NCBI GenBank assembly: GCA_973895155.1
Contig: OZ316895.1
Span: 11,603,858-11,667,857 of the forward strand
Reading direction: 5' to 3'
From: Marsupella aquatica
Taxonomy: Eukaryota; Plantae; Marchantiophyta
Length of the DNA: 64,000 nt
This document shows, piece by piece, positions 1 to 64,000 of this stretch. The notes below the pieces were generated by a model. That model saw nothing but the letters and a program-made list of their open reading frames with translations, did no database searches and was not told where the DNA came from. Both the position numbers and the translations under genes were made by a program. How positions within the stretch are numbered: the first letter of the stretch is position 1; every line of letters begins with the position of its first letter.

Positions 1-344
1 TACATTTAACAAACCCCAGTAGGGTTTGGAGATGCTCAACAGGGTGTGGGACCTGATCAGATATGGTATTTACATGCAATTATATTGATGGTAGAGGGTA
101 GTGTCACTATAGGCATGCCCGGACCTGCCAGCAGGTTATAGCCATGACATCACAATTCCAGATTGTGAAGCCAAACCCCATACTCTAAGTGATTGAGAGG
201 GCAACACATTGGGAATTGAAGCCAAACTTAGGGTGGGGCTGATCAAACTGCATGGGTTGCACCTCTGTAATCATGCACACCAAAAGTGCATAAACTTAAC
301 TTCCAGCAGTTACCAATTAAACTAACTTAGGCATCATTCATTGG

Positions 345-690
345 TGTTAGATATTGCTCTTAGTCTTGTTGACTCATGAGCTAACTACAGTTAGTCTAAC
401 TTGGGTTAGGACTTAGCTAATGTTAGCGGTAGTGCTGTTATGCATATAGCCAGGGCTGATGCCAGACCCTGGTGGAACTTAGGCTCATTGTTACGGAGCT
501 AGTTGAGAGATAGGGAGAGGTTGTGCTGTGGATGTTTAGTATGGCCGGTCGGCCTAGAGTGCAGTAAAGCTCTTGTGTGTTCCCGTGGACGTAGCCTCAT
601 GTGGAGGTGAACCACGTATCTCTCTGTGTCGACTCTTGTGCGTTGGATGATTCATGGGCTTGCCGTTACGAATGTCGTCTATGCTCAACA
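345..690 (+). mobile_element. Solo LTR (Copia-like), 346 bp
   Basis: Ends are TGTT...AACA with a perfect 5-bp TSD ATTGG (340-344 and 691-695). It contains CCCGTGGACGTAGCC...AACCACGTA, also present in the Copia LTR at 45905-46258. The 3' half is homologous to 1231-1459. Confidence 0.8.
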
Positions 691-990
691 ATTGGGTAGT
701 GAATATATAGTCAATAAATTAATGCAAGCTTGGTGTGTTTTCCCTCAGCCTGGACGTAAACCTCACGTAACCATGGTAGACTCTATAGATGTTGTTTGAT
801 CGTTCTAAATTAAATCCAAAACAGATCAACTGGCTCCTCATCAAGGGGGTATATCTATAGCAATGTAGACTGCTCATCCTAAGTGTGTGCACTGTCCCTT
901 GCACTGTTCGTCGGAGAGAAGGTGACAAATATAGAACAACGCCATGCTCCAATAGGAGCTCTTGGATTTGGAAACTACGGGAGTCTGTTG

Positions 991-1459
991 TGTTAGGCAT
1001 TTACTCTTAAGTCTAGGGTTACAATTGCAGTTAGAGTCAAAGTTTACTCAAGTTAAGAGTAAATGTTGTAACCAAGTTGGTTTACTCTTAAGTCGCCAAC
1101 TTGGTTACAGTTGGCGACTTAAGAGTCTAGGGTTACAATTTGCAGTTAGAGTCAAAGTTAACATTATTTAGTTGCCAACTGGTTAGGTGTGCTACACACT
1201 ATATCCCAAGCGGTGTTCGCTTGGTTAAAAGGAACTTAGGCTCATTGTTACGGAGCCAGTTGAGAAAAATGGGAGAACTTGTATTGCGGAGATTCGGTAC
1301 AACTGATGGGCCTAGAGTGCAGCGAGGAGGGTAGCAAGGCACTTGTGTGTTTTCATGGATGTAGCCTCAGTTGAGTTAAATCACGTATCTCTTTGTGTCG
1401 ACTACTAATGCGTTGCATGATCATGGGCAAGCCATTGTGAATGTTGTCTTTGCTGAACA
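991..1459 (+). mobile_element. Solo LTR (Copia-like), 469 bp, related to 345-690
   Basis: Ends are TGTT...AACA. Flanks TGTTG (986-990) and CGTTG (1460-1464) form a TSD with one C/T mismatch. It shares GGAACTTAGGCTCATTGTTACGGAGC and downstream sequence with the first LTR. Confidence 0.72.
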
Positions 1460-1589
1460 CGTTGGATTTACTATGAAGGAATTCAAGGGCCCCAAAGCCA
1501 AAAAAAGCCAGGGCTATGCATTTCGATTCAATCCCCCTGTTGAATTATTATTATTGTTGGTTTATTATTTCCCAACCCATTCACAAAAG

Positions 1590-1700
1590 CCCCACTCAAC
1601 TATTCCTTAGATTTAATGATTGCATTAATGAATCCCCACTTTTGGCCATTCAATGGTCTTGAATGATTAATCATTAAATCTAAGGAATAGTTGAGTGGGG
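1590..1700. repeat. Perfect 32-bp inverted repeat with 47-nt spacer
   Basis: CCCCACTCAACTATTCCTTAGATTTAATGATT at 1590-1621 and its exact reverse complement at 1669-1700. Confidence 0.9.
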
Positions 1701-3051
1701 TTGAGGGATGGAGGATGGGTGGGGCAAAGGAAAGGGTGGCTTCACTGGTGATTATCTCAAGATTTTGTGCGTATACACTGTGTTAAATTCCCAACATTCC
1801 TCTGGCACCACACAGAACATAGCGTAAACACATTTTTATCCCTTAAACCATAAACCCCACCCCCAATACCCTAAAATTGGCAGCATAAAATATAAATCAA
1901 TCCATACTATTATGTCATAGTTTGTATTGTACTCCACCTCCAAAGATACATTGTAAAATGCAAGGTAAAATGACCATTTATGTTGTCAGATCTTCCGCTC
2001 TGTGCAACTTACTTTGCATATATATCACAGTGTCAAAAGGCAAAAAATGCCAAACCGGGAGACAAGATCCCAAAGGCAAAACAACCCAAAGAAGGGGAGT
2101 AAAAGAGGAGAAAGGGCCCCAAGGAAAAACAAACCAAGGGTCCAGACATGTTGCAGACGTAATAGTATGGATTGATTTGTGACATCCGGGAGTGGTACTT
2201 TGCCAGCCCCGATAAAACGTTACTGCACAGTTTACAATGTCTATGATGACATTAAAATTGATAACAAAGCATCCTAAGACTCCCCTTATGTTGTCCCGTC
2301 AGTGGGCATATAGGGCATATAGCTGGCGCATTCTAAGCCACACCCTATTTTAACATTCACAATAAAGTCTAATCTAAATGTAACTAGTTTATAAAACACA
2401 AGCTATCATATTTTATTCAAGAATATTGAAACAATGATTATAAAAAGTAAAATGAAATAAACATATCATTAAAGTGAATAGATAACGGTACTCTCTGGGT
2501 GAAACACAAGTACAATTCAATGTACCTTGTTGTAGATATAGTATTTTGTGATTGAAAGCGAAGCAAACTAAGTTTGTACCTTTCTAAATTTTTGGGGGCT
2601 CTCTTTTTAGGTGGGGCTTCTCTGTTTAGGTGACACCAATTGACCTATAAACCATAATTATTGTAATTCTTTTAAACAATAGACATATAAGCTACCGGGC
2701 ATGGTTGGATTGTGTCCTAGTTGCCTGGTTGAGTTTGGAGAGTGTTTGAAGAGTTATATAGTATCAAGAAATTCTCATGAAAATGAGGAGTGCTTATTGC
2801 ATAAATACACAATAAAACTAGAGGGATAACATAAATTATTATACTAAAAAGATTAAAAGAAGTTTTAGCATGTCTACTTAAAACTAAGTACTTGAAAAAA
2901 TTACAGGGGTTGAAAGAAATTATTAAAATCAGAAAAATACAAAGTAAAAGCATAGAATAGACCAAATTGACATAAAAATATATAACAAACAATACTATTA
3001 AGACAAGGTAACCAAAGTGTGTCCTGCCATATATTACATCATTCTAGTGCA

Positions 3052-3169
3052 TATCTACTTTCAGGCCGACAATAGTTTATTTTAATGTACTTGGAAAAGA
3101 ACTGCCATTTTATCTACTTTCAGGCCGACAGTAGTTTAGTTTAATGTACTTGGAAAAGAACTGCCATTT
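3052..3169. repeat. Tandem duplication, 59-bp unit x2
   Basis: TATCTACTTTCAGGCCGACA...GAAAAGAACTGCCATTT at 3052 and 3111, with 2 mismatches. Confidence 0.9.
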
Positions 3170-3522
3170 TGACAACATTCAAGAATGTCATATAAGGCGC
3201 CATTAGAAATGAGCCCTGATTTACGTTCTTTCGATGACTTTCACAGATGACGTAAAAGCGGTCCTGAAATGACATGTCAAACAACATAAAAAGCTGAAAA
3301 ATGTAGTTGTGATATACATGGAATCAATTGGAGTGGGGCCCAAATGCCAAAATATGGGGAGAGTTGTCGGTCCCATATTTTAGACCACCTCTCTTGGAGG
3401 TCTCTTCATCTGGTAGTTTGGTCCATTCCTATTTTGAGTCTTCTACATGAAAGCAGACCCACATCCCCTCATCAGATTTCTTTTGTCAAAACAAGAAGAG
3501 CCCCTAAACCATGTCCTGTTCA

Positions 3523-6500
3523 CGTAATCTAGGTCGACCTTATGGGTTACCGGTGGGTAGAGTGATTAGGGCATGATCGTTATTTACGTTATATCCAGCC
3601 CTGACACGTAAGGAATCCCGTTATTCATGCACCTGACACAACTGGGGTCCATAATGGGCCCTCCTGAATGTCATGACTCACTCAGTCCTGACACAACTAA
3701 GGCACATAAGTTAGGGCCCTGACACAAGAATATGAGGCGCTCCTTTACAAAATTTGTATATTCCTTTCATTTTTTTTGTTTCACACCACACAATGTGTTT
3801 CCGTGAAAATATTACACTTTATAGAATGTCATTTTTTGTTTCACACCATACAATGTTTCCGTGGAAACAATACACTTTATAGAATAAAAGAAAATATTGC
3901 ACTTTATTCAGCGGGGATCCTGAATGATCGACCCTGAAAACTTGATACTGAAAATTCAGCAGGGGATGGGAACTCATCAACTCTGAAAGCTTACTGCTTA
4001 GAATTCAACTTTGAATGGGCCTGTGATAGCTTGAAAAGCTTTAAGTACAATCCAATGATCTTCGATGAGTATATTCGGTCCTCAACTATTGGTGTAACTA
4101 CACTATCATACTTGTATTCTCTGTCTAAATTCCTAGCTAGAAGCTGCACTAAATCTAACTCACTTTTCGGCCACTGCATCACTTGGGGACTCCTTCTCTT
4201 TGTCCTTGGCTTGAACAATCTTGATAGTTAGGTTGCAATTCTGGAACGAATTGTTAGCCAAGCTGTTTGCAATTGAGACGGTTGATGCATCCCCTTTCAG
4301 ATACGTCAGTTGGCTATTCCCTGATTTGACAGACTTTCCTTGTCCCAATCAATCAAATCCAAATCATTCAGGAAGGCTTTGCTCTTCTCAAGAATATCAC
4401 TTGCCACCAACACATCACCCTTCCCATCAGGGATATTCTATGCCACAGACAATACACTGATGTCAAATGTTACCTGAACCATGAGCCATACATTACATCA
4501 AAGACCAAACTGAACAGTGAAGCACATAAACAGTGTTGTACCTGTTATGCTCTGGGAGCTAATGCCAACTACAATGTACATATTTCCCGCACCCTCTCAA
4601 CTAGAGGTGTCACAACATTGGAGTTCCCTGTGGATTCGGCAGCTATCTCACTTGTCCTCCCAATGAGAGGAACCATTGTATTCGGAACTGATGAAGAGCA
4701 AGTAGGTCTTGCACCCTCTCCAATAGTCAAGCATGATGTCAATGGATTCAAACTCGCTGAAGATCCCACAACCTGCTCCTCTACAAATTTATTGGACATT
4801 TCAAGCAAGGTAGACTTATAACTCAACATGGGATTTGACGCAACAAGAGTGGCAGCTTCCATCTTTACTGCTTTAGTTCAATCGTACCTCAAGTACACGC
4901 TCTTAGTATGATGCCCCGAAAAAAGCATTCCAACTTCATCTAGGACTCCCCTTGCTGCCATGCGTGTGATCAGAGTCGCTCGTCCAGACCGATTGCTGAA
5001 AAGATCTGTAGGCAAACCAACTAACTTTAGCATGTTCACAAGCCATCGACTGGTTCTCTCCTTCTAAACTTTATGTACCTTATTGTACCAGATATTGCTC
5101 ACTGGATTAATGATTGAACCCATAAACAAGTCAGGCTTTGCCCCTTCCTCAAGCGGAGGCATGTGTGCAGGTATTGCTTCACTGTAAGCACAAAATCAGC
5201 CTCAAAGCTGTGAAAAACGTTTTGAAACTGCTCTTCATTGTATCGCTCGAGAGTATAGGAGTTGTTCTTGCTCTGCCTCTCCTCAAAACTGCAGACCATC
5301 ACCTTGAACAGATCCATTAGTAAAATAGAGACCTCATGTTAACCAAATTCAAAGTAAAACTAAATGAGTCAAAAGCAATCAAATCTTTATGCTCACCGAA
5401 CATAGTCTTGCCCTTCCTTGTCTTGCCAGATATTGACATCATCACAATGCAGATCCTACAACTCTTGTCCTCCGCAAATTCCCAGCCTCACCAGGAAGAA
5501 AAATGCTAGGCGCTTCTGACAGCCAAGGGAGAAGTTAATTTGATGATCCATGTCAATTAGAATTGCATTCTCCATCTCCTCTGTAAGGGTCGCAACCTGT
5601 AAACAGAAGAAATTGTTAGGTTCAGACCGACAGCAGAAACTACTGATGCAAAGATTCATGTCTTACAACAACTGACCTTCTTTGTCTTCTTATTCACTCC
5701 ATCCTTCACACTCTTGCGAATGGCAGCTTTCAGAACCAAACGAGTTTTTGTAAAACTTGCATGCTTGCAGATGTTAAAATCTCTATCAACAAGGTTCCCT
5801 TCTCCTTTCAAAGCCCTCATCTCACTTGCATGTCTAATGACACAGTTCGAAGTATTCATCAGGCCCATTAGCGTGGATGAAGGGTACTGTTGGCCATCAA
5901 GTTTCACAACTCGAGAAAAAACATTGCTCAGAAGCTCATCTAACATCACCAAAGACAAATCTCCAAGTGGAATACTCATATCCCACTGTAATGCCTCCCG
6001 TAGTAGATTAGCTCGATTCGTAGCCCACCGATCATTGTGCTCAGAGCCCCGCTTCTCCTTCCCTTTCCTCGCATCAAACAACAACGGGTCAGCGACAACT
6101 CTAAATCCTTGAACCTGTACTTCGACCTGCATTGGCTCCCCAGGCGGCACAACATTCGCCTCATTATGAGGCACGATTGCATCACATGAGGATTCTTCGA
6201 TCGAAGGGCATTCATCAACAAAAGAGCACTGTCCGACAGATGTTGTCTCATCAAAAACACTCGACAATTCAGATCCGGAAAAGTCATAGGGTTGGCTAAG
6301 CTCATTCAAGAACAGGATGTCGAGGTCTCCTCCAACTTCCTCTCCCTCTACAAACATCAACTCTCCATCACTGCAATCTCCCATCCTTTGACCACGAACT
6401 ACTTTGCAACCAGGCAACATTGAGCGCACAGAGTTAGTGATAGCAGAAAATGACCCCACTACTTCGACACACTGACCCATACCCTAAAAGTCATGGATCA

Positions 6501-7378
6501 GTTTGTAAGCTTATACTGAATAAGAAACATAGACAGATCACACGGATTTTGTTGCAACTTTTGAGCCAGTCAAGTTGCTCAAGTAACGCCATTGATACTC
6601 CCAATCCCCGCTTCCAGCATTCAAAATCCAAGAGATGGGAAGAAACACAAATTTAAATTACTCCCGCTTCCATTCAGTTGCGCAGATAAGTTGAGTAGTC
6701 ATCAATCCTTCACATCAAGTAGTTGCCCACCGCGCCTCCCGTTCTGCAAGCACCATTCAAAACCCCATGTTACATCGAGTACTTCCGACCGCGCCTTGCA
6801 GAAGCTTAAAAAAGCACGTGAAAAAGACTGACAAGAACATTGCGATGAAAAGCTTCTCAAGAAACTACAACAGAACTGCAAGAGGATTGCTGATCCAACT
6901 GAGATAGGAAACTTTGGTAGAAAGCAATATAAGGAACCACAAGAAACTGTGACAAAACTGCAATAGAAATGCCACCGCCCTCACGAAGTCCTCTGGCATC
7001 CAACAACTGCAGTAGAAATGAAATTGCGCCAAGATCTCCTCTGCCAAAGCTGCATCTATGAAGTGCAAACAATCAATCAAACTGCAGCAAAAAGGCGATT
7101 TGAGTATTCAAAACTACAACAAACTGCGATACAAACTGTCGTCCCTTGCTGAACTGGTTCGACGACAAGTGAAGCTATCCCGCTCGATATCTCCTTCCGC
7201 AAATGGGGCATTGACAAACAATCGGTCCACAATCGCACCGCCTTTTCCATTACAAACCTAAAATGGAGACGAGATCGCATATCCCGCTTGTTTACCCCCC
7301 CTCCCCGAGTGGTCGTCCTTTACTGCTGATTTGTCGCACCGTCAGTAGCCGGTAACCCATCGATTGACCTAGATTACG
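3523..7378 (-). mobile_element. Crypton-like tyrosine-recombinase DNA transposon (decayed)
   Basis: Imperfect ~30-bp inverted repeats, CGTAATCTAGGTC-N6-ATGGGTTACCGG (3523-3553) and CCGGTAACCCAT-N5-GACCTAGATTACG (7349-7378), enclose a YR pseudogene. There are four CCTGACAC motifs at 3599-3728. No RT, RNase H or gag is visible inside. Confidence 0.7.
3991..6480 (-). pseudogene. Tyrosine recombinase of DUF3504/Crypton type, spliced, with stops and frameshift
   Basis: Manual translation gives LLSNVFSRVVKLDGQQYPSSTL...FTKTRLVLKAAIRK (DUF3504-like N-part) and GT-AG introns at 5597-5676 and 5289-5396. Box I reads RLGI(C)GGQEL* with the catalytic Arg as TGC. Box II reads FSNRSGRATLITRMAARGV...SGHHTKSVYLRYD* (4878-5000). 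A C-terminal FQNCNLTI motif lies near 4230. Confidence 0.8.
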
Positions 7379-9078
7379 CACATTAACTCACATCTAGGCC
7401 GTCCGTTACCACCCCATACCCGGGGCACCCCGTTACAGGCCAGTAAGGGCCACCTAGAGGTGAGTTATCCTACACTAACCTCTACACTGGAGTTCCTTTT
7501 GGTAACTATACTGGCTATGCAAGCCAGTGCAAATCTTGGAGGGAATTCTTTCACTCCCTCCGGATTGATGAATACAGCAAGAGAGCTCAGAAATCTGCGG
7601 CAATGTACCCAAGAGGATGCAGACCGTCATTGCACGCAGCAGCAGGGTTTTTGAGAACGAGGGAGTCTCTACAATGCGGCAAAATTGCTCGGTCAAATGC
7701 AGCTGGAATGCTCAGTAACAAGTTTTAAGAACTGTTCATATTGTTTGGAAATTGGAAGTGCTTCAAGAAGGCTTTAATTAAGAGAGAGCCGGAGAAGCAG
7801 AATGTACTTGAGAACCTGGAGGAGGCGTGAGGAGGCATCCTCTGTTGCATTTGACACTAAAATTAAAACTTTGGACACCTCTAAATGAAAGCCTTCAAGA
7901 AGGCGGTAATCAATGAGACCTTTAGCAAGGAGAACCCCTCCTGGTAGGCCTTTACTTGCACTTCGAGAGTTCCAAAGAGGTTTACCTTACACATTAAAAC
8001 GGGACGGTATAATTGCCGCCCTCCGACTTCAGGGCTCCAAACATTCAATAATCACTCACAATTTGCCAATGTTGGTGGAAGCAGGCAGGGGATGGGCCAA
8101 TTGTCAAGGATGGTTTGCCTTACATGTGTTTACGACATTTACCCCTCACAGAAAATTGAACATCTCTTTTCATGAACTTGCTACTCACGGTTCGAGTGAA
8201 CAGAACACCGAATGAAAATTCTCGAAGGTCCACAAAAAGAGAACTTATAATACCAAAGGGATGGACGTCCTCAACACTCCGAACAGACATGTTATGCTTT
8301 TACTTTCAGCACATCGGCCAGGTGTTGTGTACCAAAAACAAGGACTTGGTGTATTGAAAAAACATAACCCAAAAACCTGTTGTGTTCAATCCTCGGAGAG
8401 TATCGTCGTGCACCAAATCAATTCTATCCATCACCAAGGATGAAGTCCTGAGAAAGCAACTTGTGTTGTATTTATCACCGAAATGGGTATGTCCGGGAGC
8501 AAATCTATTACCAGAGTGGTATGTGCGGAAGACAATAGCCTCTTTTTCCTCGGGAAGCAGAAATTTCGGTGTCTAAAACCGGACAACACAAATATATCTT
8601 CTGCGGGTCTTCACAAACATCAACTGGACAGGGTACTGTTCAAAGATTGACTCACATTTCAATCATATTCACGCGTTTTGGTAATACTTTTGCACAAAAG
8701 CGGATGTTTGTAATCTAGATTGACATTCAGATTCCTGACCACATCGAAACATTCATTTCTCGTAACTGAGAAGCTTTCTTCAACAATGAGGTACAAATAA
8801 TCAAGCTCAACTTAAACATGCGTAATCGACGACAGTGAATGAATGAATGGATGAATGAATAATGAATGAATATACATCATCTACACAATGATACATCTCG
8901 TATCGCTAGACATTACGTTGGATGCTATAACTAATATTAAGTCTAATTTCATTGAATGGAATATCGTCCTCCGCTGGACACTATTTACAGTAACTATTTG
9001 TGAAAGCGTCTGAAGGATTTCACATTTGAATTTCACTATGGCCTTTGCACGCCATTAAAATAGTTAATATCTATCTGG

Positions 9079-12000
9079 TCATGAGTCTGAAATTCTCCGT
9101 TGAAGAACCTGCGAAAACCATCGTGCAGAGTCCTTTGGGTAGCGCTTCAAATTGTCATTGTGGTCTATGTAGACGAGTCCAAAATTTGAGTCAAATCCAC
9201 GATCCCACTCCAAATTGTCGGTGAGTGACCAGGCAAAGTAGCCACGTACGTTTACCCCGTCCCTGCAATTCAATCAACAAATTTTATAGGTATCCAACTT
9301 CGGCCGATAAATTAATCATAAGAACATATCCACGCAGGACCTACATATGACCAGTCCTACACATTGCAAGTTGCCTTCACCACAGAAGAAATTCCAGGTC
9401 ATTTACGACTCCATATAGTGAAGTGTCTGTGACGTTTCTTACCTGACAGCTTCAAGTAGTGCAGATAAATAATTGTCGTAAAATTCGATCCTTACTGTGT
9501 CATGCAATGAATCCTCCATGGACAAAGAGAACTTAGAATCCATCCCTACAATTAACGTAACAGTCCGACAGAAATGTCAATTTCAATAAGACATGCTCGT
9601 TATGACACAGTCAAATGAGTTAAAGAAATGTTTGGCTATGTAATCATTCTTTCATGGACATGTTTCACCCAGCTACAAATTGGAAAACGATGAACTCTTC
9701 GGAACATTGGGATCAAGTCCATCTTCAGTTCAGCAAGAAACGTCAGGGTGATCAGTGTGGATACCATCTTCAGTGACAAACAGGGGTGTCTCGTATCGTT
9801 GCCAGGTCCATTTGAGAAGGTTGCGTATTCCCCAGGGGACCACCACCAACCAAGGAGAAGCCGCCTGCAAACACAAACAACTACAAAGTTAGTCCAATAT
9901 ACATAGAAATGGAGAAACATTATTTGCTAGAAAGACGCGTGGTAGAGTCGGGCACGGTACGGTTATAACTCAATGATACCGAACGGTCCCTCGCTAACAT
10001 TCTGAACCAAATAGCTTTTGGAAAAGCTTTCGAGACAATATGCTTTCAACCCCAACAAGCTGTGAAGGGACGGACTTCATAGTCCGAAATGATCGCAACT
10101 TGGAGTGGATCTTCCTTCGTTCAGTCCTTCCATATACTATCCAAGATTGAAAGGATGACTATAACAATTTAAGTTGACAGAAAGACATGAAACAGAAAAG
10201 TTGATGGAAATGCCAGTACCCGTGGTCCAATTTCGATGCCATCCTTTGACGCTGCGCAACAAAGAACCTTAAGAGTCAAAACTGTCTGTTAAATCAATGA
10301 GCACACCACCAAAAATGAACTCGCTAAACACTGATATGCTATCAGTACGAAACGCAAAACCTGAACTGAGTACCCAACAACGAGCACTCTTTAGCTCCCG
10401 TGGACCATAGAGGTATTGATTCATTCCTGTTTCCCCAACAGGAGAAGTTCTATCTACATGGGTTGCCAGAAGAGTTCCCACATCAAATTTGGATTCGAAA
10501 GCGGTTTAGGGGATCAAATGTCGTATGAAACGCACCACAACAAATCCATCTAACAGATTGTGAGAGTCGCAAAGCATGGGATGCCAGAGTACCTGGCCCG
10601 AAATTCTTTCAATTAACTAATATTAGATATTCATCGTTAAAGGGTACAGATCGATGAATTACTTAAGGTGCTGATATGTTGATCAAGTGCCGGAGTCGGT
10701 TCCTCATTGGGGGAAGGACCAGGTCCAGATGTGACCCAACGAGAAGTATAATAATTGAGCCCAATAAAATCCAGCGATCCTTTGATGAGGGAAACTTGCT
10801 CGTCGGAAAATGTTGGGAGCCGAAGACCCACAAGCTCTCGCATTATGACTGGATAATCACCAAAGATCAAGGGATCCAGAAACCTGCAAAGAGTTAAGCA
10901 GTGACATTTTATTTGGTGTCAAGCCAAGTGAAGTGACGATTAAATGCTCCCAGCTTGTCAAATGACCCTCAATTTGTTCAATTGATAAGCTGACTTGAAA
11001 TTTTTTGAAAATTGAAAGATTTCGAAGTAGGCAAGAAAACGAAAGACAGTCGACTTTCGTTCAAAGTTTACACTCATGAATGAAACAAATTGTCTCCAAT
11101 CCAACGTAGAGGTTCTCCAGGTTCACCGGGACCACTTACCAGCCAAGTTGGAAGATGCCATTTCTGAGGGCTGCTTTAGTGTCTTCTACCGAATCGGTTA
11201 GAGGTTCTCCCCATATGCAATCCACTGTAAATCCGATCTCTCCTTTCTGCTTTGTCTGCAATATCGAGTCCCAACAAACATCGGATTCTTGTCATTTTAA
11301 ACTGATTTGTTGAATTACGGAAGTAGTATCATTGTGAGGACAATACTCGAGAACATGTCAGTCCCTAAGTTGTAGCAGTTCTATGTTATGAAATTTATGA
11401 AATGGATAAATTCTTCTTCAATACCAATTATCCAATTGATGACGGCAAAGATCAGTCTGATGTACATATTTAAAGCTACAGATTTAGTTTTGATATCCCG
11501 GTTCAGTGTATGTAAACGAACCCGAAATTCACACTATGAGTGGACCCCCCACCATGTGGTCCAAGTTGGTCCCGTATATAAGTCAAGCAAAGGGACGCTC
11601 ACACCTACATACTGAGGAGGGAGTCGCGGACTCCAACTTAGAGATTCGTGGGCTAATTGATGCAGACGCACTACTATCGTAAAGCAGACATGAATGGAAT
11701 CGATGGAAGCCAGGATTTGAAATCTTTCGTACTGGACTTAGACTGGACAGATTGATTCTAACCGGTCTACGCAATAAGACAGAAAGTCACCAACTTAGTT
11801 TCTTGGATGAGCATTGCAGAGAAACTTCATCGCTGCAAGTAATGATCTCACCAATACCACGATTTTTATGCATTATCTTTCACCATTGGGAGTTGTCTTT
11901 TTTTTGTGTGTGTGTGTGGGGGGGGGGGGGGTGTTAAACTAAAATTTTCTAGTGTGATTCTACTTGGAACTTTAGTAGTTCATTGGGTTTTCTCCAATGC

Positions 12001-15000
12001 TCTTGAATTTCTTAGTAAAACCAAGTTCCTAGACGATTTTGTAGAGCACACTGTACCTGAAATTCACGCCTGTAGACGTCCACAGCTGCTGCGTGAGACA
12101 GGAGTACATGATGGGCAGCAATGTACGGTGCAGTGGATGGGTTTGAAGTAATCCCCGGCGGAACGTCACCGCCAGTCCCATAGCCCTGTAGAAACTGCTG
12201 TGGTTCATTAAACGTCGTCCAAAGCGTTACTCGATCTCCAAATGCTTCGAAGCAAACTTTTGCATACGCTGCAAAGTCGACCCTGAATTGAACACCCACC
12301 CCCTCCAAAGAATTAGGATCGTTGACGGGGAACCCCGGCTCTGTCCGAGCCGCTGTTTTCGAGTATTCTGAAATAGACTGTAATATTAACTCATACCTTC
12401 AATGTAATACCCCTGGCTTACATGGGTAGACAGTATGCCAGGTGGTGCGTTTGCTAAATTGAAAGAACGATAGTAAATTACGTTTCTTGCACTGTTCAGA
12501 TATCTCTTCTCATTGTTCATGTCTACGTTTTCGGAGAAAATGTCATCCGAATACTTCATATTCCTAGTCTAATTCAGAGCAAACGATAGAATACTGCTTT
12601 AGCCTAGTATGGTACAATTTAAACCTAACATAGTCCTCAGCTTTGCTTAGTCTGGTTCTCATATGCTAAGAAGAGAAACTGAAATGCACTTACACAATCT
12701 TGGGGCTCAACCACCCTTCATAGGAGTCCTGGAGGCCTTGCGGAAGGTCCCAATGATACAACGTCACGAATGGCTTCAAACCTTCAAGACATAACAAATG
12801 TAGCAAACTTAAGAAATATGTCGGCCAAAAGCCAAGGGATGTTAGTAGTAAACAGAACGAAGTGGCTCTCCTGCTGTATTTACCATAACCCATTATCATG
12901 GTAGAATCTTCAATATTCCACAGTTATCAAATTATTTTCTACTTAGACGTGTCCTGAAAGACTGTTTTGCGTTCATAAAATTGAAAAGAATCATGCAAAG
13001 TGACTAATCTACCATCCCTTCACATACCTCTTTTGATGACAGCGTCAATTACGCGATTGTAGTATGCAACGCCCTCAGCGTTAACAACAGGGCCCGTCCC
13101 ATCTACGCATAGTCAGGTACACATAAGCCTAGAAGAATTGATCGCGAGATCTATCTTGTGATCAATTTCGGCTGGTTTCATGACCAGCCTGAAATGACGA
13201 ATCTCAAAACAGATAAACATCGAAAGACACGATCACGAAGATCCCTCTGTTGTCCATTTACACGCACAAAACTGTTTTCTTGAAGATGCGCAGTACGCAA
13301 ACAACAATCCGAGGGTATGATCTTGAAGACCACACCACTATTGCTTCCCGGGAGCCTAGCCCACATTAGTACCGGGAGCCTAGCCCATCATGCTATTCAT
13401 GGGAGCAACAAATCTCAGTTACGGTGAGTAGGTAATTGACGGAAAACGGAAATAAGATTAGCCATCTGTTTTGACACAAGCTGACATCTCTATCTGTCAC
13501 ACCTGGTCATTGGATACCTGGCAGTCTGGCTTTAAGATCACTGGTCATTTTATTAGACGCCGTCTACAGTAGTTAGTAAGGCTGACGTCATAACAAGGGA
13601 GCAATAGGTAGAGTTCAGATTGCCACCACAACTCATCCGACTCATTTCCGTGCACGTTCTCGCGACTGTAAAGGTTTGAATAAAGTACTGAAAGTAGTGA
13701 GGAGTTGCGAAGTTCAAAGGAACTACGAAGGACTACAGAGTGGAAATGAAGAGGTTTCCAATTTCACCAAATTGGACGAGGACATACGCATTAGAGGATC
13801 TTCAACCCTTACTGCGAAGGGTTTTGACCCAAACTCGTACCTAAAATGCAAAAAGCCATGTCTAAACCCATTTCTGTAGCAGCTATCCTATTGGGTTTTT
13901 TGGTTATGGGAGAGAAGACAATATACAGTTTAGACTTTTACTGGGTTTAGCCGTTGGGTTTTCAAGATTTTAATCTAAGGTGATGTGAAACTGATTTTTA
14001 GAGTGGTGTAAAATTTTACACTAAGGATTTGAGCATGACAGCTACGTACAATAAACTAAAAACAGGGTGTTGTCAGATTGGGTATATATTTCTTACAGCA
14101 ACCAAATCCAGGTATTGTCAGACTGCATAATTCGTCTTTACAAAACCAAACCTTGGAGATGGTCCAAAGACTGGAAGATATCCAGTTCGATCTTAACCTA
14201 GATCCCGCTCTTGGAGGATTAAAATTTTCTCTTTCAATCATAAAGAGTATCGTAGGACAATGCAAATTCTATTAAAACATGATCAATGGACGCAGGAGAA
14301 AAAAATAGCTGCCGAACGAGACCGCCAGATACAGTGCGGCAGCGCTTCAAACAACAAGTAGTTAGAGTCCCATTGATTTTGAACTGTTCGTAATTGGATT
14401 ACTCCGTCCGTTTCGTTTTGTAAAACAAGTACTAAAACTACTTAGGTTCTTCTGCAGGAAGTACTGTACTAGGATGACACCGACCCAACCTGATTCTTCA
14501 TTCATGCGTACGACTGTCTGCTGCTTCTGACAGGTTTTGCCGCATATGTCACATGTGATAACTAAAACGTGCATAACGGGATGTCCTGTTCAGTTATTTG
14601 AATCCGTATGATCGCGCAGCGGTACAGTTTTCGACCGGAGCGGCGGAGCTGGAGGCAGCTCATAGCCCGGGGCGTCACGCCATGGGTATCCTACAGAGTT
14701 CAGGTTCATGCAGGCGTTCCAAACTGAATCTCGGAAACTAAAACGCGAGAACTTGCAAGTCTACACTCGACACCACACTCAATGTTCCTCTCGGCCTTGC
14801 CCTGGACCATCAATTGGTCGACCTCGTGGACCTTCACGGAAACTTTAAGCCGGACTTTTAACGATTTTTAAAGCTCAGCAAGACACTACTCTATTGTTCG
14901 TCCAGAAACAAGTTTGACCAGGTATAGCCGCCCAGGTCAAACCCCAAAACTCCCATTGGAACGCAACCACTACCAGAAAGAGGAACCATTGGAAAGTCTT

Positions 15001-16316
15001 CGCCAGCTTGGTCCTTTCAATTGCTGTCTCAAACCACACCCAAAACTGAGGGGTCTAGCATCTAAAACACGATCATAGTATCAGGTGTTGGTAACAAGCT
15101 AGTTTACAATCAGCCGAAGCCTGCATGATTGAATGATGAGACCATTCCACAAGAGCACGGCGGGCGTCCCACCATCCCCTCATGGGCAACTTGGACGCAC
15201 GGTAACTGAAGGGATATGCTTTCAGGGAGTCCTTGCACACGTCTATGTGGAAAATACTTACTTGGAAATATTCTGGTCCATGCGATCGAGAATCTGTAAG
15301 AATCCATGTTCATATCGGCAACTAAATCGATGTCCTCCTGCGTTTCAATCCAATAGCTACTTTCAGTCTACGGTACTTGACAAGCAATCAGGATTAAATT
15401 ACGTGATTGGGTACGTATACGAAGAATCAATTTTGAGTATCTCGCCACTCCCCATACCTCATAACGGTGGTACTCATCACAAGCCACATCGCCAGTGTCC
15501 CCTTTACTAATATGGCCTGCATGTGCATACCACAAAGAAGCGTTGTAAGCGCGGAAAAGTTCACCCTGAACTTTAATCGCGATGGAAAACACACTGAAAG
15601 ATAAAATAAATTGATCTTCGAGGTAGCTACAGTAGTTACACTTGCAAGACTGAATTTCGCAGAAAACCTGCAGCTAGGCGCCTCCACTCCACAACTACAT
15701 ACGCACAAAGGCGACCTTGATGAAACGAGAGCTGAAATATGCCCATGGCCTGAAATATATTATGTCCAACAACAACGAAACATGCCTTACCTGGAGTGTG
15801 TGCCCACGTATCCCAAATGCTGGGTCCCTTACCACCCTCCGAGGCACCTCCTTCAACCTATAATTCATGACCGGATGAGAAAAGGAAATTTGTAGTTTAT
15901 AGTTTACCAAGAAGCAACATCCATGCTCAATTTTCTTCCCTTGACCGATTATTTAGTTAAGACTGAGTGCAGCGAATAGTTGCCAGTCGAAAAGGAATCT
16001 AATTAACTTTCCAGAACGTGAGTGACAGTCAAGTATGGAATCGCTGCTTGTCATATAATTGCAAATACTTCGTGTTTTTCGGAATGCGTCAGAGTAATCA
16101 AAAGAATAAACGTACCTGATAAGCGGAACTGCCAACACCGAAGATGAAATCTGTGGGAAATTGAGATCTTATAGCTCCAGGACTCGTAGGAAGGATGAGC
16201 CGATCGACAGAGCCCTGGGGCAGGCTTCCCAACGCTTGCGAAGAAAGCAAGGCAAGAATGTGCAGCACGATAGAGAAGCTTGAGGCAACTCGTGGTAGCT
16301 TCCCACGCACTGCCAT
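9079..16316 (-). CDS. BGLU: GH1 beta-glucosidase paralog A, 13 exons, 515 aa
   Basis: Exons 16116-16316, 15791-15857, 15458-15516, 15262-15337, 13028-13102, 12694-12781, 12057-12282, 11140-11255, 10663-10883, 10220-10251, 9765-9864, 9443-9545, 9079-9262; all GT-AG, 1548 nt in frame. Motifs [32 protein letters not shown] (acid/base), GLNYYT, VTEDG (nucleophile), [12 protein letters not shown]. The N-terminus is hydrophobic, suggesting a signal peptide. Confidence 0.95.
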
Positions 16317-17648
16317 TGCCGCTACACTCTGGAAGGTGTCTTGGATTCAGGGTCCAGCTTCAATTTAAAGCAGCAGCACCAAATTAAACTCGTGAATCTG
16401 TCCACAATCTGCGAACGTTCAGAAAATAGGAGAGATGCACATAGTCAGCCTATGTATAATGACACGCGCAATTACCATCTTGCACAGATCCATGCATATG
16501 ATACCCTTCATGGAGTCGTGAACGAGAACGGGATCTGCCTTGATATCCAGCTCACTCGCTGGATGTAAATGACTACCCAGACAATCTTCGGTCAGAGTAG
16601 ACGATATCCAGCTCACTCGCTGGATCTAAATGACTACCCGGATCGACGATCTTCGGCCAGGGTAGACATCATAAATCCTGGAATTTTGACTGTCTTCAAT
16701 GAGGCACCTATCGGAATTTCGGAGCACAGTGGTTGTGATCCGTGACAGTGTACTTCGCATTCACGGCTTCATCTCTAAACGAAATTCATGCATGGGATAT
16801 AAGCATCGATTAGTTATTCAATTTATTCTCTATGATAATGTCGCCTTGCTAGCTTCAGTGTCCTTCAAGTTTTAGTAAAATGCAATGAGGATCTCTACGC
16901 ATTCAATCTCTCGAGGGAGGAACTTGAAGATCATCACAGTTGGCGATTCAAACGGCTGCGACCTACTTCCTGCTTCCGTGCGGTGCAGTACATGTATCCT
17001 ACCGGTGTGTTCTTTCGACAGACGCTGGTCCTCTTCACGGCTGTGGACACGGCTCTTCAACTGCATTTGGCGAACTGGCCAACCAAGGAATTCGTCCACG
17101 CCCAGTAGCAGCTGATTGCGGTTCAACAAAGCGTGAGATAGGCTTCGTCAGTGTCGGTATTTAAACCAACAAATGGATCAGAGAAGGTGAATCCTCCGCT
17201 TAGAAGTGCACGTTATTTTATTGCAAGGAAAGCGTAGGGGTCAAACTCAGTTGGGCATGATTCTCATTGGAGACTCTACAGTCCTGATCGGCTGATCCAT
17301 GTCATGCGTCACGTGCTGTGCATCTGGCATCGCGTGATATGACAAGCATTGTGTTCTCGGATGGGGTCCTCGTTACCATGACTACTCTCTGGCTTCCGCT
17401 GCAAGACTTCAAGGTCAATTACGTTATTTTCTTAAATCAATGAGTGCACTCTTTATATTACCGCGCTTTGATTGTGTGATTACAGATTTGATGTGTGATT
17501 ACCGGCAGGGCTCTTGACCTTCTCAGGTTGGAAGAATGTCTTTTATTTTGCCTTAGAAATATTTTTTTTGACACTAAGTTACAAAAAAAGCTGTTAAGAG
17601 AATATAGCTGCCTTGGGAGTACAGGGTCAACAAAATAAATTTATTTAT

Positions 17649-18010
17649 AAGGGAATGTTATTATATCCAGGATCTACAACAAAGCGTTAGGGGCCTAGTT
17701 TTGGTATCATTGGAAAGCTAATTTGTAGTATTATGGAATAATCCTGGAAAATTGTACCAAAAAGTCGTCCTGAAACTCGATATTGACTCAGGTATGGGCT
17801 AAAATCCACCTCAAGGGGTTTGTGAACATGCCAGAATGAGTTATCCAAGTATAAATTTCAAAATCAATTTTTGAAAAGGACACAACATTTTTTGCTTTCA
17901 TACACTTAGAGAGAACTTTTCTAGAGCTTTCTCATGGTACCAAGATTGCAAACAAACATTTTGTTGGGTGGGAGATTTCAACCGGAGAACTCCTTGTTTG
18001 ATGGGCTAAA
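17649..18010. repeat. Dispersed repeat / non-autonomous element fragment, copy 1
   Basis: Colinear similarity with 45327-45680 (CCAGGATCTACAACA, TTGGTATCATTGGAAAG, TGGTACCAAGATTGCAAACAAACA, GGGAGATTT). Confidence 0.75.
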
Positions 18011-18492
18011 GCTAGTACCAACATCAAACCAAAGATTGTAAAATGAAAGGAAATGTATTACTTACATTCCCCAAGTATATGCTACATTTATTTGTGAAAC
18101 AGTCAGCCACTGTCCTGGATGAACTGGCAGCAGAGGATTTGAGCCCATCCTCAAAACCAATTGCCAGATGAATCACTGCTGGAGGAAACAACAGGAAAAA
18201 CAACTGCCAGTCAAGCTGGATATTAATAGAGACACGCCGCATTGAGTCAACTACTTTGGAAAGTAACGAGTCAACAGTGAAGTGCTATCAGTGCGGTCCA
18301 GCATATATTTATTTATTTAAGCAAGGAAGGAAGGAACTACGGAAGGTCAACAGATGTCGAGTATGGCGGCCGCGAAACTAACATGGTAGTTTTGAACCCA
18401 AGTGCCGGACAGTCCTCCATAGTAAACTCATTCGCAGCACCTTACAACTCTCAAGTACACAGTAGGGGATGGGAGGACCGCATCGCTCCTGG

Positions 18493-18612
18493 GGTGGAAG
18501 ACTGAAGTGGAAGAGGCCATGATCCAAATATGAAAAATGTGTACCGTACGTGCGCGGTGGAAGACTGAAGTGGAAGAGGCCATGATCCAAAATTAAAAAA
18601 ATGTGTACAGTA
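18493..18612. repeat. Tandem duplication, 63-bp period
   Basis: GGTGGAAGACTGAAGTGGAAGAGGCCATGATCCAAA at 18493 and 18556. Confidence 0.85.
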
Positions 18613-18949
18613 AAGAGCTGCAGCTGACTTTGTGGACTTCCGCGATAAGATATGTCAGAGGATAGAGTGTTCGCCTGTTCGGGGCTAGGACATGAGTTCC
18701 ACGGTTGAGACTTGGAGTATGCTCGGACTTGAAGTTCGAGAGCTCGTCTCGTGTCGAGTTATGACGAAGTCCATGGTCAAGCACCGCCCATACGGTAAGT
18801 TTGCGGCATCCGTAAGTGATTGCCCACGCAGGGATTGTCTGTGTGCAACTGGGCAACAGTACAAGATGCTCCCATGAGCACATATCGATACATTTATTAC
18901 ACTGGAACTGCACACGTTCTTTTCCCCTTGGAAATCCAGATTGTCCATC

Positions 18950-20937
18950 AGAAGCGTTAAGTGTACATCACGATAATGCTCCGCCATTTTCCTGGGCCCA
19001 GTACGCACCAGTCCTAGTCCCACCCCGAGTTAAATCTACATCAAGTTAATGCTCCCCCACTTCCCCGGGGCGCCGTACACTGCTGCCCGTCCCAGTCCTC
19101 GATGCTGCTGCCCGCTTCGGCCCAAGTTTGGCAGAACATAAACCAATATTCTACAATTTAAATCATGCGCTCCGGTACAATTAACTTTGCGCCATCGACT
19201 TCAGGTTTATGTTTTGGCACCCAAAATGTTTTGTCGGCCGCTCCGGCCCGATTGACTTTGTGCCATCAACTTTTTGGAAGAAGTGTTGCCAAAACATAAA
19301 CCACCACTCCATAAAGAATAAATATTTGGCACAACATAAACCAAGACTCTATCAGTCATGACTCTCAACCAAAGTATTAGGCTCCCCTTGAACATTGAGA
19401 CTCTATTACAAAATAGGTATGACTCCATTGGAAAGAAATGTTGACAGAACATAAACCTTTCCATCGAGAAGAAGCATTTGGAAAAACATCTACCAAGACT
19501 CTAGAATCACGACTCTTAACCAGAATACTAGGTTGTGCCTAAACACTTAGACAATGTACCAAACAAGCATGACTCCCTTGGAAAGAAGTGTTGCCAAAAA
19601 ATTAATCACAACTCCATAGAGAATAAGTATTTGGCACAACATAAACCAATACTTTATAAATCATGACTCTTAACCAAAGTACTAGGTTTGCCCTGAACAC
19701 TTAGACTCTGTTGGAAAGAAGTGTTGCCAGAACATAAACCAAGACTCCACAAGGAATAAATCGATGACACAAACTTAAGTCGTTAGGAGCAAGCGAAGGT
19801 GCCAAAACATAAACCCAAAGTCGATGACCCAAAGTTTATCGGGTCGGAGCGCTTGACAAAATGGTAGAGTATTGGCTTATGTTCTGCCAAACTTGGGCCG
19901 GAGCGGGTAGCAACATCGGGGACTGGGACGGGCAGTGTACGGCGCCCTGGGGAAGTGGGGGAGCATTAACGTGATGTAGATTTAACTCGGGGTCTAGTCC
20001 CCCATGCTCTTGCCCACTCGGCCAAAGGTTTGTCAAACAGAAACCAAGATAGCCCACTTTGTCACCCGTTCCGCCCGATCAACTTTATGTCATCAATGTC
20101 ATGGTTCCCCATGCTGTTGCCAACTCCGGCCAAAGGTTTGTCAAAGATAAACCAAGATAGACCATTTTGTCACCCACTCCGGCCCGATCAACTTTATGCT
20201 ATCAACTTCTTCCTTGTGTGGTTGTGGTTTATGTTCTGGCAACACTTCTTTCTAACAAAGTCATACTTGCTCCATAAGTGAGTCTAAGTGTTGCAGAGCT
20301 AACTAGTACATTGGTTAAGAGTCATGCATGATGATTTGATAGAGTCTTGGTTGATGTTTTGTCAAATGCTTTTCTCTATGGAGTCATGGTTTATGTTTAG
20401 TCAACAAGTCTTTCCAAGTCATGCTTGCTTTGTAACAGAATCTAAGTGTTGCATAGCCTAGTACTTTGGTTAATTAAGAGTCATAATTGATAGAGTCTTG
20501 GTTGATGTTCTACCAAATACTTCTTCCCTATATATGGAGTTGTGGTTTATGTTCTGTGGACACTTCTTTCTGATAGAGTCATGCCTGTTTAGTAGTAAAA
20601 TATAAATGCTTAGGCAACGCCTAATACTTTAGATATTAAAAGTTATAATTAATGAGAGTCTTGGTTTTGTTTTGGCAAACTGGGGCCAGAGCAAGCAAAA
20701 GTGTTAGGGACTTGGGCCGGAGCGGGAGATAGCAAGTGAAGGGTGCCAGAATGTAAACCCAAGGTCGATGGCACAAAGTTAATCGGGCCAAAGCAGGTGA
20801 CAAAATGATAAAGTTTTGGATATGTTTTGGCAAACTTGGGCCGGGGCAGGCAGTAGCATAAGGGATAGGGACAGGCAGTGTAAAGGGCCCTAGGAAAATG
20901 GGGGAACATTAATGCATTTTAAATTTAACGTGCGGTC
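18950..20937. mobile_element. Older long-TIR non-autonomous element that hosts the nested 19022-19993 copy
   Basis: Left end CGTTAAG...ATAATGCTCCGCCATTTTCCTGGGCCC is inverted relative to right end GGGCCCTAGGAAAATGGGGGAACATTAAT...TTAACG. Internal degenerate repeats match those of the inner element. Exact ends are uncertain. Confidence 0.6.
19022..19993. mobile_element. Non-autonomous long-TIR DNA transposon (foldback/MULE-like) with 8-bp TSD
   Basis: ~200-bp TIRs (19022-19221 and 19798-19993) begin ACCCCGAGTTAAATCTACATCA. Perfect TSD CTAGTCCC at 19014-19021 and 19994-20001. No coding capacity. Confidence 0.88.
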
Positions 20938-22711
20938 ATCAAGATGCATCTATCCACTTATTACTACAGGGCAAGGGGCACTATTTCTTGTCCCTTTGGA
21001 AATCCAGATTTATACATATAAAAAAGGGAACATATTAATAAGTGGAGGGAGGCCCACTCCAACTAGGGTACTCTGGCTACGGCACTTTCCAGGCAGGAAG
21101 TAAATGCACCTTAGTTTGCTTTCCCTTGGAAATCTAGACTAAACATCAAGCAGGTCCAATGAGCCTAATATAGTCAAAATTTCATTGTGAATTGAGATAC
21201 CTACAAACTACTTCCAAAGATGACTGTATGGTCTTTTTGTCACATTTCGATCACTCTCAGAATCATACGTCCTACATGAGATGAAGCGATCGCAATGGAC
21301 TAGTGACTAGAATATCGCCAGATTTAACTACCTTTCAGAGTATTTTACTTTTGGTTGCTTCGTAATCATTAGTCATTCTTTAATGAAATTCCCATAGTTT
21401 CCAGAACCCAAAAACATATCAGCACATTGAGGATTTGGTTGGAGCACAAATTGTCTCTCGCTTTAGCACGGACAAATAGTCAGAGAACGCGGGGAGAGTA
21501 GATGTCACGTTAGTGAAATGCTGGGAAAGTTCCGGAAGCAAGTACCCAATGACCAATATATAACCAAAGTTTCGTACGCGTGCAGTATGTGGGCCAGAAA
21601 GTAATATTTATCCAAATTCTTCTTCAATCGAGGACGTGTAGAGAGCCATAGCGATTGCAAAGTTTTTTCTCGCTTTTTCAAAGTGAAACCTGAAGCCCCG
21701 CAACTGGCTTGAGGGGAAAACTATTGCAAAGGCCTGGAGTCCTTTAAACATCGTGAAGGATTCTGGCCGATGATTCTGCTCCACTCCCGCGTTGACGGAC
21801 TCCCACTTGCAATTCGGTCATTTGCAAAGTAACGAGCTTCCTAGCTAGCAGGATTCCTTTCTTCCTGTAGAGTGAACCAACAGAGACCTATCACAATAGA
21901 TCTCTGTACTGCTGCAGGAATAGTTCTCTTTTCTCAGTGTGCTTGTGATCGCTCAAAATTACCTGTAGTAGTATTTAGCCTTGATTTATATCGTACGTGG
22001 GTGTTTGGTTGTTACATTGAATTATTATCCAACCATGATCGAATCCGGATAGCACCTGCCAAGTGAACCATGAAGAGAGCTCGCTCTGCCAGTAGTGGTG
22101 TAGCTGTACCTGGCCTGCAGCTGTGACCATCGCTTGCTCATAATTGTCCACCACCTTACAACATCCCTTCAAAGCCGTGGCAGCGTTGCCACACAGTCCT
22201 CTTCTCACAACTTCCGAGTTCCCACAGATCGTCGATGCGGCAAAGGGACGGCACCTGCACCGGTCTGAATACCTCAAATAATTACATTTCGCTCCTGGTA
22301 TGTCAGCTTATTATATACCATTTTGCAATTTGCAGAAAATTGCGCACTATATGTCATAACGACCGAACTTTACCATAGACTAGAATCTGACGTGGTGTGA
22401 GGGACATACTAACGTTGCTTACATTTTTTTGTTTTTCGTTGTTTCCTTTGCTTTTGGCCAGAATGGATTCACACAAAGGCTGTCGTTATGAGAGAAGAGA
22501 TTAACTGAACGACAATCTCAAGCTAGTAGAGTTCCACTGTTTCTTTGAAACTTTTCCGCGCGGGCGGATTGAGATCGACGGTTTCATTCTCGTTGTTTGC
22601 CTCGACCGCATCTGATTCAATCAGATTGGCTTAGATGAGCAACTACTTTCATCTACGGAACTAGATTCTCCACTGTACGTATAGTGAAAGTTTTTGCCGC
22701 TTGATGTATTG

Positions 22712-23188
22712 TGATCCATTATTTTTCTACACTCACTTCTATGAGTAACCTGTTCACCATTTAATAGTGTATAGTATCTCCTTTGTATTTTAGTGATTAT
22801 TGACATATCCTGGTCTATTATTTTTCTGCACCCACTTCTAGGAGTGTTCACCATTTAATAGTGGACTGCACCTCCTTTCGATTTGAGTGATTATTGACAT
22901 ATTCTGATCCATTATTTTTTTACACTCACTTCTGAGAGTAACTTGTTCACCATTTAATAGTGTACTGTCTCTGGATTTTAGTGATTATTGACATACTCTG
23001 ATCCAGAGTAACGTGTTCACCATTTAATAGTTTTTTTCTTTTTCACCATTTAATAGTGTACTGTACCTCTAGGTTTTAGTGATTATTGGCATATTCCGAT
23101 CCATTATTTTTCTACACTCACTTGTACCAGTAAGGTGTTCATCATTAATAGTATATTGTACCTCCTTTGGATTTTAGTGATTATTGAC
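22712..23188. repeat. Degenerate AT-rich tandem repeat (~90-100 bp unit, 5-6 copies)
   Basis: Recurring TGTTCACCATTTAATAGTG, TTTTAGTGATTATTGACAT and GATCCATTATTTTT..TACACTCACTT. Confidence 0.85.
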
Positions 23189-23214
23189 AGTAGAACTGCT
23201 ACAACCGGTTCTCC

Positions 23215-23730
23215 TCCCGGAATCAAAAAAAGTTCTGAGGGTTACTAGAGGCGCTAAACCCCACATTTGGGGGACCATGTGTGTAGACTCTGCTTGGAAA
23301 CCCCACTTTTGGGGGCATTCTCTGATTAGACTCGGTTCCACGAATAAAAAAAAGTTGAGTGTCACTAGAGGCTGCTAAACCCCACTTTTGGGGGATCACT
23401 AGAGGCTACTCTGCTGGAATCAAAAAAAGTTCTCAGTGTGAGTGTGAACCCCACTTTTGGGAAGGTTGTGTGTTAAAAAGCTCCCGGTGAGCTTCGAATC
23501 CTGCACCTGAGTAGCCCCAGTCTCGAGTTCTACCAATAGCCCATGGGTACACCTGAGTAGCCCCATTCTCGAGTTCTACCAATAGCCCATGGGCTCGGAT
23601 ATCCAAACCTGATTTTGATAGAATCTTAGTTTTATTTTGCCGGCATCGAACCAGCAACTACCGACGGGCTCCTGATTTTTATAGAATCTTAGTTTTATTT
23701 TGCGGGCATCGAACCTGCAACTACCGGCTA
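23215..23730. repeat. Cluster of short tandem duplications
   Basis: AAACCCCACTTTTGGGGG and GGAATCAAAAAAAGTTCT repeats (23219-23462); CACCTGAGTAGCCCCA.TCTCGAGTTCTACCAATAGCCCATGGG x2 (23504, 23550); CCTGATTTT.ATAGAATCTTAGTTTTATTTTGC x2 (23608, 23671). Confidence 0.8.
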
Positions 23731-24257
23731 CCGGCAGCCGAGTGATTGGTTTCGAATTGGACTGGATATGACAAAGTATCAAACTGTCCAACTCGAAGAT
23801 AAACATAGTTACAAATACATGGGGTGAAATGTCTCGGCACTTTTGACGTCTACCCTGCAGCGCGGACAAAGTAGACAGGCGGCGTCTACAGCAGTAATTA
23901 GCGGTGGCTGGCCCTGTGTTTCCCGTGCGGGTTCGTAGATGGGGACCCTGTCAACTTGTTATCCACTCTGGCAGGGATCGTATCACATCCAAATCCCAAA
24001 GGAATGAGCACCACTTCGTCTGAAAAGCCAAACAAGGCCAAATACGGAGTTTTCCTGTTTCGAGCCTCATTGAAATTGAAAAAGTAACGTTCCAAATTTC
24101 GTAGACTTTACATTGGGAATAAAGAAAATGAAAATCTGACCCAACAAGAAAGTCAAGTGACAATCGTCAACTGAGCTGGCTTTTCATACACATCGTGCCA
24201 GGGAGTTAGTTAGATATATATTACTAGCCCCATGCCCGTGCGTTGCACGAAAGACTT

Positions 24258-24570
24258 TGAGTGAGGGCAAGATTTCGAGTGAGGGCAAGATGTCGAAGTG
24301 AGAGCAAGATTTCGAGTGAGGGCAAGATGTCAAGGTGAGGGCAAGATGTCGAGGTGAGTGCAAGATTTGGAGGTGAGGGCAAGATGTTGAGTTGAGGGCA
24401 AGATTTGTAAGTGAGGGCAAGATGTTGAGGTGAGTGCAAGATTTGGAGGTGAGAGCAAGATATCGAAGTGAGGGCAAGATGTCAAAATGAGAGCAGGATG
24501 TCGAGGTGAGGGCAAGATGTTGAGATGAGAGCAAGTTAGATGTTCAGGTGAGGGTAAGATTTTGAGGCGA
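24258..24570. repeat. Minisatellite (18-19 bp GAGGGCAAGATGTCGAGGT-like unit, ~16 copies) in the Helitron 3' region
   Basis: GAG(G/A/T)GCAAGAT recurs with 18-19 bp periodicity. Confidence 0.92.
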
Positions 24571-24659
24571 GGCAAACATGGTTGTGCATTGCAAACATAT
24601 AATTCAGGCAAAAAGTCAAAGAGATTAATACAAAAGTGATACAATATTTATTCAAGTGT

Positions 24660-27600
24660 TCAATAAAGAACCTCATCATATACAACATTTTTTGTCAACT
24701 TTGCTTGACCCTCCTCAGAATCTGAAAGTAAAACCTTGATAGTTGTAGGTGATGTTGCCCTTGAGAATGCTACATACAACTGTCCATGACTAAATACAGG
24801 CTTTGAAAGCTGCAACCCTACATGTTCTAAAGTCTGACCTTGAGCCTTGTTTATGGTCATTGCATATGCCACTCGAATTGGAAATTGGACCCTACTTAAT
24901 AAGAAAGGAAGTGACTCGTCAGAAGTCAAGGGTATCTGTGGGATAAATGTAAGGGTTCTTACATGTTTTCCTGCAAGAACACGTGCCTCAATGACACGAC
25001 GATTCATTGCTCTCACAATTAACCAAGTACCATTACACAACCCCAAAGAGTGATCTATATTCCTAAGTAAAATGATAGGGCATCCAACCTTCAATACCAA
25101 CTTATGAGGCGGCAGACCACTCGGCGTGAGTGTATTCAAGAACTCCGTAGGGTAGAAATTTTCCCCTTCGAGCTGATCTGGACGATCAATGCTAAAAAAC
25201 TCACTTGATTCCCCAGGAAGTCCTTCTAAGATAGAGTCGTTAATTTTTAGTGCCTCGTCATTTGTCGGTGCGAGAATAGTTCTCTCACTTAAGAACCTAT
25301 CGTCTACATTAGCAAGAGTCGGGTATATTGCCTGAATCAATGATTCCACACGTCCTCCATCCACCACCATAGACTCAGGGCAAGTAATAAGATTATTTGA
25401 AGGCCCTCCTTTTGGGAGTTTATCATCTCCCAATTGTAGTAGCCACTCCGCAAATGTAACATTACCAAATTCAGGAGATGCGTTAGTTCCTCTTGCCCGC
25501 ATATTTTCAGTTAGCTTCAAAGTCCGTATACTATTCCACACAAGACTTCTTCAAACATGACCCCACAATCTCTGGACGACTTGCCCTTGCCTTCACTGGA
25601 AGCACTTGTCAAAAATCACCTGCAAATACAACTACAACCCCTCCAAAGATTCGGTCATTATCTCGTATGTCGCGTAAAGTTCTATCCAACGCCTCCACTC
25701 CATGCCGATGGATCATGGGTGCTTCATCCCACAAAATAAAAGTTGCCCTCCGCAATAATCCAGCAAGGTCAGATTGTTTTTGGATGCTGCATGTCGATGT
25801 CGAGATTGGTTTCAATGGTAGCTTGAATCTTGAGTGTGCGGTGCGACCTCCATCTAACAAAAGACTTGCAATACCCGAGGAAGCTACGGCCAATGCGACA
25901 TCCCCATCTGCACGGACTCTCCGAAGTAGAACATTCTCCACAAATGTTTGGCCCGTCCCCCCTGGTCCATCAATAAAGAATTCGCTCCATCTCGAGCCCT
26001 CACGGCTGCAAGTATTGCAGTGTACATTGCCCTTTGACCCTCGTTCAACAACGGCTCTTGCTCTGCAAGTTGTTGTAGAAGTACATCCATTGGAAAACAT
26101 GTCTCCTCTCTTATCAACCGGTTTCTATTTTCTTCCTCTTGGAAAAAATCCATACCTGGTTCCGGAAGACCAAACTCCAACAATGTTGTACCCACACTTT
26201 TCAAAGCCTCATCCATCAAATGTAGAGCAAAGCTTTGTTGTTGCTGCTCTGTAGAATCTAAGAAGCCCATCAATTGCAAACGATACCTACAATCATCACT
26301 CAAATTGGATGCATATTGTGCCCATAGGTCGCACGGTTTGGCAACACCTCCAAACAACAATATTGTAATAAATAGTTGTCGTATTTGCGCACCGGTGTGC
26401 ATGCTTGCCGCTTCTTGAAGGCATCTATCCCACTCCTCATCGTTCTCATACAAACCCCGAGCAAGAGCCGCTGCTTGAAAGGTGGGGTATACAGTGCCCT
26501 CAAAAGTGCGAAGGTCGATGAATGATGTTGCACCTTTGATGTGAAGAAGAAGCGCCCTCAAATAGTACCGTTCACCCACGGCTGGTGGCACAAAATACAT
26601 CCTACCAATGCTAAACCCTCTTCTTTGTGGGTTCCATGCACGGGAGGACGCATCCCATACAAACTCATGGGGGAAATTGCTGTAGAGAAGTTGGTTTGCC
26701 TGTTCATGCAAAGTGTTAGCTCTGAACCACCCTATGAGAGTTGTGTCCCTATGAGATTCTCGTTGAACCACATCACTGATGTTAGAATCCTCATTAAACA
26801 TTATAGATTGTTCCCCCTCACAATGAACTTGCAGCCGTTGCACCGAAGTAGTACTCTCAGACATTTCAAACTGGTTAATGCGCCATACTCCCTCAGCAGC
26901 AGACACATATCTGGCATCTAAGTGCTCCTTCACTTCATCTCGTTGCTCCACCTCAACCGTTGCCTTATCATGCCCTTTATAACAGTACTTGTATAAATAC
27001 TTGATTGCTTTAATAGAGCAACAAATCTCCACATTAATATGGGCATTGAATCTCATGCTCAAATATGGACTATGAGGAACAACCCACCTATTGTCAAACT
27101 TAAACCCACTTCGGTCTTTTGAGAAATTGCGGCCATCATCCCGACGTCGATACATAGGATACCCATCATCTCCAAAAACTGTTTCGGTTGAGAATGATCG
27201 TGGATAGCCCTTGCTGCACTGCCCGTCAACCATGCAAGGTGAGTTTGGATATACATGACCACATGGACCATGGACCATGGACTTCATAATAGTTTCATAT
27301 AATTGTGGATGTACTCGTGCGTCCGGTATCTCCGCCGACACCAATTGATCAACCAACTTTGGAGTGCGTAACTTATGTCGTTCCACCAATATTATCAGAA
27401 TGTGGGCGTGCGGCAGACCCCTCTTTTGAAATTCAATGACATACATAGAGGCAATAGGTCTACCCAATACCCCTGCCCGAATATCCGCCAACAGGGCCTT
27501 CAACTTAAGTTTGAACACTCTCGCCACAATGTCATCGCGGTCGGCCGGGGTCTGGTAGGGGAAGCAATCCACTTTGATTTCAGGCCATTCAGGATTGCAC

Positions 27601-29970
27601 GCAAAAGTTGTGAAAAGGTCAGGAGGCCCATATCTTCGAACAACCGCCATGGCATCCTGATAGGCCTGCATCATATGTCGTGCACTACCCCCATATGTGG
27701 ACGGTAAAATGTAGGTCCTGCCCACATTGCTTGCTTGTGCATCCCCGTCTTGAACTGCATCTTGTAGCCCTTGATATAACTCAGTCCTAAGCTTTTTCTG
27801 ATTGTTCCGAATATATGTGAGGCGTGTCTGGTCTATACACGCATATGCATCCACAACAAATTGCTTTAGCAATCTTCCTCCACGAAGCAGCCAATCATCT
27901 TCCCGCCTTGCATGTAACATATACGCATAGTATTGAAGTTGGGTCACCTTCTTAGAACCATTTCGTCCACCCCTGGCTCCTGGTTCAACAGCCACAATGA
28001 CCCCATCCTGGAATTCGTGCCCCGCCAACGGGATGTCATAAGACCATCCATCCTGTCCATGAGGAAAGAGTAAAACATAATGGAGCGGTGCATAGGACCT
28101 ATGCCACTCGGAAATCCGTTGTAGGCCACCATTCCTCTTCCTTAGGATTATATCCCTCCCACATGTTTCAATATCCTCATCTCCGACCATTATCACGCCA
28201 ATTTCATCTGGCGTCGGCTTATTGTAGCGCCTAGGGTCTGTGTCCCGCTCCGCTACAATACGTAGCAATACGTCTGGCACCTCGGTGCTGTCAATGCGGC
28301 TCCCTGCATTTTTAAAGACCCTCACATATGGATTGTACGTATGGAGCATCTCTTGCAAGGAAGCCAACACCGCCTGATCCAATTGTGGCATCCTATTCAT
28401 CCTGGAACCCAAAAAAAATCCATAAGACAGCTTATTCCAAAGATCATGTAATATGAAAGGAAATTGAGGCAAAAAGTTGTACATGTTAATTACCTGTTCC
28501 CCAACTCATTCCCTGTGTCATAAATATAGAGTTGAGCAAACTTTGGCCCCGCTCCATCAGGCGGCAAGAGGCTACCGACATGATGATATAATGCTCCTTG
28601 GATACGAAAGGAGTATGGGCCACGATTTCCGCCCCTTTCATCAATTTTAACACCTAGGGACGTAAATGCTAGTGCATTGTTGTAGCCATGAATGTTTTCC
28701 GGAATGCTACAGCTGCGGCATTGGTACCAATCAGCAAGCCTCGAAGTGGTTCAGGAGGAGCACCAAGCGGCGGTAATCCCACTTTCCCGTCGGCACAACA
28801 CATGGTGAAGCATGGGTTGCGTTGTGTTCCTGACTTGCACTCTTCCATCCAATGAAGCGCTTTGCATTGTGGGCACTCGATGTTCATTCGCCCCAAAAGA
28901 TGTCTACCCATTGCAGGGTCCAAAGGCTGCCTTGCCTTTGGCAACCGTTGGATCTCTTCCAATCTTTGACGCTCCCGCAACACGTCATCAGGATTGAGTT
29001 GAGCTGGGGTAACTGGTGCTAGGTTTGTGCCTCCCATTTCCTCTTGGAGGATATTCTCAATCTCGTCCTCCTCATATTCATTTGGCAAATCCAAGGTGCC
29101 CTCAATAAATGTGTCAAATTGACCTCCTCCGTCATCGAGGATAGGATTTTCCCCCTCGTGCAGAGCATCGTCAATGAGCCAATCTTTATCAAAGATGTCA
29201 TGGTTAGACCGTTCATTGTTTGGTATGGATTCATAGGGCATGGGGACGGCCAAAGGGGCAACCCCATCTTGTAAAGCGCCATGAATAAGCCATCCCTCAT
29301 CAAAGACATCCACATGTTGTGGCACAATGTTGGTCATGGGCTCGCACGGTGGGGGGATGGCAAATTCCTCTGGCTCAGGCTGGTCAACCCTACATGCGTC
29401 CAAGGCACCATCAATGAGCCATCCTTCTTCGAACATGGGAGGGTCAGATGCAACGCTCACGGGCGTCACTGCATGGCTGGATATTGCACTTGGGGCAACC
29501 TCTCGACTGTTATTGATAGCGATGGATCTGGCCAAGGCTTGTTGAGTAGCCCTGGCTTCACGGCGAAGCTCCCTTCCACTATTTGCGCAGCCAGATGCCA
29601 GAGTTGATTCCCCGGTTGATTCTAAACTTGCCCCCGCAAGGGAGAGCAACGGTCTCGCCAACGGTGTTGTTGGAGTTTTTCGTGGTGCCCTTGCTTCGCG
29701 CCGTAGTTATCGACCACTAATTCTGTGGGCAGGTGGCACACTTGGCACCACACCTGAACCACTTGGGGTTGGTGCCAAGAGTGCCACACTTGGTTCCAAC
29801 ACCGGGGAACCCATAGTTGGTGTGGCACTTGGTTGTGGCACTGCACAGACTCGAGCCCCCTTTTGCAATCGTCGTTGAGCATATTGTTGCCGACGCCTTG
29901 CATTTATTGCTTCCTTATTTTGGGCATGACGCTCACAATCAGCTTCCAGCCTCTCCCTTGGGGTTCTCAT
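24660..29970 (-). pseudogene. Helitron Rep/PIF1-helicase (RepHel), multiply disrupted
   Basis: Zn-finger-like CPQCKALHW...CCADGKV, HUH motif IEFQKRGLPHAHIL, KYLYKYCYKG, and PIF1 motifs DGPGGTG(Q)T, WDEAPM, GDF*Q, MTINKAQGQT, HGQLYVAFSR. Intron at 28402-28493. Stops at 29707 and 25609; frameshifts near 28697, 25985 and 25540. Confidence 0.93.
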
Positions 29971-30619
29971 GGTGCAAAAGCTCTCAAAACCTGTCCATCA
30001 TCTGCATCCAACCCACAAAACAAATGATAAGTTTTTACGCACCCCCAATCAAGCTCGACAAACCCCTAAGTATCTTGAACGCTGGTTGGGCCACACCTTT
30101 GCAAGAGACCCGAGACATGTGAGGAGACCCAATATCCATCGAGGATACTACTTACCACAATCCCTCGTCTCACCCCCCAACCTTGGTGGCGATCATCCTC
30201 CTTCTAGAATGTCTCTTGCCCCTACGGTATCCACTTTTGGAGCCTCGACCACCCTTCATTCCAGTGGTCACCCATCCCGAATCGCAACTAACATAGTGTT
30301 AGATTTTATTATGGGTCACCCCATGGGGTGTGGCCACCATCAAACTCCCCTGGTTGCCCATTGCACATAGCATCGCAAGTACCCACCATCCACTCCCTTG
30401 GTCACCCATCCTGCATCACATTTCCCAAAAGTATTCAAATTGCTGTGAGGGCCACCCATAGGCTGTGGGCACCAATCCCATCGTCATCCAAAGTCCCGTC
30501 GTCATCCAAAATTGCCTCGCGATTAGAAGTCCCCTCATATATGCATCTGGGGTCCTGCCACCCCCGGACCACGTTTGCCAGACATTTTTTGGTCCCCAAC
30601 CCCCAAAACTACTCGGACC

Positions 30620-31760
30620 AAACGGAGCGGGGAAGAGCGCACGGCGAGGAAGGAGGGACGGCAGGGGTTGGCAGGGAATGTTGGGCCCTCTTGCCTGGGT
30701 CCAGGCGTGCTCAAGAGGGGAGCGAGGCAGCCACGGCACGATGGCAGCATGAGGGGTCGAGCGAGGGGCAGGCAGGGTCAGCGAGTGCGGCAGTGGCAGG
30801 AGGCCCTGGCAAGGCGAGGGCACGGCATGATGGCAAGGCAGGGCAGGCGAGCCTGGTCCAGGCACACGGGGAGTGAAGCTGCGGCAAGGCAGCCGTGGCG
30901 AGCCTGGTCCAGGCGCACGGGGAGTGAAGCTGCGGCAAGAGCCAGCCATGGCGAGGCAGAGCCACGAAGCAGCAGGGGGCGGCAAGAGGGGGCAGGCCGC
31001 GAATGAGGGCGCACGTAGGAGGAGGGGGGAGGAGGGGACAGGCCGCAAGGCAGCCTCCCAGCAGCAGGGGCGAGCAAGGGGAGGCCGTGGCGAGCAAGGA
31101 GGGGAGGCCGCGCCGTGGTCTGCAGGGCAGGCGCGCAGGGCAGGGCATGGCAGGCGCGCACGGGAGGGGAGGGGAGAGAGGTGAGGGGAGGTGGGGCGCT
31201 GGCAGGGCAGGGCAGCCACGGCAGGCGAGCCTGGGTCCAGGCGTGGCAGCTACGGCAGGGCAGGGCATTGTCGTGAAGAAGGAGGCCGTTGCAGGAGGGC
31301 AGGGCAAGCGAGCTCGGCCCTGGCGAGCTGCAGCAGGGGCTGCCAGGGAGACCGCAGGCAGCAAATGGGTGCGTGAGGCAGGGCTGTGGCGAGCCTGGCG
31401 GCAGCAGCGAAAGGGCCATGGCGAGGGAGGGAGGGAAACGCAGCAGCAGCAACGCCAGTGCAAGGGCCGTGGCGAGGCGCGAGGGAGGGAGGGGGAGGAG
31501 ACGCGCGAGGGAGGGAGGGGGGAAACGCGCGAGGGCGCGAGGGGGGGAGGGAGGGAGGGGCGCAATGGGAGGGAGGAGGGTGGGCGCGAGGGAGGGGGGA
31601 GCCCCGATGGCAGCCCCGATGGCAGCCCAAGGGATGGCCAAGGGAGGCTGGCAGCAGCCGAGCGTGAGCCAATGGCCGAGGGTGAGCGCAAGGAGGAGGA
31701 GGCAGTGCAAGGCAGGAAGAACGGCACGGCAGGGCAGGACGGGCGTGCGGGGCTGCCAGG
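30620..31760. repeat. GC-rich, purine-skewed low-complexity tract inside the Helitron 5' region
   Basis: GGCAGG/GGAGGG runs and repeated GGCGAGCCTGG(G)TCCAGGC motifs, which produce many overlapping spurious ORFs. Confidence 0.8.
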
Positions 31761-32113
31761 GTTTGTACTCCTCGCCTGGACTGAGGCAAGGGTAGACTCA
31801 CTCATGAGGGGGTTAGGGGAAGCGAGGCAGCAAGGAAGACCGTTGCAAGACGGCGACATACCTCATCTGGCGAGCGAGGCAGACAAACCAATGAACGGCC
31901 CTTAAAAGACGTTAAAAAATCCAACGGCCATGGATGACTCCCGCCCTAAGCTCATTTCGTAAACGGACGAAAGCCCAAATTTGGCGGCATCCAGTATTAT
32001 AGTGTTAGATGTTATCTGGACTTACTTTTTGAAGTGCCACTTGTCAACGTCTGAAGTTGGTGATCATAGTGCGACTGACGCAAACATGGTACGCTGCAAA
32101 ATGATATGCATCT

Positions 32114-32182
32114 AGTCACAAATTCCATTGAGCAAAACAGGTCAACGAGCCCCAATGGTTTTGCTCAATGGAATTTGTGACT
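32114..32182. repeat. Perfect 25-bp inverted repeat (19-nt loop) just downstream of the BGLU paralog B stop codon
   Basis: AGTCACAAATTCCATTGAGCAAAAC at 32114-32138 and its exact reverse complement at 32158-32182. Confidence 0.9.
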
Positions 32183-32211
32183 CCATTATAAAGTTAATAT
32201 CCATGATTCGG

Positions 32212-39817
<7,606 letters not shown>

Positions 39818-42800
39818 TGCCACTACTCTCTGGTAGAGAAGCAGCAGCACCAAATTAAACTCGTGAATCTGTCCACAATCTGCGACCGTCACAAATTAAA
39901 TGTAGGAGAGATGCACATAGTAAGCTTATGTATCATCATACAGGCAATTAGGATACTGCACAGATCCATGCATATGATATTCTTTATGGAGTTGTGAACG
40001 AGTACGAGATCTGCCTTGATATCCAGCTCATTGGCTGGATCTAAATGACTACCCAGACGATCTTCGGCCAGGGTAGACAGCATAAATCCTGGACTTTCGA
40101 CTTTCTTCAATGAGGTACCCATCGGAATTCCGGAGCACAGCAGTTGTGAGATCTCCGTGACAGTGTACTTCGCATTCACGGCTTCATCTCTAAACGAAAT
40201 GCATACATGGGATATAAGCATCGATCATTCAATTTATTCTATATGATATTGTCGCCTTGCTAGCTTCGAGTGTCCTTCAAGTCCCAGTAAAATGAAATGA
40301 GGATCTCTACGCATACAATCTCTAGTGGGAGGAACTTGGAGATCATCACAGATGGCGATTCAATCGGCTGCGACCTACTTGCATTTCCTGTGCGGTGCAG
40401 TGCAGTGCAGTACAGATATCCTACCGATGTGCTCTTTCGATAGACGCTGGTCCACTTCACGGCTTGCACACGGTTCGTCAATTGCATTGACTAACTGGCC
40501 AACCAAGGAATTTATTCGTCCACGCCCACTACCTGATACCTGCTGATTGTGGTCCAACAAAGCGTGGGATGGGCTTCGTCAGTGTACAATGGATCAGCTG
40601 AAGTGAATGCTCCGCCTAGAAGTGCACGTAATTCTACAATTGCAAGGAAAGCGTAGGGGTCATACTTAGGGTGGCTTTACAATAACTTGGGGCAATGCTC
40701 TTTTCCTAGAGATACAATCCTATCATTCATATGTGGGAACACGCCACACTTCATTTTATATGAAGCTGGGACACAATCAAGCAAAACCACCAATTTACTC
40801 ATCTGTGAGTGGGTCCCTTTTGATGTGTGCTGGCTTTTCCGTCAAAAAGTTAGACCTCTTCTCGAGGTAGTTAAAAAACTGGACAAAAGGGCTACTTGAT
40901 TTTAGGGAATTGCATTTATTGTTTCGAGACCTGATACTATTTGGGTGAGGCGTTTTAACTTTGGTGTAAGGAAATGAGCAGAAGTGATCATCAGCTTTAC
41001 TTTGGATGGAGGAGCGATGGAGGAGCAGAAGTGAACATCAGCTTTACTTTGGATGGAGGAGCAGAAGCACTGAACTGTCCCCACCATCTTGTAAAGCCTG
41101 CCAACTGCCTTAGTTGGAGATGGTTCTGATTGGAGGCTTTAGGCAAAGGTTCCATGCAGAATGGGCAGTGCCAACCAGTGCGGACCCCACTCCGGCCCCC
41201 AGCTCCCCCAAATTTGGAGGTAGTTGGACTAGTCAGGCCACAGTCGCAGGGGGTGACTGTGGCCGGCCCCTGCCTCCACCCTTGTGCCCCAGTCTCCGAT
41301 ACCCGGCCCAGGCCTAGCCTGCGCCCAACTCCATCCGGGCAATACCAGCCCGACTCGACCCAGGCTCCCACCAGCCCGGCTCCGCGAGCCCAATGTTCAA
41401 GTGAGCATCCACAAGCCCAGCAGGAGGCCGTGGCGCGCAACGCCATAGCTCTAGCTCTCATGAAGCTCAAACTTTTTTTTCATGTGATGTGTAGCATGAG
41501 CTGAAAAGGGGTCAATAACCATAGCTTGTTGGCATCTGCTTGTACCTGATACTTCACGGCTGCAGAACTCCCCTCTTGATCAGTGACAAAACTGATTTGC
41601 TTCTCAGTCAATCTGGATTTCTCACGGTGTCAGACCCGATAAATCAATCCAACTGTATGGTATTTTGAAGAAAGTCACTACACACTTGTGCCTTGCTGCA
41701 CCAGAGACGACTCTAGACCTTCCACATGGGCTGCCTAAAATTTGGCTAGCATCTTCACAGGAAATTTTAGCTTTCATTCCAAGTTTCAAGTGGCTTGGTT
41801 ATGGGACATTGGTGAGTCTCACTTCAGGTGTGTAAAGTGATTGTTCCTTCATTTGAGATTTTGAATACCATATATTCATGCATGGGGTGAATATTTGAAA
41901 ACCGTGTAATGCAGGCTCATCGCTCCCGCAGTTTGCGAAATGTGTTAAGAAAGCACTATGACAGCAGTCTGAAATTTCAGCAATTGCTTGCAATTAATTG
42001 ATCTATGTGCATTAATTTTTCAGTTCCCTTAAGTGGTGGACCTTGCCACCCAACGCACCAATCCTAGCACCCTCGCCTAAGTGCCCCTTGGTGCCTGAAC
42101 GCTTACACGGAACTCCTTGAGCAAGCAACTTGGTACCTCTCCTCCAGCGACAACTCCCATACAAAGTCGCACTTGCTCCCTAACTCAACGTTCCTCACTG
42201 TTAGCACAAGCAACCAATTCAAACACCTATGTCAGTAAGTAACCCCGTTGGATCTAGGAACTCCAAGACTAATATCTCTACTCAAGTTCAACAGACATTG
42301 GTAAGTAGGTCAGTGAACAAAACCTCCCGGGCCCGCATGGCCTTGCCATAAGCCAAAGCCAGAGCCAACACCCATTGTTTGTCCATAACAGCCCCTCTTC
42401 AGATGTCACCCAAGCTTCCCCACTTCCTAAGTATTTGTCCCTTGCTGATTGCCCTACCCCCAGGACTTGCTTATGGCCCAAATAGCTAGCTTGTCCCTAT
42501 GCTTGTCCTAAGCTTGTCGAGAAACTTGTCCTAACCTGACTCTAACAACCAACTCCAAGATTCCAACTCCAATGGTAGTCTAGGGGCCAAGTGCACTTGG
42601 AACTCAACCTCCATGACTACTCTACTTTGTCTCCCCAACAAACGCAAGCTCCCATGGGAAACTGAACGCGATCTGGCTGCTGTTTCGGCAGGATTTGGCA
42701 AGCGGGCAAGATAGCCCCCGCAAACCCCAAGAATACATGACACCCCCAAATCCAGCTGAGCTCAGGAGGATGTAATCCTTCTCAAGAGTTTTCCAACGCA

Positions 42801-45326
42801 TCCAAGAAGTCCTCCAATGAACTTCGTGTTGAGAAGTTATCATTGTTTATGTTTCATATTTTCTCTTAGTGTCGCGACCACCTTGACTCACGACTTGGGC
42901 TCACCCTTGGCCCCCAGGGAGACACCACTCCTCTCATATATGCTTCTGGAGACCTGTCACCCCCGGACCGGCTTTGGTCCCCTATATTTGGCCCTCAATC
43001 TGGACTCCAACCCGCATGCATGGGCACACAGCTAACTTGTTATGCCCATAACTTTCTAGCTAGACGTCCATAAGCGTAGTGTCTTAGCCCATTGTGATCA
43101 GGTCGATCCACTGCCAATGCCTAGGCCCTTAGAACCCTCATCAATTTGGGGTTCCAGACGGTCGCACCAGAGCCGCGTTGTATCTCTTGCATCAAACGTC
43201 CTTTGCGCATGAAGTAAACTTCATTAGCCTTGGGCCCAAGAGGAGCTCCCACTCAAGCCCTCAGAAATCAAAGTTTGACTTGGGGTTCAGACGGTCCACC
43301 TTGAGCCCGACCCTTCCCATGGCCGGACCAGCTCCCCAACCAGCTCCAAGCTAGTCTAAGTTAGTGTGTGTCACCAGCTTAGTGCCTTGCCCCTTGCTAG
43401 TGCAACCCCTCGTTGCCCACTAGTCTCCCCATACTTAGTCCCCTCTAGATGGCCGTTGCGGAGGCCTTGACCATAGAGGAGCTCGGCGTCGCAGTCAACG
43501 ACACCGGAGCTAAGTGTTAAGGTAGTCGAGTTCTACATTTTGCACCCCCGTTTAAAAATGGTCATGTCTGTTTGATCCAAAACGTTCCAATATGCCTAGA
43601 TCATTTTGGGTCTTAAAAATATTGTAAGGTAACAAATGGTTTGCCCATAAGGCTGATGCAAACCAAGTTGGTGTGCTCAATCCAAACTTAGGAATTTCTA
43701 ACCAGTCTCACTTATCAAAGTTGGACGCCAGTCTGGGCGAGTAAGCTAACTCCAAACTCATCAGACCCATTGTTCACTCCTCAAGGTACCAGTGCCCTTT
43801 CGATCCTCATTAGATCGAACAAACCTTTAACTTCCACTTGCAAAAAGCAAATCGGCCGCCCAACAACCTCTAGCGCCCACGCAATCCAACTTTATCATTA
43901 AGAGGCCAAGAGGAGTGAAACTAGGATACAACTAACCGGGCAACTAACAAAGGTAGCCACAGCTGCCTGTACCAGGTCACAACAACAATAAGCCGCTTTG
44001 CTTATGATAGCTATCAAGGATCTCTGGTGTATTACCCAAAACTTTCTTTCAGTTCCCAATTCAAGTACTTTTGGCTTGGTCATACCAAACCCACTTTACT
44101 AAATACTCCAAAATCTGTGTGGATGGACTGATACTTTGTCCATAAAACTCCCATGGAGAAGCCAAACTTGGATGGATTGGACTACTACAAAGAGATATGC
44201 TTGAATGTTGTTCTTGACACTTCTCTCCATATTTAACCCCTCTCAGGTCATCATTTCTCTCCAAAAAGAATCTTGTCTATGATTTCATGATCACTTGTGT
44301 CCAAAAGATATCATGGCACTTACCATAGGAGTCTTGATTGCAACCTTCCCTTTATTTGGGGGTTTTATTCTTTTATTATCCTTTTCCCTTCAAATAGTAC
44401 TCTATCTATTGTTTTAGAGTTCAATGAAAAAGTCAAAGACCCGGGATCAAAAAGTAAGGTACATCAGGTGTTGAGCACCTTATCTGGCCTTTATGGTCAA
44501 TGAAACTATGTGCAGACTAAGCACTTCACATTTTACTCATAGCCCCTCAAGTAGTTTCTTCAATATATTATGACAAAATGCAAAATGAATTCAATTTTCT
44601 TCAAGAATATTATTTATAATGGACTGCAAAATGTAATCTTTTCAAGGCACATATATTTGAAGTATTTGGTAAAATGTATTACCCCATGTTGCATTTGAGT
44701 TGCAACTTTGTTGGTTGCACATGTGTTGTGAGTTTGGGAGGGTGACCTGGCATAGCAGGTCACCTGGTAGGGGTGACCTCTTCACCCAGGTTACCATGCC
44801 TTTGTGCCATGGGGGTATACCTTGGAGAATGAGGGATTAGCTCCTCATTCTTCCAAGTTGAGCCTCCCGGCACTAGTAGAGCTCATGTGAGTGTGGCTAT
44901 GGTGAGAGAGAGAGAGAGAGTGTATGCCGGTTGGCATGTAGAGCGACATTGGCAGGGTTCTGCTATGTGTATAGACTTGGAGTCCCGCATGGCTAGCGGG
45001 TGAGTTTGGCTCGACTTAGTGATACCTTGCAGCGGGGTCCCGTTTCGCAAGAGATTGTTATGGATTTTGACGTACATGTGTTGTGTGTCGTGTGATTATT
45101 TGTTTTCTTGTTTACATGGTGTGCCGCGATGTGAGTTGTGTATGGATGTGTGTCCGCACGACAAATGAGCTAACTATGACCAAGCTTGGATGGACTTACT
45201 GATACGTAAAGCTCGGATAGACAACGTATCAGTCCATCCAGGCTTTAAGCTTTAACTATATAGAACTTGCATTGAAAAGATTGGGAGAGTATAGCATCAA
45301 CAAAATAAATAACTATGTGTATTTGT

Positions 45327-45680
45327 AAGGGAACATTATCCATCCTGGACCAGGATCTACAACAGAGTAATAAGGGCCAAGTTTGGTATCATTGGAAAGT
45401 ATTTTTTGTACCAAAAAGTCATTCTGAAACTCACTTTTTGACTTAGATATGGGCCGATATTCACCTCAAGAAAGTGGTGTATGGGTTTGTAAACAGCCCA
45501 AAATCAGATATCCAGTATAAATTTCCAAAAGAATTTCAAATAGCACACAATGGTTTAGAAAATCCACTTTGTACAGTTCTAAAACTTGTCTAGAGCTTTC
45601 TAATGGTACCAAGATTGCAAACAAACACTTTGTTGAGTGGGAGATTTTAACCAGAGAACTCCTCAATAGAGGGGCTAAAA
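45327..45680. repeat. Dispersed repeat / non-autonomous element fragment, copy 2
   Basis: Colinear with 17649-18010 in the same orientation. Confidence 0.75.
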
Positions 45681-45904
45681 TTATTGTCTTCCCCCAAACA
45701 CAGTGCCTGTACACTATATTTGAATAGTGTGCCAAGGGCCTTGTGTTTGAGTTTGACACTCTGTTTTGGATTTTTTTAATCTTGCGGCCTTGTGTTCAAA
45801 TAGTGACGTTGTGTTCAAATAGTGGCTCTGTGTTTGAATATTGACATTGTTTCAAATTTAGGCATTGTGATGAATTTCCAAAAATGGGACAAAATAGATT
45901 TAGG

Positions 45905-46258
45905 TGTTAGAAGATGGTGCATTTGCACTTGGATGTGTGGGGAGAAATCAGATCAGGAAAAACACTCCAAACATACACATGCTCAATAGTTACGTGGTTT
46001 GCCTCAAGGTTGGCTACGTCCACGGGAAGACCAAGCTTTATTAACGGTTATGTGTCTACTCAAGCATCACCATAGCTCTCATCTCTTCAAGCTCTCATCT
46101 CTTGCTATATCACTGTGTTCTCTCTTGAGAACTCTCTTGTGTGTTCTCACACCACATAGAAGTTGAAGAGATAAGGACCAACTCTTCAACTAGGGTTTAC
46201 TATAACCCTAGTTAACATACTAACCATAGTTCAACCCAAGACTGAGTTAACCTCTACA
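45905..46258 (-). repeat. 3' LTR of the Copia element (354 bp)
   Basis: Minus strand reads TGTAGAGG...TCTAACA directly after the PPT and contains CCCGTGGACGTAGCC...AAACCACGTA. Confidence 0.8.
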
Positions 46259-46451
46259 AACTCTCCCTTGACTCACGTCTTGGGAGGGTTCATAACATTG
46301 TCTTTTCCTTACAAGTTCCTTCGCGGGAAGTTCAAGACAGTAGGGCCAAAAGACCCTCCCCCTAATGCAAGGGTTAACTAGAACTAAGCCGTAGCCGATA
46401 AGCCATCGGATGGAGTACTCATATAGAGACATTTTCTTGGTTAACTCATAT

Positions 46452-49400
46452 TTACAATATTTGTAAATAATTACAATGCCTTGAAAAACTATTGGAGTCT
46501 AATACTTTGGTAAAAGCATCCGTTGGATTAAGCTTTCCATCAATCTTGACAAGCTCAAATTCATCATCCGATAATGCCTGTCGGATGAAATGATAGTGGA
46601 CATCAATGTGCTTTACCCTGCCATCCATCACCAGATTCTTGGCAGTGTAAATTGCACTTTGACTGTCACAATGAAGATATACACACTCCTGTGATAAACC
46701 CATTTCCGTGACAAGCTTTTTCAACCAAATGGTCTCTGATGCTGCTTCTGCTGCTGCTACATACTCGGCATCCATAGTAGACTTCGCAACACACTTTTGG
46801 AGAGTAGACTTCCAACTAATGCATCCACCAGCAAGTGTAAATACATATCCAGTTGTCGATCTCCTCTTATCCAGATCACCTGCGTAGTCTGCATCCACAT
46901 AACTTTGAAGCACTTTCATATTGTTTGAACTTGCATCAAACAATAAACCCTTCTTAGTGGAACCTCTGATGTAGCGCAAAATCCATTTCACTGCTTCCCA
47001 ATGAACTTTTCTTGGATTTGCCATGTATCTGCTTACCTTGCTAACGGCATAAGCTATGTCTGGTCAGGTGCATATCATGAGATACATTAAACTACCCACA
47101 GCATTTTCATAAGGAACTTTGGACATCAAACTTTTTTCTGTCGCATCCGATGGACAGAATGCTGCAAAAATATTAAAATGCCTTGCCAAAGGAACACTCA
47201 CAGCCTTAGCACCTGCCATGTTGAATTTTGAGAGTACCTTCTCTGCATATCTTTTTTGCGTCAGCCAAAGTTTGGCTTTGTTAACATCCCTGACAATCTC
47301 CATGCCTAGGATCCTCTTGGCTGTGCCCAAATCCTTCATCTTAAACTCAGAACTGAGTTGGGCTTTAAGCTTATCAACTTCGCCTCTATCCTGTGCTGCA
47401 ATGAGCATGTCATCCACATAAAGTACAAGGATGACAAGCTTAAAACCTGTGTTGTTCACACGCCTTATGTAAACACATGGATCGTACACGCTTCGCACAA
47501 ATCCAAGCGATTTCAAAAATTCATCAAAACGCTTGTTCCACTGCCTTGGGCTTTGCTTTAATCCATACAAGGATTTTAGCAACCTGCATACCAAATTTTC
47601 CTTGCCCTTTTGCACAAAACCCTCTGGTTGCCTCATGTAAATCACCTCATCCAACGATCCATATAAGAATGCCGTGACAACATCCATTTGATCTAAAACC
47701 AGATCAAATAAAACTACAAGAGCACATAGCAAACGTATTGTTGAATACTTTGCTACAGGTGAAAAAACCTCATTGTAGTCTATACCTTTTTGTTGAGTAA
47801 AACCCTTGGCTACCAACCGAGCCTTAAATATCTTCTCAGCATCCTCCGTGGGTCCATCTTTCTTCCTATACACCCACTTGCTATCAACAGTCTGCTTGTC
47901 ACTAGGTAGACTTGTGAGTTCCCAAGTCTTGTTATCATGAAGTGATTTTATTTCCATGCGCATCGCCGCCTGCCACTGTTGCTTCTCCATAGAAGCTAGG
48001 ACCTCTCGAAATGAGGATGGATCTCCATCTTTTGTCACCAATGCATCAATAGATTCTTCATCCAAATCCACTTGATCAGAAGGAAGCCAAGTACCATACC
48101 TTTCCCGGGCTTGACGTTTGCGAGTTCCTCTTCGCACTGAAGACTCTGGCTGATCTGATTGTAGTGCGCTTTGCCTTATAGTAGTGTCAACATATTCTTC
48201 ATTTGACACATCCTCTCCCCTTAAATCCTCTAGAGGAGGAGATTGCTCGTTGTTAGTAGTAGGGAATTGACCTATCTCCCCCTCCTTCAATGATTTGTCT
48301 TCATTGAAGGATATATCCCGACTAACAAGTAACTTGCAATCAACTGGATCCCACAATCGATATCCTTTAACGTCACGCTGATAACCAAGAAAAATGCATT
48401 TCTGGGCTCTAGGATCTAGCTTAGTCCTATTGTTGCTAGGAACATGTGCATATGCTTCACAGCCAAAAACCTTAAGCTTTGAATAATCAGCAGGTCGATT
48501 GTGCCATAGCTCAAAGGGGGTTTTGTAAGTAATTGCCTGACTAGGAGAGAGATTTACTAGATAAGCAGCTATGTTGACAGCTTATGCCCAAAAGATTTGT
48601 GGCAATTTAGAGTGGCTCAACATGCTCCTTGCTCGCTCCAACAATGTGCGGTTGAGTCGCTCAGCAACACCATTTTGCTCAGGAGTGTACACAGTTGTGA
48701 GATGGTGAGTAATTCCCTTATTTGCACAATACGTGTTGAACTCGCCAGAGGTGTATTCACCACCATTATCTGATCGTAGATATCTCACATTCTTTGCAGT
48801 CTGTGTCTCAACTTGAGTTACCCATTGTTTGAAGATGGAAAGCACTTCAAACTTATGGGCAATGAAATAAATCCAAACAAACCTTGAGTAATCATCGATA
48901 AACGATACATAGTATTGTTTGCCTGAATGTGAGGAAACCGGAGCAAGACCCCACACATCGGAATGAATATACTCAAGTATAACTTTAGAATGATGAATGG
49001 CAGTCGGAAATGGAGTTCTTGTTTTCTTGCCAACAATGCAATGATCACAAAAACTCAACTTGCATGCTTGCAATCCTGGTAGGAGATGTCGCTTGTGTAG
49101 GATTTCCAAACTTTTTTCACTCATGTGACCAAGCCGAGCATGCCATAAATTGATTTTCTCCTCCTGAGATGTGACCAAATTGACTTCGGCAAGAAGTGTG
49201 GTGCCTTTCAAGACATAGATGTTTCTTTTCCTCTTGCCAATAAGAACTTCAGTTGATCCATGCGTGACTGTTAACACCCCATCAGTTGCATTCCATTGAT
49301 AACCCTTCGCATCCAAGTAGCCAAGAGAAATCAAATTCTTATATACACATTTCTGGAATGTGTCTGACATTTGATAGAGTACAGTACTTGCCACCGGATA

Positions 49401-49926
49401 GTTGAATCTTTACGGATCCAATCCCTAAAACTTTGCAAGAATGATTATTTTCCATCAAAACAGATCCGTTGATAGGAGTGTAGGATGAGAAAAGTTCACG
49501 CATATAGCACATGTGATACGAGCAAGCGGAATCCAAGATCCATTGACAATCCTCAACTTGGGAAGTGGTACACAATGCAAATCCTTCACTATCCTCTTCT
49601 CGAACAACTACTTGGGCTGAAGAACCGGTAACTTCCTTGAATGTGTCTTTGACGTGACAATCCTTCTTCATGTGGCCCACTTTGTCACACTTCCAACACT
49701 TTATCTCACGAGTAGACTTGGATGGTGATTTGGATCGAGATCTAGATCTGGATCTAAACCTCCTCCTACCAAAAGATCGGTCGTGGAACCTTCCTCGCTC
49801 CATGGGAAGTGGGTTAAACCTTTTGTTTTCATGAGATGGCTCCCTTGATTTGCCTCTTTCTACCAACAATGCTGTTGATGATGAGGTTGAGGTAGGATGA
49901 GCTGAAGAAACCAGCTTAGACTGCAT
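46452..49926 (-). pseudogene. Copia gag-pol polyprotein with a frameshift and two in-frame stops
   Basis: CWKCDKVGHMKKDC; WILDSACSYHM (protease); LWHARLGH, YLRSDNGGEY, PEQNGVAERLN (integrase); QMDVVTAFL, SLYGLKQSPRQW, LYVDDML (RT); YVDADYAG, CDSQSAI, KHIDVHYHF (RNase H). Frameshift near 49340; stops at 48582 and 47064. Confidence 0.95.
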
Positions 49927-52900
49927 GCACTAGAAGAAACCGAGCCATTCTGAGACCCAACCTTACATGACTTGTGTGAGACCTTTGAAAATAAGTGACT
50001 CCAAGGTTTAGGGTGTCATCTTTGTTACATCTTCTTGACTCACTTTTGGTGAAGTTCTGGGAAGTCATGTATTTAACTATTGGGAAAGTTGCTTCTGTAA
50101 CTGAGTTAAGACAAGTATATTGAAGTTATATAAGTGACCATGACTTACATGATTTCCTTGCCCAATACATATGATTTTGGATCCATCATATTAATCACAT
50201 TATGTCATGCAATTATATATAGTTACCTCCCTTTGCTTTAACCATCACTGAGTTGCTCTTTATTGTTCCCCTATAAGAAAGTATACATGACATTTTTACC
50301 CTAATTGAAGTTTAGGTAAGTAGGGCAAATTTGTGATTCTAGCTAGACAAGAACCAACCAAATTTAAGTTAACATTCATGTACACGGCCGCAACTGAGTT
50401 CAAAAAGGTGTGAAAATTTGTGCCATGCCCCCAAAAATAATGATGCACCCTAAACCCTAATACTCTACATACATAGTTACCTTAAAAAAGTCACCACAAC
50501 CAATTAGTGGTACTTGTCACATACTGCTCACACACATATTAAAACTCACTTCATCCACTAACTCATTTTAAAAATTTGCTCTGCATATATACCCCATAAT
50601 TAGCCAATATCAAATGGAACCCCCTTCATATGGGAATATTGAAGGGCCCAATTTAGGACCTCTTTTTCCTTAAGTGCACAATGCAATGCCGTTGCATCAA
50701 TTTCTCTATCGGAAGCCCTCTTCCAATGAACCATGTTGCGCAATTGCAAGTTGATACAACTGGCAATAGCTTTTGCCCTAAACTTTTGACTGCCAAAAGC
50801 TTTTGTGGAGGGACTTGGAGAAAGAGAGAGTGCGCCCGCAAAGTGAGAGTCTTGTTGTTTCATGAGTGGGAAAGTTTTCACATCTTGTCAAAGCAGTCGT
50901 CTAGTGTGCGCTTGCTTGGGTGAATCCTATCGCGCAACTTGCTATCGAGTTGCATCCCTTGCACACAGAGAGGTGAAGTGTTGTTGTTTGGCAAGCGGGA
51001 AGGTGCCACTCTCACATTATGAATTCCATCCTAGGTTTACCCGAGTGAATCCTATTGACCTACGACCTTCAAAGAAGTGTAGTGACAACTTTTGGTGTGC
51101 TCGCTTGCTCACTGTGGCCTATTCACGAGGAGTGGTCTTGTGCGGATTGGTGAGGTGGAGGTGGAGCAGTACTGTGGACAGGGGGCTCTAAAGGTTTATA
51201 AGGTGCATGCGGTGGGGGTCATCCAGGACATCATCATCGAACAAAGGGACGACGACGATTGTGAGTATGAGTTTGCATTGTTCTCTACTGGGTTCCGAAT
51301 TGAGTTTTGAGCTGTGGTGGCTTAACAATGGTTGCGGGTGGGACCTCCCAGGGGCAAGGGGACGGCGCCGAACGTTCCTAGGAGGATGCAAAATAGACTT
51401 GTGCTACATTAGGATCCACATCTGTGTCTCTGCCTTGCCTTATTGATGGGAATCTACAGTGCATTTGGATTGGGAAGGTGAGAGCTGTCTATAGAATGCG
51501 TCGAAGCTGATTTTTGTTCAGATTTGGTCTTATGGAGAAGTTGATTCTTCTCTGCATAATGCTGCCTTGCTGAGCTGCATTGGGCTATGATGCGGGAGGT
51601 ATTCATCAAACGGCAAGCTTTTGGCTGCAGCTACCAAGTGTAAGTTTAGGGAGTTGAGAGCGGAAGCTGCCAATTTGGAGTTGCGAGTGTTCAAATTTGA
51701 GTGAGTTGGGGTAGTGAACGTTGAGCATCAACCTGCAGGGAGGTGCGACAGAAGTCTACTTCTGTGGCAGAGTGAGCTGAGCAAGTGCAAACTACGGGAG
51801 TGGAGCATCGTGGCTGCAACATTGACCGGGACTTTTTTTGCGTTGGGCACTGTGAGTAAGGCAGTCTACGGAGGCGCGAAAGAGTCGCGAGGAGTCGAGT
51901 TCAGCTACGGCAGTATTCACTTCAGTTGTCTCAATGTGGTTGGCGTGAGCTGCAGGTGAGCTTAGCTGTGTGCACATTTCATGTAAGTCAGGTGGTCGGT
52001 GTTTTAGGCATTGCGGAACTTGATTGACCACCCCATGGCTAAGGTTTAAGGTGCGGACTACAACAAATATGTGTTGTTGCTGAAAGTGTTGGTGGTGAGC
52101 GACAACTGGTATTGTTTCAGCTAAAGGGAGCACATTGGAGCTTGTGTATCCATGACCTGCGACCGATTGCGGCTGCCTGCTGTTACAATTGCCGAATCAA
52201 TCATGCACCCAATCTTGCGGGCAGACACAACTTTGCGGGAGTGTTGAAGGTTTAGGGTGAGCAACAGCGGAGAGCTCATTGCTTGGTGGCAGGGTTGAAG
52301 GTGGATGATCGGGCTGCAAGGCCAACCAGGGACTTGTTTTGCATTGAGCGATTGCTGCGGATTGCTACGCAGCTTCAGTTAGGGCGGCTTGGTGCTACAT
52401 CGGCACAGGTAAGGCTGCAATCCCCTATCGACGCGGACTCACCTCGTGACTACAAGTATAGTTGTCTAGGTGATGTATGCATTGCGTGTTTAGGGTCTAG
52501 GTGACATCGCTGCTAAGCAAAATTTGTGAGCTGCCTAGGTCCATTGCCGAATGTTGCTTCCTTTAAATTACCTGGTGCCTGCTGTTACAATCGCCTGCTC
52601 AATCATGCACCCAATCGCCTGGAGCTCATTTGCCTGGAGCTTCATCCGTCAGATTCAAACTGTTATTGCTGCTCTGCCCTTTTGCCATGGGTTGCCGGCC
52701 TACCGGATGCTATCAACAGATTAAGAACAAGTCATATCCTAAGTCCCGGTGTTGCAGTGATGTCCCCGACCCTAAGATGCTTTCCGAACTCATCTTTCTT
52801 GTTTCCTGTTGCTGCTGATGTATGTATGTTCTCCCCTATTTTTGCTTACAGATTGGTCTCTCCACACTTCTTGCTTGACATGATTGTTTTGCTCCTCCCT

Positions 52901-52982
52901 GTATCAGAACATGCCTTGTGCCCGGCGGTGGGGTGGGGGGGTGAACAGACGACCTTAAGGTTCACTACATTTCTAGGAACTG

Positions 52983-53136
52983 TGCATCTTTCAGCTGATT
53001 TTAGCCGCAAGTTCCCTTGCTTTCCCCTGTTTTTGCTAAGATCCCTCCCACTAATCACATGCATCTTTCAGCTGATTTTAGCTGCAAGTTCCCTTGCTTT
53101 CCCCTGCTTTTGCTAAGATCCCTCCCCACTAATGAC
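52983..53136. repeat. Tandem duplication, 77-bp unit x2
   Basis: TGCATCTTTCAGCTGATTTTAGC...CCCTCCCACTAAT at 52983 and 53060. Confidence 0.9.
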
Positions 53137-54333
53137 ATGCATCCTTTACTTTTCTCGGTGGCCCGTGCGCCTGCCTTCCTACTTTCGTTCTTATGGACTC
53201 TCCTTAGGTTTTCATTCACCTGGTTTTGGACTTTTTGCTCCGGTGGAATCTGTCTTGACAACTTGTGTTTGTTCTAATTGTTAATATCTCAAGAGGGTCG
53301 TCAACTAAGCTGAAAGGAGTCAAAGCTAACTACAAGCTAGCAAAATAATACAGAGAATGCTCCCAAGTCGAGTCAGGAGGAAGTTACTAAAACTAGACCT
53401 TCACAACTCTCGAAACTGGAAAGTGAAATTCAGCGTGAGACACGTAGCTGAAGGCCACAAGGATAACTATATGGCCACGCTGTCCCCCATTCAAGTCCAA
53501 AGTCCTCTTCAGATTGTCTGAACTCCTATTGAATGTATTGAATAATTATTTCATCACAGAAATTTTCAGAACAAACACGGAAGCACCAGGGGGCTGAGGA
53601 TTAGGTATTGAGGCTGAAGACATTGAGGTCATAAACTAGGTGTGGTTCGGGTGACAATGTTAGCAACTGATGCTTCTTCAGGGGAACTTCCCATGTGCAG
53701 TTTATCCACACATGATTGACTTTGGTTCTTGCTGTTTTTCTTTTGGTGTACTCTTGAGTTTGGTGTCACTCTATCCTTTCCTGTAGCCTCGAAATAGGAA
53801 CACACCTGCTTAGTGGTCCCCAATCGCCCAATGATTTATAATGACTGTGTCTAGGTGATGTATGCATTGCGTGTTCATTCCAGAAGAATGAATATGTACA
53901 CTTTGCACAAACCTGGACAGATTTTGAATGTTATTTATCTGAGTTTCTGTTTGTGAGCTCTGACTTGGAGCCTTAACATTTGTGTTTCTGTGGGGCTGAG
54001 CAGAGTTTGTTCCGTCTAGAAGCTGCTGTACTGAAGTGATCAGCCTCCAGCTTGGAGGTGAATCTTCAATTTTTTGTGGATCCGAGTGACTTCTGTCCAG
54101 CTGAGTTTTGCTTTGTCGGGACGATTGTGTTTGGCTAAGATGCTAGATTGTGGCTTGTCTTCTTGCTTCTAGCTTGTGTATTTTCAATTAATAGAAGTTG
54201 GGAACGAAGTGATAATTGAATTTCCTTATATTAAGCATCTTCACCTAGAAACTCAATACATAAACTCCAGGATTCCCTCGGGACATAAAATGAGCCAAAT
54301 TGTCTCAAAATTGGGAACCTGCACCCGCACTAC

Positions 54334-54676
54334 TCAAACAATTGTGTTGGGCTTGGTGGCCTTGTAAGTCTTCTTTAGCTTTCACAATGGAGGTTGAATC
54401 TTGCAGTACGTCAAGGGGAACTTGATCTTTGAATCATGGAACTGCTTGGTACTTTCTCGCTTGCACAGAGAGACAGGGACTGTCGTAGTCTTCATGATCT
54501 GGATGCAAGGGAACCGAACTCTATGACAAGAAGCCATCTCATCATACATCTGCTCTGCAGCTCCGTTTCTTGTGGTATCACAATATTCCTTGTACATGTT
54601 GTGATAACCTGTACGACTCTGATACGTGGACCCAGATACCGAAGTTCTTAATTGTGGTGGGCTTCTTTTTGAAGAT
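54334..54676 (-). pseudogene. RPL18A: 60S ribosomal protein L18a (eL20) 3' exon fragment
   Basis: [15 protein letters not shown] [frameshift] [18 protein letters not shown]...RVRFPCIQI...[18 protein letters not shown]...PPL*KLKKTYKATKPN. It begins at a CAG acceptor; the 5' exons were not seen. Confidence 0.92.
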
Positions 54677-55678
54677 CTGGTAGACACATTATTCAGCATT
54701 TGCTAACTTCAAAACTAGAAGGGTAACACATTAAACAACAGAGAAACTCACAACATCCTCCTTTGGTCCTTCAGAGTCTGTACTTTGATTCTGAAGTTTG
54801 ACTGAGTTTTTGTTTACTAAAAGAATGTGACTATGTAAGAGTTCCGTTTGGCAGTGGATTGGTTGAAGCACTTCATGCTAGTGTGTTGTCCACAGCTCTT
54901 CAACCAGCTTTCGTCTTCCTTGTCTTTCACCACTTACGATGACATCAATTCAGCTAAGACCATAGAAGGTTCCAAAGCATCTAACTTGTAAAATCGCATT
55001 CTGTTACATCAAGGACTAAGGTGTTGGGTGCCAAAGGAGACAGCACAACAAACACGCTGAAAAGACTTCAGGACTGGGTTCAACAAGGTAGTGAAGGTGC
55101 TTAGAGCCATAGTAAGTATGCATTCTGTATCTTTCTCTGTTGATGTGAGCTTGTGCATAATGGGAGTTGTAGTTGGCAAGAGTTCCAAATATGAATAGAT
55201 CCAGAAGTATGTGATCATGTACTTGCTCTATAAAGTTCTGAAGATATAAGCATTTTCTGTTAGACCAGGCAACTTGGGAGTTGGTAAGTGTCACTTGCAT
55301 CTGAGGGGCGGGGCATCAGTGGAGGTTCACTTGCACAACACGACAACCAGTGAATTTTCTCTCTGCTGCAACCTGCAAGGTGAGACTTTCGGTCTTTCTG
55401 GATGAAAAAACAGGAGTTTAATATGATTGATATACATGTCCGTCGAGAATATGGGTTTATCACCAAGCTCTTTGTCTTAGGAAACTCATAAACTCAGAAT
55501 CAAATATGTACTATGCACGTTTCATGCTATGTGTATACTATGACCTGTAGTTGGAACCAAGACAATGAGTGGGAACTAATTAGTTTAGGTGGTTGCTGTT
55601 GGCGAGGCAAGTCGACCTCCTGCTCACCTTGCTCATCAAAGGACGTGAACAGAGGACATCACAACGAAAGCAACACTT

Positions 55679-56128
55679 ATGGTGAGGACCCGCAACGCTG
55701 AACATGTGCGACTTGCACGCAAGGCAGAGATGTTGCGCCTTGAGTATGTCAGACTTGGGATCCTTCCAGCCCAGTCTGCATGGTACTTTGAGTACCCTGT
55801 TGTTTCCAGGAACAACTACAGCCGGCCTCTACCTGCTTCAGTACCCTTCCCGACATCCTTGGTATTTGTGTCTCTTGTACATGACCAGCCACAAATTAGG
55901 TGCCAAGGGTGTGTACACAGTTGCCAATATGACTGTCCTGCCTGTAGGGCTTCTGGCCCAAAATTGGATGACCGTTCTCTTGGATGCCGATTTTTGCACA
56001 GAGCACAATGTATCATCTGGAACCACTCGCCATCCTGCAGTGTGCCTGGTGATGTCACTTGTCCTGCCCTCCCAGACCCCACCACCGGTGACTTTGGTGT
56101 CTACACATGTTTGGATCACATGCTCTAG
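55679..56128 (+). CDS. Cys/His-rich hypothetical protein (149 aa), possible zinc finger
   Basis: ATG-initiated open frame MVRTR... with CQGC, CPAC, CRFLHRAQC and CLDH. Same strand as the neighbouring cargo ORFs. No family recognised. Confidence 0.4.
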   Translation: MVRTRNAEHVRLARKAEMLRLEYVRLGILPAQSAWYFEYPVVSRNNYSRPLPASVPFPTSLVFVSLVHDQPQIRCQGCVHSCQYDCPACRASGPKLDDRSLGCRFLHRAQCIIWNHSPSCSVPGDVTCPALPDPTTGDFGVYTCLDHML

Positions 56129-56743
56129 AGGACCACTTGTCACACCGCATGCACAGACCAGATACCATTGACCTATAGCTTAACACTCTGACTTCAACAC
56201 AGAGGATATTTACTTAAAATTTTGATGTATGAGCAATTTTGGGTCCAGGGTTTAGGGTCAACAGTACATAACTTATATCCTATTATGCCTGCACTAAGCA
56301 AAATATCCTAATTTAAGAGGCTAGCAAACTCGCATAAAAGTCTCTATTGAAAGACTGCTTTCATGACTGCTTTAACCTGGTGAACATTGCAACGTTGAAT
56401 GAATTAATGGGCCATGTGATAATATGCAAAATGATTTATGCCTCACTTATTTGTCTCAGCCACTATCATAACCTATTTAGGATGTATAAATTTCAACCCT
56501 TATGACACTGCTTCATACCAATCCTCTTCGAAGAATGCCTGTTTTACATGTCACGACTATTGTATGTGATTCAAATGCATGAAATGTTGTTGCAGATCTC
56601 CTTTGGTGAATCATAGCCACAATTAAAATTGAGGTGTTGGTGGAGAAATTGTATTAGGGGATCAGTTTTGTGTGTGGGCTCAACATACCAAAAGTATGTG
56701 TGCTCTGCATCCTTGTGTGGCCATTCCAATTCATTGCAGTAGC

Positions 56744-56887
56744 AAATGCCTTTGTACCTTAAATGCTAAATATATTTTACTTTCTGTGCAGTCTGCTAAA
56801 TTGTAGAGTCTATCTAAATGCCTTTGTACCTTAAATGCTAAATATATTTTACTTTCTGTGCAGTCTGCTAAATTGTAGAGTCTATCT
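56744..56887. repeat. Perfect tandem duplication, 72-bp unit x2
   Basis: AAATGCCTTTGTACC...GTAGAGTCTATCT at 56744 and 56816. Confidence 0.92.
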
Positions 56888-56898
56888 CATGCGCAGGC

Positions 56899-57579
56899 AT
56901 GGCACGGCCTAAAATTCAAGCCAAAAAGCGTGTGACAGAGGTGAGAAACACAGGTGTACTTGGGGCAGATGCTACTAACTTCTCTGCAAGTCAGATTTTC
57001 CAGAAGGCAGCTCATTGTTGTGCCATTTGTGACGATGGTGGGGGCCTGGTCATTTGTGAGGGCCCTTGCATGAGGCATTTCCACCTCAACCCGGAGTCTG
57101 ACCTTGCTGCAGAAAACAACTGTCCAGGGGTGGGCCTCCCGTCAACACACCAGGGAGACTGGATGTGCACTGATTGTTTGGAGAAGCAGGCTAAGTGTGC
57201 ACAGTGTGGGAAGTTGGGGTCCTATGAGGGCTCTGTTGATGCTGCAGCAAATGTTAGGAAATGTCCAGACCGTTTTTGTGTGAGATTTTTCTGTTTTGAG
57301 TGTTTGCCTGCTCATGCCACAGCTTGCCCACTTCATAGGTGCAAGGCATGTGGTGAGCATGATGATGACTACTGGACTGACATAGTCCACTGTGCTAGGT
57401 GTCCCACTATGTGGCACTATCATTGCCTGAAAGATCATCAAGCAGAGGGTTATGCTTGTGACAGAGAAATCTATGATCACTCTGCACATGGTGTTGATCG
57501 ATGGATATTTTATTGTCATCGCCATGCCATTGATCCTACCTCGCGCACTCCTGTGAGAGATCACATATCTTGGCTGTGA
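56899..57579 (+). CDS. Stand-alone EDM2-like composite PHD finger protein (226 aa)
   Basis: CAICDDGGGLVICEGPCMRHFH...C..C...CAQCGKLGS...CPLHRCKAC...CARCPTMWHYHCL...IFYCHRHAIDPTSRTPVRDHI. The pattern, including the terminal TPVRDH, matches my recollection of the plant EDM2 PHD region. The ORF is uninterrupted. Confidence 0.85.
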   Translation: MARPKIQAKKRVTEVRNTGVLGADATNFSASQIFQKAAHCCAICDDGGGLVICEGPCMRHFHLNPESDLAAENNCPGVGLPSTHQGDWMCTDCLEKQAKCAQCGKLGSYEGSVDAAANVRKCPDRFCVRFFCFECLPAHATACPLHRCKACGEHDDDYWTDIVHCARCPTMWHYHCLKDHQAEGYACDREIYDHSAHGVDRWIFYCHRHAIDPTSRTPVRDHISWL

Positions 57580-58171
57580 AGCTGAACATTGTACATGCAC
57601 AGTGCACCTGATGTGGATGTACTATTTTTTGAGATTGCAGAGATTCCAATTTTGAAAAGGAGTTGGGTAGGCGAGTTTATATAGGCAGCACTTATCTTGT
57701 GCTCTGGCGTCAGTGGCTGGGTACATGCCTATACAAACTTATCCTTACAAGCCTTCTTGGAAGTATTTAGGCTGAGTGGTCATTTTCATAAACACTTTCA
57801 TCACACTGCTAAATTAAAACAGGACTTCTAAGTTGTAAGCGTATAAATTATCAGGCATGCAATTAATCAAATTGCCCTATAAGTTTGTCATTGAATGTAT
57901 CCTCCTTTACAACAAAATATGTATGTGCCATGACAAGTTGGTTGCACTTCATTTCACCACGGATATGGATTTTGTAGTATATATTCAAACAATGTCCTGC
58001 ATCCGTGCAGGTGCCTAGTACGTATTGTTCACATATCCCTTGTACCTATCAAAATCGGACCTGAGCACCAGTGGGCCAGATCAACTCAAAAAGCAGGAAT
58101 TTTGTTGTCCTTGTATTGTCAGGTGAACCCATTCTTCCAAAATTCACTGTCATCACGTAGGGTGTGTGTAC

Positions 58172-59044
58172 ATGGAGCCTGGTAAACGTAGAAAGTGTGA
58201 CCACCCAGCAGTGTTTACAGGGGTCAGAGCGATTTTGGTCCATGGCCAGCATGGGTTGACCAAAGTGCATTGGCCAACTGTACAGAAACGATTCTCTGAG
58301 CTCCATGGCACTGTAGTTCAGGACATCACTCCAGAGACTCCACATGTTGTTGCAGGGACATGGCTATCAGTGATAAAGAAGTGGTCATGGTCCTACATGA
58401 ATTCTGCAATTACTAAGCAAGGCCTAAAAGTAGTTGAGGCCTCTTGGATCACAGATTCCATAGCACATAAGATTGTACAGGATACTGAGCAATATGAGTT
58501 GTGGGAGGATGAAGAAGCTACTGCATCAGCTTGGGCTGAACAAGAAGTCTGGGAAGCAAAGGCACGGCTTGCTGATCTCCAATATGGACCTGTACTCAAC
58601 AAAGGACAGAGCTCTACAAGGCTGAAGAGTATGTTGGCTGAGGAGACGAAGCAACCAACCCCCATTCTGAAAGGGCTGAGCCTGGTATTTGTGGAGGCGG
58701 GAATTGGAGAGGTTAAGTGCAAAGTGTACAAGTCCACAGTGCTTGACCTAGGTGGGACAGTGGAGGAGAATATAACAGAGGACACCACTCATGTCATTAC
58801 TAAGTCATATCCCAAAGCCTGCCGCAAGTTTGGGAAGGGAGACATTCGCTTTTATGTCATGTCCCATAATGTGTTTGTGGTTTCATATGCTTGGCTTGTG
58901 GAATCAGTAGCAGCTAGGAAGCGTCAAAACCCAATGGACTATGATCTTTTTGAGGCCTGGCCACGGAAGGGTCAGGATCCTTACAGAGAGGACTATGAGA
59001 CAACAAGTGAGGAATGGGTCATTAGCGATTCTGAATCAGAGTGA
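58172..59044 (+). CDS. Tandem BRCT-domain protein (~290 aa), DNA polymerase lambda-type BRCTs
   Basis: Two repeats with BRCT hallmarks: VFTG..HGTVVQDITPETPHVV...VVEASWITDSI...YEL and ILKG..LGGTVEENITEDTTHVI...KFGK...SYAWLVESV...YDL. Basic N-terminus KRRK and acidic tail. First ATG at 58172. Confidence 0.8.
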   Translation: MEPGKRRKCDHPAVFTGVRAILVHGQHGLTKVHWPTVQKRFSELHGTVVQDITPETPHVVAGTWLSVIKKWSWSYMNSAITKQGLKVVEASWITDSIAHKIVQDTEQYELWEDEEATASAWAEQEVWEAKARLADLQYGPVLNKGQSSTRLKSMLAEETKQPTPILKGLSLVFVEAGIGEVKCKVYKSTVLDLGGTVEENITEDTTHVITKSYPKACRKFGKGDIRFYVMSHNVFVVSYAWLVESVAARKRQNPMDYDLFEAWPRKGQDPYREDYETTSEEWVISDSESE

Positions 59045-59618
59045 GGAGTAGTAGCATCAGTTTGGACACAAGTTTTTTTGTATAAATCAGATCATTGAAA
59101 TAAATGTGATCTTTGAACTAATGTACCTTGTTATGGTTGGTGGCAGTTGGGCTTATTTTACTGTTGGCGGATTGTTGTTTCCTGCTGCCTGGGGGTGTCA
59201 CTGTAAACGTACATGCAGAGGTGGTACATTTGAGGACAGCGGAGGAGGTGGTGACACCCTCCAACATTTAGGAATTTTGTGTCATTCACTTGACAATAGG
59301 TACACTACTTGCGAACCTGTTTTTTTCTTTTGGGGTGGTTTAGGGTTTGTGAGAATTTAGTACACGTTATGTTAACTCTTTTGGCAGATACAGTCAGGGA
59401 TATATGGAACACAAATACCACCATTAGGCATCCTTGTTCACTGCTGTCCATGACTGCAGAGCTCCCAGCCTGTTACAATGCACCCTAGTCACCACCCTCC
59501 CCAGACCCAGCCCAGGGCACAGGCACTGCCTTTGCATCATCCCACAAGGATATCACGCCATGATAATAAGCTTTGGCAGCGTGAAAGGTTATGAACCAGA
59601 CTTTCAGGAGCCAGTAGG

Positions 59619-62600
59619 ATGAGATGTCCTTGTGCAATCTGCCAAGGATCCCGTACCAGGGGTCTGAATGAGGTTTGGCGGCATATCGCGGTTCATGGAA
59701 GAGATCCACGACATCGAGTTTGGAATGATCCTGCAGAGGAAGATTCTTCCGACGAGGAGTGGAGGTTAGAATTTGATGCTGCCAATGCTGCAAGACGGGC
59801 AAGTGAGGTTCTGCCTGGTGCATTTGAAAATGTTGTAGCTGGTCTCTGTGGGTTGTCAGCTCTCCAACGGGATGGTGCTCAGGCAGCACCACGTGACGAA
59901 GGAATTCATGTGGAAGAGATGGTGAGAGACATCTTCCAAGACTTGGATGCATTTCATGATGGGCTGGACAATGAAGAGGATACGGCTGCAGATGCAAGTG
60001 TGCCCCCTGTCGAAGAGCCTCTTGATGAGTTTGAGATAGGGCAGGAAACCCTTGGGCATGATGGGATGTTTGGCTCTCCCCTGCAAATACAGGAAGGCAG
60101 GAAGTCTTTGTACCCCGGTAGCAAATGTTCTAAACTGGGATTTGTCATCATGTTCCTGAACATTTGCGGCAACCACAATGTCCCCAACGTTTTGGTTTCT
60201 GAGTTGTTGGCATTCTTGCGAACAACTGTGCTACCAGATGGTAATATTTTGCCCAAGAACATGTACGAGGCAAAAAGATGCATATCTAATCTTGGATTGA
60301 ACTATGATTCGATCCATGCTTGTCCTGATGGGCATGTTCTTTTCAGAAAGGAGTATAAAGAATCGTTGACATGCCCTAAGTGTGGGAAGCACAGGTATCG
60401 GAACTCAGGAAAGTCTATGGTTCCCGCCAAGGTACTTCGTCATTTTCCACTCATTCCCAGACTTCAGCGGATGTTCAGAAGCCGTGCCATCTCGGAGATG
60501 ATGACTTGGGCAACTGACAAGAAAAGTGATGATGGGCTACAACGACATGCTGCAGATTCAAGGCAATGGAAACTCATAGATGAGATGTATCCCGAATTTG
60601 CTGCTGAGCCAAGGAATGTCAGACTTGGGCTGTCATTGGATGGGGTAAACCCATTTGGAGACAAGAACAACAAATTTTCATGCTGGCCTGTAACTATTTT
60701 GAATTATAACCTTCCTCCTTGGATGACTACAAAGCGATTTTTTGTTTTGATGGTCCTACTGATACCAGGGCCAGACAGTGCTGTATCTGCCAACATAGAT
60801 GTGTTTCTGGCTCCCCTAGTGGAGGAATTGAGAAAGCTTTGGGAGGAAGGAGTTCTCACATATGATGTCCTACAGAGGCTTGGGAGGTTAAACCCATTCA
60901 TCCTTAGAGCCATTGTCATTCTGACTATAGCTGACTACCCAGCCCATGGGATGATATCAGGCCAAACAACAAAAGGATATTGTGCTTGTACTATCTGTGG
61001 GCGCAATGTCACCAGTGAGTACTCCAGAGCCCTGCAGAAAGTGATATACATGGGCCATCGTCGTTTTCTGAAGGCAGATCACCCTTACAGAGAAAGACAG
61101 GCACTGATTGCACACTTTGGCAATGAGATTGAGCAACGTGGACCCCCGGCACGAGTGACCAAAGAGGAGATCAGGCAGTGGGGAGCACTGAGGGATGACT
61201 ATATCAAACGAGGGGGCAGGGAAGATGGAGTGAGTGATCCAATAAAGCGATATGGTGTAAAAAGACTGAGCATATTGGACTTGGAGCTCAAGTACTGGAG
61301 GGTAAGCCTCTTGGAGTTGATGCTAATTGGGATACATGTTTTGGTTCAGAGCATGTGCATTCATTTGGAAGAGAGAGACTAAACTTGAGGCATTTCCTGA
61401 CGCTTTTGCATTGCAACGATGCAGGAGTTTGAGCCAAGCAAACATAACATTGATGTTATGCACATTGAAAAGAATATTTGTGAGAGTCTACTCAGATTCT
61501 TGTGTGGAGAGAAAGACACTGGTTCAGTGAGATTGGATCTTGAACAGAGGGGAATGAAACCCCATCTTTGGTTGAGGCCACATGCCCACAGAGCTGATGT
61601 GCTCTTGAAGTACCAAGCGCCCTATGTTCTGACAGACACAGAGTGGGAACTATTTGTGCAGAGGTTGAGTTCTTTGAAGGTTCCTTCAAACTATGGCAGT
61701 GCTTTCAAGAAGCATATCATGACTAGAAAGCTTGGTAGTATGAAAAGCCATGACTACCATATGTTGATGCAACAGGTGTTGCCTTTATGCCTGAGGGGCC
61801 TGTTGCAGAAGCCTGTTCGTACTGTGATCATGCGACTCAGTGATGTGTTTCGTCGTATTTGTGTGAAGGTTTGGGATGAAACACACTTCCCACAACTGAC
61901 AGAAGATGTCGCTCAGGTGCTGTGTGACCTGGAGATTTATTTTCCTCCCGCATTTTTTGATGTCATGACCCACCTACTTGTCCATGTTGTGGAAGAGCTA
62001 CACCAATTTGGGCCTGTGAGTGCTCGTTGGTTGTACCCTTTGGAACGGTACATGAAGCTACTCAAAGGTCACGTGAGAACATATTACAAACCTGAAGCAA
62101 GCATGGCTAAAGGTTACATCAAGGATGAGACTCTGGGATTTCTGACCGAATACATAGCACAATATGAGCATGTGAAGACCAGGGTGTGGAATTCTGATGA
62201 GGAGGAAGGGGTGATAGGTGAAGTACTGGAAGGGGCTGCAACCACAAAGAACCTGACCATATCTATGAGAGACTTGGCACATGACTTTGTATTGCACAAC
62301 ACTGTGGTGATGGAACCCTGGATACAGTGAGTGCATACATGTGCTATAATCCAGTTCATGAGCTTAAATGTTGTGTTCGTGTGGTTTTCTCCTTCAGCCT
62401 GTTTATGTTTACCCAAGCTAATGCTGTGTGGTTGTTCGTTCAGGGAGTATGAGTCATTGAAGGCGGCCCATCCCACTACAGGAACAACTTTTCCAGGTTT
62501 CATGGAGTGGATCAGAGTGGCAATTAGAGAGCATCACGAGACCCACCTAGACATGGATGCAGATGTTTACCTACTGTCTAATGCCCCTAGCCTGAAAGTG

Positions 62601-63209
62601 AAGACTTACAAACGGATGAGAGCATATGGGAATCACTTCCGAGTGAAGGATGGTGACAGTGCCTACAGGGTGACGAATGACTGCGGGCTCATCACTGTAT
62701 TTGAGCAACAGAGCCACAATCACGACAGGGCCTGGATGGAGATGGGATATGTGGGAGAATTAGTTGACATATGGGCTCTGGACTATGGGGCGGTGTCCAG
62801 TCCTGTGATTCTTATGAAAGGTTCATGGGTGCGGCAGGATTGGCTTGGTAACAGGGCTACCATGAAGAGAAACAACGACGGTTTCTTGTTGGCCAATTTC
62901 AGAGGGAAATTGCCCGAATGGTCTGAGCCATTTGTGTTTCCTAGTCAGGTGGAGCAAGCTTTCTTCCTGGATGTGGAAGACTCCCCAGGTTGGCGTGTAG
63001 TGTGTCATAAACAGGCCAGGCAACGCCGGATGGAAGGATCAAACCTTGAGTTTTATTTACACTCTCATAGTGCCTTTGATCGTCGGCGTTCAGACCAAGT
63101 GCCTGTAGTTCATGATAGCGGGGACTTCATTCCTGTGACAAGGGTAGATGCATTTGCTGAAGGAGGCGAATTCAAAGATGCAGATGCCAACAGTGTGCCT
63201 GTGCCATGA
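59619..63209 (+). CDS. CACTA/EnSpm transposase (TnpD/Tnp2-like; Transposase_21, DUF4218 and DUF4216-type regions), 3 exons, ~1116 aa
   Basis: Exons 59619-61301, 61425-62326, 62444-63209 (GT-AG, 3351 nt, in frame). Motifs RCPC..C, IHACPDGH, LRHFPLIPRLQRMF, RNVRLGLSLDGVNPF, NLPPW, ADYPA, IDVMHIEKN, MKSHDYH, FFDVMTHLLVH, WLYPLERYM, EPFVFPSQVEQAFF. Confidence 0.93.
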
Positions 63210-63365
63210 GTAATGTGAATTGTTTGCATAGACATTAGTGAGGGGAAGGATGTGTAATAAAGTAATTCTGAAGCAACACAGATGTATGGATGGATGCCTA
63301 GTGATTGTGGTTGCATTGTGTTATACGGGGTGACCATAGATGACATGTTTTTGTGGTCCAGTAGG

Positions 63366-63845
63366 ATGGAACAGAGTGACACAAAGATGTGTGAGTATGA
63401 AAGGAAAGCTATGGAACAACGAGCATACGTGAAAGCCAAAATCGCAGAACTGGATCTGGAAAAGGATGTGGCTGAATTGTAAGGGAACGATTCTCAACTA
63501 CACCCCTCCGCTGAGTTTGTGTGACATGAATAGTTCAATGTGGCACTGAAATTGTGACTGTATTCTCATATTGGAATGTCGCAGAGCCACAACATTTTCA
63601 AAGAAACAAAAGGAGTACGCAAGAAGGGTGACCAGCACTATCTCTGGGCCTGTGCGTCGGAGTGACAGGTTGAGCAAGAAGGTCGTACCTACAATGGCAG
63701 AATGTGGAGATGACATTGATGCTGCACAGGTGGGTGCAGACACTAGACAAGAAGATGCAGATGATGAGTATTTTCCAGAGGAAATGGATGAGGATGGGGG
63801 TTATGAAGATGAATACATTGCAGAGCAGCCCCAAAAGAAACATGT
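63366..63845 (+). CDS. Probable start of a second CACTA gene (fragmentary, continues beyond the window)
   Basis: MEQ...CEYERKAMEQRAYVKAKIAELDL, then PVRRSDRL and an acidic tract, separated by putative GT-AG introns. The exon model is not resolved. Confidence 0.4.
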
Positions 63846-64000
63846 AAGTAGTTTTCCCAACAAGGTTTTGAGTTAAAAACTCTTGTTTAGAGGTTTCATA
63901 TGTTCAGTACTACACATATGTACCTTGCTTAGTTCCTGACATTGTAGTTGGTGATGTGATGCAGCGTCCTGCCAGTTCTGTTTTGCCTTCGAAGCCTGTG

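Follow-up and report, generated by a model that had tools for sequence, protein, structure and literature searches.

The closest described systems are plant transposons that encode accessory proteins and the host chromatin proteins that allow genes to be read through silenced DNA. VANC, an accessory protein encoded by the Mutator-like VANDAL elements, has been proposed to counteract silencing (PMC10398659), and 10.64898/2026.08.24.746577 attributes anti-silencing activity to TnpA. As described in these two sources, both plant anti-silencing factors recognise DNA motifs. The accessory proteins of Arabidopsis EN/SPM include a co-opted NDX-B domain (PMC13547354). On the host side, EDM2 is a reader that binds chromatin carrying H3K9me2; it represses early polyadenylation and keeps CHG methylation in check, and its domains beyond PHD include a methyltransferase-like domain and others (PMC7529245). 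The terms PHD and BRCT are absent from the main texts of PMC13547354 and 10.64898/2026.08.24.746577. A literature search found no CACTA family with a PHD and BRCT cassette; Repbase may hold such a consensus.

Here we describe a locus in a window of 64,000 nucleotides, the whole stretch of DNA that was analysed. It has a CACTA terminus, open reading frames, a continuous transposase frame, an ORF (ORF2) homologous to the PHD region of EDM2 and three deep, conserved ORF families. We give about an even chance to the reading in which the locus is the left portion of a seemingly intact land-plant CACTA element with three old, selected accessory genes, where the PHD protein binds H3 tails and keeps the internal genes transcribed.

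Terminus, extent and transposase of the element

The sequence CACTAGAAGAAA is a CACTA end starting at 49928 (49928..49940, plus strand). Immediately 5′ of it lies ATG (49925..49927, plus strand), probably the expected 3-bp target-site duplication, whose partner at the right end would be beyond the window. No other exact match to the end pattern occurs in the window; with up to two mismatches there were 18 matches against 13.3 expected, which is not above chance. The terminus coincides with the start of a minus-strand Copia gag frame (zinc knuckle, Pol_BBD). The interrupted Copia element occupies 46452..49927 on the minus strand, where Pfam and ORF analysis recognised the 3′ part of gag, protease, integrase and RT. 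None of its protein matches continues inside 49928-64000, and among the contig matches listed there were no alternative flanks at 49928. The Copia gag is cut by the CACTA end, and its 5′ part is absent from the window. The terminus proposed by the initial annotation is thus confirmed by the single exact match, the ATG before it and the cut gag.

All 12 TAGTG sites in 49928-64000 differ from the 13-bp end by at least four mismatches and none is followed by ATG, therefore the right end lies beyond the window. The same scan revealed no CACTA right end upstream of the three ORFs. The left arm (49941..51427) is non-coding and CHG-depleted, unlike the remainder of the element. No subterminal repeat array was found near the left end, in a search which short degenerate motifs could escape.

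The transposase, of TnpD type, lies on the plus strand in three exons, 59619..61301, 61425..62326 (DUF4218) and 62444..63209 (DUF4216). Its introns, 61302-61424 (GTAAGC..CAG) and 62327-62443 (GTGAGT..CAG), give an in-frame product of 1,116 aa, in a splice model that is one among several in-frame choices and was decided by canonical donors. The intact spliced transposase expected from the initial reading is therefore present. Pfam identified Transpos_assoc, Transposase_21 (E 1.5e-70), DUF4218 (E 4.6e-28) and DUF4216, the composition of a Tnp2-family DDE transposase of the CACTA/EnSpm superfamily. The D, D, CxxC and E motifs are present as well. Downstream, an open acidic stretch (63550..63876, plus strand) ends near a GTAAGT donor-like site and had no match in Pfam; it is probably the first exon of a gene in the TnpA position extending beyond the window. 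A locus search with the transposase as query confirmed one of 54 candidates, a distant element with 34% identity whose 641 nt upstream of the match say nothing about a cassette.

Three genes upstream of the transposase

Three ORFs, 55679-56128, 56899-57579 and 58172-59044, are open on the plus strand, all upstream of the transposase and encoding 149, 226 and 290 aa, respectively; their uninterrupted, co-oriented arrangement is as first reported. In 1,000 Markov simulations of the ORF stretch, an ATG-initiated ORF of at least 290 aa was never obtained, one of at least 226 aa appeared twice and one of at least 149 aa 28 times. All three have full-length stand-alone homologs with 35-82% identity. 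The homolog starts align with the ATGs of the window, and the ends fall at or near the same position; every cassette gene has a conserved start codon of its own. The homologs of all three come only from unannotated assemblies, and these families are therefore missing from standard protein sets.

ORF1 (55679..56128, 149 aa) has two full-length homologs with 56% identity, and nine Cys/His positions are invariant across the three ORF1 homologs. The alignment suggests that its product is likely a small metal-binding partner. Pfam and fold searches assigned it to no family: the predicted model (pLDDT 57) had no Foldseek match under E 0.001, and the best Z was 3.7. The label "Zn-finger-like" given to it in the initial annotation agrees with the conserved Cys/His, but not with any family known to these searches.

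ORF2 (56899..57579, 226 aa) encodes a triple PHD module of EDM2 type that stands alone and has a basic N-terminus, as recognised by Pfam, profile search and tree. Five full-length homologs of 217-245 aa show 37-82% identity. In the profile search this short family ranked first and long proteins came next, which their sources name ENHANCED DOWNY MILDEW 2; the alignment with residues 225-432 of Arabidopsis EDM2 had 30% identity (E 2e-27). These two results bear out the EDM2-type identity suggested at the outset. In the protein atlas, ORF2 matched an NSD-like PHD cluster of Streptophyta (0.92). In a tree of 42 rows, the nine stand-alone PHD proteins formed one clade (support 100/100) on a long stem, with the 33 host EDM2-type rows outside it. 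Among the nine full-length mini-proteins (35-82% pairwise identity), cysteine cells were kept in 161 of 176 cases (91%) vs 724 of 1,494 (48%) for other cells. In the second finger the stand-alone family shares a deletion of about 20 aa, and its N-terminus is basic where EDM2 is acidic; the N-terminus M-A/T-R-x-K occurs in 10 of 23 ORF2 family sequences. A locus search with the PHD alignment confirmed none of 112 candidates in metagenome contigs and none of 29 in viral contigs.

ORF2 thus has the atypical triple PHD module of the EDM2 family, without the full architecture of about 1,300 aa with DNMT1-RFD (present in the long EDM2-type proteins), methyltransferase-like and other domains. Since a 226-aa ORF matches PHD alone in Pfam, ORF2 is EDM2-derived or EDM2-related rather than an EDM2, and since this mini-protein lacks the other domains, it need not act as EDM2 does.

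ORF3 (58172..59044, 290 aa) has two BRCT domains joined by a linker of about 50 aa, and its tail is acidic. Pfam recognised BRCT in two stretches (E 6e-12), and the repeats align with each other at 25% identity (E 7e-12), in agreement with the tandem BRCT initially assigned. Two full-length homologs of 294-295 aa have 54-59% identity. The predicted structure had a mean pLDDT of 30.5, the BRCT matches to solved structures were weak and indicated no partner, and the protein atlas returned only generic BRCT clusters, all under 0.9. As a lead, the repeats may resemble the BRCT domain found in DNA polymerase lambda of plants; the human lambda BRCT domain matched ORF3 only at E 1.2.

Copies, decay and base signature

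Contigs from public sequencing runs were compared with a 19 kb target, and summed contig depth was not taken as copy number. Two runs provided 6,820 and 13,581 contigs on the 19 kb, half or more of them less than 99% alike, and single variants inside the cassette were carried by up to 20 contigs. So many variant contigs mark the region as multi-copy. A deletion joint, 55821-56643, is common to two runs and preserves the order of ORF1 and ORF2. Among the best 12 of 129 indels, 9 lie in 55145-59618 and none of these is inside the ORFs, which cover 45% of this interval (p ~0.005 if random). In a run with a different organism label, contigs concentrated on ORF2, ORF3 and the transposase and scarcely covered the spacers, which is only a hint. 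In the public runs, no contig joined a cassette gene to the transposase, nor was another complete copy seen. Among the 40 substitution rows listed of 1,323 there were 7 in coding sequence, 5 of them amino-acid-changing, among these both of those that fall in ORF2 and ORF3; most seem to be particular to this copy, and they give no support for selection.

By eye, 7 of 15 family representatives switch mid-domain into unrelated sequence and look frameshifted. Frequent disruption among copies, named at the outset as a sign against maintained genes, is in part present, but it fits copies decaying after insertion and speaks against single-copy host genes. The full-length diverged homologs and the conserved zinc ligands uphold the view that the ORFs are maintained genes and not decaying cargo. 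True cargo is seen at 54382..54750 on the minus strand, a captured piece of plant RPL18a (eL20) which is partial, frameshifted and interrupted by a premature stop, antisense and decayed as had been reported.

The cassette and transposase have one CpG-poor, CHG-retaining base signature. Observed/expected CWG was 1.54 in the cassette, 1.48 in its spacers and 1.43 in the transposase, against 0.72 in a Helitron and 0.63-0.97 in Copia. The cassette did not differ from the transposase (p 0.86), and both differed from the Helitron (p 1e-4) and Copia (p 0.02), in a contrast with two comparator elements whose boundaries were set after looking, while duplicated host-like segments also reached 1.22-1.26.

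Origin and role of the cassette

The conservation and copy evidence makes it likely that the three genes are old, element-borne and selected via the element's own transposition: single copies would decay after insertion, while the family would retain its zinc ligands. The ORF2 protein would bind histone H3 tails on the chromatin of the element, so that the internal genes are transcribed despite silencing. Possibly, and we propose this with some reserve, ORF2 is a mimic or decoy of EDM2 that keeps the element transcribed, and with its help the element would gain transcripts of full length across its long multi-gene body. It is somewhat doubtful that the double BRCT protein interacts with the host's break-repair factors where the element excises or inserts. 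Rather unlikely is the most elaborate version, an old CACTA lineage with a three-gene chromatin toolkit: a minimal EDM2-like reader hijacking or decoying the heterochromatin read-through machinery of the host and keeping the body free of CHG silencing, a double-BRCT adaptor steering how transposition breaks are repaired, and a new small metal-binding protein; within it the basic N-terminus of ORF2 (M-A/T-R-x-K) may mimic the histone H3 tail.

The same conservation and copy evidence would fit equally well if the element-borne, selected PHD protein were a target-site reader, steering the transpososome to a chromatin state while the BRCT protein hands the insertion to repair. The first finger of ORF2 does also match the plain H3-tail reader AIRE (E 1.3e-5), and the studied copy sits inside another transposon. 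We nevertheless hold such a role to be unlikely: the PHD protein is separate rather than fused to the transposase, no binding between the two is known, and targeting alone does not predict the CHG-retaining signature of the element body. A different history is suggested by the first 2 kb inside the terminus, where contigs are far fewer and shallower than on the cassette and the base signature also differs, so that terminus and core may lack a single history. The change, 1.5-2 kb inside the terminus, could mean that the cassette is part of a different mobile unit or passes between transposon families, its present position resulting from nesting or recombination. The PHD family, with its 35-82% identity, may predate this CACTA subfamily, and in fungi, TET/JBP genes with an anti-silencing role move between 11 lineages of DNA transposons according to PMC12730594. 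Against this, neither a second set of ends nor long internal repeats were found in 49900-64000, cassette and transposase are co-oriented with a similar base signature, and one weak joint, a single contig with 25 letters on its short side, ties 54103 to 63891; a foreign origin is quite improbable.

It is very improbable that the ORFs are passive Pack-CACTA cargo, host gene pieces amplified with a recently active element and not yet decayed. Gene capture by CACTA is known (PMC13317346), this element does hold the RPL18a piece, and many family members are broken. However, the RPL18a piece is broken though still close to its source gene, whereas ORF2 shares only about 30% identity with host EDM2, stands in its own deep clade and selectively retains cysteines; of 15 stand-alone PHD clusters whose sources were checked, none had one in NCBI or UniRef. 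The description of such cargo as fragmentary, donor-like and unselected host sequence suits the RPL18a piece and not ORFs 1-3. We find it scarcely credible that splicing joins the ORFs as coding exons into one long product, such as a transposase fusion or a longer version of a TnpA-like protein. En/Spm elements do yield several products by splicing (PMC13547354), and the ATGs of ORF2 and ORF3 are preceded, at 35 and 49 nt respectively, by T-rich sites resembling acceptors, but the stand-alone homologs keep the start Met, their stops match, and every ORF reaches its stop before a donor is needed.

If the reading of selected, element-borne accessory genes is true, a stripped-down EDM2 reader module in a transposon would be a histone-level escape route, distinct from the DNA-binding VANC and TnpA. 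EDM2 is a host protein allowing gene transcription through heterochromatin, and the 226-aa ORF2 offers a tool to test its PHD module alone. A transposon-borne BRCT protein would likewise allow a direct test of how the transposase hands over to the host's break repair.

Compared with known systems, the locus shares with CACTA/EnSpm elements (maize En/Spm and Arabidopsis EN/SPM) the CACTA terminus, a Tnp2-family transposase with DUF4218 and DUF4216, and extra genes head to tail. In contrast to those with TnpD and TnpA, it has three separate genes upstream of the transposase, with a histone-reader module and BRCT instead of a helix-turn-helix DNA-binding protein. VANC is also an accessory protein encoded by a transposon, but it is described as a MULE factor that binds DNA sequence-specifically, and on this description it is set apart from the cassette ORFs. 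The fungal DNA transposons carrying TET/JBP, including EnSpm (PMC12730594), similarly bear a host-type epigenetic gene as a separate ORF in complete elements; their product is an enzyme acting on DNA, whereas the plant cassette provides a histone reader and a BRCT adaptor. Pack-CACTA elements hold captured host fragments within CACTA ends, as with the RPL18a piece, but such cargo consists of fragments that remain close to their donor, while ORFs 1-3 are complete, distant from any donor and conserved in families. With the EDM2/NSD-type PHD modules ORF2 shares a 2.5-finger atypical PHD array up to the closing P-x-R-D-H motif and nearly all invariant Cys/His. It differs from EDM2 in its length (226 vs about 1,300 aa), in having no DNMT1-RFD or C-terminal domains, in the finger-2 deletion of about 20 aa, in the basic rather than acidic stretch before finger 1, in being intronless and in forming its own clade.

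Element structure and gene content

The initial annotation placed the left terminus of a CACTA transposon at 49928, and its coordinates proved correct; the element interrupts a minus-strand Copia (46452..49927). CACTAGAAGAAA starts at 49928 directly after ATG, is the sole exact match to the end pattern within the window, and coincides with the abrupt start of the minus-strand Copia gag frame. Looser matches to the pattern are not above chance (18 found against 13.3 expected). In 49928-64000 none of the 12 TAGTG sites resembles a right end, and tblastn with Copia proteins gave no continuation. By its sequence, the element fits CACTA/EnSpm in both terminus and transposase. The latter (exons from 59619 to 63209) can be spliced in frame, as first described, across two introns with canonical donors, giving a 1,116 aa product carrying Tnp2, DUF4218 and DUF4216 domains. 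Directly after it, a 66-aa ATG ORF (63282-63482, plus strand) ends in a charged, coil-like segment and lacks a Pfam match; it may be a fourth small accessory gene.

The three uninterrupted co-oriented ORFs are indeed all open on one strand: ORF1 (55679-56128, 149 aa), ORF2 (56899-57579, 226 aa, an EDM2-type triple PHD) and ORF3 (58172-59044, 290 aa, two BRCT domains). ORF2 and ORF3 are far longer than chance, such lengths being reached in 2/1,000 and 0/1,000 simulations; that of ORF1 was reached in 28/1,000. Just upstream of ORF2, a perfect 72-bp tandem duplication (56744-56887), likely very recent, doubles its acceptor-like site. The RPL18a fragment upstream of these genes (54382..54750, minus strand) is antisense and decayed, as first described, with a frameshift and a stop; it matches plant eL20 proteins best (E 1e-40; animals 1e-21), which marks the host as a plant. 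A one-base difference at 54628 is variable among copies in two public runs, so its decay differs in extent between copies.

From about 51430 to 64000 the sequence is CpG-poor and CWG-rich (observed/expected 1.37-1.54), coding and non-coding alike, which speaks for a common element; Helitron and Copia sequences in the window have CWG values of 0.63-0.97. However, host-like duplicated segments also reach 1.22-1.26, which counts against this signature as a sign of element membership. The Helitron remains (24660-29706, minus strand) comprise Rep/helicase in several broken frames, with Helitron_like_N (E 1e-57) and Pif1 domains. An 8-kb direct duplication (about 9080-17000 and 32210-40400, 23 kb apart, matched blocks 87-97% alike) is much less CpG-depleted than the transposons, and a glycosyl hydrolase family 1 fragment (33735-34190) lies in its second copy. 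The window also contains a foldback-like cluster of interleaved direct and inverted repeats (19022-20878; period 154 bp, longest arm 107 nt) and a 275-aa open frame without Pfam match (5656-6483, minus strand).

Conservation of the three ORFs

Searches restricted to proteins of similar length gave two homologs of ORF1 (56% identity over 97% of its length), five stand-alone homologs of ORF2, lacking other EDM2 domains (217-245 aa, 37-82%), and two of ORF3 (294-295 aa, 54-59%). Their starts coincide with the window ATGs and their ends lie at or near the same place. None of the clusters looked up (15 of stand-alone PHD proteins, plus those of ORF1 and ORF3) has an NCBI or UniRef source. In ORF1, nine Cys/His are conserved across three homologs; Pfam and fold searches gave no match to a family or fold. 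ORF3 is an internally duplicated BRCT domain that matches solved structures weakly.

A profile search run against 1.84 billion representatives and an alignment to Arabidopsis EDM2 (30% identity with residues 225-432) agree with the proposed EDM2-type reader. Among the best 150 of 564 matches, short proteins rank first, followed by long ones named EDM2 by their sources; 15 of these 150 resemble the stand-alone set more than EDM2. In a tree built from 42 rows, picked from the 145 covering the domain, the nine stand-alone proteins group in a single clade (100/100) with a long stem, separate from the remaining 33 longer or EDM2-type rows; having no true root, the tree is silent on which group came first. 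Five EDM2-like PHD proteins of 620-770 aa (P0019, P0022, P0024, P0030, P0035) form a separate clade and rank, among the matches listed, with the best of the long proteins matching the stand-alone family; both members looked up come from liverworts. Nine full-length stand-alone members (35-82% identical) keep cysteines in 161/176 cells, against 724/1,494 for other residues. The second finger of these proteins carries a shared deletion of about 20 aa, and their N-terminus is basic where that of EDM2 is acidic. ORF2 is related to EDM2, yet is not an EDM2. All three ORFs belong to genuine, old gene families, and their status as conserved genes is well supported.

Copies and linkage to the element

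Are these genes carried by the element, or are they single-copy host genes? The interval 55400-63400 is partly present in nine public runs with six organism labels, five of them having at least half of its words. When contigs of four runs were aligned to 45001-64000, the two closest gave 6,820 and 13,581 contigs, half or more being <99% alike, and one variant inside the cassette (about 55145-59618) was carried by up to 20 contigs. Contig numbers, divergence and shared variants point to many copies. By eye, 7/15 family representatives look frameshifted, which suits transposon copies but would not be expected of single-copy host genes. A deletion joint (55821-56643) common to two runs leaves ORF1 and ORF2 in their order. 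The spacer between ORF3 and the transposase is joined by single contigs to the end of the former and to the start of the latter. Of the twelve indel rows listed out of 129, nine fall in the cassette stretch, none of these in the ORFs (p about 0.005). In a more distant run mainly ORF2, ORF3 and transposase are covered and spacers barely, which is a hint only, since contig depth cannot rank genes.

Several observations count against element-borne, selected genes. Five of the seven coding substitutions listed change the amino acid, and contig cover and base signature in the 2 kb next to the terminus differ from those of the remaining element. Moreover, no contig of the runs aligned on 45001-64000 spans both a cassette gene and the transposase, and locus searches (PHD alignment in metagenome and viral contigs; transposase query) found no second copy. 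Taken together, ORF1-ORF3 are quite probably selected accessory genes of the element; a travelling cassette is moderately supported.

Possible roles and known systems

Carrying at least four consecutive genes, the element needs transcripts that extend full length across silenced chromatin. EDM2 is bound to H3K9me2 chromatin at polyadenylation sites associated with transposons and keeps these sites from being used; it also restricts CHG methylation in the bodies of genes close to repeats (PMC7529245). Histone binding by its PHD repeat, given as unpublished data, depends on modification (PMC3632883). ORF2 may read H3 tails on the element and could possibly mimic or decoy EDM2, a reading at somewhat less than even chances that would fit the CHG-retaining signature. 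Its main rival, that ORF2 reads target sites, seems unlikely. An N-terminal M-A/T-R-x-K, found in 10/23 family sequences, presumably resembles the H3 tail and is a candidate likeness. For ORF3 the most likely role, although a rather doubtful one, is engagement of break-repair factors, assigned from BRCT domain function.

In literature searches we found no paper describing a combination of PHD, BRCT and ORF1-type proteins in CACTA. Known in the CACTA/EnSpm superfamily are accessory and anti-silencing genes, for example TnpA (10.64898/2026.08.24.746577), the NDX-B domain of Arabidopsis EN/SPM (PMC13547354) and TET/JBP of fungal EnSpm (PMC12730594), together with passive capture in Pack-CACTA (PMC13317346). 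The main texts of these four papers contain neither 'PHD' nor 'BRCT'; the first of them surveys 962 Spm proteins and speaks of accessory domains without naming them.

Follow-up and report, generated by a model that had tools for sequence, protein, structure and literature searches.

The window, that is, the whole 64,000-nucleotide stretch of Marsupella aquatica DNA analyzed here, contains at positions 56,899 to 57,579 of the + strand an unbroken frame of 226 amino acids, which by translation runs from MARPKIQAKKR to TPVRDHISWL and a stop. The frame lies 7.0 kb inside the left end of a CACTA (En/Spm) element and 2.0 kb upstream of a CACTA transposase. The features of the locus are as follows.

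46452 to 49927, - strand: remnant of a copia retrotransposon gag-pol, broken off where the left end of the CACTA element begins; it is the insertion site and lies outside the finding.
49928 to 64000, + strand: CACTA (En/Spm) element of at least 14 kb, with its right end past the window, recognized by its left terminal inverted repeat, subterminal repeats, transposase and multi-copy contigs.
49928 to 49940, + strand: left terminal inverted repeat of the CACTAG type; a stop contributed by this repeat truncates the copia gag-pol frame at its upstream end.
49963 to 50293, both orientations: six 11-bp subterminal repeats.
56744 to 56887, + strand: two perfect tandem copies of a 72-bp unit, both containing a U-rich splice-acceptor-like site.
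56899 to 57579, + strand: 226-aa ORF with an H3-like arm, a flexible linker and an EDM2-type three-finger cassette (frame, Pfam, AlphaFold and alignments).
56902 to 56931, + strand: H3(1-10)-like arm, residues 2 to 11 of the ORF, identical to H3 at A1, R2, K4, A7 and K9.
57019 to 57573, + strand: three zinc fingers (24 ligands, residues 41 to 209) and the EDM2 end motif, to residue 225.
58172 to 59044, + strand: second cargo ORF with two BRCT repeats (Pfam BRCT, E=6e-12, two stretches).
59619 to 63209, + strand: CACTA transposase (Pfam Transposase_21, E=1.5e-70, with DUF4218 and DUF4216).

The terminal repeat at 49,928 agrees at 11 of 13 letters with a published CACTA terminal repeat (PMC8978399). 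Six subterminal repeats occur in the first 500 bp, all within 370 bp of the left end, where the remainder of the window would predict 0.16, although the motif was derived from this same region and one of the six is thus present by construction. The transposase frame is open for 1,116 codons once two GT-AG introns (61302-61424 and 62327-62443) are removed. Where a TnpA-like second ORF was sought, an acidic frame begins near 63.7 kb and runs off the end of the window, with no Pfam match. The BRCT ORF also gave distant BRCA1-BRCT matches (E of about 0.001).

We mapped contigs from 4 of 11 public runs onto positions 50,001 to 64,000. Because 600 to 9,622 contigs per run fitted, in several identity classes (99% to under 90%), the element shows the pattern of a dispersed repeat; at a single variant site there were up to 32 contigs. 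Summed depth in run X6, which is not a copy number, reached 2,236 over the PHD ORF, compared with 3 to 14 in the first 2.3 kb and 220 to 460 across the transposase. One X6 contig (depth 186) spans from the inside of the BRCT frame to 75 bases short of the transposase start, and an X5 contig spans from the 3' flank of the PHD ORF to the BRCT start; the PHD, BRCT and transposase frames most likely travel together. Deleted forms were also seen, one being an internal deletion in run X4 (joint 54,103 to 63,891, with a short side of just 25 letters) and others lacking the start of the ORF (joint 56232 to 56958). The observed/expected CpG ratio was 0.25 in the PHD ORF, 0.23 in the BRCT ORF and 0.24 to 0.41 in the transposase, against 0.78 to 0.81 in a duplicated host-gene region, so the CpG depletion of the ORF fits the transposase and not the duplicated host-gene region. 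The original prediction had placed the ORF inside a transposon, and the transposase 2.0 kb downstream, the left end 7.0 kb upstream and the multi-copy pattern bear this out.

We infer that the left end at 49,928 and the ORF belong to one element. Two nested elements are possible, because contig depth steps up from 52.3 kb and the 5' 2.3 kb lies far below the core. The CACTA-like words at 54,328 and 59,303 were dismissed as candidate ends of the element, since each is spanned by contigs or joints. In three of the four runs, positions 55605 to 56071 rank first or second in contig depth among the bins of the element, and Pfam gave no significant match for the two overlapping + frames (about 160 codons) of this interval.

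Elsewhere in the window, a glycosyl hydrolase family 1 gene is tandemly duplicated on the - strand (9077-16992 and 32210-40404, 87 to 97% alike), with a Helitron Rep/helicase region between the copies, at about 24.7 to 29.7 kb, and a 19-bp tandem array beside the helicase end (24278-24573). Dense nested direct and inverted repeats at 19022-20878 look foldback-like. A 24-bp inverted pair 1.07 kb apart (44120-45240), possibly a small non-autonomous element, encloses a second CACTAG-type word at 44,871.

The 24 Cys/His positions of the 226-aa ORF are spread over three fingers, and the NSD-type PHD models of Pfam match all three in order, every score being below the gathering cutoff. In pairwise comparisons that included the end motif, the ORF was 31% identical to the PHD block of Neltuma EDM2 and 29% identical to a Ceratopteris EDM2 homolog. 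An unfiltered HMMER search gave 249 proteins at E<=0.001, and the best 150 of these are described here: seven had E<=1e-30, each of them short (166 to 245 aa), and the others were mostly long proteins aligned near their residues 220 to 430. The names of 10 long matches were checked and comprised one ENHANCED DOWNY MILDEW 2, seven hypothetical, unnamed or PHD-labeled plant proteins, one transcript ORF and one nameless entry. Finger spacing, end motif and the 29 to 31% identity to EDM2 homologs support the EDM2 type of the cassette, as originally predicted, and the best long matches are EDM2s rather than unrelated PHDs. The two host EDM2s compared were those of Neltuma and Ceratopteris; at 29 to 31% identity to these two, the ORF is far from the near-identity expected of a recent neutral capture, and with its ligands conserved it is, judged from its sequence, no recently captured host EDM2 free of coding constraint.

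AlphaFold modeled the ORF with a mean pLDDT of 89.5 and a pTM of 0.84 from an 89-sequence alignment; an input of 6 sequences gave a pLDDT of 48.8, and the 89-sequence model was used. Its closest solved folds are PZP and NSD PHD-C5HCH tandems, with a middling best score for NSD3 PHD5-C5HCH (Z 5.5, rmsd 2.7 over 84 residues), and the structure comparison turned up no close solved structure for EDM2-type fingers. From the ESM Atlas only generic clusters were returned, NSD-type PHD (0.92) and BRCT (under 0.9).

Among the hits from three sequence searches, 28 short relatives of the ORF were picked by eye. The full-length members (n=14, including the query) measure 206 to 245 aa and are 29 to 91% identical (median, 43%), and in alignment A1 the C-terminal tails of six members coincide or differ by 8 residues at most. 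In a tree of 79 cassette rows, which left out eight fragments, one near-duplicate and five members found later, the 15 family rows form a single branch with 100/96 support, apart from all named liverwort, lycophyte, fern and flowering-plant homologs. This tree is unrooted and so points to no donor. At the 24 ligand positions, 13 full-length relatives share 98.7% identity with the query, versus 42.7% at the other cassette positions. This is the deep divergence with kept metal ligands that had been predicted; the purifying selection proposed at the same time is supported on the ligands, 98.7% of which are kept at a median identity of 43%, and we consider it highly probable that the ORF is under selection, whatever its role.

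The cassette itself has been altered in the family. In alignment A3, composed of 19 family rows and 70 others, position 132 is a Cys in 19/19 family rows and a His in 66/70 others, and the finger-2 spacer has 7 residues in 19/19 family rows versus 10 to 43 in 69/70 others. The eight positions before finger 1 contain zero acidic residues in the family versus a mean of 2.5 in the others. Since the acidic stretch is absent and finger 2 is rebuilt, the H3K9me2 reading of EDM2 cannot be assumed for the ORF, and its earlier description as a reader-only EDM2 does not hold as stated. A missing acidic stretch before a PHD may weaken the binding of an H3-like peptide, the arm of the ORF included.

All 12 members that were looked up have records solely from Logan, JGI or ENA contigs, none coming from an annotated genome. 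Transposon context was seen only for the element of this window, and we infer a transposon association for the relatives. In six of them (P0009, P0010, P0014, P0079, P0086 and P0116), similarity is lost midway as in broken copies; by eye, these resemble transposon copies, which are often broken. No longer fused forms were found among 340 candidates of a word-based search, which is weak evidence given that this search also missed EDM2s found by HMMER. The 11 loci of a metagenome scan are by translation grass-type EDM2-like sequences and unrelated PHDs, with no member of the short family and no match to the BRCT or transposase frames, and no family member was present among 42 candidates of a viral scan.

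We then consider how the protein might begin. Because the ATG is preceded by two strong acceptor-like sites, at 56,792 and 56,864, and the sequence CAG/GC stands two bases ahead of it, a 5' intron is likely, and the 72-bp duplication is likely the end of that intron. Initiation at the ORF's own Met is argued for by the recurrence of Met-Ala-Arg in members that are just 37% identical; a coding upstream exon joined to the PHD ORF is, from the sequence, also possible. Eight weak donor-like sites lie inside the ORF. Acceptor-like sites are found ahead of the PHD, BRCT and transposase frames alike, and since the site at 58,123, ahead of the BRCT ORF, has an in-frame stop after it, this ORF needs an ATG of its own. 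These observations fit a model in which each of the three frames would be a last exon in its own right, joined by splicing to one common leader. The ORF had been called intronless, which is right for the coding frame but probably not for the region upstream of it, and stand-alone, which is right for a free-standing frame in a transposon but is not in itself new, as short EDM2-like host genes exist in grasses. The dispersed-repeat pattern makes an exon of an ordinary host gene unlikely, even if an upstream coding exon is possible.

Without its initiator Met, the N-terminal arm reads ARPKIQAKKR, and the start of H3 is printed as ARTKQTARKS in PMC8166343. This likeness was first spotted by eye and tested afterwards. 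The mimic pattern Met-small-Arg-x-Lys, found in 48 of 20,996 human proteins (PMC8166343), occurs at residue 1 in 9/26 family arms and, in a tenth arm, from a second Met; the query fits it provided that the ATG at 56,899 is the start. Among the other hits, 3/156 start in the same way, all three being short grass-type EDM2-like proteins. In a second arm subtype, S-R-[PG]-K-x-x-A-[RK]-[RK], the motif stands some residues in from the start, and in the eight arms where it is internal there is no free amine.

Scored against 21 non-redundant family arms, H3(1-10) outperformed 99.98% of 50,000 shuffled versions of the same ten residues (z=5.3, a value resting on arms of shared ancestry, which are hence not independent). 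Each of the two subtypes passed the reordering test (z=4.4 for 11 arms and z=4.8 for 8 arms), and register 1 was the best of nine H3 registers for the family arms, while the arms of nine short host EDM2-like proteins did not match H3(1-10) (z=-1.2). Of 3,652 natural basic decamers, only 3 scored as high as H3(1-10), all overlapping within a single Marchantia protein, P0047. Taken singly, the query arm was not significant (p=0.055), p<0.05 was reached in 10/26 arms, and the R-x-K core was missing from 4/21 arms. At the level of the family, the match of the arm to histone H3 residues 1 to 10 in order is thus statistically supported, making the arm a statistically supported candidate for an H3-tail mimic. 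In the AlphaFold model, residues 1 to 10 are in part ordered (pLDDT of 67) and form strand bridges, and residues 13 to 22 fall below 50, a weak hint that the arm may fold back. The original prediction had overlooked the H3 likeness of this arm, together with the wider family, the adjoining BRCT gene and the short EDM2-like genes of rice and finger millet.

Some proteins outside the family show related starts. P0047, a short EDM2-like protein of Marchantia (280 aa), has an R-P-K-x-K-A-S-K stretch before its fingers, at residues about 20 to 30, and is the sole non-family protein whose match to the family arms equals that of H3. Short grass EDM2-like proteins (P0032, P0044, P0093 and P0190, as well as L004 679-1431 and L005 254-1006), which make up a branch of their own, also start with M-A-R-x-K; these starts could be a convergent K4-type mimic, and as a set their arms do not fit the H3(1-10) order.

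The ORF is a real accessory gene of a CACTA element; it is conserved and derives from EDM2 without being an EDM2. As to its role, we tentatively favor, with slightly less than even confidence, a chromatin factor that is encoded by the transposon, counters silencing and carries its own H3 pseudo-substrate. The gene would be expressed from the element, probably as a last exon of its own to which a shared upstream leader is spliced, and after removal of the initiator Met the protein would begin with a free Ala like H3. Folded back on finger 1, the arm would gate that finger; at the chromatin of the element, an exposed arm would compete for the H3K4/K9 writers and readers of the host. The cassette would guide the protein either to the tails of H3 or to partners from the EDM2 pathway, with the net result that the element could stay transcribable. 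Anti-silencing VANC is a transposon-encoded precedent (PMC10398659), and in BAZ2B a histone-mimicking linker damps the protein's own PHD (PMC5663869). What speaks against the counter-silencing factor is that the query arm alone reaches only p=0.055, that 10/26 arms pass singly and 4/21 lack the R-x-K core, that a basic nuclear-localization signal could look like the arm, and that the acidic stretch before finger 1 is absent from the family.

Few examples of transposons countering host silencing are known, such as VANC, and the family offers a small, foldable candidate, open to direct testing, whose design differs in that a host reader was co-opted and combined with a histone mimic. The family also suggests that accessory genes upstream of CACTA transposases can escape annotation, 0/12 looked-up members having a record from an annotated genome, and the well-predicted 190-residue cassette could be a compact model for EDM2-type fingers. 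A bolder version, which we regard as rather doubtful, is that an old plant CACTA lineage encodes a dedicated histone-mimic protein, in which a copy of H3(1-10) wired to a rebuilt EDM2 reader would plug its own finger and soak up H3K4/K9 writers and readers, and that the neighboring BRCT protein could engage DNA repair during transposition. If so, histone mimicry, known from viruses and cancer, would be used by a transposon as a chromatin counter-defense kit.

Other roles have to be weighed against the counter-silencing factor. The cassette might read a histone mark and steer insertion into heterochromatin by contacting either the transposase or the BRCT protein, like the chromodomains of some retrotransposons, with the arm just a gate. 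Such an integration-targeting adaptor, which we consider unlikely, would suit the position of the element in a copia remnant, the potential BRCT partner gene next door, and the fact that transposons often capture PHD/chromo readers and that chromodomain targeting is known (10.1101/2021.11.30.470311); yet a single insertion site says little, the ORF is not fused to the transposase, and the H3-like order at both the K4 and the K9 positions would be left unexplained. An equally unlikely account keeps a functional accessory protein but makes the arm a mere nuclear-localization signal and its H3 likeness a coincidence, the cassette being a dominant-negative or local recruiter of EDM2-AIPP1-ASI1 for full-length transcripts, as originally modeled. 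Indeed, the arm is basic, absent from some members and only a partial match (4 to 5 of 10 identities in the best arms), and EDM2 binds H3K9me2 and acts with ASI1 and AIPP1 on polyadenylation (PMC7529245). However, the composition-preserving tests favor H3 order and register, the basic arms of nine short host EDM2-like proteins do not fit H3(1-10) (z=-1.2), and the family has lost all other EDM2 domains and changed the cassette in its own way.

That the ORF is an old EDM2 fragment, captured and now hitchhiking with the element as neutral or decaying cargo, is very improbable: gene-fragment capture is known for CACTA elements (PMC8978399), several relatives look broken midway by eye, and deletion forms remove the ORF start (56232 to 56958), but ligands kept at 98.7% in proteins with a median identity of 43%, open frames of like length and derived features present family-wide (19/19) are not expected without selection. 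A host gene family, or an exon of a longer host or element protein, sitting in or domesticated from the element, is also very improbable in our view. The acceptor-like sites ahead of the ATG, the eight weak donor-like sites within the ORF and the short EDM2-like host genes of grasses would be accounted for in this way, but not the dispersed-repeat behavior (600 to 9,622 contigs per run), the Met start recurring in distant members or the lack of any looked-up member (0/12) from an annotated genome; that no longer protein scored in the word-based search is weak evidence in the same direction.

A literature search covering titles and abstract openings, with most subscription papers and Repbase outside its scope, yielded no description of a CACTA-borne EDM2-type PHD gene or of a transposon histone mimic; the main text of PMC8978399 mentions neither PHD nor BRCT, and PMC13317346 and PMC13547354 mention neither PHD nor histone. 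Histone mimics given as examples in PMC13165374 include viral and cancer proteins, and fungal DNA transposons are reported to carry TET/JBP genes (PMC12730594). With the PHD cassette of EDM2/ELP1, whose domains and partners are described in PMC7529245 and PMC3632883, the ORF shares the three-finger spacing, 23/24 ligand identities and the end motif. It differs in being transposon borne, in having a Cys for a His ligand and in occupying its own tree branch; it stops after the end motif and is without the RFD-like N-terminal domain that Pfam finds in the EDM2s P0034 and P0023 and without the acidic, PGR, methyltransferase-like ELP and proline-rich parts (described for EDM2 in PMC7529245). By its sequence, the 226-aa ORF is thus derived from EDM2 and not an EDM2 ortholog.

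The short grass EDM2-like genes (rice Os03g0266600 and Eleusine) are likewise short and mainly cassette, and three of them start with M-A-R-x-K, but they are nested among flowering-plant EDM2s and keep the His ligand and the longer finger-2 spacer. The PHD arrays of NSD1-3 resemble the ORF in their NSD-type PHD Pfam matches and in providing the nearest solved fold (NSD3 PHD5-C5HCH), whereas the ORF has no SET or PWWP domain and carries the EDM2 end motif. The H3 N-terminal mimicry proteins (H3TMs) share the start pattern Met-small-Arg-x-Lys (PMC8166343) and BAZ2B the combination of mimic and PHD in one chain (PMC5663869); both are host animal proteins, while the likeness of the transposon ORF extends to the K9 position. 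In the PHD/chromo-transposon fusions (10.1101/2021.11.30.470311), a transposon has also captured a chromatin reader, but there the reader is fused to transposon enzymes in annotated gene models, whereas the ORF is free-standing, bears the H3-like arm and adjoins the BRCT ORF. VANC of the VANDAL elements (PMC10398659) is likewise a separate accessory gene of a plant DNA transposon, with the counter-silencing role that we propose for the ORF; VANC, however, binds specific noncoding DNA repeats of its own elements, whereas the ORF derives from a chromatin reader of the host and has a predicted role.
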